Shown: positions 1-64,000 of the stretch, one piece after another | Numbering within the stretch: the first letter of the stretch is position 1 | How the letters are laid out: each line of letters begins with the position of its first letter | NCBI RefSeq assembly: GCF_963853765.1 | Contig: NC_088859.1 | Location: forward strand, 26,474,001 to 26,538,000 | Length of the DNA: 64,000 nt | Direction: 5' to 3' | Source: Magallana gigas | Taxonomy: Eukaryota | Made by a program: the position numbers and the translations under genes | Notes under the pieces: model-generated | Databases searched by the model: none | Told to the model about the DNA's origin: nothing | The model's input: only the letters and a program-made list of their open reading frames with translations

Positions 1-701
1 AGGTAGCAAAAATTTACACTAATTTACACTATTTTCTCGCTACCCCGTATCATTAACCTTTTGCATGGCTTACGGCTCTTTGACATGAACTGCGGTGGCG
101 TGCCGCTGGGAGACGCGTTGTTGATCGCCTTTATAAATCCTCTTAGCGCCTAGTATAAAAATTCAATGAATATAGACTGATCCTACCACAAGGAAGCGAA
201 ACGGAAGAAAGGAGAGAGATGCCGAACGGTGCATGGGAATTTCCTTTATCCTCAGGAACACTAGAACTTCACAACTTCTGAGCACGGATGTAGTCAGTGG
301 TACCCTGAAAAAAAAATTCACCGCTCGTGAGAGAAAAAATGTGTGTTTAGTGAGTTTTCTCTCTTAGAAAGTTCTATATTAGTGACAGAAGCTTGTTGGA
401 AGGAAATAACGAGATATTGAAGTTCGTGTTGCAAAACAGTCATCTTGAAAGACTTCCTTTTTTGACAAATTTCGCGACAACTGGGTGCATTTCCCGTCCT
501 CAAAGATATTGAAGAGAGAGAGAGAGAGAAAAAAAATCTTGAGGTATCTTGTCAATCATCTCGAACGCTCTGGTACTATACGAGATAAAATCGGCACAAC
601 ATCATTGATAATGACAAGAACAATCGGAAACATTGTAAGCTGTTTTTTAATTCTATAAGACCCAGACGAAGTAAACCGGGGCAAAGCCCACCCCAGGGGA
701 A

Positions 702-3006
702 ATGGACGCCGTGTCCAATTTACTTCGGAATTTCTATCTCGTTGTTTTCTTCTTGTTTGGTGTATTTAGGAGTACCTCTCTAGAATATGTGACAAAAACA
801 ACGAAATATGGGAGAGTGAGGGGGTCCGTGGAGAGTGTCCGCCCCGGGAAACAGATTGAGAGATTTCTGGGGGTTCCTTATGCGTCCCCTCCAATAAAGT
901 CTTTACGGTTTGAGGTGAGTAGCTTAGCTTTATTTTCAAAATATTTTTATGTGTGTGTGCATATTTTAAAATATATTTTATCTTTGAATAAAAACGTTGA
1001 ACGAAAAATTGTGACAACTTGCAATTTTCTCATTCTAAATTATTAAATTGATATCAGTTGTAGTTTTGAGATAGGTAGCCAGAAGAAAATGACAAAGCTG
1101 TCATTTACATCATGATTTCCGTGGGGTCGAATTGTTCATATATCATTTTTTGTTTTTCACACTGTCTTAATAGAAAAATAACACTATAGCCGTGATAATA
1201 TGATGTTTGTTTATGATATGGCTTTAAATGTATTGATATGACCTACGTACATACGTACGCACATGCATTACATATATGATTACATAACCTTGAAATACCT
1301 GATCGTGACGAGTATATGAATCAAAGTAATTATATACATACAACGATAAAGGTTATGCGATAAACCATAAACATGTACGAAATTTAGAGAATACACAATA
1401 AAAAGTGACGTCTTTGGTTATGTATGAAATTTTTTTTGATTTACCTGCAATTCTGGGGGGGGGGGTTCTCTTTTTTTTGGAAACAAGTTGCATTTGATGT
1501 TTTTTAATGACGCTGAATAAAGCAGTTGAGCAAAAATGCATTTTATTTTGTCAATATTTTAATTGGTCAAACAGTATAGTTCATTCAAACATTTTTTTTT
1601 GTCTTGAAAAATTTCTTTCGTAGGAGACACCTTTTAGATCTTTTGAAACTGATAGAATCAATATAGTAGGTGCATTCTACAATCTTATAAAACTGTAACT
1701 ACAGAATGTACAGTCGATCCATCAAATATATTCAAATAGTAATTTAAAACTTTGCCAACCACATCAAATTTTTGTCCATCGGCATTAATTTGAAATTGAA
1801 TATGCCAATTTTTTTCTTAAAAAATTTGCATGTACTGAGCTCTCGAGTCCATCAGATTTATTCAACTTCGGATTTTGTCAATGTTAAACTTTACGACCGA
1901 TTTTTTTGTCCAAATATTTTTTTTACCATGGCGTTGCAATAAAAAAAAAACATTCATAAAATAGTTCTCCCATGCATGCAGTTAGAAAAACTTTCTCATC
2001 ATTATTACGTATATGTGTATATAACTGGATGGTATTGTATGACGTTTTAAGTAAGCCTATCAAATTAATAATAATAATTGATGAAGTATTAAATTTTACG
2101 TCCAAATTATTTATCAAAGATACATGTATCTTGATTCTTGAACTTTAATCTGGTAAAAAATTAATACACAGTTTTTGTACATCTGTTTTCACTGAGGATA
2201 TTTGTATCGGCAGTTTGGTAATGTAAATCGAAAGATCGTGAGTCTTTCGAATCGGCACTGAATCGGTCAAAGCGACTTTTATATAATACATCCTTTAACA
2301 GGACAGCCAACAATCCTGTTATATCAATCGTTACTACTATTTAAAGCTACTTTTTTCTGGCAAAGAAGGAAATGGCCTATATTTCTAAGCGACATCGATA
2401 AGTTCAAGGTTTCTACTAGTAAAGAAACTTGTGTTGGCACTTGTCATTTCATCAATAATATGTCGCCAACGATTTTTTTTCTCAAAACATCTAAAAACAA
2501 TGCGTTGTGGTTTTCATTTCAGCCTTCAAACTACATTTATTGCGAAATAACGCACCGGTTTTTTTTCTTTGAAAAAAAAAGGGACTCAGTTTTCAAATAT
2601 ATACAAATTTAAAACGTATTACTATTGAAGCTGTACTTGGATCAAAACAATTAAAGAAACGAACTCCTTATACATTAGGGTAAGGAGTAAAATGGTGCAA
2701 TTAAGCTGGAAGGAAATCCATTATAAACATCTCATTTGTTTCCAATGAAAAAGCTTGCCAATTAGGCCACAAACCTCCTTTGTTATTTAATGTCTTACAT
2801 AAGTGCACTTGAAATCAACAAGATATATAAATTCTGATGAGAGAGAAAAATTAATGAAATATTTGATTCTATCTTGAGAATTTGCTTGATAACCTACAAT
2901 TTTGGTTCGTTCTCATGTTTAGGATTTCACTACCCAGAAACAAAGAAAATATCAAAACATGGAGGAAAAATGGGTGATAAATTTAAATTGATATATTATG
3001 AGATAT

Positions 3007-3064
<58 letters not shown>

Positions 3065-6000
3065 CTTTAGCTAGTCTTGAGAGCCAATCTTTCGATTGTC
3101 GTGAAATAATTGGCGTTCATCAGCTCACTACATTAACCAAGAAAAAGAGGCATTAAATTCTCAATAACAATTTATTCCTCACTTCGTTAGTGCTCTGCGG
3201 AATTATATATACCGGCGCGTGAAAAATTGAACAAGAATATTTATCATTATCCCAGAAATGGACACTTAGGAGTTCGTTAATTTCAATCAAGGCTACGGCT
3301 GTTGTCAATATAAAGAACAGGACTGCAATTATTTCGCTTGATATACAGCGCTTCAAGCTCTTTAGGGCTCTGTGGTCTCCTCCTACTTTGATTTTTGCTA
3401 TTTTTAAAGACAGTTTATAAGAAAGGTCTTCATAACCTTTTATTTGTTTGGTATTAAGAAAATGAAATTTATTAAGTTTTAAACGTAATTCATTGAAAAT
3501 TCACTAATTATTTTCAAAAGTTCATACTGAGTCAAAGTTTTGAAACCATAAACTACCACTCATNNNNNNNNNNNNNNNNNNNNNNNNNNNNNNNNNNNNN
3601 NNNNNNNNNNNNNNNNNNNNNNNNNNNNNNNNNNNNNNNNNNNNNNNNNNNNNNNNNNNNNNNNNNNNNNNNNNNNNNNNNNNNNNNNNNNNNNNTCCAT
3701 CGCTCACGCTACATCGCACTCATCTTGTAAAAGTCAAATGGCGCGGGGGAGGGAAAAAAGATTTATTCCAAAGTACATTCCTAGCGGAATTAATGAAAGC
3801 TAATAGATATAACCGATCAGCAATCTTAATTACCGGCATCCCAAGTGCAACGATATTCAAACGAGAAAGAGGGGGGGGGAATATCCTGATTGCTCGATGA
3901 AAGTAATCTCATTCCTGCGAACAATTTATACGGTATTGGCCAACACCGAATGAGTTTGTTTATCTTAACATAACCCGACCTTACTTGCACATTTTTTTTT
4001 GTAAATATTTCACTTTGATGTTTATATTTTCTCTCCTTTCTCAGATAACTTTCATCCATCATTGTCAGAGGTTTTTTGTGTTCAGAGGAAGATGATATTA
4101 AAAAAAAAACCTGTAAACCGAAAGAGTTTCATTGTCAACATACATGTATATGATTTTTTTTTCTTTTGGCAGAACATTTGATCGAACTTTTAAAGCTCGA
4201 AGAAGATATTTTATTTTCGGTGTTTACACATTGTTTCTAAAAGTTCATGTTATCTTGAATTTACGATATATTTTTGAAGAAGAAAAAAAAGATATGAAAA
4301 ATTAGCACACAATTGCTTTGGTAATTATTAAAAATGATGACATTTTAGGAATCTATTTTTACCGCGTAATTTATATCAGATATTCAAATTATAACCGACC
4401 TTGGTACTTTATGTATATACAATGCGGAAAATGGTTTCTGATAAGGTATTTGTCCTCCACCAAATCTTTGATCAGTGTGCTTAATGATATATTCTTTTTA
4501 AAAAATAATATAGTCCACATAGTGATATCATAGTTGATAGTTCTATGCTATTGCAATGATCGTTTTTTTTTTGGGGGGGGGTTTGGGGGGGGGGTCACAG
4601 ATTTGATATTAATATCGAAATTATTCATTTTAAGATCGATCGAATTTTAAGTGTAAATAGTCCGTAGAATGATAAACAATAAACATGACACACATTATAG
4701 TATCGACTCATTAAGGTGATTTAATACTAAAGAACCTCTAGAATATAAAAAATCTGTATGAAATCCGAACTTGATATTGACATTTACATTTTGATGATAA
4801 AAAAAATCATTTTTATGGTTTTTTTCCATCGCGTGACGTTGTATATGACACGAAATTTATTTATAGTGCAATAGCTACCCAGTTTATGGGAATATAAACT
4901 GGATTGGAGCAGTTTACGCTGCTACGCCTTTTTTTTTTAAATTCAACTGTTCCAGCCCAGTCTATATGAATATAAATTTGGTAGCCATTGAGTTCATTTC
5001 TAATGATTTAATTTTTTTACAATCATTAAATCACATCAAATTGTACAAAATTCAAACGTTGGCAAATTGTATCGTAGGCAACATTCTTTATATGGTATTA
5101 ACTAATATTTCCAGCCAATCAGAAAGCACGTTACAAACAACATTAAATTAATCAATAATAAATAGGGAAATTTCACCAAGGCATAAATCGTATAAACTTT
5201 TGCTTGAAAATACCAAACCAACCTATTTAGTACGACTAAGTTTAATAAATTCAGAGGCTTATATCTGTCAAAGCGAATGAGTGAAGTATATATGAGCTAT
5301 TTAAATTTACTTACTTTTCTTTTTTCAACTTATATGCAAAGTTTTATTTGGTTTCTGATATGTAGAAATTTTGAAATACATTAAATTTTAGATAATTCAG
5401 TCATGATTTTTGTTTGTCGTCGGACGTTTTCGTGTTTTTATGAAAATTTTGAATATGGGACATGTATTTATTTCCGGGGAAATACAATATTTTATTCATC
5501 TTATGTTTGGGAATACCAAGCATCATTTATTATAAGAGAATCATAGCAATTGGGTATATTAGCCTAGTAACTATATATCTAGAGTTTGTCGACTGACATA
5601 AATACTTCTTATTGGATAACGTCAGCAAAACGTGACGTCATCAACCTATAAGCAACGTAGAAAGCAGATCAATAATCCAGCCAAACTATGAAAACAGTTT
5701 GTAGCAATTTGCAGAGTGTACAATTATACATAGATAAATGATATGTAACATCTTTAACAGTTCAATTTATTGTTTTTTTCTCTACAGCGTCCTGTACCCC
5801 CCGATCCCTGGAATGGAGTATTGGACACCCTGGATATTCCACCAGCTTGTCCCCAGCCCGGAGAGGGCGTGGCTTATATTGAGTTTCATGTGCCAGGGTT
5901 CAATTACACGAGCGAAGACTGCCTTTATCTAAATATATATACACCAAAAGTAAGTATTCTTTATCAAACGATTTTCTCGCTTCAACGTGACATCAGTCAG

Positions 6001-8943
6001 TGGAACTTTAGAATAATTTTTTTTTTTATACTTTTCGTATCTATGTACAGATATAAATCCGTATAATTAAAAAAAACGCTGATGTCGACGTGCATTTGAT
6101 TTCCTCTTTCAAAGTTAATTTCTTAATAATGAGAAAAATATCAAATTCTGAGGGGTCTTCATATATATGTTGTAAGACAAGTAAATACGTAACAGTGTCA
6201 AAGATGCGAGTTTCCTCCTTTATTAAACCAAAATTGAAAGTCTAGGCTTTTCTGTAACAAAACTGTTACTTTAATATGTCATATCTATAGAATTTTAAAT
6301 CTCACAAGCAAATATGTATTATGAATTATGCCATAATCCTAACTAATTTTATCAAGAGTTTGAGAAATTGTCATCATCGGGGAAAAAGAAAACACAAGGA
6401 ACATGTACATGTATATTTTATTGTATCATAGAAGGACGTTTTCAAGCAGACACCTCTCAGGACACACACATTTATTAATGTAGTACTTCGCGGTTAACTG
6501 TCCCAACCAATTTTATATTCGTATAAATTGGGTAGCTATTGAATTCATTCCTTATAGAGAGCTCTAATTTGATTTTTTGCACAGGCACCTGACGTTAGGT
6601 GCCTGTGATTTTTTTGTGCGTCAATTTGTCCCAGCCCTTTTCAAATGTTTTGACTGTAACAGATGAAATTGACGAGTTATTTCCAATCTTGCCAGTTCTT
6701 GCCACGGTCTTAACTGATTTTATCAATTTTTTCGTAAGGTTTATGATTCATATATTTTTTAATTGTGAGATTAATTGTGCTGTTAGACAGTGATTTAAAT
6801 TAATTATGCACCATTTTTTTCATGTAAATTTAATTCAGCGGTTGTGTGGCCAACTTACAGATGATAGCCAGCAATAATTTGCTTTCAACGCAAAATTTTT
6901 CATTTTTAATGTATGTTGAAAAAATGAGTAAATCCTATGAAGTTTGCACATTTTAAATCTTACAATACCTTGTACATGAGAGAAAGAGTTTTAACAACAT
7001 CAATTTATTTGCAAATATCAAGTATCTTCTTTCTGATTTTATACTGTATTTTCATGTGTTTCAATTAAGCAAAAGTTCTAAAATTCCGAGAAAAAAAAAT
7101 TCAATAATGCCAGCAAATCAAAAAATAAAAATAATAATTTTAAGATCTGTCCTATTCTAATTAATATGAAGTTTAAAGTTATTAAATTACTCTTCAAACT
7201 TCAGTTTAAAAACCTAAGGACATGGCTTTAATCCATAACCTTGTGCTAAACCTAGCTAGATTCTACTGTCCTTAAGGAACAAGTATATTTTATTTGGAGG
7301 GGAGGGGGGACATCATAAAGTTGTAGGCGGGACAGTACTTCCAATTTGATAAATTAGAACTCTAAAAAGGAAGGTATTTCTGGTTTTCAGAAACGCAGCT
7401 GTATAAGATTTAAATGAGACCAGTATTTAAAATGGTTATTTAAAATCCATTTAATCGAACCGTACGTGCAGGCTCTTTCAAACCGAATTTAAAACGATGC
7501 ATTTGGTTAATTTTGCGATACACCGTCTTTCATAATGAACAAAAGAGCCTTCGCAAATTACACTTGCTTGACTTGCACATTAAATATGTTCAGGTACACG
7601 TTTCTCTGTAATATAAATGGTAACATCTGATACTTAAATTACAGACCAGCATGCATCTCTTGCAGATGTAGGTTTAAAGCTAATTAACCAAATTGTTGTA
7701 GTCCACCTAGCGTATTGCTTGGTGAAATTCAACACATCTAAGACCTGCACTTATATGGTAAAAAGTTTATTATTTTCTAATATCAAGGAAATATCTTACA
7801 AATTGCTGTGCTGTTGCAAAAGTTAATACCTATTAAAATTGCAAGCAAAATATCGTTCATTTGTTATCGAATATTTTTTTCCTGATATGGTCTCATTAAT
7901 ATTTTATTATAATTGGTTCGCAATATAGGCAGTTGACATCTATAACATTAAAGACTAATTCATTCAATATGTTTGATTGTATGTTGTATGGATATACATG
8001 TATATATATATTTTTTACATGTAATAGAGAAAAAACGTCTCGTCTGGGGTTGCGTATCACTTTAAATTTTCGGGTATACATTTCATCATCAGGTAAACAA
8101 ACAAACAAACAAACAAACAAACCCAATCATTTTAGGTCCTTTTTTATTTTGAGATATGAAAATATACAAAATATCTATGAATCAAAAGTAAATGATTATC
8201 GTGTTTAGCAATATATTACATGTTCATAGATCATCCCAGCGCTAAAAAATTGCTGCTTTACTGTTATTTGCAATTTGTTCTGAACGTCTGTGCAAAATAC
8301 CAATTTGTTCGCTTTCCACCTTGAACTTAAATTGATTAATTTTTACTCAAACAAAACTTCAAGTACAGTAATTATTAACATCTCTCTGTCCCATTTCCTC
8401 TGTAACCTTGTTAATTGATTCTCTTCTCTCAAAACTGTAAAAACAAAAACAAAAAAAAAGGAACATTGTCTTCATTTGAACTTTGACTGGGCTCATTCAT
8501 TCGTATTTCGTTCAAAGGCTGTTGCCATGAAAAAAGAAGATAATAAGCTGTTTGGAAAAATCATACATTACCTACATTTCATTTCCGTTACATCATATTC
8601 TGGAAAAGAGTACAGAAGTGTGCGTGTCTTTGATTCCTAATTGTTCACTGGTTGTGGGAGTAAATGGTTTTGTTTGCCTTCTTCTTTGAAGCCAATATAA
8701 CGAGGATACAGTTCCTGATCACTGGGTGGTAATATGAAAACCGTAAAACTTGGCCATTCCTTGATACCCAAATTTACAGATTTGTTCATCTGTCACCTTC
8801 ATTGATTGTGTTGTTGATGCACATGCAATTCAAACGGTACACTTTGGACTCTACTTCAATGACAAAATGGATTATCAGCTTAAGCTGGTAAAATCAGTCA
8901 ACCTGTTAACGTTAATCTGTTGCATTTTTTAGACACAGAACAT

Positions 8944-8994
<51 letters not shown>

Positions 8995-11900
8995 AGGAAT
9001 AAACACTTCTAAGCTATTTACACACAGTATAAAATGACATTCTAAAAATTCGAAATGAGTAACTTCTTTGTACATTTTTAGGGTATTATATAATCTTGGA
9101 GATTATCATTTTGGTGAGATGCAAAGTGTCTCCTAGTGATAAAAGCCGTGTTGTATTCTTTTGTAAATAAACATCTGTATACGGTTTCGGCCCCGAAGCT
9201 CACGGGTTGGTCTATCGATACGCCAGCAATTACCACAAGCTCGAATCCTCAAAGCAAAATAAATATATCACGATCTTTGAAGAAAAACACTCGAGGACTC
9301 TCTTCGATCTATTAAGAGGGTCCTCTTTGACCCCGAAGATGACAATCAAAAGATACGGATAAAAGGCGAGGGATACCGATTGTTGTAACACAGCGATCAG
9401 GTGTCACCGTCCCCATCAGTAAGTGGTTCGTCTTTTGTTGGATATAAACAATAATGTAAGAATCATGAGATAAGAAAACGGGATTAATGTCTGTTGAATT
9501 TGGCTCGGTTTTCATCGTCACATGTGTGGAAAATATTCGGATGTCATTTCGATCCGATGACTACCGAAACATTAGACGACGGACGGAAATGAAGAGGGGC
9601 TGTTAGCGGTGCATTTATATACCACTTAACAACTGGTCGAGACACATAACTGTCTCTGCTGAATAATGATTTTTTTCAGTTTGACAACAAGTACTCGTAG
9701 TACGTTGCACTCGTGCATATCAAGATCTTTTGACACCTTTTTCTACAATATCGCTTTGCTTCGTACGTCCCTCTTATTATCCTCACTTTGCTTTTCATTT
9801 ATGATATAAAGTGTGGTTTATAAACCTCTGCACTCATTTGGTTAAACAAATTAAGCAACGTCAAATAGTACTTTGAATATATAAAGAGTTCAAAGTCTTT
9901 GTGATTAATTTGATGCTTTCGAAATTTATTCGAAAATGCTCTGCTAGTTTTATATAGTTATATACCGTAAGTAATCTTACAGAAATTATCTTTCAAAAAC
10001 ATTTTCACTACTTTGATTTTTTTTTTTTTGCTTCTTAATTTTGCGAGTGGTCATCTTAAGGTAGTACACAAAAAACAAGCCAACAATTTCCTATCATTCA
10101 ATTTTTTGAAACTTTAATATTTCGATCAATCTATCTTTTTCCTATCAATTTTTTCTATCAATTTCCTATCATTCAATTTTCTGAAACTTTAATATTTCGA
10201 TCGATCTATCTTTGAAATGAAAGCTATAAATATTTAAAGCAGGAAAGAAATCTGACCTTGTATTTTTGCCTTCATTGCTTCAAACCTACTATTATTTCAA
10301 TTTCATTAATCGAAATAGTCATTTTTTGAACTTGCATTGCCAAAAAGCTACTTTTAAAGATATAACAAATGTTCTACTGCTATCTATAAAGCATTTTGTT
10401 ACTTAGATATTCTGAATTTTATTCTAGCAGTAACTAAAAGTAAATTCTGATAGATGACGTAATAGTGCTTATAAATTAATTTTTAAGACAAAAATTTGCA
10501 ACACTAAAACACTGCATTATTCAAATTCAGATAAAACTAAACGGCACAATTACTATAACCCCTGTACTTAGATTTATCAATATAACGAAATTAACTTAAA
10601 CGCTAATTTTAGATTAAATTTAAAAATAAAAATGAAAATCGAAGATGACGTCATTATATTTTGTTAATGTGCATTAAGTTTTATCACTAGTGATAATCAT
10701 GTCTAAATTTCAGGTTTTTACTAAAATAAACACAAGTTACACATTCTTGAATTATATATAAGGCTTGATTGCTAACAGACTAAAGGAACACCATAATGAG
10801 TGAAATGTAGATTAAGAAATGATCAAAATACGCGTCACTTCAATTTTTTATGCCTTGCGTAAGTTGAATCCAAGGTTGAAGTTTTTCAAATAAAGGTTTT
10901 GCAATGAACTTTTACAAAGATTTATACCAATACTTTGTTTGAGAAAATACAACAACAAAACTAATTTCACGGGTGTTTCGTAAACCTTAACGTCCTGCAT
11001 TTTACAAAGGAACTTACGATTTACGACCAAAATACTGAATACTTTTAAATCACATATTAATCAATTTTTCAATTCTAGGGTTTTAAAATATAATTATAGA
11101 TTTCAAAATAGCTGTAAATTGCTGGTTTTTAATAAATTTCATTCATTAAAGATAATTCCATGGTGTTGAAATATTAACGACGTAGTCGTAAGTTCTCTTG
11201 TAAAACGCAACCCGGGTCTGAACCAAAGTGGATAAAATAGTTTCTTTTTTAACATTTAAGTATATCGTGTTGTATACTTGTACTTTATTTTTTCAAGGTT
11301 TTTTTTTCATTGAGACTTTGATGTCAATATGTGCGGATAAAGTGCTTCAAATGTAGAACTCTGGGAGGGAAGGGAGGAATAACCTCATTTCGTAGGCTAA
11401 GTTTTTTTTTTCTGTGTCAAAATGAAGTTTAAAACATAAGACTTAAACCCGCAAATTAACCTGCTATAAATCAGCGAACAAATTTTTAAAAATTATATTA
11501 GGGGTAAAACATACTGACACAATGCAAGCGTCGTCTATTTCTTTTTCCATTCTAGATACTTTTTTTAGATCTTCGTTAATCATGTTACAAAAACATAAGA
11601 CTTAAACCCGCAAATTAACCTGTTATAAATCGGCGAACAAATTTTTAAAAATTATATTAGGGGTAAAACATACTGACACAATGCAAGCGTCGTCTATTTC
11701 TTTTTCCATTTTAGATACTTTTTTTTAGATCTTCGTTAATCATGTTACTAAAAAATATGTCAATTCAAAAAATCGATAAACTTTTAACGATGTTCAGCCT
11801 TAAACTGATGATAATAAATGTGTGAAATACTCTATAGTAGTCCATATGTAATAATGTAATGTGTAATGTAATGTGTTATGTAATGTGTAATGTATTGTGT

Positions 11901-12443
11901 AATGTAATGTGTAATGTAATGTAAAATGTAATGTGAAATACTTGTAGCCCCTATGTTTATAGCATAGCAATTCGGTTGTTATAAGTACAACGTTTCACTT
12001 AACAATTACGTCAGCTCATCCCATAACGTTCCTTATACTCAAAAGTTACACATTGTTCTAACATCCCCAGTTTTATTTGGCGTTTCATCACTTGACAAAT
12101 GCAATCAAAATCATCAAGTACGGTGACAAACTTTGTTACAAAAAGTGAGTGACAAAAGTGAGTATAACAAATAAAAAAAAATCTGTAAAAAAAGATATCT
12201 CCGGCGACACCATCCCTCAATTGAAATCCCATTTGTAATTAACTGAGGAAAACAGAAAGATTCATGGGTGCGTCATTTCCCATCATACAATAAAATTACC
12301 GTCATTTAAATATTTTGTAACGACCAACGTAGCTTTACTACGTCGCCATGTATTCGCACCTGTAAAAAAAGTTACGGACTATGATGACATCATTTCCGGG
12401 GTTTTCAAACAGCAATTTCATGCAATGTTTGTGGCAAATGATC

Positions 12444-12493
<50 letters not shown>

Positions 12494-15400
12494 TTTAAAC
12501 GATATATATATATATAGGAATTTAACTTTTTTGTTATCACAAATGGTATTTGATGCCTTTGATGAAATGTTTATAATTTAGTGTTTATCAGATATTACAT
12601 ACATTTTCTTTAATTAAAAAGAAATCTTTTCATTTCGGAATACCACACATTAATTTTGTTTCTAAACCATTCGTAAGATAACTTATCTGCAACATAGAGG
12701 CAGAGACGCTCTTGTTTAATGTTCACATCAAGAAAAAAACTGTTTATTTGACATTTCCTTGCATTAACCTGTCGGGTAATGTTTCCAATCTCAATTTGCT
12801 CTGCGTATTCCATCGGCACGGGTCTACAGAAATTACAGTGCATGCACGTTTACTTAAAACGACCATTTGTCAAAATATTGCCAACCATTACAGAAATTGC
12901 AAAGTGCATGTTGTACTTTTAATTCAATCGTATATTGTTAATTCAAGACATTAATCAACAAATCGATTAATTCATAAAATAAAAACGCACTACATGATAT
13001 TTTTCTTCGCTGCTAAATTTAAGCATTGGCTTCTTTAAGAGTACCAACGGTGGTAAGAAGTATCCCGTTCTGTTTTTTGTCCATGGTGGATCATACTTTA
13101 ACGGGATGGGAGCCATGTTTGAAGGGAGCATGCTGTCGGCTTCCGGAATCGTGGTTGTAACCATAAACTACAGACTAGGACCACTCGGTGAGTTACACTT
13201 AATACATGCTTTGTACATTTCACTATCGACGAGACTAGGTTAAACATTTTTCATTTGAAACATTAATTAAAAACTATTTCACAAAGTTAATGACGAATGT
13301 CTCTGTTTCATAGGTTTTTTGGTGTCCGGTGACCCGGAACTCTCAGGGAATTATGGGATGATGGATATGGTTGCTGCTCTGTGGTGGGTGCGCCGGAATA
13401 TCGAGTTCTTTAACGGGGACCCAAACCAAGTAACACTGATGGGTCACAGCGCAGGAGGCTGTAGTGTCGGCTTTCTTGTTATGTCACCTTTGACAAAAGG
13501 TAGTCTTCAGACTATTGTTCTTGTTGTGTGATTTCCGGTTGACAAAATTGACTCGATATACGTCAGTGGTTTTCCTGCTTTGTTTAACTTGTTCTGGATG
13601 TGATCGTTGCTATTTCTGCTGCTGTTGTTGTTGTTGCTACTGTTGTTGCTGCTGCTGCTTTTTATTGNNNNNNNNNNNNNNNNNNNNNNNNNNNNNNNNN
13701 NNNNNNNNNNNNNNNNNNNNNNNNNNNNNNNNNNNNNNNNNNNNNNNNNNNNNNNNNNNNNNNNNNNNNNNNNNNNNNNNNNNNNNNNNNNNNNNNNNNN
13801 NNNNNNNNNNNNNNNNNNNNNNNNNNNNNNNNNNNNNNNNNNNNNNNNNNNNNNNNNNNNNNNNNNNNNNNNNNNNNNNNNNNNNNNNNNNNNNNNNNNN
13901 NNNNNNNNNNNNNNNNNNNNNNNNNNNNNNNNNNTAGATGTTGTTGAAGGACCATCGTGGTTGTTGAGATGGTTGCAACAACTGAGTTCTTGTTGATTTT
14001 TGTTTTAGAATTATTATTTGCCCATCTATCGATGATAAGTGTCTACGACATGTACAGTTAAAAAATACCGCCAATTAATATTTTTTGTTCGGAAATTGTT
14101 TTCTGCTATTTTGCGTATTTGTTAAAAGTGTGTTTGATATTCGATATATGAGCACGATCTTCTAAATGCCCGATTCGCGTGCTTTGTGACCTTTTTAATG
14201 ATAAGTGTATTTAATTACATGCCGCCAGAAGGCGGTCGGTTATATGATATGAAAGTAAAAATTAGTTGTGCGTGTCTGCGGTACTATTGTGAGTCTGGTG
14301 CAACCATAGACTTTATCTACGCAACGCAGCTTTGCTTAGAGAGAGCGTGTGATTGAACCAATCTTAAAATTGTTATTCTAAAAAATATTTTAAAAATAAA
14401 ATATTATATGTTTTACGGTTTAGCCGTGGGGGCAAGAGCAGCAGGAGTTACATATATGTACACTATATTCACTTATCAAATGTGTATTTCGTCAAACAAA
14501 ACAAACTTCAAGTACAATAATTTTGCTTTTAATTGTTTTTTTTTAGTACCATCAAATAAGTGACAATTATATACAATGTATCATTAAATTAAGAAAAATT
14601 GGACATATCCTAAATTATTTTCAAGTCAAATTCGATGCACCCCATCCACTCCCGGTTATCGAGGAAGTTCGCCGCCCCGATACAAAGTACCTTCCGACGC
14701 CGCTGTATAAGCAAAAGTGTTCTATTTGTTAGATTTTACTGTTAAATTTATTCTTATTTTTCCTGATTTTTTAAAATCGTTTTTGCAAAACTGTAGTTGT
14801 AGAATCTAGGATCCCTTCATATTCAATACACGTTTAATACAATATGCATGTGCACATATATGTTGATTTGCGCTTTGTCCATTTGTCTGTGAGTTGATTT
14901 TTAATGTAATGCACAAACTCGAATTTCAAATATTTCTTGTTCAGAAAAACAAATGGTTTGCTAACGTTCTCTCGACGCTTATTTTTTTTTTATTATTATA
15001 AGATCACCTGCAAAGTTTATACTTTTAAAAATCTATAATCAGATAAAAGGGATTAAACTCATTTTATTTATACATCGGGAGTAGATCATTTTGTTCAAAG
15101 TACAATGACCCATCTGATAACATTTCCGACATACACGAAAATCCCTTTTAAGTAGGCGTTTAAACAAGGAGAAAAAACTGTCAAAATTAAATATCATACA
15201 ATAAACAACTAATATTAAATAAGATATGATGAAAAACTAGGCTAATCTAATTCAACGGGAAATTCAATCACTTTTCAATTACTTGAATGACTGCTTCTGC
15301 GATTGATAAAATACGTCATATCTTTAAATGAAATAGAAGTAGGCGATAAAAACATTCAATCTAATGAGTACAGGCAATTTTCGCGTGCTGCGCTCAGCAA

Positions 15401-18400
15401 TTCCGAAAACTGTTGAAGCCGAATTCGATGTGTCATGGTCGTTGTTATCGGCCTTTTTGTGTGTAAATAACGGTATCTCCTGATGTTTTTAAGACCTCTG
15501 CCATTTTGATTACTGTCATAATATAAAAGTCTGTAACATGTTTCCTGTCAGAAATAGGTGATATTTTAGTGTTAATAGGTGAGCACTTTGAATATGGATG
15601 AAACTGAATACCGGGAAATCTGCTTGGTACATGTATAATAGATGTCTTCTTCAAGGGCACAGATAAACGGCGTTTTTATTTATATAAATATTATAAAAAA
15701 GTTTCAAAGCTAATATAATCAAACGAAGGTTATTTTCGATGCAGAGAAAGATAAAACTGGTTAAGATTGCATTTTGTTCGAATTTTGATAAAACGTTAAC
15801 ATAGTATTCAAAGAATTTCAAACAATAATTTTATGTAAGGATTCTCTGGTTTCAATGCTAAATGAATTTTTTTTAAAATTATATATTTTATGAATAACTT
15901 ACAAGACATATAATAAGTAGATTACAAGACATATAATAAGTAGATATAATATATTACGAATTATTGCCAACAATTGCCAAAACGTGGCATAAATTGATAC
16001 AGATTTCGACATTCTCGGGAGATTAAATTTCATCAAAGGTTAGCGAGTTCGCATCACCTACACAGTATTACAGAGAACTGATGCTTCAGTTTATCAAAAT
16101 GCTACTGCAGAGATTTTTAATTTTTAATGCAACGATAGTGAAAAACGTTCTGGGTTATCTCGACACTACCTTTGTATAGATATAAAGAGATATCCAGTTA
16201 ATGCAATGATAATCCAGAGTAGATTTGGTGATAAAGATTCCATTTGATTGGGTGTTGTGAAGTCGGCTAATTCATGTTATATATATTCTTTCTCACTGCA
16301 GATGTTGTTTATCAAATCGATGCAGCTTTTTTTTTATGGATTTAGGCTGTTAATACTTTAAGAAGTTGTACATTGAATTTCCAGCAATTCTGCGATCATA
16401 GTTTGATTGCGCAAGAAGGGGCTTCAATTTTGAGATCATTTAGAATTATTTAGAGATGAAATATAAAATAAAAAAAAGATATGAAATATTTTGCTCAGAT
16501 GTTTTTCTCAGAAGGCAGTTTAATGTAAGAAATGTCTCAAGCTGCAAAACCTTTGAATATGTCGATTATTGAAAATGAAGCAATATGAATGTATCATTGT
16601 TTAAATTTGGCACTAATTGTGCAAGGAAAAAATAAGAATAGGCACACCTTATGTTATACATATGTTGCAGGGTTGTTCCGGAGAGTCATAATCCAGAGCG
16701 GGTCCCCCCTTGCACAATGGAGTTACTCGGATAAAGTGACTTCTCCGGACATCCACTTCAAGATCTTTGTCTCTTCCATTGGGTGTCTTCGGAACAGCTC
16801 TAGACTCATCAAAGAATGTCTGCAGAACATACCTACCGAAGTCATGCATAGACAAATTGCGTTTAAATATGTGGTAGGTCGCACAGATATAAATATATAT
16901 TCTTAGACGAGTATTTAAAAAAATATTCTTGTGGCAATTGATGTTGAGCATATTTCCGTTCTGATGAAAATTTCTACAAGATTTGTTTACATACAACCAT
17001 AAATAAACGTTAATGTCGAGTCTTGAGATCAAACATTTTTCCTCTTCGAAAATTCTTAGGCAAACTTATCCTCTAAGCATAACTCATAGGAATTACAGCG
17101 TTTTTCCATATTTAACCCCCCCCCCCTCCCGAGAAATTCATAGCAGACAGAGGTGTTACATGTACATCGCCGGAAATAAACGGCCAATCAATGCCAGACT
17201 GTGTGTTTCGAACGATGACATCATATTTTCTGTAAATCAAATGGCAAGCAATGCAGCAGACTTGTTTTTGAACGATTTGACATTTTGTTAACATATATTT
17301 TTTCTACCACACGCAAAGAATGTCAATATTTATCAAGGTCATAAACAAAACATATACATAATGAGAATCATCCCTTTCTTCCTCAAATGAGATTTTTCTG
17401 AAATGATAGTTATTTTCTAAATCATAAACATGAATTATAATTTAGGAAAAATAGTTTCATTAGATTTTGTCAAGAGCAATCATTCGACAAAAATCGACTT
17501 AAAACTGAAAAAAAAAATACAAAGTAATAATTGCTATTTTGGAATCCAAGTAAGAGTTGTCTCTCTTATACAAAAGATCGATGAACCTTAAAGAGATGTA
17601 TAAAATGTCTCCTTCCTTGTCAATTTCAGACGTCTCCGTCCCTGACGCCGCAGTTCCGCCCGGTGGTGGACGGGTACGTACTTCCGGATACACCGGAGAG
17701 ATTGATACAATCCGGGGCATTCCGAGCGGAGAGCGTGATGACTGGCGCCACGTCAGACGAGGGGCTTATTGCAGGTAGTCAGCTTACAATATCAAGGATT
17801 CATTGTTTAGTTTATCGTAAGTTTTCCATTATTTGCGTTTGCAGTGGGAGGGGGACTCCCTAACAGTCTGATATAAATGTAATGCATATTTTCCAGCAAA
17901 ACCACTGGTGGAATTATTTGGTGGAGAGGAAAAAGGCATCAAACAGTTAATAACACTGATGTATTGTTTCCGCGGAGATTTGCCAAACCTGGCCAATATC
18001 GTGGGTACGCAAAATTTGTTTGGTTTTTTTTTTCAGTTGAAAAGTATTGGTCGTTATTTATGCATCGGATTTAATCCAAGGTTCGACCACAAAACTGAAA
18101 CAAAGTAACTTTTTGATTGAAAGTTTTCTTTCCTCAATGAATTTCTTCGACTGATATATAAAACAAACTAGACTTTCTCTATCAATAAGAGCACGTGAGT
18201 CATTCATATCCTATCACTTTTAAAAATTGTAATATTTGCTCTACTTTTAGACATGGTGATCGATACCTATGCATCACTGCCACTTGAGGAAAAAGAGCAT
18301 TTGGTGGAGGAAATCTTCTCTGACGTAAGCCTGTTTAATTATTCGGAAGTACCAAAGCAGTGTACTGCTTTGGAATCATTTTTATCATGCATCCAGTGAC

Positions 18401-20996
18401 ATTAGCGGTATTCAAAACTGGGAGATCAGTAACACATATCAAAAGTTGAAATAACTCGGATGAGTTTTTGAAAAAAAGACTTAAAAATTAGAAAAAAAAT
18501 CTATATTTACGTCTTATTCAATCTCATGATCAAGCTATCCCAATTTAGATAATCGGTTTTAAAACAAATGAAAAGAAATTCTACAGACATTTTCGATACG
18601 TACACTTAACCGTTAATGACGTCATCGTTTCAGATTGTTGGTGACTACTACATCACAGCGCCCACACATAAACTGGCCCAGATGATGTCATCACGCAGTG
18701 TTCCAGTCTACCTCTATAACTATGAGTACCAGTCCAAATACGCCCAGTGGGAAGGTATACTAGTAGTGATATGCATAATTACTAGAGATTCTCATCATCA
18801 GTTGTATAAATCATTGATATTTATCGTGATTTTGTCAATTTAAACAATAAAATGCTCTCTTTGATGATTCATGCGGGATATGAAGGTGGCAATATTGCAG
18901 AAAAAATAAAAACCCGCGTTAGCGGGTTATGTAAATTTTTGTTCTGCAATGATCGCTACTTTTATAACCCGCGTGAATTTAATTATCAAAGAAAGCATTA
19001 TGTTGTTTATTTTTACATCTTTCTTTTAACAAATTAATAATTTCATTGTAAAAAGTAAGTAAAATTCACTAAATTACTGTAAATGTATATACATCAGTAC
19101 GTTAGCTAAAAGAAACAGCCAAATCGTCTCTCATTGGAATTTAATTCTGGTATCATCATGATTATTTCGTGAAGTCCGTGATTTTTCTTAGGTCGCTGTT
19201 GGTTTCGACCAATCGATAAATGGGGCGTGTAGATTTCAGTCCTGTCAGTTTTTACAACTGTTCTATAGAGCTATGAATTAACTTTAAGTTCCGTAAGAAA
19301 TAGAGGGAATCATACTCGGTAAATGTAAATATGTATTTATCATAACTTCCAGCTAGCGTTTATGTATAAAGATGCAACAGTTTTCAAAACTGTTTAAATA
19401 TAAAGCAACACATGTGCATTGCGATCTTTGAGTGTCCATATAAGGACTAAATATACTCAATGTTTGCGCTAGATATTGTATTAATTAGCAAATAGAATCC
19501 CTTGAACGTAAACAAAATTGTCTAGGTGTAAAGTGATAATTATCTCATACCAACATGCAATATTTTATTAAGAGCAAATTACAAATTCTAGGCTGGCCGC
19601 AACAGACGTTTTTAAAAGTAGAATTACCACGTGTGTAAGTCGACAAACCATTCACAATTATACACGCTCCAATTTACTTCCTTTTTCAGGAGTCACCCAC
19701 GGATCTGAAATCTTCTACCTCTCAGGATTCCCCATGTCCGGTCACTCAAATTTTAGATACGATGATACCGACAAGAAAATGGCCACATTGCTCATTCATA
19801 TGTGGGCAAACTTTGTGTATAATGGGTAAGAACAAACACAAACAAACAAACAAAAAAGAAATATCGTTTATCATGAAAAAAACCATAAAAAGTAAATTCA
19901 ATACGATATAGTACTCTGTGTTTGAAAGGCGGTATGACTAATGTTATCATACTCCTCGTCAGGTTGTATTTCATTTCCAGGATTAAGCTCAGAGATATTA
20001 AATATATCAATCCTGGTCCTTTTCTCTTCAGATATTTTTTTTTAATTTCCCGTGATGTGTGTATGTGTGGGCAGGGGGTCTCAAAAGTAATGTGATAGTA
20101 TTTATTTTTGCACTTCCCTTTTCTGTCTTTTGACAAGCAGCTTTATACCGTAATATTGGAATTTTTGGTACGCAACTAGCATAATCTCATCCTTTTATTG
20201 TAAGGGTGAAGCATTTCAAACACGGTTTAAATTTCAATTGCATCACTTAATCCTGAAACTACGCAAGAAGATGTTCGTATCCTTTTTAATAATATATTTA
20301 ATATTTTTAATATAAAGTGCGTAAAAGTTGTAAAATTGTAAAATGTGTGAAATAGAGTATTTTTATTATTCGTGTGAGAAAAAACAATTTATATTTTCTC
20401 CGTATTTGACCATCATACCACGCAGACAGCTGTCAGTGAATAACTTTATCAAATTTTTACCGGATTTTTGCATAAAGCCACCATTAGACTTTGTAAAGAA
20501 ATTGAGTAACACAGAATTCTCATTTGTTGCTAATCTTGTATTTATTTATTTGTTTATTTTGGGTTTTTTAAATTGCAGACTTCCATCATTGGTTCCTCAC
20601 AGACAATTCCATATGGATCGATACAGTGTTAACAATCCCGTATACACTAAAATCTATCAGGGAATAAACCGACCCTTTGTTGAACTGTCCACAAATTACA
20701 AAACTCGAAAACTGGACTTCTGGAACTACAAAATCCCAATGTATTCTGGGAAATTAGATTCTGGTGACGTCATACAAAGTCCAGTGCAAAGGACACACAC
20801 AGTGACCGGCCCCGATCATTGGGCATTAATCGCCACTTCTATTGGACTTGCGGGCCTCGCAATGTTTTTAGCGGTTGGATATTGTAAAACTAAAATTCAA
20901 CTACAAAATCTTCACCGCCAACATGGCGTTTGCATAGCCGGGGAAATCTCCAGTAAAGACATTAAGAAGTCCAAGTATTTCAAAACTAACGTTTGA
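702..20996 (+). CDS. Type-B carboxylesterase/cholinesterase-family, neuroligin-like type I membrane protein (~637 aa, 11 coding exons)
   Basis: Exons 702-914, 5788-5949, 13040-13187, 13314-13499, 16671-16873, 17630-17774, 17897-18004, 18251-18324, 18634-18754, 19690-19825, 20579-20996. All introns are GT-AG with consistent phases; total 1914 nt. Motifs: signal peptide, YGRVRG, FLGVPYASPP, SEDCLYLNIY, FVHGGSY, VTINYRLGPLGFL, NYGMMD, GDPNQVTLMGHSAGG, QSG, PVVDG, DEG, HGSE, WANF. C-terminal TM helix (WALIATSIGLAGLAMFLAVGYC) and tail ending KTNV. Confidence 0.9.
3011..3060. repeat. (CT)n microsatellite
   Basis: Directly visible. Confidence 0.95.
3564..3695. other. Assembly gap (132 N)
   Basis: Run of N. 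Confidence 1.
8947..8992. repeat. (CT)n microsatellite
   Basis: Directly visible. Confidence 0.95.
10084..10213 (+). repeat. Short direct duplication (~54 bp, period 75)
   Basis: CAATTTCCTATCATTCAATTTT..ATCTATCTTT at 10084 and 10159. Confidence 0.8.
11431..11748 (+). repeat. Tandem duplication, 2 x 159 bp
   Basis: The unit starting AAAACATAAGACTTAAACCCGC occurs at 11431 and 11590 with few substitutions. Confidence 0.9.
11832..11935 (+). repeat. (AATGT)n/(TAATGTAATGTG)n minisatellite
   Basis: Directly visible. Confidence 0.85.
12447..12490. repeat. (GA)n microsatellite
   Basis: Directly visible. Confidence 0.95.
13668..13934. other. Assembly gap (267 N) next to a (GTT/GCT)n tract
   Basis: Run of N preceded by a trinucleotide repeat at ~13615-13660. 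Confidence 1.
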
Positions 20997-21516
20997 GTGA
21001 CGTCAACTCCATAATGTTTGGAAACAACACACATGAAAATGATTCTGATCTTTATTATATTGATACACACGAATTTAACATCTATTTTCTGCATTCGCTT
21101 TTTAATAAAAGACAAAATCCAAAATTGCTGTGTTTTTATTGATTGTAGAATTATACAACGTGAAAGAAAATTAAATGACTTCTTCCCTAAAAATGTAAAA
21201 ATATCTTATAATTGAACTTTCAACAAATTTGTCTCATATTTCTCATATATCTGAAAATACACCAAAACACGAAACGATTGTTCAATGATGGTACGTGGTC
21301 TGGTGTTACTTGTTATTTCATCTTTTCACACATTACAGTAAGTCTTTAGATATTAAAAAAATATATATATTGACCAAATCGTGGGCGAAATTTTCACGGA
21401 TTTTTAGAGCAATGACAAATTATATATGTACTTTGTGTGAGAATGAAAAACCTTTTATCACGTACAGGATCAATTTCTCCACCATCAAAACGGTAAGAAA
21501 ATCTAGAAGCTATCAC

Positions 21517-24436
21517 CTATCCATGAATAGCATTTCCATTAATACTGAGTCTATGCACTGACACAAAATGGTCGTAGCCGCTTTCTATAATAACTCTCAG
21601 GTGATTGGCTCTTTTATTATTTAATGGAAATTCTTCTTGTTGGAGAGTATTGTCTGTAGCATCAAATTCTAAAAATGAAAAAAAAAATATCCAAAAACTC
21701 TTTACAAAATTACTAAAGTATGGAATTTTCCAAAACCTTAAGGGGCCGGGTGGTTAAAATCTACGCATCAGACATGTCTTCAACTTTTTAAAAAATATGA
21801 TATTTTTGGCTGTAAATTATTATTAAGGAAGGAAAAATTCAAATATTTTGGCTTTAAAATTTGAATATTTTTCGATATCATTATACAAAGCTCTTTGTCT
21901 ATTGGAGGTTGATTTAGCCTACAAATGGCCAGGACCATTTTGCCTTCCTAAAAGAGCTGTACCTCTTTTAATTCTGAAGATTTTGCTATCAAAGAAGTGA
22001 AATGTCCATTATGAAATTGTTTGTGATTGTTGCTTGCACATGTAAGTACATGTAGCATGAAGAATTGCTTTTAATCATTTAGCAAAGACTCTGTGATTAG
22101 TTTTATTAAAACATTTTAAAGATAAGGAAATTTAAAAGCAGATTCATTGCAGTGTACCAAATGTCAAACTGAAGAAAAAGATCCTTCATTTCTGTCAAAA
22201 TTGACTGATATGTTGAATAAAACAGTGTTTTATAGTGCTTTTTATCTTCATGAAAATCTCTTGTGGGGTATTTTTAAACAGTTTTGAAATGTTTAAAATA
22301 TCAGAATTAAGTCCACCAAATTTAGTCACTTTATGGAAAATGCACTCAAAATTATATGATTACACTATTAAATTTTCAAAATATTTTAAACACTGATTGC
22401 AAAGCTTTAAAGATTTTTTGCATGAAATATGAAATGTACCAACCTTTGTCTAACAGATCTTCAAAATTTAATGGCTCATTTTCTTTGCTAGTTTGAAACG
22501 ATAATTTCTTCACTGAAAAAAAAACATGACTACACAGATAAAAAGTTTTGTATTCTGAGTAATTCCCAATTGCAGCAGTGTTGGGGGTCATTTCTATGAC
22601 AATTTATTTAAAATTGTGCATCTGGGGCTAAAACATATCTGCTAAAATAAAATATCTTTACAGTATAAACTTAAAAATTAAGAGGCTTTGACATAATTAT
22701 ATGTATATGCATATATCAGTGTTTTCTAAATTACACTGGCCAGTACTTTAATTTCATATTTAAATTAGTCAAATACTTAATTAATAGGAGTATGTTGACC
22801 TTCAGAAGGGAGGTGATTATTGTCAGTTAAAACATTTATATATATACAAAAAAGTATTTATTTCTTGCAATTCTTATGAAAGAAGCAGAAAAGATTATAG
22901 TGATACATGATGTGAATTTATACACCAGTAAAGGAGTCAATATTGAGGAAGTACATTATTTACAAAATAACCTGTACATACCATTAAAACATGCAATTTC
23001 AATTCGCTGTATACTCATCATGGAGGAAAATGTAACAATGAATTCTTGTGGAAACAGACCAGTTGATGCCCAAAATGTCTCCTGATCCCTAAAAATAAAA
23101 GCAAATTGTTATGTTAAACACAAAAAAAGATATAAAAAAAGCTATTAGATTACGAACATTATATAAAGAGCAGGGTACGTGTGTGGGATTACTTGTTCCA
23201 AGTACCAAATTACATTCGGTGAGCTACAACATCGAGGTAATGCTACCATAAACTCCAAAATCTTAATTAAATCCGCCAGGCTGCCACAAAATCTTTTGTC
23301 CCAAAGATTCAAATCAATGGTAGAAAGTTATAAAATGCAAGTAATAATACCATGATTCAAACTTTGGCTAGTAAGCCCCCTAAACTATAGACAGGTGCCT
23401 CATCATTTGAGACAGCTGGTATTCTACCAACTGAGACATCTGAACTACTGTAAATTCATTATTTTAATGTGAGGTCTTAATTCCACGATTCCACTGTTTT
23501 GTATCAAATCATGAGAATATAAAATTGAGAGTACCAGTTTTTTGGTTATAATTTCATATAATTCAAAACTGTCTGAAAAATTTAGCCAGGTTAAAAAATC
23601 TGCAATTGTTGCTTCTCACAATTTTATGTGGATATTATTTCCTTGCATTTAATAAGGAATCCCCAGTATATGTTCACCAACAAACAAACCTGCTTGATAG
23701 CCACTTTAAAGCTCAGGGCTGTTATTCCATTGTCCCTAACATTCAATTACATGGCTTGAATGGTCTTGCAGAAATGTTAACCTTTTAAGTAACAGATCTA
23801 AAGACTGTTTATCATTCCAAATGTAATAGTAAGGGAGAAAAGGACAAAAATACTTAAACTTTAGACAGGTGCTCTATCAAACCATTTGCATGACAACTGC
23901 ATACATGCATGGTAAAAGAAATATATATCCTAGTAAACAAATGTACCAAGGCCAACTGACACACACTGATCAAGATATCCTGGCCAATATCATATCTAAA
24001 TCAAAGATTCTAAATTGTTAACTATTTTCTAAATTTAACAAACATATGCTATACGCTATATTAAGTAAACTTTGAGGATTGACCCTCACAAAATTTAAAC
24101 GTTCTGTATGCCCATGCAAGACTTCCACAAACTTATCTTCTTTTCAAATACAATAGTTTGTAATTAGCCGAAAATGTCAATCAAGGCGATAAGTTTGAAT
24201 AAGCCATTCAGTAAATAAAAACTTCGTTTAAATGAAATAATGTGCATAATTCTTTGTACCAAAAGTTGAAACATTTATTATACAATAGACGTTATTCCAT
24301 TGATTTACTGAATAAGAAACAATATGTTTATTATTAAACCATACCCATCGATGATATTTTCAGGTGGATGATTACCATCACTAGAAGTAGCAAGAACAAC
24401 CTGGGCACCGGCGCTTTTCAGAGCAACATCAAACAT
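21517..24436 (-). CDS. IFT25: Intraflagellar transport protein 25 / HSPB11 homolog (139 aa, 4 coding exons)
   Basis: Minus-strand exons 24436-24345, 23088-22982, 22512-22444, 21668-21517 (420 nt, phases consistent). Translation MFDVALKSAGAQVVLATSSDGNHPPENIIDGDQETFWASTGLFPQEFIV...ESGYDHFVSVHRLSING matches human HSPB11 as recalled (LATSSDEKHPPENIIDG, TFWTTTGMFPQEF, DHFASVH). Confidence 0.93.
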
Positions 24437-24964
24437 TTTTGAAGAATTTCTTGGCGTTGATGGCAACAAAATATTTAATCAACGTTATTTGGACGCTTAA
24501 AATATTATGAATAGTAGAAACAAAAACCGTAAGTTTTTTCCGTTATAAATTATATGATATAAAATTATTAAATCCACATCATCTATTTCATATATATTTT
24601 TCACAAATATTACATTATTTTTATTTTCAATATTTTTAACGAAAATTACTTTAACAATTAAATTTTCGACTTGCTGTGTATGATATTCCGGCTATATAAT
24701 ATTCTATCGTAAAGTGTTTTTTTTTATAAAACCATTTGGCGCCATATTTCAATCCACTGGGTGTTGATTGTTTGTAGCAATCTCAGATCAATGGTTCAGA
24801 GGCCCTTTTAGGTAAATCACTGCGAATTATTAAAATAATAGCGAGATTGGCTTTCGATTTTTTAATTTATGTTTCGTTTCAATCACAATATCTCATTATG
24901 TATTCAAAGCTTTATAAGGATGGATAACACTAAGGATGTCATCGATTGATTTCAATTAATTAGT
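24437..24964. promoter_or_regulatory. Putative bidirectional promoter / 5'UTR region between IFT25 and LRRC42
   Basis: Divergent ATGs are 528 bp apart. YY1-like CGCCATATT at 24740-24748. A possible LRRC42 5'UTR intron runs from a donor near 24812 to the AG at 24962-24963 just before the ATG. Confidence 0.6.
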
Positions 24965-27900
24965 ATGGAAAGACCAACAAAGATCAGAAAAACAAAGAAC
25001 ACAGATGAACACAGTTGGGAGGTTAGATCACCAGTATCGCTGTATCATCGATGCATTCAATATATTGCTCAAAATCTACACATGGTGGACAGTTTTTACG
25101 GGTTTCCTGACTTGGTGGCAGCTGATATTTTTAAGGAATCAGAGAAGTGCAAGAAATTTGAGATCACTTCAGCAGAAAACGATTCTCTCAAAAACCTTCA
25201 ATTGTTTTGTGAAATTTATCCAGACAGCGTGCTGTCCAGCCTAAATCTATCGGCCTCCTGTCGAGCGTTGAACTACTGGCTGGAACACTTTCTGGTTTTT
25301 TCTGGACTACAATCACTAGATGTGTCTGATTGTTTCCTTGGAGACGAGCATGAAATCTTATCCCATATTGCACATTTAAAACTGTAAGGAGCTTAAAGCA
25401 GAATTTGCTACTTAAAGCGTGTATGAATGGCATAATTTGATATCGGTATCTGTGAAATGTTAAACTAATTACAGCAATTTTGGTATATCAATGGCATAAT
25501 AGTTCTATTTTGATATCTGTGTCTGTGAAATGTTAAATTAATGAGAGCAATTTTGGTAAAATAAGGAAAAAGTAAGCTAAATGTAGAAAATATTTTGTTT
25601 TTTCATGTTTTGAATGATCTTCTTTTTATTGCAGCTTAAAAAGCTTAAACCTTAGGAAAAACTGTCTGACGGATAAAGGGGTTTCTAGATTTTGTGCACC
25701 ATTTAAACTATTTAGAAGAGGACCAGAACATTTAACAGTTCTAGATGTGTCAGGTATTACATTGTACTTTTATAATGTTATAATACCTATGTTAGGCCAT
25801 GTATTAAAATATTTGTAAGTCATCTTAAAATACATAACCAATCTCAGACTCTATTCGATGCATGTTTACAAGTCTAAGAATCATTTTTCAATTTCTCTTG
25901 AAACAACTCTAAATGATAATAAGGGACCAGATCTGGGGGGGGGGGGGGGGGCTCTGTTTGTCTGCCATCATTTCAACCAGAGTGCTTTCAGTAAAGAGTA
26001 TATGAAGTGGCTTGAACCAAGTTCGCGGTCAAAGGTTGAGGTTGCTGCAGACCTTTGAGGAAATTTTTTTTAAAATATATTCCATTCACTACATTCCCAG
26101 AATGCTTTTGTCTAAAGAATATGCAATGTCCTTGAACAAAGTTTCGAAGTAAAAAAATAAGTTCATTTTAGCCATCTTTGAAAAATTCGTGTTTATACCA
26201 TTTGCATTATATGTTTTCTCCCTTTATCTGGCTCTTACTCCACATAAAAGAATGCTTGTGAGTAAAGAATGTGAAATGACCTTAAATTAAGTTTGTAGGT
26301 CAAAGGTAAAGGTCATAACAGATGTTCTTAAAATCAACATCTTGACCAAAATTTCTCTTCTCTTGGCAAAATCTTGCCCATACTTTACAAAAGATTGCCT
26401 GTAGGTAAGGAATGTGAAGTGACCAAGATATAAGTCAAGGTCATAACAGACATTTGCCAAAATTCAGGTAAGGAATGTGAAGTGACCAAGATATAAGTCA
26501 AGGTCATAACAGACATTTGCCAAAATTCAAATTGTCTAAACAATATTCTTCTCTCTACTTGGCCAAATTATGCCCTGCCCCAGTCTTTACCTAAAGAGTA
26601 AAAACTGGCAGTAACCTTCAATTAGGTTTTCCTATTTTGACCTTATTATTTCTTCCAATGGCCTTACCTGTCTTGCACTACATTCATAGTGTACTTGTTG
26701 AATAAAGAAAATTTTAAATTTAAATTTATTTCAATGTCAGAGGTTAAGGCCAAAGCAAAGTCCTCTAAATCGATTGCTTTTCAACCAAATGTTCTTTATT
26801 AAAACAGAGTTTATTGAGATGTGGTAACCATATACTTATACATTTTCCAGTGTCTTTTTCTGTGATAACACTACAAATCAACTTTGTAATGTATAGTCCA
26901 ATACATTTCATCTATGACTATTTTAATATCTAATCGTACTACTGCTGAAAATTATATAAATATACTGGTAAGTAAAAAGAAATCATTCTTTGAATATCAT
27001 AAGGTCAAATCGGTCGTGAATCATCAAATCTATCATAAAGCCCTTCAAGCTATATTGGATTTGATCAATCCTGACTGTATTTGAATACCTCATAATACTC
27101 CAAGAATGATTTCTTATTCCTTAATATTAAAATCGATGATGACTAGTTTCAGTAAATGTAGTGTTTAATAGGTAAAACTGCAGTAAATTTCATTGTGTTT
27201 CGATAATCCAAGTGTGCTTAGCGTTGCATTTTCATTTCTTTCTTATAAAACAGAAAATGGATGCATATCAAATAGAGGAATCAAAATGCTACAGTGCTTC
27301 AAAGATTTACAAAAAGTAGATATTACTGGAACCAGTGTTAAGGTAAATTCTTGTACAGAATTGTTTTTCCAGAACTTATCAAATAGAAATAAATTCATTA
27401 AGAATTGCAATGTTTGCAGCAAGTGTCAACAGAATATCAATTGTTGTTTCATCTGTGTAAGCTTCCGCTATTTTCATGTGAACTCCAAAATAAAGTTAAG
27501 GATTTTTGATATCATATTTAACCTTGTACCTGTATAAATTTTAATGGTATAATTGCAATATATGCACAAGGTAGCTAATTGAAAGTATATTGAAATAAGA
27601 AAAGTCAACCAAATGGAAGCAAATGGTGGCCATCCGTTTTGGACATATTTACCTGAATGAAAGTACTGTAAAGAAATGAATTGAATTTTAATCTTTTTCA
27701 GGTTAAAGAAATATCCAATGATTGGAAAGTCCTTCCAGAGAAGGGAGAGGGCTTAATGTCTATAAAAAATGAAGGATGGGCCTCCCATGTAGTCTGCAAG
27801 TGGATGGAATTGGCAACTCGGACACGTGACAAGGATGAACACAAAACGTCAAAGTTTTGTATGTTTTTAAACTATACGTAGTAGTAGTACATGTATCACA

Positions 27901-28280
27901 AAATAGAAAGATTTAACAATCTTAATTTTCATAGGATAATTCTGCTATATTATTAAAAATATATAGCCCTCTCACAATCCTATTTATATAAATTTTTTTG
28001 GGGGAGGGGGGGGATAACCTAAAATCGAAGAAAGCTACGTTTCAGCCTTTATTTCATAAATAATACGTTTACTTTTTACTTTGTAGATGCAATAAAGAAA
28101 CGAATCAAAAGCCGAATCAGCGTACAGAATGTGAGCAAAGTGTCATTTGTTCCACAATACAGACTGGTGCTTCATCGAATTCATCATCTGAAGAAAGTGA
28201 CAGCACCTTGTGTCAAAATTCCCACACTGACTGAACAAGATAATAATATGGATGCAATAATGAACTTATACAAACCTTAA
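24965..28280 (+). CDS. LRRC42: Leucine-rich repeat-containing protein 42 homolog (~325 aa, 5 coding exons)
   Basis: Exons 24965-25383, 25635-25753, 27254-27342, 27702-27858, 28087-28280 (978 nt). Motifs matching human LRRC42 as recalled: VDSFYGFPD, LDVSDCFLGDEHEILSHI, LNLRKNCLTDKGV, LTVLDVS, VDITGT, KNEGWASHVVCKW. Confidence 0.88.
25920..26760 (+). repeat. Degenerate satellite-like array in LRRC42 intron 2, including a perfect 63-bp tandem duplication
   Basis: Recurrent GACCTT..AAGGTCA/GAACCAAGTT motifs. 26403-26465 is identical to 26466-26528. Confidence 0.55.
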
Positions 28281-28559
28281 TTCTTGATACACTGTACTAC
28301 AAAACAGTTGTCAGAATAAGGAGTAATGCCTATTGTCAGATATTATACAATATACATGTAGATTCATGACCACACAGGTTGACCATAAATTCTAATTACA
28401 TTTGCAAATGTTCCTGGGATATACATGTACATGTACCTACTGAAGAGCAGAAATGTTACATTTCTTTGTGGACTTTTTAATGGGTCATGTTCTTATTTAC
28501 ATGTATGATGTCATGTCATCACTCAAACTTTTCAAAGTTATGCTTTGACTGTTGTATTA

Positions 28560-29000
28560 AAAAGTTTGGGGTATGTAGAAATTGTCTTGTCTGTCTGTCC
28601 ATCTGCCTGTCTGTGCAATTGTGTCTGGTCCATATCTGTCTTACTGAAGAACATTGGAAGTTCTTACTTTACACAATGATTGCTTTAGACCCGAGAGTGT
28701 CTTACAATTTTGACCCAAGGACATTTTGGCAAGGTCAAGGTCACTGGAAGGAAAGAGAGCACAATTCATGTCTGGTTTATATCTTATTGAGAAACACGGG
28801 AAGTTCCTACTTTCACCTAAAGGTTGCTTATGACCTGAGGGTGTGTCCTAAACTTGATCCAAGTCCATTTGTTCCAGTCCCAAATAACTGTAAAAAAAAA
28901 ATTATTCTTGTCTTTTTGATGCAAAGATTTACTGTGACCTGAAAATATGCCCTGACTTTGAGTTTTGTTCATTTGCGCAAGTTCAAGGTCAGTATGAGAA
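28560..29000 (+). mobile_element. HINE-like element with (CTGT)n microsatellite and ~165-bp oyster satellite-like monomers
   Basis: (CTGT)n at ~28588-28617, then recurring TTGGAAGTTCTTACTT..GATTGCTTATGACC..GACCCAAG..CAAGGTCACTGGAAG motifs that I recognise as resembling the Crassostrea Cg170-type satellite. From memory, not searched. Confidence 0.6.
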
Positions 29001-31045
29001 AATAGTGCATCAATTACTTTCCAATAGAGAAATACTTTGAGTTATTATATTTTCTTAGAAGGGGATTTCATTTGTTAGCTTGCTCTCATTACCTCCACCG
29101 GAACATAAAACACATTAGACTTGAATATTTTTTAATGCCTGGTGGATGGATACAGTATTCCTCGAGTCAACTCCAGTTATGATTGCAGCATTGAACCCTT
29201 TTTTCCCATATACAGTATAGGTATTTTAAAGCTGAACAGGAATAATGTTGTTAAACAGAGGTTGTTCTTGCATGCAGTATATCCATGAAATAAAGTTACA
29301 AGGTAAAATGGCGACTGCTTTGGAACATTTTTCCACTACAATGTTAACTCCTCGATGAAGTGCCTTCATACCAAAGTTAATATTCTTTTGATAAATATAA
29401 TAGACTGGACATCATTGATATGTCTACAACACTATGAAATAAAAAGGGCTAGGAATTGGACAACTTGTTTCAAAGTTTATAGGAAATTATATGATTTGCT
29501 TTTGATCATCAAAGATGACCACTTGCTATTTTAAAAATATTTCAGCCGTTTTAAATGATCACTGGATTATGATACAAGCCTCATTTGCCAAAGTTCTTTT
29601 CTCCATAAAAGTATTCTATATTGACAAAGATCAGCAGCAGCAAGAAATTCTTTTATTGTCATCAATATAGTAACCACAAAACACAAACGGGCTACAATCA
29701 AGGAAAAGTAACATAAATAATTAAAATGACAAGCTACAAGTAAATAGAGATGCATATAAACATCTCGGAACATTCTGCTAGAAACCGGTTTTTGTCATGA
29801 AACGGCAATACAAGTCCTTATTAAAAATGTTTACCTTAAACCATGATCGACTACATGTGTTTGACACAAACAATGAAATGCATTAAAATAAATTGATATT
29901 TTATTCTTAGAAGTTAATTAATTTCTAGAGAAGGAATTAATCTCAAGTCTTACATAAAAACAAACAATTCTAATATGTAACTCTAGGAGTACATAATATA
30001 CATAATGTGGGGTAAAATTTAGGAACACATTGTACACCAAACTGGCCAACTGTACACTAAATGTTCCTCCTTTTTTATTTTTTACATTTGGGGATATGCT
30101 AAAATCTAAAGATTAGCCCCTCTTCTGAAATAAATGTGTTTATATGTGACATGAAAAACCTATGATGGTGCAAAATAGCATGCAAGTTTAAGTCAGCAGA
30201 ACACTACCTCGTGTATAATGTCAAGAATTCTCACTTTGTACACTATGATACTCCAGACACTTAAAGCCAGTTGAACGTGAAATTTTAAACAATTTTTGAC
30301 ATTTTAAAATTACTTTTTTTAACCCATACCAATCCTAGTGATGCTTTCCCACCAATGACCTTGACACTTGATATTTAAACCAAGATAACACCACATTTTT
30401 AAAATCCACAAAAAACAAATAATTAACCAAAAGTTGCATATAATTATATAAATGATGCAAATTTACACATGATCTGGAATATCATGGTATGTATTACAGT
30501 CAAAACTCACAAGGTTTGTATTGAAGATGTTTAAGAGATGCAACTAGAATTTTACTGTATTTTAAATTGTCAGAAGACCAGTTACCAAAGAAACATTTTA
30601 CAAGTACTTCTAAAAGGTCAAGGACATCAAAATGCATTTTTTGTATTATATTTTATATTTGTGAATTTATGGAAGCTATACCCACCTCATAACCCTTTCT
30701 ACTCCATGCACGAATTCACCAACAACATTGCCCTACATGTACTTCATTCACACATTCCTATGTTTGTGTTATATTTGAATCGGTAAACAACCAGAGAAAC
30801 TACCAATTCCAATGCCTTACTAACAAATTAAGATAAGGTTTATCTAGTTATTATTATAAAATTTCCGAATATATATAACAATCATTTTTTGAAAATGAAA
30901 ACTTCTAAGCTATTATAATGGGAAACTTCAAGATATCAAATTTTCAAATGTGTTGATAATTTTTTCAAATCTTGCTGCATCATGATAACTTGAATAATTA
31001 TTTCAGCTCATCTGGTCAGGGTATTAAAGGTTTGGTTTCTGGATT

Positions 31046-34000
31046 TCAAGACCTGTGAAAGAAAAAAGAGTCCAAATTTAATCAATTTTTCATAAACAAA
31101 ATCAACTTTGGCTCATTTTACCCTTTCCAAACATTTCATAACTAATTAAACACCAAATTCAATTTCAAAGATTGACAGCTCTGAATATTTAAAGCTGCTT
31201 GGTCCGATTTTTTTGTAATTACAGTATCAAATTTTTTTTCATACAAATCATATATCTTAGAAAGTTATGGACTTTCTCCTATTTACACCAGCAGAATCAG
31301 TCTCCTTTCAAAGTTAGAAATATTCAAAGTAAATAAAAATAATTTCTCTTTTGGCAAACGAAAAAACAAACCAAAATGCATCACGGGAATGTTTAGAAAA
31401 GGAAACTGAATGGTTTCGCCCCCCGAATGATTGGGGTTATTCAACCCGCATGCCATGCATCGATTGTAAAGAAAGCAGACTTTATAAATATTGGCTAACA
31501 GAACGTACACATGTTTATTTGTAATTTGTTTGATCATTTCGACCTTTATTTAAAGCGATGTCAAATTCGTAATACAACCATTCCCGTTTCGTCGTCAGGG
31601 GTGAAATTTAACATGAGGCGAAATAACGCGGTACCTTTTAATGTCGTTTGTTTTGTTAGCAAATTTTGTACGTATTTTTCTTCATTGAAATTTGGCATAA
31701 TTGACGGGTAAAACTACTGCAATGTCTATTATTATACATATACTAAGCATAGCCATCGTTTAAAAGCGTGCATAAAATTTGATATAAAATCGGACCAAGC
31801 AGCTTTAAAAGTTGTGTGCCGGTAATAAGGCATTATTTGATAGTTTAACAACCAGATATGAACATGTCCAAAACACATTCATCTATTCCAATATAAATTT
31901 AAACTCAAATTTCTCTTGAATGTAAAATGCATGTGTTACATCCATTAATCTGCATTTCCCACATGCTAGAGGTTGAATTCCTCTCTTTTATATCAAACCT
32001 TGACCGCCGTGATCTTCGCCTGTCTCGTGACCTTGACCTGCTCCTTGACCTTCTCCTTACAGGTGACCTAGATCTAAAATAAGGTAAAACAGTACTTGAT
32101 GATAGGGTGCTCTTACTTGAGAATTGTAGACAGCAGTGTATAATTAAATAAAACATAAAATGACATCTTATCAATAATGCAGAGTCATGTATTTTTTATT
32201 TCATATAAAAAGAAAAGACTTAAATTCATAATCCTCCTATCCTTTTGTTCACCTACATTTCACCATTGGTGAAAAACTAAAAGAGTAAAAGCTGGAATGT
32301 TTGAAAACAGATCATCCAAGTCTCCACTAACTTTAACTAACTAACATGTATTGTGTAAAAAACAACAATGCTGTTATAAAAACTTTTGTTGAAAAACTGT
32401 GTAAAATAAAAAATTCAATTACCCGTACACCATACTGAAAAATGACCAAAAAAATGATAACGACCTTTTCTTGACCCATACCAAGGTGATACCCTGTGTC
32501 ACCCGTTACCTTGACCTAGACCGTCTTCTCTTGTCACTACGGGATCTAGACCGGGATCTGGAGCTTGAACGGGATCGAGATCTGGATGACCTAGATGATC
32601 TGGAGGAGGAGGAGCCAGACGAGCCAGACGAAGAACTTCTGGATCTGGATTTGGCAGAGGTTTTAGTGTTTTCTTCATCATCATCACTTGCACCAAGATC
32701 ATATGCACCTAAGTCACCATCTTCATCATCATCCTCCTCTTCATCTTCATCATCATCATCCTGAGTAATAATTTCTTGTTTTTTAAGATACTATTACATT
32801 TCACATACCTGTTTATCTACATCTCCAAGAATTTGGTCTTTTTTTTTTATACAACTGTTGGAGAAGATTGCAATTCCAAATCCAAAATCTCATATCTTTT
32901 AATTAAAAACAGAAGGACCAAATGAATCTTGTAAAAGATCCACCTAAATCTAAGTAAATAATAAGTAACTGTACATTCATCCTTGATATAAACTATAAAA
33001 TATTGTGTTCAACTACTCTCAATATACACGTAAATATGTGTATAAAAATACCCTAGACTTGGTCTTGTCTACAGATGCATATTAATATACCCATCTTACT
33101 AAAATAAGGTTTATAGGGGTTACATACATCCTGCCTTGGTGGTGCTGGGGGTGGGGGGTTTGGTGGGCCTTGGGGCGCAGCTTTCTCCTCCGTGGACCCT
33201 CTGAATTTCTTCCTCTTCCTTCCAAACTAACAAGACAAATATCCAGACCTTAATTCATCTTCTTTAAGTTACAATGAACTGAAAATTCTTAGTGACAAAC
33301 TTTTGCTTCATTACGCTAACCTACTTCATCAGATTTCTCCTATTAATAGGTATATTTTGCTTCATTACACGAATTAAATGCATCAGACTGATACATTTGG
33401 GTACTTTTATTTCCAAATCAGAATGATTACCAGTAACGTCAATAAAAACAATTTTTCCAACCTCATCATATTCATCGTCATCTTCTTCGATTCTCTCCTT
33501 GTACTCTACAATTTCATCCCGTTCCATAAAACCACCGCCAAATCCTTTAATAGATGAAAACTTGTTCTAAAACGGAATCTCATTTCATAATTTGAAAAAA
33601 ATTCATAATTTGAAAAAATACATATCCCATTTCCCAACATAATTGTAATTTTTGTGAAATAGATACAATAATTCACTCAAATCAGACATGATAATTGCTT
33701 GTGGTGAAAGGAGAGAGTTAAACTATGAGGAGTTGCAAAAATACAAGATGATGATATTGATTCCCTATTTTCTTTCATGGACAAGGAAAATATTGTCATC
33801 CAGTCATTATTTAGGTATATTTCACCCTAATAAAGCTTGAATACCGGTTATATCTCTTTATATTCCTTAGTGAGGATGTTTAGCAACTTATGGAATCAAT
33901 TATGAAAATGATTTTCGCCTGTCTAGTCAAAGCAGGCTTGAAATTTTCTCATTGTTATCAGTATCAAAGAATTGTGTGCTCCAGATTTAAAATTTAAATG

Positions 34001-37000
34001 AGCTCAGTTCAAGACCAAGAAGTTTTTTCATTAAAAGGATTACCAAAATGGTTATCTTACAAAACAAAACAGATTTTGTGGGAAAACAATAAACTTTTTG
34101 AACAAAGGCAGGAGGTAAGAGAGCATGTTAAATAGTGGCAGACTTCTGCATGAAGTGGAGTTAACATGTATGCTGCATGCTCAACAAGAACTTTCTTTCA
34201 TTATGGGAGATACTCTATATCAATAAATTAGCAATAATCACTTTTGTTGCTTGGTTCAATACTAACCAGTTCTTTGCTCCTGTTTTCCATATTTAGGTGC
34301 ATTGCAAACATTGCATGTCATTCGTCTTGCCCAGTTGACATTAGCACAGCTGTTAAAAGATTGTAAATAATTGTGCTAATTCCTCTCTGATCAAAAACTA
34401 ATAAATTTGCATGAATACAATAAAAATCAAGAAAAACAAGACTTTCTGAAACACTTGAGACATATTTTTATATGGCAACCATATTTTTATAAACAGTATA
34501 ATAAACGTGTCCTTATAAAAGTACTTTTTAATTTGTTGCACAATAATGATTGACAACAAAATTACACAGTCATTGAGTTGAAAAGGGCATTTTTTTTTCT
34601 ATTTCTAAAACCGTGATATCTGTTTAAAGAGTACACATATCGGTTATGATTTGGTCATACACTCTTACCTCTTACACTGCCAGTCATCGGCACTGAACAA
34701 CCCTTTACTTTTCTCTGCTAACTGCTTGCCTATTTCTGTACCACCCTTCTTGAATACAGTTCCATCTTTCCTTTCTGTTTGCAAGAATAAAAATCATTTA
34801 GTTGATATATCAAAGCATACTTGGACAATGTTGAAGCGAAGTGAAATTAAAAAAAAAATTCAAACATAAATTATATAGACAACCAGAATCTCTGTTTCTA
34901 TTAAAAGGTATTTTTAGTAATATTTAAACAATCTATATCATATCAAGAGAAAAGCTGTCAATGTGACATCAAGCTTGTGTTCTCTTTTGTGTGAAAAGTA
35001 TCCATAATCCATTTGTCAACCCAAACTATGGGGTACTCTACGTCCAATTTTTTTGCAAAAAAATGACGAAGTTCAACAGCAGGTATTTTTACAAAAATAA
35101 TCAAAATCCAAGTAGTACGCACATCTCTAATATATACGGTACATATGATTGATCTGCAAAACAACAATTTGCTATCTTGGAAGCTGTACGAGGAGTTATC
35201 CATACGATAGGGTTACCCTATATGCAATATAACGCAAAAAAAATAATGATGTTCAACAACTGTTATTTTTTCATAAATTATTAAAAACCAAAATCCAAGT
35301 AATTTGCACATCTCTAATATATATGAATGATCGATCTACAAAACAACAACTTCTATCTTGAAAGCTGAAGGAGAAGTTATCCTTACAATAGGGGTACCCC
35401 TTATGCAATATTGTGGAGAAACAAAAATGACAAAGTTGAACTGAGGTATTTTTTTTCATAAACTATCAAAAATCAAAATCCAAGTAAATGCACAATCTCT
35501 GATAAATGTACAATTGATCTGCAAAACTCTTCCTATATTGAAAACTGGAGGAGGAGTTATCTGTACAAATGGGGTACCCTTTTGGCAGCCGGCCGCCCGA
35601 CCACCCACCATTTTTATTTCAATAGCCGAATCTTTCCTTTTAAAAACCCAGTTTAAAATTGATTGAAGGATGAAAAGGTTTCATGACAGATTCATCCTGT
35701 GCATATCAATCAAACAATATTGAAGAGTGAAGACACACATTATCATTGCCAAATAGAGCAGGTGGAAAATACTAGTACATTTGTTTAGAACTAGCGTGAT
35801 CACTGAATAATACTTAGTCATGGGTAAGACTATAACTGGCAATATCAATTATCTCAAAAATATAGACAGATAAATCCCAAGTAGTTGACAAGTAAATAAA
35901 TGATACAACAATTTCTCCAAGTATTGACCAAGTGATCTATATTAAGATCCATGACCTTTTGACCCACAAAACATGTAATCAATAGTTATAAAAGCCTTTA
36001 CTTTTCTCTGCTGATTGGTTGCCAGTATCTGTCCCGCCTTTCTTGTATACAATTCCTTCTTTCCTGTCTGTTTATACGAATGCAAATTTTTCAGTTCATG
36101 ACATGCAACTGGCATTAAAGTACAGTGTAAATAAGCATCTGCCTCAAAATCTTATTGGGAATGAATTTTAATATAAACCATGTACCAGGTACATGTACTT
36201 GTATTTCATACCTTAAAGGGTAAAATTCAAATAAAATAACTTCATTACAACTCAGTTGGGATTATCAATGAAGTTTCAAAATTAAAAGGATATATTACAT
36301 TCACATCTATGCAGTATAAAGTTTACATTCATGAGTTGCAAAATGGAGACAGGCAGTACTTAATTTAAGTCCATTATTACCGGTAGTTATGTAGTGTACC
36401 AGTAGTCATTAGAACACATTTACACTATTTATCTTACAGAGTAAAAAAACATCATCAAAACGGGAGGAGAAGTTTGTTTGACTACACAACATTCATAATT
36501 GTAACAGTGTTCAATTTCAGACATTAACTTTTCTTTTCTTTTTTTTTTTAATTCATTGTGATGCAGTTTGTAGTGCATATCTTTATATATTTTTGAACAA
36601 ACACTGTTGCAATTACACCTTGGAACAGTAATCCATTTGTATTCATTTCCAAATTCAAACAACTGTACTTACCTTTACCACAGCGATTGCATTCATTTCT
36701 TCTTGAAAAATTAACATTTCCACATCTTCATAAAATAAGAAGAAAAAAAAAGCATTAATAATTATTTGTAATACACTTGACACATCAACATTATCTCAAT
36801 TGAAAGAGTCCAACTAGGTGAAGAAAGCATATAAAAGACAGCCGATATGCAGCATTATCCAACAGCAACATATTCGTATTTCATAATTCATATTTGTCTA
36901 TGTAAATGAAGTAAAGGCAAAGGAATAATTAAACACTAAAATCCATGGATAAGTTAACCTGTATGGTTTGCAACATTGTGCAGGCTGGGACCAATCACCC

Positions 37001-37712
37001 AAACGGGATATAATAGCCCGTTTGGGATATACTGAGGGATCAATCTCCGCAATAGTTAATCCGAGATTCCTCCTACTCTAACCCATACTTTTATAATGTG
37101 ACGTACACATGCATGTCACAATATAAAAACGGGGGTTAGAGTTGGAGGAATCTAAGAATATATTAAAGTAAGGTTACAGAAAAAGTCATTTACCACAAGT
37201 TGTTACATTTCATCTATTCTAATGTGGATTTACCATATTTTTTGCAAAATTAACAACTTCTATCTTTTGCACTTTATATTTACATCCCATTTGGGATATT
37301 ATATCCCAAACTGGCTGTCATATCCCCATTTAGGCGATTGGTCCCCACCTGTTGTGCAATGAGAAATATAAAAATATAACCTAATAAAATGTGTAAAAAA
37401 TCATTTTATTTAGACCGCAAGGATAAAAGCATTTTAAGAGCATTCTAAGAACTTTAATAATTATTATATATCAACTCTATGTTCGCCTTGGCGAACGCTG
37501 ATAGCTGCTGGAAAGGGGGTACAAGGGAGGTAATTCTAGGGTGTGATCATTCGTCTGTTGTGGCATTCCAAAAATAATTGCTATTACATTGAGCATAAAC
37601 TATTTACATTGAAACCACATCATTTAATGATTTATTTTGCTTACTTTGGGTCTGGGCAGACCCAATCGCCCTCATTTGGCTTGAATTTTCCACTCCCTGT
37701 GCCACTCGACAT
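31046..37712 (-). CDS. ZRANB2: Zinc finger Ran-binding domain-containing protein 2 (SR-like splicing factor, ~274 aa, 9 coding exons)
   Basis: Minus-strand exons 37712-37645, 36725-36673, 34774-34669, 34349-34267, 33544-33462, 33226-33128, 32760-32510, 32073-31999, 31052-31046 (825 nt). Two RanBP2 zinc fingers ([50 protein letters not shown]), GGGFMERDEIVEY, an acidic tract and an RS domain. The last 7-nt coding exon is the least certain. Confidence 0.92.
34944..35658. mobile_element. HINE/Helentron-like non-autonomous element with a ~186-bp x3 tandem core (ZRANB2 intron 2)
   Basis: CAAAATCCAAGTA recurs at ~35102, 35289 and 35474. The array is followed by a tetranucleotide-like GCCGGCCGCCCGACCACCC tract and a terminal AAACCCAGTTTAAAA, the layout of bivalve satellite-bearing Helentron derivatives. 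Confidence 0.65.
35979..36067 (-). pseudogene. Degenerate duplicate of ZRANB2 exon 3 ending in an in-frame stop
   Basis: A CAG acceptor at 36070-36068 precedes (D)RKEGIVYKKGGTDTGNQSAEKSKGFYNY*. The functional exon 3 reads (E)RKDGTVFKKGGTEIGKQLAEKSKGLFSADDWQCK. Confidence 0.8.
36981..37351. mobile_element. MITE with ~50-bp imperfect TIRs and an internal hairpin (ZRANB2 intron 1)
   Basis: CAGGCTGGGACCAATCACCCAAACGGGATAT pairs with the reverse complement of the right end (CAGGTGGGGACCAATCGCCTAAATGGGGATAT). Flanked by the direct repeat TTGTG. An internal inverted repeat lies at ~37065-37152. Confidence 0.65.
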
Positions 37713-38157
37713 TGCAGATTGCAGCAATGAGGGAACGCAACGCACACTTCAATAACTTTTACTTTGAAATATTCGTTGCTATCAATAATTTTCCATAGAT
37801 AAAGAAAATTTGAAAATTTGAAAATAATATATGATACATTACAGTCTGAAGTATAACTTAATTGCAAAAAGACACTCAAAAGGCTCTAAATTATTCCAAT
37901 TTACATTGAAACGAATATATAAAGAACGAGTTGTTTTTCAAATTGAAACTTCGTCAAAGTCATTCATATGTTTATGCATAACTAATTAAATAGACAAGAA
38001 ATATGTACAGAATCTACATTGACAAGATCAGCTGATAAACAAGTGCGAGCGCGAGCAGGTGACCGTGCGAGCAGGAACCAAGTGCTCAAGTAAATTTAAC
38101 ATGATTTCGTGAAGAAAATAAAGAGAAAATATTCGATATTTTTTTGCATAACCAATT
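37713..38157. promoter_or_regulatory. Putative bidirectional promoter between ZRANB2 and ERMP1
   Basis: Divergent start codons are only 445 bp apart, with CpG/GC-richer patches near 37700-37750 and 38040-38080. Confidence 0.6.
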
Positions 38158-41100
38158 ATGGAGTCAGCGACAAGGCGGCGTAACCAAAAAGTGCGCAAGG
38201 TGGAAGATGACATCCTTGGAAACGAATGTGATGATGAAAATAAACAAACCAGAACTCAAACACATTATGATTCCTTTACACTATTTTCTGCATATATCGG
38301 ATCAGCGGGATTAATTTATTTATTGATGTACACCCTATTTCACAGTTTTCCATCAGCAGTTAAAGAAGCAGAGTCATCAGAAAATAAATTTTGCGAAGAA
38401 AGGGCACGGTACCATTTAGAAAACATCACCAGTTTTGGTCCCCGTGTAGCAGGAAGCAATGCAAATGAAGTTCATGCAAAAGAATATTTAATGAAAGAAA
38501 TTCAAAAAATTGAAAAGCAACATCACCCGTCCAAAAGGATGGAAATTGACTTGCAAATAACATCAGGCTCATTCCACCTTGTTAATTTTATACAAACAAA
38601 CTTTTATAGTGTATATAGAAATATGCAAAATATAGTAGTCAAAATAACAGATGAAGAAGAATCAGACGATAGTTTTCTAATCAACTGTCATCATGACAGT
38701 GTTTCCTCCAGTCCAGGTATTCAGAATTCTGTAAAACAAAAAAAAATAAGTGAAGCTGAATTATTGTGAATTTATGCTTTAATTTATTACAACCGGTATT
38801 TATAGAATAACAAATGTACATTGTATTTAGCATAAAGTAGTGACAATATGTATGTGATGCAATATTGAAATTAAGATGTCAGTTACTTAATTATCTTTAT
38901 CCAGGGGCTGGTGACAATGCTGTCAGTTGTTCAGTGATGTTGGAAATCATCAGGATCATATCTAAATCATCAGTCAAACTCAAGCATAATGTCATTTTTC
39001 TATTCAATGGAGCAGAAGAAAATATGCTACAGGTAAGTATTTGTTATCATGTAAAGCAAAAATATTTGTGACTCTCAACTCATTTTAGCACAACCAAAAA
39101 GTAATAAAGGAGTTTTTGTCAAAATTATGGTATTAATTTATCAATATTTACCTAGTAATTAAAATTTCGTTATATATATAGAGTGTCCTTTCTTAGAAAA
39201 TTATTAAAGTTTAAATTTTACACCAATCAATTTCCCAAAAAAGTACAATTGGAAAGTAAAGAGGTACAATATGATAAACTGTCCTTAACTTGTATACTAT
39301 AGCTATATAAGGAGTACACATGTACACCCATTTCTTTCCTTTGATAGGCTAGTCATGGATTTATTACACAACACAAGTGGGTCAAGTCCATAAAAACTGT
39401 GATAAACTTGGACTCGGCAGGTGCTGGGGGCTGGGAGGTGGTTTTCCAAACAGGTACCGTAATTTTTTTCTAAAATGTATGATAAGATGTGTTTGATCAA
39501 ACAGCAGTTTCTTCTTACAGTTTTATATATGTTGATTTAAAAGGATTGATAAAGTATCAAAGAAGTACATTGATTTTTCATTCAACAAATAAAAATGATT
39601 ATTACTTTTGTTTGCATCTACATGTACCAATATTTTATAAAACAATTGGAAATTACAATAAATGGTTACAGGTCCCGAGCACCCATGGTTAGTCGCTGCC
39701 TATGCTGAGTCTGTTCCACATCCATTTGGATCTGTGATTGGGCAGGAATTCTTTGAACTGGGTCTGATTCCTTCAGATACAGATTTTAGAATTTTTAGGG
39801 ACTTTGGACAAATTCCAGGTATTCATTAAAGTCCTTTACTCCTCTTTGAAAAAAAAACAGAGTAGCCTTATCCTTAGCCTTATCTACGTATATATTGTTT
39901 CAGGAATCTTTAGCACTCTTTGTCAATCTTTCTATCTGAAATTGATTAACATTTAATCATATTATACATCATCAAAATTATCCAAGGCTGTTCTCTCCTC
40001 TTTTCAGATTTATGATCAAGTGAAATTAAGTATGGTTTTCTGATAATACATGTTGTACATTTGACCGGTATAATTCACAGATTTTGTTATGATACTGATA
40101 CAGATACAGATCATTATGCTTGTTGTATTTTTTATGCTCTTTAGGCTTGGATATTGCTCACATTGCTAATGGATATGTCTACCACACAAAGTACGACCAG
40201 CCTAGGTACATTCCATCGGGTTGTCTGCAGAGGGCAGGTTAGAAATAAATATATATTACTGATTGTTATACTTTCATGTTAAATACTGAAATCTGATTGG
40301 TTAAGACGCAGTTAATAATATTTACTATTACCCTCAGCGTTAGCAACGCACTTGGCAACGGGTAACATTAAAAAATGTTACATGCGCGAAAATTATGCGC
40401 GTACGGTTCGCTGTAGAATTCACGTTATTCCTATAAAAAAGCAGTAAAATTTTCTTAAAATTTTTAAAAAAGACATTCAGTATAACAAAATAAATAGTGC
40501 CTGTTTGGGAGGATAACAGTTGAAATTGACACCCCTCGAAAACCATTGTCAACCTCCGCTTCGCGTCGGTTGACAATGGTTTTCTCGGGGTGTCAATTTC
40601 AACTGTTACCCTCCCAAACAGGCACTATTTATATAATAGTGCATGTATGGGGAAAGAAAAAAACATACAATCATGTGTATATTTTGTATAAGGGAAAGAT
40701 AAGGATGTACATTTGTGTAAATCTTTGGTTTTGGTTGATATTCAATTTTGACCAAGTGTTTTACATCTGAAATTTTAAAGTTAAAACCCAACTTTTGATA
40801 ACAAAGAACTTGAATTTTGATTTTCATTGGATTTAATTATGACATCTATTGATGAATATGGTGGGTGTTCTTTATTATTGTAATCTATATTGACAACTAA
40901 TCCGATCCTGATAAAAATTAACTCAATATATCAAGTCTACTCTTTAATGTACGAGTACGATGTATATATGGTATCTTACAGTGTATGAAAAACTTTCTTC
41001 ACAGGAGACAACCTCTTGGCTCTGATCCTGAAGCTGGCAACCAATCCAAAACTAGCTGACCCCGGTCTGGACAGACACGGCTCAATGGTCTTCATCGATG

Positions 41101-44100
41101 TACTGGGGTTCTTCATGGTTCATTACCCAGTCCGAATAGGAAAAATCTTGAATTATCTGGCTGTTGTACTGTCTTTTCTTCACATTTATAAAAGATCAGC
41201 AAATTACACCCCGAAAGGTAGATAAGGCAAAAAAATGATAATGATTTATTTGAATGTTAACCAGTAAAGCATCTGATTGGTGGATGGAAAATCTTAACCT
41301 TTGACCGCATCTGCTTTTCTTATAGAGTTGAACGGAAAGTCTTATGTGCTGTTGGTGATGTGCTCTGTGCTGGTTTCTCTGGTGGTTTGGGTGCTGTGCA
41401 CGTTTCTCTTGGGCGGGTTTGGATTCATGATGAGCTTTTCTGGAAGAGCCATGTTTTGGTTCACACACACCTTCAACATCTTCTTTATGTTCATCATTCC
41501 TTCGATGACTGCCATTTTGAGATTACACCAGTATTTAAAAGATTATTTTTGGAAGGTAATTTGCATTAACATATCTACCAGGCTACCTGTCTACATTTTT
41601 TTATTGGTAATCTTCACTGTAAATAATTCTGTGCATATAATTAAAAATTAAAATGATAGATTAGTCATTCTTTATGGTACTTTCCTTCTGAATCAGAAAA
41701 ATTATGAAAACAGTAGCGTAATTTTATTTTATTATTAAATGTATGACCTAGATTTGTGATTTTTTTTTTAATTAAAAATTTGAATATTTGACAGAAAATC
41801 CATCCCTGTATAATAGAAGAAATTCATTTTGATGCTTCCCTCTTGATTTGGTCTGTGTTCACATTCATACTGACAACAGCAGGACTGGCCTCAGCCTTTA
41901 TGGCAATGTTCTGGACCTTGCCACCACTAATCATCAGAGAATACATCGCCAATATCATCAACCCAGACTGGAAATGTATGTGCATAGCAAATTATTTTTG
42001 TTATAAAAAATCATGGATGTAATTTTGTCCTATCTTTTGTCATTTAGAAGCACAATTTCTCTTACTATAGTAATTCCTGTACTTAAAATAAAATTGAATG
42101 ATTTGGCATAAATTCAAAAGCTGCAGATTAATAATCACCTATATTTGGATGGTATAGTTTACAATCTATGATTTATAAAGCTTAAACTGTTAAAAGTTCC
42201 CATAAATATGGTAGCTATCAGTTCATATTTAAAAACTGTGGTTTCTTCAATATTCATGTAATATTAATTTTCATGGATTTCATGGAGTTGATGCATGAAA
42301 TTATAAATATTGAATCATTGAAATACAATTTCTGATAACATAATGTATTCATAATACCATTGGCCACACATTTACTTATCCCTGAAACCACCATTTTTAC
42401 GAAATCCACGAAATTGATGCCCATGTATATTGATGAAACCACAGTATTAATGCTAAATCTTGATGGATTTTTTTCCCATTTTCCAGCCTCTTTATCTACA
42501 TACCTGTTAGTCATGCTCACCAGTATTGCCATTCCCGCTGTGATCATGATGGAAGTTTTCTTTGGGATCTTCTCCCTGATTGTACCAATCATGGGTCGTT
42601 CAGGAACGGAGTTACCCCCAGACCTGGCCATTGCTGTGATCTCTTGTCTGTTTGTCTGTTTGTACAGTCAGTATTTGGTAAGTTTAATAGATGCTATAAA
42701 CCACCTTTTGTTTGCGATGACTTTTATTATGTGACTTGCTATGAGCTGGTATATAATGACAAATTTTGGGGACCAAGCGTACATGTATGTAGATAATCTT
42801 GAACAAATTATTTTTTTTTTAAAAACCAATATAGATACAGTTAATACAAACCTGACAAACTTTTATCATTTTCTTTTTAAACACAAATAAATGATGATGT
42901 ATAGTACCGGTATGTAGGAACATTTAACGGTACTGCAAGAATAATCAGACAAAATGTGTTTATGTAAATACATATAAACTTTTGTGTTACATTTATACTA
43001 AGGAAAAGTATTTGTGAGAGAAGTACATGTATCAATCTTTGTAAAAATTGCTTTGACCTACATGTATTAACATGCAGTTTTGGGAATTAATTAAAATAAA
43101 AAGTGATTTTAATTAGTGTTGAGTTTCATATTTTTTAGTTTAATGACAATTTATTTTAAAAAAAAAATGATTGTAGCAACACAGTCAAAGGGAAATAACT
43201 TTTCTCAAAGCCTTTTTTCACTTCCACATTTTTGTTTATGGTAGGTTGGAGCTACCTATTTGTGCAGCAATATGAAATCCTTCCTGATGTTCCTAGCCTC
43301 CTGTTTTGCTGTTAGTTTTCTTGTTGTGATGTTTACCCCTTTAGGATTCCCCTTTAGTGGTAATCCTGATGGTCCCTCACCCAAAAGAATTCTACCTTTT
43401 GTAAGTACTCTTACATATAAATACATTTTTAGCATGTTAACACCAAAATCATTTAATTTTTGCATTAAAAGATTGCAGCACTACATAATTAAAACATGTA
43501 AGGTACATTTATTTAATATGTTTTGTGTTTATTTTTGTTAATATAATTCATATGAATGGGCCATTTTCCACTCAGTAAAGGGTAATCATGAGTTCCTCTG
43601 TGCAAAATAAATAAAAACAAAGAAATGAGATAAAATCCAACTTGCCAGTTGAATACAGAATTAATTACAAGTTTGTACATGTGTTAGATAAAAATACCCA
43701 GTGGGCACGCAACGTTGTTTCAACGTTGAGAAATGGTTGAAATCAAGTTGCAACGTTGATAAACCATTATTCAACGTTGAATCAACATTTAGGTTTCAAC
43801 GTTGAAACCCAAACCATAACTCAAAGTTGATTCCACATTGAAGACCCAACTTATTTTCAACATTGAAGACATCAACCACTTTTCAACGTTGAAACAACGT
43901 TTTAATATATAAATGAAACTGAACACATATTTTCAAATTTAAATTATGACTTTAATTTCTATTTCAGCATATGCAAAGAAAATTTCATGATAAAGATGGC
44001 CACATAACCAAAACAGACAGTGGTCTATGGATCTTGAACTTTGATTACCTCGGAAATAGCTTGTTTTATGATAATGAGTTCATAAAAAATTCTCACCTTA

Positions 44101-44194
44101 AGGAATGCGATGGACCAAACTGTGGGTTGCCCTATCTTATTCCAGTTGGGCACATGATAGATCCAAAGTAAGTTTCTGTACTGGGTAAAGATTG

Positions 44195-44267
<73 letters not shown>

Positions 44268-46378
44268 AAGAGAGAGGTGTTTCAGCAAAATAGAGAGAGA
44301 TAGAGAGAGAGATGAGTTTATACTGTATTTAACTGACAATATTTTTTCTGAGGAGTTAACCTTGTCTCATCTTCAAAATTGTCTTGTCTAAGGTTTAAAG
44401 TATTTTTTTTTTATTTCGGGGAGGGGAATAACTGTTTTATGTTTTTAAATGGCAGTAGAGGTGGTTGCCCTTTTAAATTCTGTTTTTGCAGTAGTTGTTA
44501 AATTGTTGCTGTACATTCAATGATAATTTATCTGGGTGGTTTTTTTTATCATATAAATAGAATTCCGTTCCATGCCTCAGTGTAAAAAACTATAGGAATC
44601 TTACGTCGCTCAGTAAAAAGAAACCAGAGATGTCTGGAGTATAATATCATTGTAATTTGTGATAGAGATTGCAACTCCTGCATGGTCTGGCATACATAGT
44701 ATTGCGGTAAAATAGGATTTATACTATACTTGTAGCTATTATGACTACCATGGTTTTATTTACGCAACACTGTGAGCAATAATTATAAAGCTATATATGG
44801 TTTAAGATTAAACAATCAGTAGACTATAGGTAGGGAAACTGAAAAACACAAAATAAATACAAAAGCAGCTACAGTAAAACATGGTTATAGCAAACACACT
44901 TTTAATGAATTGACACTTACAGCGAAGTGATTTTCATTCACTGAGACTTTGTTACATGTTGAAAATTTGACAGACATAATGAATTACTCTTATAATGAAG
45001 GTAAATCGTCTGTCTTTGGCACTTCGTTATAAGCGGGTTTTATGGTACCTGTTTTTGCTGCCTTGCTACATGAAGGGACTAAAAAGAGAACTTGTTGTAG
45101 CTGTTTTTACTGCTTTGATCTCTTTGTAAAAACAATTGCTGCATTGCTACATGAAGGGACTAAAGAGAGAACTTTTTGTAGACAGTCCTTATACAACATT
45201 AACAATGAGGAGCCCAATGTTTCCCCCTTGGTCAACTTGAAGCTGATTGCGAGAAAAATCGTCTTACCTGAGGTAGAGAGATTTACATTCCAAGCTACAG
45301 GTAAATATCTGTTAATACATGTACATATACTGCGGTTTCATCAATATTGGTTGAACACCAATTTTCTTGGATTTTTTTGTTAAGTAAATCTATGAAAATA
45401 AATGTTCATTAAAAGTGCAATTTCTCAGGGTTGTCTCTAAAAATTGAAGTAGAAGGGAGAAATAAAAAAGTAGAAGGGGATCTGAAGGTCTAGCGTATAG
45501 CAAGATTGTGTTTGAAATGCAATAATAGCCGGGTAATTATGTCACTTTAGGGGGGGGGGGGGGGAATTCCCCGCCTCCCGGGTCTTAGAGACAACCCTGA
45601 ATTTCTACAAACATTTTGGATTGATAAGATCATGGGCCACAAATTAATTTTCATCAAATCCACGAAAAATGATACCCACATATATTAATGAAACCACAAT
45701 GTTTGAATATAATTAGTATTACAAATGAATTATATATGCATTTAATGAGGGAATCCAAGTTTCCTAATTCTTGGATATTTTTTTTTGAATTCTTTATATA
45801 CTTGTAAATTCATATTACTTTATCTGTCTGCAGGACCAGATCACATGACCATGTACATTGTACCCCATTCTGGCATCGAGCTCGTTGATTGGTCAATTGA
45901 TCGAGGACATCCCACTCCAGTGTCAAAAAGAAAAGACTCCAACGAAACTTTGTACTTTGTGTATTATTCACATGGGATCAAACCAGACAAGCCCTGGCAG
46001 TTCTACCTCGATTTTAAGGTACTGGTAAATCAAATGTAAAATGCTTGCATGTTCGTTTACTTTATGTTTGCATATACATGTACCTGTATTTTATTTCATC
46101 AAGATCCAGTCTTCAAGCACACATAAAACTGATGTGTGCTACACACAAGTAGCAAAATTTTACCCCTTAAAAATATTTGTATTTACAGTACCTTTATATT
46201 TTACTATTATTTGCAGATGACAGAGAAAACAGACGTGGTTTCACAAATTGCCTTGTGTGGTCACTATCTCCATGGTGACCAGCACATCACACCACTGCTT
46301 CAGCGGTTCATGGACAGTCTCCCTGATTGGACTGTTCCAAATCCCTGGGTCGTAACCTACAACCTATACCAATTTTAA
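38158..46378 (+). CDS. ERMP1: Endoplasmic reticulum metallopeptidase 1 (peptidase M28, multi-pass membrane, ~889 aa, 14 coding exons)
   Basis: Exons 38158-38716, 38905-39032, 39348-39453, 39672-39818, 40145-40237, 41005-41217, 41326-41555, 41795-41975, 42487-42677, 43245-43400, 43968-44167, 45182-45300, 45834-46018, 46217-46378 (2670 nt). M28 motifs [56 protein letters not shown], followed by several TM helices. Confidence 0.95.
40255..40635. mobile_element. Non-autonomous repeat ending in a 141-bp palindrome (ERMP1 intron 5)
   Basis: 64-bp arms at 40491-40554 and 40568-40631 (61/64 complementary) around a 13-nt loop TCCGCTTCGCGTC. The left boundary is approximate. Confidence 0.6.
42235..42445. 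mobile_element. MITE with ACTGTGGTTTC...GAAACCACAGT TIRs (ERMP1 intron 8)
   Basis: Terminal inverted repeat; a partial related copy lies at ~45620-45700. Confidence 0.55.
43697..43901. repeat. Truncated element made of repeated palindromic TCAACGTTGA motifs
   Basis: Starts CCCAGTGGGCAC and carries several CAACGTT(G) words plus degenerate variants. Confidence 0.55.
44198..44312. repeat. (GA)n microsatellite, pure then degenerate
   Basis: Directly visible. Confidence 0.95.
45426..45599. mobile_element. Short MITE with CAGGGTTGTCTCTAA TIRs (hAT-like termini)
   Basis: Perfect 15-bp TIRs flanked by the direct repeat AATTTCT at 45419-45425 and 45600-45606. Confidence 0.7.
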
Positions 46379-46482
46379 TTCAACAGCGAAGTATTCAATC
46401 ATGTTTTAAAAAATAGTGCATCTTAATTAATACAATGTATGGTGAAAGTTGATGTGACAGCATTCACAAGCTCCATCATCGG

Positions 46483-46559
46483 AACCCACAGGTTTTCTAT
46501 TCGTTACACTGCTTTCAACCGGGTTGAAAGCAGTGTAACGGATAGAAAACCTGTGGGTT
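46483..46559. repeat. 77-bp near-perfect palindrome in the probable ERMP1 3'UTR
   Basis: 38-bp arms at 46483-46520 and 46522-46559 with a single mismatch. Confidence 0.9.
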
Positions 46560-49500
46560 ACGACAATGTGACAAGCTCTTGCTAACGAACATTTCCTTTT
46601 GTTCATGAATTTTTCATTTTTTTAATGTGTACTTTATTTTTTCTCATTATTTTGGTAAATACCGGTAGGTTTATTGTATCAGTTTTATAACTAAACTAAT
46701 TACTAGTTTCTATTACCATAGTGACCATGCATGTTGATAAAAAATTTTTATTACCAGGTACCAGCTTGGTACTACAGATAATTTGTTTTATCAGGGTTCT
46801 GCTTTTGTATTTTACTTCTGTTCAAACATTATAGCTGTTGGTTGAATCGTCTTTTTCATCATAGAAGCATTCCTAAGGCCATATTCAAGGTCAAAGATAA
46901 GGGCCAGACACAGTTTTACATCTTTAAGATTGCTGGGTGCAATTGCTATCTCTTGAGTTTTAACATTTTTCTGTCAGTGACAATGAACTACAGCGGTTAT
47001 GATTCCCTATAACTGGTTTAAAAAGGTGTTTTACCTTTAACTCTAAAAGCAATATAACTGAAAATCCAATTTGGTCACCTTGCATGCATGGCTTTTGAAA
47101 TTTCTTTTAAGGTAACATGGTACACATGTTCCTTAATCACTGGTTCTGAACCAATTATCAACAATTATTTACAAATTTTAAATATATTCCTTTTTTAATT
47201 TTTTTATTCTTAAAACATTTTTCACCAAGTTTGACACATATGTAGTTCACAATAGATGGTTTACTTATGGCATTTTTCTCTCAGGCTATTATAAATTGTA
47301 TCTATGAAAAATATAGAGATAATCTTTCAAGTGCTTTTTTTTAAACTCACTATTTACAAATTTGTGCCTAAAATACTGGAAAAGTTTTTGATTATATATG
47401 TACTTAATGATATTTTATAAGGGAATAATTAATTTTTTTTTTCAGTTTTATTGTTTTAATTACCAGTAATAAATATTGTATATGTATTTTTGATAGGTTT
47501 ACAGTATTGTATACATGTAAGTCTACAAGGTTGACAATTTAGTGCTTCATTCTTATATACTGGTACATGTATTTTGTTTGAACTGGATTTATTAGTATTT
47601 TTAGTTTTGCATAGTTGTGGTTACAAAATGTAGTATTTCATACTTTTTTTTTTCATTAGGAAGGAAACAAAACTTTTGAATAATATTTTAATGATGCATT
47701 TTATATCTTTCTTGTCCCTTTTACACTCCATTTGTTGACATCATTATGCAATGCAATGCAATCTGTGTGCATGCTTTCCGTACAGTGCATGCGTACCACA
47801 TTTCTAAGGCCTATATAATAGAACAATCAAGTCAATCTATGAACAAAATATCTGTGATCTTGTTATTCCTTCGAAATTCGAATTGACTGTGATATATATA
47901 CATGTATTCATGAATGTGCTGGATATGCAGCAATTAGTTACTAAAAAGAGAATTTTGTATTCACTTATAAATACAGATTGCAATATGTTCACAATTTTTT
48001 TTTTTAAGTTTCATCACACATGACTGCATGGGGAGCATCTGCACATCAGAAATCCAAATACTCTGTCATTTGCATGATGGCTTTTATGATATTTTTGACT
48101 TTTGTAATCTCATTTAAACTTGTTAGTAATTCTTACAGCATTAATCATTTGATCCAGCTCATTTAATCTACATGAGCCTAGAACCATAGAATTGCTTAGT
48201 AGAAAATATGGACTATGTCAAAGCCCTAGCTGACATAAGAAATGTGTTAATCTGGTAATTAAAGCTACCAAACCTGCAAGAGAGCAAGAAAGTTGGATAG
48301 AAACAAGGATTTTAAAATAAAATTGATGCTTGTATTTATTCATATTTTAGGCTACAGTTAAAAAAAATATGTTGCTTGGTAGCCAGTACCAGATAGAATT
48401 TAGGCTTTATGTGTGCACATGTGTAATGTGAGCATTAAGGGCTGATATATGGCAGCACAGTTGATGTGCTATTGCATCATGAACAATACAGACCAACAAC
48501 ATTCTACATGTTACAAATATAACATGTATATTTGTTATAATTTTATTTCAGTCTCTAATTCTGTCTCTATTTCAGTGGAATCATTAAAATTGTGGTGGCT
48601 CAATTTTCATGTACCGGGTATTCATGGCTAGCCCTAATCAACGGATTTACATCCTCAACAAAAAATAATCATGAAAGTTTAAATTTTCCTACTGAAACTG
48701 AAAACCGATGCATTCACAAAATTATATCCCCACGAATAAGCAAATTTAACTCACAACCCATGAAAATTAGCCCCCATGAAATTAAATGATTCTACAGTAT
48801 AATTTTCACAAGATGTGATATTTTTTTGTTAATGGTTTACTCTCTATTTCTTTTCAGACTGTCCTTTTTAAAACTGTTTTCACATATCAACCACTTGTGT
48901 ATATAACAAGTAATTAAATTGCTCAAATTCATTGTTGTTAGATAACCTAGCTACCATCTGTATTATGTATATATACACTGTTCTTATTATGTGGGTGTAC
49001 TACAGGCAGTATATATGTATAATGTATGTATTTTAGTGTGTTCAATGCTTTTTTTTTTTTTTTTTTTACATTTTTTCTAGATGACAAGTCAATCATTTAA
49101 GGAATTTTTTGCTATATTTACAAGTTTGTTATGGGAGAGTTTTGAATTTCACAAAATTTATACTTGCACAGTCTAGTAGAGGTACCTCTATGGGAAAATT
49201 CAAACGGGTTAACATTTGTTATAGAGCCACAGTGTTTCACATACCAAAAAAAACCTTGAAATTTGTGGTGCACAAAAAAATTGCACTAATTTTGACTGAT
49301 AAACAATATTTTCTTTTAACTCATTTTGTGGAAATAATTAATACCATAACCAGAATTTTCCAGCGGAGTTTTAGATGTGCAGGTATGCACAAATATACTG
49401 CTTAAGTGAAAATACACTTTTTAATTACTGTATTAAGGATTTTATTGCAAGTGTGCAGCACAGATTGTACATTAAAGAACACAAAAATTTGAGTGTGTAT

Positions 49501-51947
49501 TATTGAGTTTTTTGTCTGATTTTTTTTATTCATGTCATTTGAACCATTTTTTACTTATCTTCATTTTTACTATCTTAATTTTTGACTCTTACACCAATGT
49601 GTTTCATTGAGCAATTTGAGTTTTATAATGGAGGCAAAACTTGATATAGGGCTCGATACATTTTCTCTTAGAATTTTTGAATGGAAGTTCAATGTTGAAG
49701 ATTATATATACAAATTAACGATGTTTCCCAAGTATTACATTTTATGTAATACACAAACAAAATGGTATTAATTATTTTAGATACTTTTTCTTGCAAGTGC
49801 TTTTTTTTATGCTTCCAAGATTAATATGCCCATATTTTTCAACAGAATTCCATTTTATATTGTTTGACATTCCATTTATATCTATTATAGTTACATGTAC
49901 ATGTATTTGTTAATTTTTCGAAACAAATGATAAGAATGTTGTTTAAAATATGTTCTCATATTTGATTTTTTTTTATTAATACATCCACAAATATAATTTT
50001 TAACAACAAAAAGTTGAATTTATAAAAAAAAAATTATATGCACTTACATGTTCAATATATGTAAACTCATTCGGCAATACAATGCAACGATCTTTTTCAA
50101 CAAAATGGCATAATTGTATTACAGGTACTTAAAAATAAATTGGTTTGATGTGATTTTAATTTGAATACAGTGAAACGTGTTGTAATTTTTATTTATACAT
50201 GGCAAAAGTCTTGCAGTAGGTCTAGCTCCAAGTCTGAAAATTTCAAATGGATAATCTGGGAGATCCTAGGTCGATCCATCTGAATTTTTACAGACCTGCA
50301 GCTAGACACCAGGCATTAAATGAGTTAAATTATGGTATTAATATCAAAGGGTTTCTGGCCATAGTGACTGATGAATACTAGTTATTTTACAGCCAAATAA
50401 ATCTTGTATCATGTATCATAGAGGAGCAGATTTTTAAGTCTCATTTCAATTAGATTGCGAAATAAATAGGATGTTGATTTGTCTCTTTATATGCTGAAAA
50501 ATTTAAAGCCATTGAGTACACTTTCCCGGGCCCTTCTCCTGAGGAAATCCAGATATATTTATAGTTTTATACAGCCACTGACAAAATCGAATCAGAAACC
50601 TACCAGTTTCAAACAATTTGCACATTATGAATATCCCCATTCAATGAATGAACCCCAATGAGAGTTCAAAGTTCATCATAAGAAATGGATGTAAACCAAC
50701 TGTTTTGTTCTGAAGAATGCAGAGCCCGGCTCTTGTTTTATTGCTAAATAAATGAGGATAAAATTAAAATCAACTGTTTCTTACAATACAAACACAATCT
50801 GAAATCAACATACATTGGCATTACATGCACACACTCTAATATTTTACGTATTGGAACAGTCGTCGGCGGGTGGTGCTCTGTAGATTTTGATGTTACAAAT
50901 ATAAAATACATGTATCAGAAAAGATAATCTTTTAAAAGCTAGCCCCTTCCCCCACATTCTTTCATACTTGTGGAGTACATGTAAATGAAATAATCTAAAT
51001 TTTAAAGGCCAAGGTTTTTAACCGGTTGGTTTACCTCAGGTACGATCAGGTGGGGGTGGAGCCTATATCAATAAAGGTGTGAAGCCCTCAGGGAAACACA
51101 CTCTCTTGTGTGTACATGTCAATATACACAGGGTGTTAAAATGCTTTCAACAGAGTTTTTTCGATGATCAAAAAAAATATCGTATTTATATACCGGTATA
51201 TTGTCAATCGTTGAGATGAATAAAAAGCATGAAATAACCGCATGCGACGTGGCAAATATCTTTCGTTTGCTTAAACAAGTTTCTGACGGGATCTAGTGAG
51301 AGTTTATCGCAATGTTTTATGCAATTGTAATCTATTCTTCTTCAAAAGATATTCTTGTACCATAAAATGTGTTTAGTACACAGATTGAGGTATAGCAAAT
51401 TCTCTGATATAGTGTAGTTTGGTCAAGTCCCAAGCAAAATTTGTGACAAATTCTTGTAAAATTCAGTTAAAACGAACCAGGTTATAACATATTTATGTAA
51501 CTTCACTATAACCGAGTTTTACTGTATATGTATCTTCATATTTGTAATGTAAAAATATTTAAAGTATATATATTTATACATCCATGTACCTGTATATACC
51601 GGTATAAATGAAGACTTTATATATAGATCATGATTTATTGAAGTATTGCACACAAAAATGCATAATTAAAACAAAGGAAAAAAACCATTCATACCTTTCA
51701 AATAATCTACAGTTTATAAAACCTCTCATATTAAAATCAATTTTGTACATGGAAAATAAGACATAGTAAAATATGTAGTTGTATGTAATTGTCAAAAAGA
51801 ATCCCACTAGAGGTTCAAATGATTGAACTAACTCCTGATACAAAGTAGTGTTTTCAACTGAACTGATTACGAATCACAGTCTTTTGTCTTCACTAGCCCA
51901 TTTCTCTCTTGCTCCGACCCTTTTCTTTACAACACTATGTCTCTTGA

Positions 51948-54324
51948 TTACCAAGGCGGGGTCATTGGTTGAGGATTCTGTAGGTAAGACATCACAACAG
52001 CTGATATTGACAACCTACAAACACAAATCAACAGTACTGAAATTATTACTTAGTTTAGTGTAAATCAAACTTTCTTATTAGGTGACTGTAATTTCATATT
52101 TTTGCTTTCAGATTAGCTTACCAATATCATGTATTATATATATATTATATTATGTAATTCACTTTCAACTTTTATATCAACGAATAACATTAATTGTCAG
52201 CTCAATTTTTCAAACTACTGGGTAATATAATTATGTAAACTGAATTCAGCAATGAATCTGCCCATTTACATATTTTTGTAATTAATCAGAAATGCTTTCA
52301 AACTCCAGCTCAACTACATGTCAAAGAATTTTAAAAATATAATAATTGCTGAAGCTGTTTTGAAACAAGGCTTTGATTTTTTTCATGGGAAGAGGTGGAG
52401 GAAAAGGTTGAATGGAGCACCATAACTGTCTTACAAAAACCTGACCAAGAACAGAGCAAAAGCGTCAACAGCAAATAATGAAATAATAGCTAAGCTTTAT
52501 AACATGAAAAAAAATCCTTTGTTAAAAATAAACAATCAGCTTTTCATTATGAAAATTCATTTTGCATTATTAATATTTCATGAAATAATAACTTGGTGTG
52601 AAGTATTATAAATGTTGTCATAATGAATTTTCAAAAGTCATTCCTAACGAAACTTAATTGTCGTATGAAACATAGCCCAGCAACTACTTACATAAAGCTA
52701 CTTAGCATCTGTTTGGTGTCTTCTGAAGTCCTTGCATTTGCAAAACTGATGAAGGAACAATACACTGCAGCCCAGGCACACCATTTCAACTTGAAAGAAA
52801 ATTGTGTTCACTAAATTAACCAACTATGTAGATTATAAAGCATGAATAGACTATTGAGTGGTTTTTTTATGCATCCATGCCATATACTATGAGATTGTTC
52901 TTATATTGATTGCAAGTGAATAAAAAAACTATTCTGAAGTCTTGTAAATGATACATCTTCCTCAATTTAGTATACATTCAATTTTTATGACCTTTGATAA
53001 GTCTAAAAAATACTCTAAGTTATCAAAAATATACTATTCCCATACCTTCATCATAAGTCCACACATACTGAAAATCATTCCAAGGAGATTCATGTAGTCT
53101 GGGGTAGGATCATCTGATGGAGTCCCAGCTTGTGGGGGTTTATACCTATATATATCACAATAAAATACAGGTGTAAAATCTTCATTAATCAAAATAAACT
53201 ATTGATTTTTTTTATTCTACAATTGGTATTGTTGTTTAAAAATTCCAATTGTTAACCATTACACAGCAGTAATTTTTGGGAGTTGATTTTTAATCAACTC
53301 TCCTATGCAGTCACTCGGACAAACCGAAAGTGAAACAGTGTTTGGACCTCAGCACAAATCATTGCTCCTGACAAGACTTAGTTCTTAAAAATAATTGATG
53401 AATTCGATGTAATGTATGCTAAAGCATTGTTTTTCAAGGAAACTCATTTACAAATACCTTGAAAATAGTCAGATTTTAAATGGTACGAACAATTTAGATA
53501 TTTTTTGTAGTCGTATGTATTCCTACGCCAGAGTTCAATATAGTCTCGTTCAACTCGACGCTCGGTTGTCTCCGTAAACCCTTGTCGGAGATTTACGGTG
53601 TCAGCCGAGCGTTTGGTTGAACGAGACTAGAGTTCAATATTGCTTGGATCCATACAATTTTCGAGAAATATTTCTATTACTGAGACATAGTTTGATTGAA
53701 TTAATTTTATCTTTAAATATTATTTAACATGATTCATATGGAGGTTTCTCGACATTCTAGTCGAAAAAGTTCAAAAATTCATATTATAAAAATATGCGTA
53801 ATTCAAATTACAAACTACGTATACATGTACTTTTCATGCAAAATTACATATCATTGATTTTAAAATAAATAAACATCGACAAAATCAACTCCCGTCAGTT
53901 CTTCAGTACTTTGATTAAGTAAATGTAGTGGATGGTTCAAGCAGAGAAATAAATTAAATAACAGTCATTATTATTTATGTCTCTGGTTCAAGTCATGAAT
54001 TTCTTTTAAATATTTTATTCTAGAAAAAATTCATTCTTTAAAAATCGGTTCAGAAACAAAATTTAATGATTTTGGTTTTAATGAAATACTCACTGAAAAG
54101 GAATAATGACAATTTCGACATTAACAAGGCCGCGTCACCAAGCTTGAATTTCCTTGATGCACGTTTGTATTCGGGCCATAACACAAGTATAATTCAAAAC
54201 TTACACATCAGATTGTTTCTATGTAAAAAGGTTTAACCAACACAGATATGATGGCATATTTCTACACCTACCTTACTATCTTGTTTGGTCTCCTCGGGTC
54301 TTGATGATTTGTAAGCGTACTCAT
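51948..54324 (-). CDS. WDR83OS: PAT complex subunit Asterix / WDR83OS homolog (105 aa, 4 coding exons)
   Basis: Minus-strand exons 54324-54272, 53145-53046, 52789-52692, 52014-51948 (318 nt). Translation [23 protein letters not shown]...[77 protein letters not shown] is near-identical to the human protein as recalled. ETS-like CCGGAAG lies just upstream at ~54343. Confidence 0.96.
53278..53916 (+). mobile_element. ~640-bp non-autonomous element, copy 1 (WDR83OS intron 1)
   Basis: Highly similar to 55341-56014. It has a 5' hairpin GAGTTGATT-ttt-AATCAACTC and a subterminal inverted repeat GGGAGTTGATTTT...AAAATCAACTCCC (53881-53893), a HINE/Helentron-like layout. Family not confirmed. Confidence 0.65.
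53541..53629. mobile_element. Palindromic MITE with TAG..CTA termini and 10-bp TSD (AcademH-like)
   Basis: TIR TAGTCTCGTTCAAC...GTTGAACGAGACTA is flanked by GAGTTCAATA at 53531-53540 and 53630-53639. Confidence 0.7.
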
Positions 54325-55340
54325 CTTGTTGGTTATTATGGACCGGAAGCGGTATCAGACAATTTCATAATGAATAGGTTGTACGCGAGACTTTTCTATT
54401 CGACAAACAGCAACGTGAGGGACCGTTTAAATTTTTAGTTTTTGGGGTTTTTTTTTTTGGTTTTTCTTTTTGCTTTATCCAAAAATAATAATTGTAATTA
54501 CTCACTTGCCACAAGTTCGCAACAAATTGTTTTTTTATATCAAAATATATGACCCTATGGTCAGATATGTTTACCCCTTTCTATCTGTAACCAGTGACAT
54601 TTATGGAACGCCATAGCTGCCTTATGTGCCTATTTCATGTGAAGATGGTGCTTTATTATATTATGCTGTGGTTATTTCATGTGAAGATGGTGCTTTATTA
54701 TATGAAGATGGTGCTTTATTATATGAAGATGGTGCTTTTTTATATGAAGATGGTGCTTTATTATATGAAGGTGGTGCTTTTTTATATGAAGATGGTGCTT
54801 TATTATATGAAGGTGGTGCTTTATTATATGAAGATGGTGCTTTATTATATGAAGATGGTGCTTTTTTATGTGATGATGCTTTTTTATGTGAAGGTGCTTT
54901 TTTATGTGAAGATGGTGCTTTACTATATGATGGTGCTTTTTTTATATGATGGTGCTTTTTAATGTGAAGGTGGTCACTCGGAACTCTTCTTATTTTTGAA
55001 TACTGGGTTAACCATTTATGTATTATCTCGAAATATTGAAAGTAAAACAAAAAATTGATGCGATCAAAATCCATTTGATACACTATTGCTAGTTCCTCTT
55101 TTTTCTAGCACAATTAGTATAATTATAAGCTATCGAGAAGATCTAGCTGTGTACGACTTTACCCCAACCGAACTTACATCTATTAAGTGACAACTATATA
55201 ATGTCGGAATATTACAAGAATTAAAGCCTAGTAACGTTATCCTGAAAAGCAGAAAATTGAATTTAATAATTATTTGTGTTTAAGCGAAGGTTATGCCCTA
55301 GCAATCTGATTAAAATAAGCTCTTTGATCCGCTCTTAATT

Positions 55341-64000: not shown

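Follow-up and report, generated by a model that had tools for sequence, protein, structure and literature searches.

The 64,000-nucleotide stretch of Magallana gigas DNA analysed here (the window) carries an 11-exon gene at 702-20996 on the plus strand, with GT-AG at every intron border and a product of 637 aa. The coordinates of the exons, their main contents and two nearby assembly gaps are collected in the table. An Rfam scan of positions 1-22000 of the window gave no match.

Table. Features of the gene, in window coordinates
Feature	Position	Strand	Content and evidence
Start codon	702	+	ATG
Stop codon	20994-20996	+	TGA
Exon 1	702-914	+	Start codon, signal peptide (aa 1 to about 25), start of COesterase domain; ORF and GT donor; Pfam PF00135 profile 6-44, E 1e-9
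Exon 2	5788-5949	+	First disulfide (omega) loop C92...C116; AG/GT borders, Pfam profile 46-94, loop alignment, cDNA block 5786-5949
Exon 3	13040-13187	+	Oxyanion-hole loop HGGSY (13082-13096, aa 140-144); borders, Pfam, relative's cDNA
Exon 4	13314-13499	+	Nucleophile elbow GHSAG (13442-13456); Pfam profile 147-207, E 2e-25; cDNA block 13313-13500
Exon 5	16671-16873	+	Second disulfide loop C275-C286; RNA joint 16872/3 to 17629/30 in X2, X3 and X20; Pfam profile 209-265
Exon 6	17630-17774	+	Candidate catalytic acid in SDEG (17753-17764); RNA joints
Exon 7	17897-18004	+	36 codons (108 nt), CFRGDLP motif 17965-17985; RNA contigs, cDNA block 17896-18004
Exon 8	18251-18324	+	RNA joints, relative's cDNA
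Exon 9	18634-18754	+	GDYYITAP from 18640 (aa 416-423), without the Cys of the third cholinesterase disulfide; RNA joints
Exon 10	19690-19825	+	Predicted catalytic His in THGSE (19695-19709, aa 456-460); Pfam, RNA joints
Exon 11	20579-20996	+	End of esterase domain, disordered stalk, TM helix 20820-20882, 37-aa tail, KTNV 20982-20993; RNA contigs cover 20578-21000
Assembly gap (N run)	3564-3695		Inside intron 1, non-coding
Assembly gap (N run)	13668-13934		Inside intron 4, non-coding

Exons 5-11 are mapped with RNA from this species itself, and exons 1-4 rest on the cDNA of a relative, open reading frames (ORFs) and Pfam matches. Single RNA contigs, 1707 nt and 3544 nt long (runs X2 and X3, labelled with the genome's organism), connect exons 5-11. 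These joints recur in raw poly-A reads (run X20), whose first mates map to the minus strand, which fits an mRNA from the plus strand. For exon 7, the joints in all three runs lead from 17771 to 17894 (cut +3) and from 18003 to 18250 (cut +1). Where exon 4 meets exon 5, RNA pieces from this species begin at 16669, fitting the AG that ends exon 4, and the X3 contig carries 1340 nt upstream of exon 5; the joint is spanned by the relative's cDNA. This 2555-nt cDNA contig (L042), from a close relative, gives exactly 11 alignment blocks, which agree with the borders of all 11 exons. At exon 1 it covers 149-914, and so the 5' UTR extends without a break at least as far upstream as 149. The COesterase profile runs unbroken from exon 1 into exon 2 and from exon 4 into exon 5, and L042 crosses introns 1 and 4; thus, the two runs of N hide no coding sequence.

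A 10-exon model drawn from ORFs only (601 aa) was dropped: it left just 24 aa for Pfam profile positions 319-386, and the RNA contigs supplied the missing 108-nt exon. This exon, number 7, is invisible when the ORFs are read and was revealed by the RNA contigs alone. The exon numbering used in an earlier note on this DNA (DEG in exon 6, HGSE in exon 10) implies that it had already been included there.

COesterase (PF00135) matches are present in eight of the ten exon pieces scanned (exon 7 was outside the scan), where they are collinear and cover profile positions 6-470; the orthologues also carry PF00135. The exon 4 sequence matches bile-salt lipase, CES1, AChE and neuroligin in the PDB. The features listed in the earlier note, namely HGGSY, the GHSAG serine, DEG, a GDYYITAP lacking Cys, HGSE, the TM helix and KTNV, are all found where it had placed them. 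Ser220 is encoded by AGC at 13448-13450 and lies within GHSAG at aa 218-222, and the catalytic-acid candidate is Glu348 of SDEG (aa 346-349). CFRGDLP in exon 7 is a conserved motif in the family alignment, and the hydropathy maximum marks the TM helix at about aa 580-600. Besides the two disulfide loops in the table there are no others, and the ectodomain has no Cys after aa 376.

For folding, we used as a proxy the P0044 protein, which is 95% identical to the window protein. Its AF2 model (pLDDT 90.1) predicts a cholinesterase fold, a disordered stalk (pLDDT <50) and a helix spanning 579-614. When the model is searched with Foldseek, neuroligins (E 2e-50, TM-score by the target's length 0.85-0.87) and AChE (E 4e-49) are essentially tied, so that the nearest fold is not separable.

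The gene belongs to a family that has one locus in this genome. The family search was seeded by P0007, which came from a search of protein representatives with the last exon; the other matches there were mostly fragments. GHSAG, DEG and HGxE are invariant in all 25 family members, which come from Bivalvia, Gastropoda, Polyplacophora and Cephalopoda and are as little as 42% identical to the window protein. Such invariance over four classes argues for selection on catalysis. The automatic names of the orthologues include acetylcholinesterase-like, cholinesterase 1-like, CES2e-like, CES4A-like, fatty acyl-CoA hydrolase-like, cocaine esterase and neuroligin-4; since they differ between species, they can be regarded as arbitrary best-hit labels. 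Literature searches for the molluscan family, for molluscan TM-anchored esterases and for neuroligins that keep the Ser found none, and also found no activity data for any family member. An abalone 'AChE' (PMC9189711) was considered as a member and rejected because its motif is FGESAG and no TM helix is reported for it.

To place the family, we built a maximum-likelihood (ML) tree with vertebrate and oyster neuroligins, fish cholinesterase-like proteins and molluscan esterases. Sequences taken from the oyster's own genome (its neuroligins and the C2, C3, C5 and C7 loci) were stitched together from tblastn matches and are approximate, with read-through into introns in places. Among invertebrate neuroligins the tree contains only those of this oyster, and it has no gliotactin, neurotactin or nematode CEST sequences. 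The molluscan family is recovered at 100/100, as is a wider lophotrochozoan 'GHSAG' superclade. The sister group of the family consists of GHSAG paralogues (for example, Aplysia and Octopus proteins automatically named acetylcholinesterase, and oyster loci at G000:C7:21.59 and 49.76 Mb), which share with it the GHSAG elbow, the HGGS loop and a C-terminal anchor. They differ in having HGGSN rather than HGGSY, HGxD rather than HGxE, no CFRGDLP and 32-36% identity to P0044. The paralogues in the superclade combine GHSAG with a C-terminal TM helix or hydrophobic end, and nearly all its members are C-terminally anchored.

Genes of neuroligin type are located on a different chromosome of the same genome, at G000:C8:33.10-33.16 Mb. 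Their elbow reads GHGHG, with Gly in place of Ser (the vertebrate neuroligin elbow is GSGAG), and their TM/juxtamembrane segment is 61% identical to that of chicken NLGN4. In the tree they form one clade with the vertebrate neuroligins, at 100/98, and the window gene falls outside it. When elbow exons of this genome are compared with chicken NLGN4, those on C8, C2, C3, C9 and C5 are 45-59% identical and that of the window gene 40%, and BLASTP finds nothing in NLGN4 that matches the stalk, TM helix and tail of the window protein, even with the E-value limit at 10. A literature search on the elbow residues of invertebrate neuroligins found nothing relevant. The description of the gene in the earlier note as a neuroligin-like receptor is not supported, given the retained Ser220, the distinct C8 genes, the clade that excludes the window gene and the dissimilar TM helix and tail. 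Likewise, an intermediate between active esterases and adhesion molecules, which the note had also suggested, finds no support in a genome with separate GHGHG genes and a window gene outside their clade. The presence of HGGSY and of a Cys-less AP motif stands, but not their reading as neuroligin-type signs: HGGSY-like loops occur outside neuroligins and AP is common in the superfamily.

We therefore consider it likely that the gene product is a type-I membrane-anchored serine carboxylesterase of the type-B superfamily, the gene being the only oyster orthologue in a mollusc-wide family that belongs to the GHSAG superclade, apart from the neuroligins. As predicted from the sequence, a signal peptide would send an alpha/beta-hydrolase domain of about 535 aa to the extracellular or luminal side, where a disordered stalk of about 20 aa and a single TM helix would tether it to the membrane, followed by a short cytoplasmic tail. 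Catalysis would proceed through Ser220 (GHSAG), Glu348 (DEG) and His457 (HGSE), with the HGGSY loop forming the oxyanion hole. Elbows of the form G-H-S-x-G are known in active lipases, and so a His preceding the nucleophile does not conflict with catalysis. The HGGS form of the oxyanion loop, found in inactive neuroligins (HGGG is commoner), counts against activity, and the absence of the third cholinesterase disulfide was also counted against the esterase reading.

The architecture fits the published description of nematode CESTs (e.g. C. elegans CEST-9.2), with which it was compared by description only: a signal peptide, a triad-bearing COesterase domain, an unstructured stalk of about 40 aa and a C-terminal TM helix (PMC12931606). 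An active-type esterase with a C-terminal TM helix is thus an already described kind of protein. CESTs come from another phylum and are predicted to reside in lysosome-related organelles and to act as acyltransferases in ascaroside biosynthesis (PMC12931606). Recombinant CEST-9.2, its triad intact, had no activity on the substrates tested (PMC12931606); conservation of the triad is therefore no proof of hydrolysis. Cholinesterase-like domains are also found on the insect membrane or matrix proteins gliotactin, neurotactin and glutactin (PMC5943944). Here too we go by description, which sets them apart: none of them has a functional triad, and in neurotactin the TM anchor is N-terminal.

The C-terminal tail raises the question of a more specific role. 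The earlier note had proposed a scaffold-anchored cell-surface esterase. In the form weighed here, KTNV would bind a class I PDZ scaffold (Dlg/PSD-95 type) and so place an active ectodomain at synapses or other junctions. The membrane anchoring in this proposal agrees with the signal peptide, TM helix and triad. The C-terminus, KYFKTNV, does fit [ST]-x-[VIL], and the tail is predicted to be disordered in the P0044 model, and so it may be accessible. Moreover, the last ~30 residues are nearly identical in the window species, P0044 and Saccostrea, whose whole proteins are only 79% identical, and [ST]-x-[VIL] is the ending of nine of the 25 family members, while most of the family have V, I or L as the last residue. 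However, a few percent of proteins are expected to carry a three-residue pattern of this kind by chance alone, and among the family members compared KYFKTNV is confined to Magallana-type and Saccostrea oysters. In Crassostrea virginica it is lost through a 1-bp deletion and the resulting frameshift, and other molluscs end differently: VNI in Pinctada, NRMI or NRII in mussels and scallops, SSGERML or SSGQPIL in most gastropods, and HVN or HVT in cephalopods. Class I binding is therefore not a feature of the family. The earlier note had named a TNV that is not conserved in orthologues among the findings that would count against its reading, and this holds in part. The pattern noted earlier is real in the window protein and conserved as far as Saccostrea, and a scaffold-bound junctional esterase seems unlikely.

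The relation of the membrane-anchored esterases to neuroligins can be framed in two ways. In the first, the GHSAG superclade would be the closest active-enzyme sister of the neuroligins and would keep the ancestral state of a TM-anchored active esterase, with its HGGS loop and the His before the nucleophile; neuroligins could then have arisen from an anchored esterase simply by loss of the Ser. In the unconstrained tree the two clades do not come out side by side, and an AU test of a tree that joins them gives p=0.33 (delta lnL 5.2), so that the sister relationship is neither supported nor rejected. A hint in its favor is the likeness of the oyster neuroligin elbow GHGHG to GHSAG. We rate this scenario as improbable.

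In the second, the window protein would itself be a non-enzymatic adhesion or receptor molecule, either a relative of neuroligins whose triad was simply retained or a transitional form linking esterases with neuroligins in evolution. It shares with neuroligins (vertebrate NLGN1-4 and oyster C8) the type-I layout of signal peptide, cholinesterase-fold ectodomain, stalk, single TM helix and short PDZ-type tail, as well as the HGGSY loop and the CPQ and xAP motifs. Neuroligins are also its top structural matches, the oyster neuroligin elbow GHGHG has the same His before the nucleophile position, and the AU result leaves room for a joint clade. Against these likenesses, AChE scores equally well as a fold, the triad that neuroligins have lost at the elbow (Gly for Ser) is invariant across the molluscan family, the omega loop is much shorter than theirs, their tails exceed 100 aa as opposed to 37 aa, and both the dissimilar stalk, TM helix and tail and the tree set the gene apart from the true neuroligins. 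An adhesion role is thus quite improbable.

A membrane-bound cholinesterase that ends cholinergic signaling, as suggested by the automatic names of the orthologues, by the AChE fold match (with about 30% identity and the first two disulfide loops in common) and by the intact Ser-Glu-His triad, is very improbable, since those names are inconsistent, the elbow is GHSAG rather than FGESAG, the Cys for the third disulfide is missing, the tree keeps the family separate from the fish cholinesterase-like pair, and the omega loop is about nine residues shorter than in the fish protein P0100 and lacks the ...EIWNPN... segment, where the choline-binding Trp sits. AChE and BChE also differ in being anchored by GPI, PRiMA or ColQ (PMC12931606, PMC5943944) rather than by a TM helix of their own. 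Because the omega loop is short and has no such Trp, acetylcholine is probably not the substrate of the membrane-anchored esterase.

A neuroligin look-alike with an intact active site is a tempting misreading, which can now be replaced by the likelier one of a mollusc-wide, membrane-tethered serine esterase, a family that public databases label arbitrarily. Being conserved, single-copy in the oyster, expressed and uncharacterized, the family is a reasonable target for activity-based profiling, and it matters for any work in which the esterase or cholinesterase activity of bivalves serves as a biomarker of pollution. If the GHSAG superclade were indeed the sister of the neuroligins, it would provide a testable account of the origin of a synaptic adhesion molecule from an anchored enzyme.

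The window is AT-rich animal DNA (~31-35% GC), and the first gene model was built from open frames and splice signals read on the plus strand, giving 10 exons between positions 702 and 20996. Pfam matches to COesterase (PF00135), all collinear, fell on eight of the 10 exon pieces. This model was dropped: just 24 residues occupied profile positions 319-386, and RNA added a 108-nt exon. RNA data from runs labelled with the organism of the genome were placed on window positions 15001-21000 as contigs of 1707 nt (run X2) and 3544 nt (X3) and as poly-A raw reads (X20), and they confirmed all joints between exon 5 and the last one. Single-cell runs are also available for the organism. With GT-AG borders throughout, the final 11-exon model encodes 637 aa. 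A very close relative provides a 2555-nt transcript contig (L042) that supports this model over its whole length; the contig matches the window in exactly 11 blocks with edges at the exon borders, and its 5'UTR is contiguous on the window back to position 149. The protein encoded by this contig (P0044) is also 637 aa long, 94.8% identical to the window protein.

Features of the gene studied, of the assembly gaps in its introns and of the neuroligin-type loci on contig C8 of the same genome
Feature	Position	Strand	Remark
Exon 1	702-914	+	
Exon 2	5788-5949	+	
Exon 3	13040-13187	+	
Exon 4	13314-13499	+	GHSAG exon, 186 nt
Exon 5	16671-16873	+	RNA joint
Exon 6	17630-17774	+	RNA joints
Exon 7	17897-18004	+	108 nt, revealed by RNA
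Exon 8	18251-18324	+	RNA joints
Exon 9	18634-18754	+	RNA joints
Exon 10	19690-19825	+	RNA joints
Exon 11	20579-20996	+	RNA joint
HGGSY	13082-13096	+	
GHSAG	13442-13456	+	Ser220 = 13448-13450
SDEG	17753-17764	+	exon 6
THGSE	19695-19709	+	exon 10
KTNV	20982-20993	+	C-terminus of 37-aa tail
N run	3564-3695		intron 1
N run	13668-13934		intron 4
Neuroligin-type locus	C8 33.10-33.11 Mb (33098001-33114000)	+	L024-L026, L038 cover both C8 loci
Neuroligin-type locus	C8 33.13-33.16 Mb (33126001-33168000)	-	L024-L026, L038 cover both C8 loci

The two N runs hide no coding sequence; the Pfam profile is unbroken over both, and the relative's cDNA spans both gap-bearing junctions with no sequence left unaccounted for. 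Exon 4 has the same codon phase (1) at both ends, so skipping it would preserve the frame and yield a protein without the nucleophile; no isoform of this type appeared in the RNA data, which covered 15001-21000. Intron 9 holds a dispersed repeat of ~500 bp with internal inverted symmetry (18830-19340), possibly a MITE-type element, with >4900 candidates in the genome at first look; among 40 scored, the full-length matches were ~79-85% identical. In the RNA runs this repeat shows very high depth on both strands and odd internal joints, both of which stem from other copies and not from the gene studied. Simple repeats of CT/GA dinucleotide type, which translate as SL and ER runs, lie at 2990-3060 (intron 1) and 12440-12480 (intron 2).

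All of the sequence features listed in the earlier note are present in the window protein: the HGGSY oxyanion loop, GDYYITAP lacking the Cys, the three catalytic residues, one TM helix (~aa 580-600) and the TNV end. Its ectodomain contains two N-x-S/T sites and no disulfide loops beyond C92-C116 and C275-C286. For the fold, P0044 was used as a proxy in AlphaFold2 with a 50-sequence alignment (pLDDT 90.1, pTM 0.84). In the model, the cholinesterase fold is complete, residues 562-578 form a disordered stalk and 579-614 a long helix, and the tail is likewise disordered. A Foldseek search of the PDB placed neuroligins (E 2e-50) and AChE (E 4e-49) in an effective tie; the fold does not discriminate between the two.

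The closest full-length proteins are P0044 (95%), a Crassostrea virginica 'acetylcholinesterase-like' protein (83%) and one from Saccostrea echinata (79%), which identifies the source of the window as an oyster. Other bivalves, gastropods, one chiton and cephalopods have orthologues with 42-58% identity. The family occupies a single locus in the oyster genome (564 Mb, 29 contigs searched). Automatic names of the orthologues disagree (AChE-like, cholinesterase 1-like, CES2e-like, CES4A-like, fatty acyl-CoA hydrolase-like, cocaine esterase, neuroligin-4 partial), and a literature search found no publication on this molluscan family. A CFRGDLP segment with RGD inside (17965-17985; aa 376-382, exon 7) may be a structural element or an exposed motif of integrin type. 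It is kept in most orthologues of bivalve, caenogastropod, vetigastropod and chiton origin; its counterpart is GFSVDLP in heterobranchs and CLCGHLP or CFRGFLP in cephalopods.

The earlier note read the end of the tail as a class I PDZ-binding motif. KYFKTNV is common to the window species, P0044 and Saccostrea, where conservation over the final ~30 residues exceeds that of the whole protein. The C. virginica orthologue (L035:22980-23160; GCA_053477285.1 CM130320.1) has lost 1 bp compared with the window species, which shifts the tail frame, so that the protein ends ...NMHVNTAFV; a remnant of the ancestral tail (RQHC.CIAGEI...) is diverged, yet readable in another frame. Other lineages end differently: Pinctada in ...SKYPRVNI, mussels and scallops in ...NRMI or ...NRII, most gastropods and heterodont bivalves in RQxSxSSG(E/Q)xxL, sometimes extended, and cephalopods in ...HVN or ...HVT. 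V, I or L is last in most family members, and [ST]-x-[VIL] terminates nine of the 25. This comparison suggests that a PDZ ligand is possible in oysters; judged from these sequences, a PDZ-type end is not a family character and appears dispensable in at least one oyster, C. virginica.

The same note had called the gene a neuroligin-like receptor. Chicken NLGN4, used as query against the oyster genome, returned numerous intronless GESAG carboxylesterase genes arranged in tandem, along with multi-exon loci whose elbow exons are 45-59% identical to NLGN4, versus 40% for the gene studied. At the two neuroligin-type loci on C8, which are inverted relative to each other with ~20-30 kb between them, the elbow is FGHGHGA, with Gly in place of Ser, a substitution shared with vertebrate neuroligins; the oxyanion loop is HGESY, and identity to chicken NLGN4 reaches 61% over the TM and juxtamembrane segment. 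The triad His is retained in one copy (SAVHGDE) and replaced by Phe in the second (SGVFGDE). The window protein, in contrast, has GHSAG and HGGSY, and no similarity of its stalk, TM or tail to NLGN4 was detectable. In a maximum-likelihood tree (50 rows, 582 columns, LG+C20), the C8 genes and vertebrate neuroligins grouped at 100/98, and the family formed a 100/100 clade inside a 100/100 lophotrochozoan superclade, all members of which have GHSAG. The backbone among large clades is weak (63/51), and an AU test did not reject the superclade plus neuroligins as one clade (delta lnL 5.2, p=0.33); a sister relationship of the whole superclade to neuroligins is thus possible but unsupported. Neither the receptor label nor the idea of an intermediate between esterases and adhesion molecules is supported as stated, and nesting of the gene inside the neuroligins of this tree (oyster and vertebrate) is excluded. 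Elsewhere, a multi-exon cholinesterase-like gene (C5:22723001-22743000; L027 and L039) has GQNTG at the elbow (nucleophile Ser to Asn) and keeps HGGGY and the His, making it another candidate non-catalytic member; in the tree it groups loosely with cnidarian-type sequences.

A canonical cholinesterase role appears unlikely from the sequence. The choline-binding Trp lies in an ...EIWNPN... segment, which a fish cholinesterase-like sequence has and the short omega loop of the window protein lacks; whereas cholinesterases have a third disulfide and an FGESAG elbow, the window protein has GHSAG and no third disulfide. Nor does the family group with the fish cholinesterase-like pair in the tree.

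The GESAG arrays of single-exon genes (~510-590 aa; C7:12.89-12.91, C7:15.32-15.34, C5:51.37, C5:6.10, C10:18.53-18.62 and C9:3.73-3.75 Mb) represent a large lineage expansion to which the gene studied does not belong; some members have in-frame stops and are probably pseudogenes. GHSAG paralogues from Aplysia, Octopus (automatically named AChE) and the oyster C7 loci also have a C-terminal TM helix or terminal hydrophobic segment. The CEST enzymes of Caenorhabditis elegans share the architecture of the window protein, with a signal peptide, a triad-bearing COesterase domain, an unstructured stalk and a C-terminal TM (PMC12931606). Given these paralogues and this precedent, anchored esterases that retain the triad are already a known kind. 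Across the family, GHSAG, DEG and HGxE are invariant (25/25) and HGGS(Y/F) nearly so, and every full-length member has the C-terminal TM helix. We consider it likely that the gene encodes a membrane-anchored, probably active serine carboxylesterase, its activity being predicted.

Follow-up and report, generated by a model that had tools for sequence, protein, structure and literature searches.

IFT25 (HSPB11) and LRRC42 form a divergent gene pair in the Magallana gigas genome, with IFT25 on the (-) strand and LRRC42 on the (+) strand. It is probable that the two genes are orthologues of IFT25 and LRRC42 and that the pair goes back to the protostome-deuterostome ancestor or further; the oyster spacer between them may carry two functional elements within interleaved promoters. 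The locus offers a clean, well-supported divergent pair older than the protostome-deuterostome split, and the conserved footprints in the oyster spacer are two short candidate promoter elements open to testing. IFT25 is a subunit of the intraflagellar-transport B (IFT-B) complex, where members of its family bind IFT27. To our knowledge LRRC42 has been little studied and no molecular function has been established for it, and the fact that it has so long been paired with an IFT-B subunit offers a usable lead on that function.

The analysis covered a stretch of 64,000 nucleotides, referred to as the window, which contains runs of N at 3564-3695 and 13668-13934. An earlier note on this DNA had described IFT25 and LRRC42 start codons diverging 528 bp apart; hand-built gene models and RNA contigs agree with that arrangement exactly.

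21517-24436, (-) strand: IFT25/HSPB11 coding sequence, four exons, 139 aa, all introns GT-AG, hand-built from translation and splice sites
24436-24345, 23088-22982, 22512-22444 and 21668-21517 (stop included), (-) strand: IFT25 exons
24437-24486, (-) strand: minimum IFT25 5'UTR, the extent of RNA contigs (to 24471 in X1, to 24486 in X7)
24437-24964: spacer between the start codons, 528 bp, 26.7% G+C, CpG observed/expected 1.59
24918-24964, (+) strand: minimum LRRC42 5'UTR; contigs begin at 24918 in X1 and at 24924 in X7 and continue unbroken into the coding exon
24965-28280, (+) strand: LRRC42 coding sequence, five exons, 325 aa, all introns GT-AG, hand-built
24965-25383, 25635-25753, 27254-27342, 27702-27858 and 28087-28280 (stop included), (+) strand: LRRC42 exons

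RNA contigs contain the IFT25 joints 22512/22982 and 23087/24344 (two runs), and a loose contig end at 22444 bears letters of exon 4. All four LRRC42 introns are seen as joints, and the LRRC42 model is 99.1% identical to transcript-derived P0152 across 325 aa.

The gene names given in the earlier note hold up against PDB matches, fold matches and named relatives. PDB searches with IFT25 exon 2 matched 1TVG (human HSPB11; E 6.9e-7) and 2YC2 (Chlamydomonas IFT25; E 8.1e-5), and exon 4 also matched 1TVG (E 5.6e-5). Pfam recognised no domain in single IFT25 exons because these are too short, and PF00754 (F5/8 type C) is found in the whole orthologues that lie beside LRRC42 in Mytilus, Lottia, Lineus, Saccostrea, Branchiostoma and Bombina. 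The predicted protein, of ~140 aa and a single domain, has human HSPB11 and Chlamydomonas IFT25 as its nearest relatives of solved structure, as is characteristic of the family, and its gene is single-copy in a genome search. IFT25 is absent from Drosophila and C. elegans (PMC9226691).

LRRC42 is an RNI/FBXL-like leucine-rich-repeat protein, in which Pfam detects LRR_6 in exon 2 and nothing more. When the AlphaFold model of an oyster LRRC42-like protein was compared with Swiss-Prot using Foldseek, the best seven matches were all LRRC42 (mouse, cow, rat, two Xenopus species, human and zebrafish; E 2e-25 to 3e-22, TM 0.69-0.70), and the next family was LRRC73/FBXL (E 1e-5, TM 0.3). The conserved N-terminal exon matched 93 representatives at E<=1e-10; these relatives span phyla, and nearly all looked-up representatives with an informative name are called LRRC42. 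An alignment query across animals gave 21 matches, with a millipede and Solemya newly added. Within the oyster genome, exon 1 matches its own locus only, indicating a single orthologue.

Transcription of IFT25 and LRRC42 diverges from a compact region that retains CpG. The 5' ends of their RNAs (24486 and 24918) lie at most 431 bp apart, the contig ends being minimum transcript extents rather than transcription start sites. The CpG observed/expected ratio peaks over the spacer, against a window median of 0.62 and values of 0-0.6 in 500-bp bins within both gene bodies, first exons avoided. Contig depth is alike for both genes (~50-67 in X1 and 46-60 in X7), although it is a poor measure of expression; raw reads of runs X21 and X22 reach a depth of ~0-8 at the locus and are mostly partial matches. 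By the usual definition, the genes of a bidirectional promoter pair diverge from start sites <1 kb apart, and YY1/E2F-like motifs are reported to be enriched in bidirectional promoters. The oyster pair resembles such pairs in its divergent genes, in the distances between its start codons and between its contig ends, in its retained CpG and in a YY1/E2F-like motif. Unlike a classical CpG island, however, the spacer is AT-rich (27% G+C), and in most other species compared it exceeds the 1 kb of the definition.

Order and orientation were surveyed in 12 species including this oyster, with vertebrates represented by the locus of the frog Bombina. The genes are divergent in seven of them, with the following distances between start codons.

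This window: 528 bp
Saccostrea: 1468 bp
Mytilus: 2179 bp
Lottia: 1014 bp
Lineus (Nemertea): 9254 bp
Branchiostoma: 443 bp
Bombina: ~2314 bp

In Bombina, a gene on the (-) strand for a 139-aa F5/8-type-C protein lies directly upstream of LRRC42 (+); the order is that of the oyster, but the spacer is ~2.3 kb and the flanking genes differ. The oyster pair is flanked by a carboxylesterase gene on one side and by ZRANB2-ERMP1 on the other, and IFT25-LRRC42-ZRANB2-ERMP1 is collinear between this oyster and Lottia. Since the divergent pair occurs in Mollusca, Nemertea, Cephalochordata and a tetrapod, common descent is indicated rather than convergence, and its presence in molluscs, nemertean, amphioxus and frog dates it to the protostome-deuterostome ancestor or earlier. 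Descent of the pair from the bilaterian ancestor, judged from these gene orders, is therefore well supported. Lingula, Glandiceps, Diadema, Priapulus and Nematostella (5/12) showed no IFT25 closer than 10 kb to LRRC42, and the linkage is therefore dispensable. The earlier note had also suggested that the pair may have been kept since the bilaterian ancestor under a shared promoter constraint. The first part stands, but the second remains at most an inference: spacer length varies ~20-fold (443 bp to 9.3 kb), the motifs appear specific to oysters, and the genes are not adjacent in the five species named.

Much of this history has been described. Yasuoka et al. (Mol Biol Evol 2020; PMC6984359) reported a bilaterian glis1/3-rfx3-ndc1-hspb11-lrrc42 "ciliogenic cluster" with its genes within 100-600 kb, linkage of hspb11 and lrrc42 in human, amphioxus, octopus and brachiopod, and the vertebrate order yipf1-dio1-hspb11-lrrc42-ldlrad1, and suggested a ciliary role for the cluster. 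In Nematostella they found only glis1/3 and lrrc42 to neighbour each other; our comparison reproduces these neighbours, with a GLI-type zinc-finger gene directly upstream of LRRC42. In this oyster, by contrast, the cluster is not confined to 100-600 kb but is dispersed along one chromosome. The best matches all lie on chromosome-scale C7: glis1/3-like at 3.414 Mb, NDC1 at 3.441 Mb, RFX at 16.38 Mb (the best RFX match, a candidate rfx3 orthologue) and the pair at 26.50 Mb. The glis1/3-like gene and NDC1 are 27 kb apart; with the members at such distant positions, only IFT25-LRRC42 has stayed joined in this oyster, and no other part of the published cluster is as tightly linked. That paper thus already gives the conserved linkage, dates it to bilaterians and puts forward the ciliary hypothesis, and the present finding accordingly adds little as a discovery. 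Its modest additions are the dispersal of the cluster in this oyster, two oyster spacer blocks and the four-gene collinearity with Lottia. Neither head-to-head orientation nor a common promoter is described in the abstract and microsynteny section of PMC6984359, and a literature search found nothing joining LRRC42 with 'bidirectional promoter' or 'head-to-head'.

Alignment with Saccostrea revealed two identical blocks in the spacer.

24452-24476: 25-nt block, identical in Saccostrea, in the IFT25 5'UTR
24456-24467, (-) strand: X-box-like site GTTGCCATCAAC, one mismatch from GTNRCC-N0-RGYAAC, inside the 25-nt block
24734-24752: 19-nt block, identical in Saccostrea, mid-spacer
24735-24742: E2F-like TTTGGCGC, in the 19-nt block, overlapping the YY1-like GCCATATT
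24741-24748: YY1-like GCCATATT, in the 19-nt block (CGCCATATT from 24740)

The names X-box, E2F and YY1 denote consensus matches only. Both blocks are longer than the longest exact word common to the two oyster spacers in shuffles (mean 11.4, maximum 16), and 0.04 X-box-like sites are expected per shuffle. In the two oysters the 19-nt block is 299 and 288 bp away from the start codon of IFT25; a 15-mer from it occurs 10 times in the genome and its reversed control not at all. The YY1-like motif that the earlier note had seen between the genes is present. Taken alone it is near chance (found in ~5% of spacer shuffles and 13 times in the window), and it carries weight because it lies inside the 19-nt block. 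The spacers of Mytilus, Lottia, Branchiostoma and Lineus yielded no X-box (<=1 mismatch), no E2F TTTSGCGC, and no GGCGCCAT or related core words; GCCATNTT gave only scattered short matches there, at chance level. Among the spacers compared, both blocks thus appear to be oyster-specific.

The first of the two putative elements would be an X-box-like site of RFX type, located in the IFT25 5'UTR or next to it, which is what a ciliary gene would be expected to have, and the second a central E2F/YY1-like element. Adjacency may persist because the two promoters and nearby regulatory DNA interleave, so that most breakpoints would harm one gene or the other. That the genes are neighbours gives in itself no ground for proposing that their proteins bind each other.

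The pair could instead be a neutral relic of two independent abutting promoters. Genomes that rearrange slowly (molluscs, nemerteans, amphioxus, vertebrates) would then have retained it passively, since few breaks within so short a spacer are harmless, and not through any mutual need of the two genes; we hold this reading to be plausible at somewhat less than even chances. It agrees with the five species in which the pair is broken or >10 kb apart and LRRC42 is kept, with oyster footprints that lie one near each gene and form no single shared core, and with the lack of a motif common beyond oysters. The neighbouring divergent ZRANB2-ERMP1 is also kept in Lottia and Lingula, with no known functional link. 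Adjacency and orientation nevertheless survive spacers of 2-9 kb (Mytilus, Bombina, Lineus), ample for neutral breakpoints, and the oyster pair has held together longer than the other members of the cluster.

Combining the reading of the earlier note with the functional idea put forward for the cluster (PMC6984359), one shared bidirectional promoter could co-express both genes in ciliated cells, with LRRC42 itself related to cilia or Hedgehog. The proximity of the RNA 5' ends, the CpG-retaining island across the spacer, the X-box-like site conserved between oyster genera, the similar contig depths (with the reservation made above) and the proposed ciliary role all fit such a promoter. Yet a literature search found no experiment that links LRRC42 to cilia, a fold search of LRRC42 returned only generic RNI/FBXL-like LRR matches, the X-box-like site is on the IFT25 side within the transcribed 5' end of that gene, and the spacer motifs are not conserved outside oysters. 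We therefore consider a shared promoter unlikely. Doubtful to a slightly greater degree is the bolder proposition that the old cluster has an indivisible core in the divergent pair, kept for >500 million years by interleaved promoter DNA because LRRC42 works in the cilium/Hedgehog-trafficking pathway of IFT25 and has to be expressed together with it; if true, LRRC42 would be given its first function by its genomic partner.

Misidentification of HSPB11 and LRRC42, or independent origins of their adjacency, is extremely improbable and effectively refuted: Pfam is silent on the short IFT25 exons and reports only LRR_6 in LRRC42 exon 2, but the PDB and fold matches, the named relatives and the single copy of each gene speak for orthology, order and orientation are common to the four groups named above, and two given genes would be neighbours by chance with a probability on the order of 1 in 10,000 per lineage, estimated for an animal genome of ~20,000 genes.

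The sequence AGGTAA occurs in Saccostrea at an offset roughly matching that of AG|GTAAAT (~24811) in this oyster, which had prompted the idea of a non-coding LRRC42 first exon that starts near the 19-nt block and ends at that site. The RNA contigs show no corresponding joint and continue unbroken from 24918 to the start codon, so such an exon finds no support in them; a rare LRRC42 isoform with an upstream non-coding exon may exist.

Two divergently transcribed genes, IFT25 (HSPB11) and LRRC42, were modelled by hand from six reading frames and splice sites, with GT-AG boundaries at every intron.

Coding exons of the divergent pair
24436-24345, 23088-22982, 22512-22444, 21668-21517; minus strand; IFT25, 4 exons, 139 aa
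24965-25383, 25635-25753, 27254-27342, 27702-27858, 28087-28280; plus strand; LRRC42, 5 exons, 325 aa

The 528 bp that the earlier note gave between the two start codons is exact (24437-24964), and the outer limits given there, 21517 and 28280, coincide with the stop codons of IFT25 and LRRC42. Every predicted intron was seen as a joint in RNA contigs of two runs, the support for the last IFT25 intron being a loose contig end at 22444 that bears exon-4 letters. IFT25 RNA reaches at least 24486 and LRRC42 RNA starts at or before 24918, both being contig ends, with raw reads too sparse for start sites; the untranscribed gap is therefore at most 431 bp. Each gene is single copy in a search of the whole assembly (564 Mb, 29 contigs), of which the window covers C7:26474001-26538000. 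The genes are thus expressed, divergent and single-copy, with closely spaced 5' ends, and, as the survey below demonstrates, they have been inherited as a pair.

Across LRRC42 exon 1 (24918-25383), the contigs of both RNA runs depart from the window sequence at 9-16 positions in 343-460 nt (∼3%), a level consistent with high polymorphism in oysters or with RNA from a sister species. LRRC42 intron 2 holds a 65-bp tandem duplication (26402-26531). It is probably a length polymorphism, because a jump of precisely 65 bp (26465 to 26531) occurs in one RNA contig and in several raw reads. Two intronic stretches, 23443-23581 and 26930-27127, show high RNA-contig depth on both strands, with reads continuing into unrelated sequence at each edge; these stretches probably represent dispersed repeats that are transcribed at other loci, rather than exons of IFT25 or LRRC42.

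The closest named relatives of the window proteins are from oysters (Saccostrea, Ostrea). IFT25 exons, searched singly, match human HSPB11 (PDB 1TVG; E 6.9e-7 and 5.6e-5) and also Chlamydomonas IFT25 (PDB 2YC2, 8RUY). Across its whole length, LRRC42 shares 99.1% identity with P0152, a protein derived from a transcript. Its exon 1 retrieved 93 representatives at E<=1e-10; names were checked for 30, and all were LRRC42 except four unnamed transcript/ENA clusters and one 'hypothetical protein'. LRRC42-named relatives occur in molluscs and other protostomes (Lottia, Mytilus, Haliotis, Lingula, Lineus, Priapulus) and in Glandiceps, sea urchins, crinoids, a starfish, amphioxus, tunicates, fishes, amphibians and Nematostella. 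An AlphaFold model of the oyster LRRC42-like protein (pLDDT 82) had reviewed LRRC42 proteins as its best seven Swiss-Prot matches (E 1e-22 to 1e-25, TM 0.69-0.70), the next family following at E 1e-5; among solved structures it matched only generic RNI/FBXL/NLR-type LRR folds.

The LRRC42 locus ± 10 kb of eleven other species, twelve species in all, was searched with the oyster IFT25 model (tblastn).

Species with IFT25 directly upstream of LRRC42 on the opposite strand, and ATG-to-ATG distance
This oyster; 528 bp
Saccostrea; 1468 bp
Mytilus; 2179 bp
Lottia; 1014 bp
Branchiostoma; 443 bp
Lineus; 9254 bp, no gene called between
Bombina (frog; gene table only); about 2314 bp

IFT25 was absent within 10 kb of LRRC42 in Lingula, Glandiceps, Diadema, Priapulus and Nematostella; in Nematostella the upstream neighbour of LRRC42 is a GLI-type zinc-finger gene. 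IFT25 is missing from Drosophila and C. elegans (PMC9226691). The order and orientation of the two genes thus recur across four phyla, in protostomes and deuterostomes alike, which leaves shared ancestry as the only reasonable reading; a convergent origin is for practical purposes ruled out. The bilaterian ancestry proposed in the earlier note is thus right, but not new, since the linkage is already in print (PMC6984359).

Yasuoka et al. (Mol Biol Evol 2020, PMC6984359) describe glis1/3, rfx3, ndc1, hspb11 and lrrc42 as clustered in most bilaterians, in a span of 100-600 kb; human, amphioxus, octopus and brachiopod keep the cluster almost intact, and the vertebrate order is yipf1-dio1-hspb11-lrrc42-ldlrad1. 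They suggest a possible role of the cluster in ciliogenesis, in which LRRC42 might act as a transcriptional co-factor, and report two of the five genes lost in Drosophila; in the sections consulted there is no mention of head-to-head orientation or a common promoter. No paper linking LRRC42 to a bidirectional promoter or a head-to-head pair turned up in literature searches. In contrast to the published cluster, the five genes of this oyster are dispersed along one chromosome, contig C7: the best glis1/3-like match lies at 3,414,094 (71% identity to the Nematostella gene adjoining LRRC42), the sole NDC1 match 27 kb away at 3,440,890 (region G000:C7:3414094-3441006), the best RFX match at 16.38 Mb, and IFT25-LRRC42 at 26.50 Mb. 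The pair is the unit of the cluster that survived here.

The glis1/3-like and NDC1 half is likewise still joined. On another chromosome (G000:C8:31657647-31737142), three GLI/GLIS/ZIC-type zinc-finger matches stand in tandem, 19-80 kb from an RFX DNA-binding-domain match (E 1.9e-17), and each shares 44-45% identity with the glis1/3 fingers of Nematostella; by these matches the stretch appears to be a second RFX and GLI-superfamily neighbourhood.

The spacer is AT-rich (26.7% G+C) and has kept its CpG, with an observed/expected ratio of 1.59; the window median is 0.62, and the IFT25 and LRRC42 gene bodies give 0-0.6 (500-bp bins away from first exons). Retention of this kind typically marks an unmethylated promoter where gene bodies are methylated. 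Compared with the orthologous 1468-bp spacer of Saccostrea, it is unalignable apart from two exact common blocks; in shuffled spacers the longest exact common word averages 11.4 (maximum 16).

Spacer blocks identical in Saccostrea (motifs are consensus matches only)
24452-24476; 25 nt; X-box-like on the IFT25 strand, inside the IFT25 5'UTR just upstream of the ATG
24734-24752; 19 nt; E2F-like TTTGGCGC overlapping YY1-like GCCATATT

The X-box-like site GTTGCCATCAAC has one mismatch to GTNRCC-N0-RGYAAC; a shuffled spacer is expected to contain 0.04 sites that match this consensus as well. The second block lies 299 bp from the IFT25 ATG here and 288 bp in Saccostrea, and its 15-mer has 10 genomic occurrences, compared with 0 for a reversed control. 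The YY1-like motif of the earlier note is present (24741-24748) but unremarkable alone (∼5% of spacer shuffles, 13 times in the window); it gains weight because it falls in this block. Neither block nor motif was found in the Mytilus, Lottia, Branchiostoma or Lineus spacers. Both blocks are concrete candidate promoter elements in oysters.

Two explanations for the persistence of the pair have roughly equal odds. Under interleaved cis-regulation, the predicted RFX-type site would serve the ciliary gene IFT25 and the predicted central E2F/YY1-like element IFT25, LRRC42 or both; the promoters and the regulatory sequences near them would overlap, so that separating the two genes would be costly. 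Two findings speak against purely passive retention: adjacency holds even at spacers of 2-9 kb, and the pair outlasted the rest of the cluster in this oyster. Three speak against a strict form of the shared-promoter constraint suggested in the earlier note: spacer length varies 20-fold, the motifs are lineage-specific, and five lineages keep LRRC42 without IFT25 beside it. That LRRC42 has a genuine, co-regulated function in cilia seems rather unlikely.

The gene order in the window is carboxylesterase(+), IFT25(-), LRRC42(+), ZRANB2(-), ERMP1(+), collinear with Lottia from IFT25 onward and with Lingula from LRRC42 onward.

Other genes in the window
675-19900; plus strand; multi-exon carboxylesterase (COesterase), downstream of the IFT25 3' end
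31990-37697 (exons, approximate; within 31900-46400); minus strand; ZRANB2
from about 38152; plus strand; ERMP1, Peptidase_M28 and ERMP1-TM matches
59424-61208; minus strand; intronless 595-aa ORF, two B-box zinc fingers, C-terminal half beta-propeller-like

The IFT25-LRRC42-ZRANB2-ERMP1 block is common to this oyster and Lottia, where LRRC42 and ZRANB2 are separated by one further annotated gene of 124 aa, and Saccostrea has the carboxylesterase neighbour in the same orientation. ZRANB2 and ERMP1 (31900-46400) are a second pair arranged head to head, with about 0.5 kb between them; the pair also follows LRRC42 in Lottia and Lingula, whereas the region downstream of LRRC42 in Branchiostoma showed no such pair. 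One ZRANB2 exon is present in two minus-strand copies (34662-34793 and 35985-36086), both of which align to a single exon in Lottia, Lingula and Saccostrea; identity to Lottia is 86% for the first and about 52% for the second. The ORF at 59424-61208 looks like a TRIM-like gene, a class expanded in bivalves.
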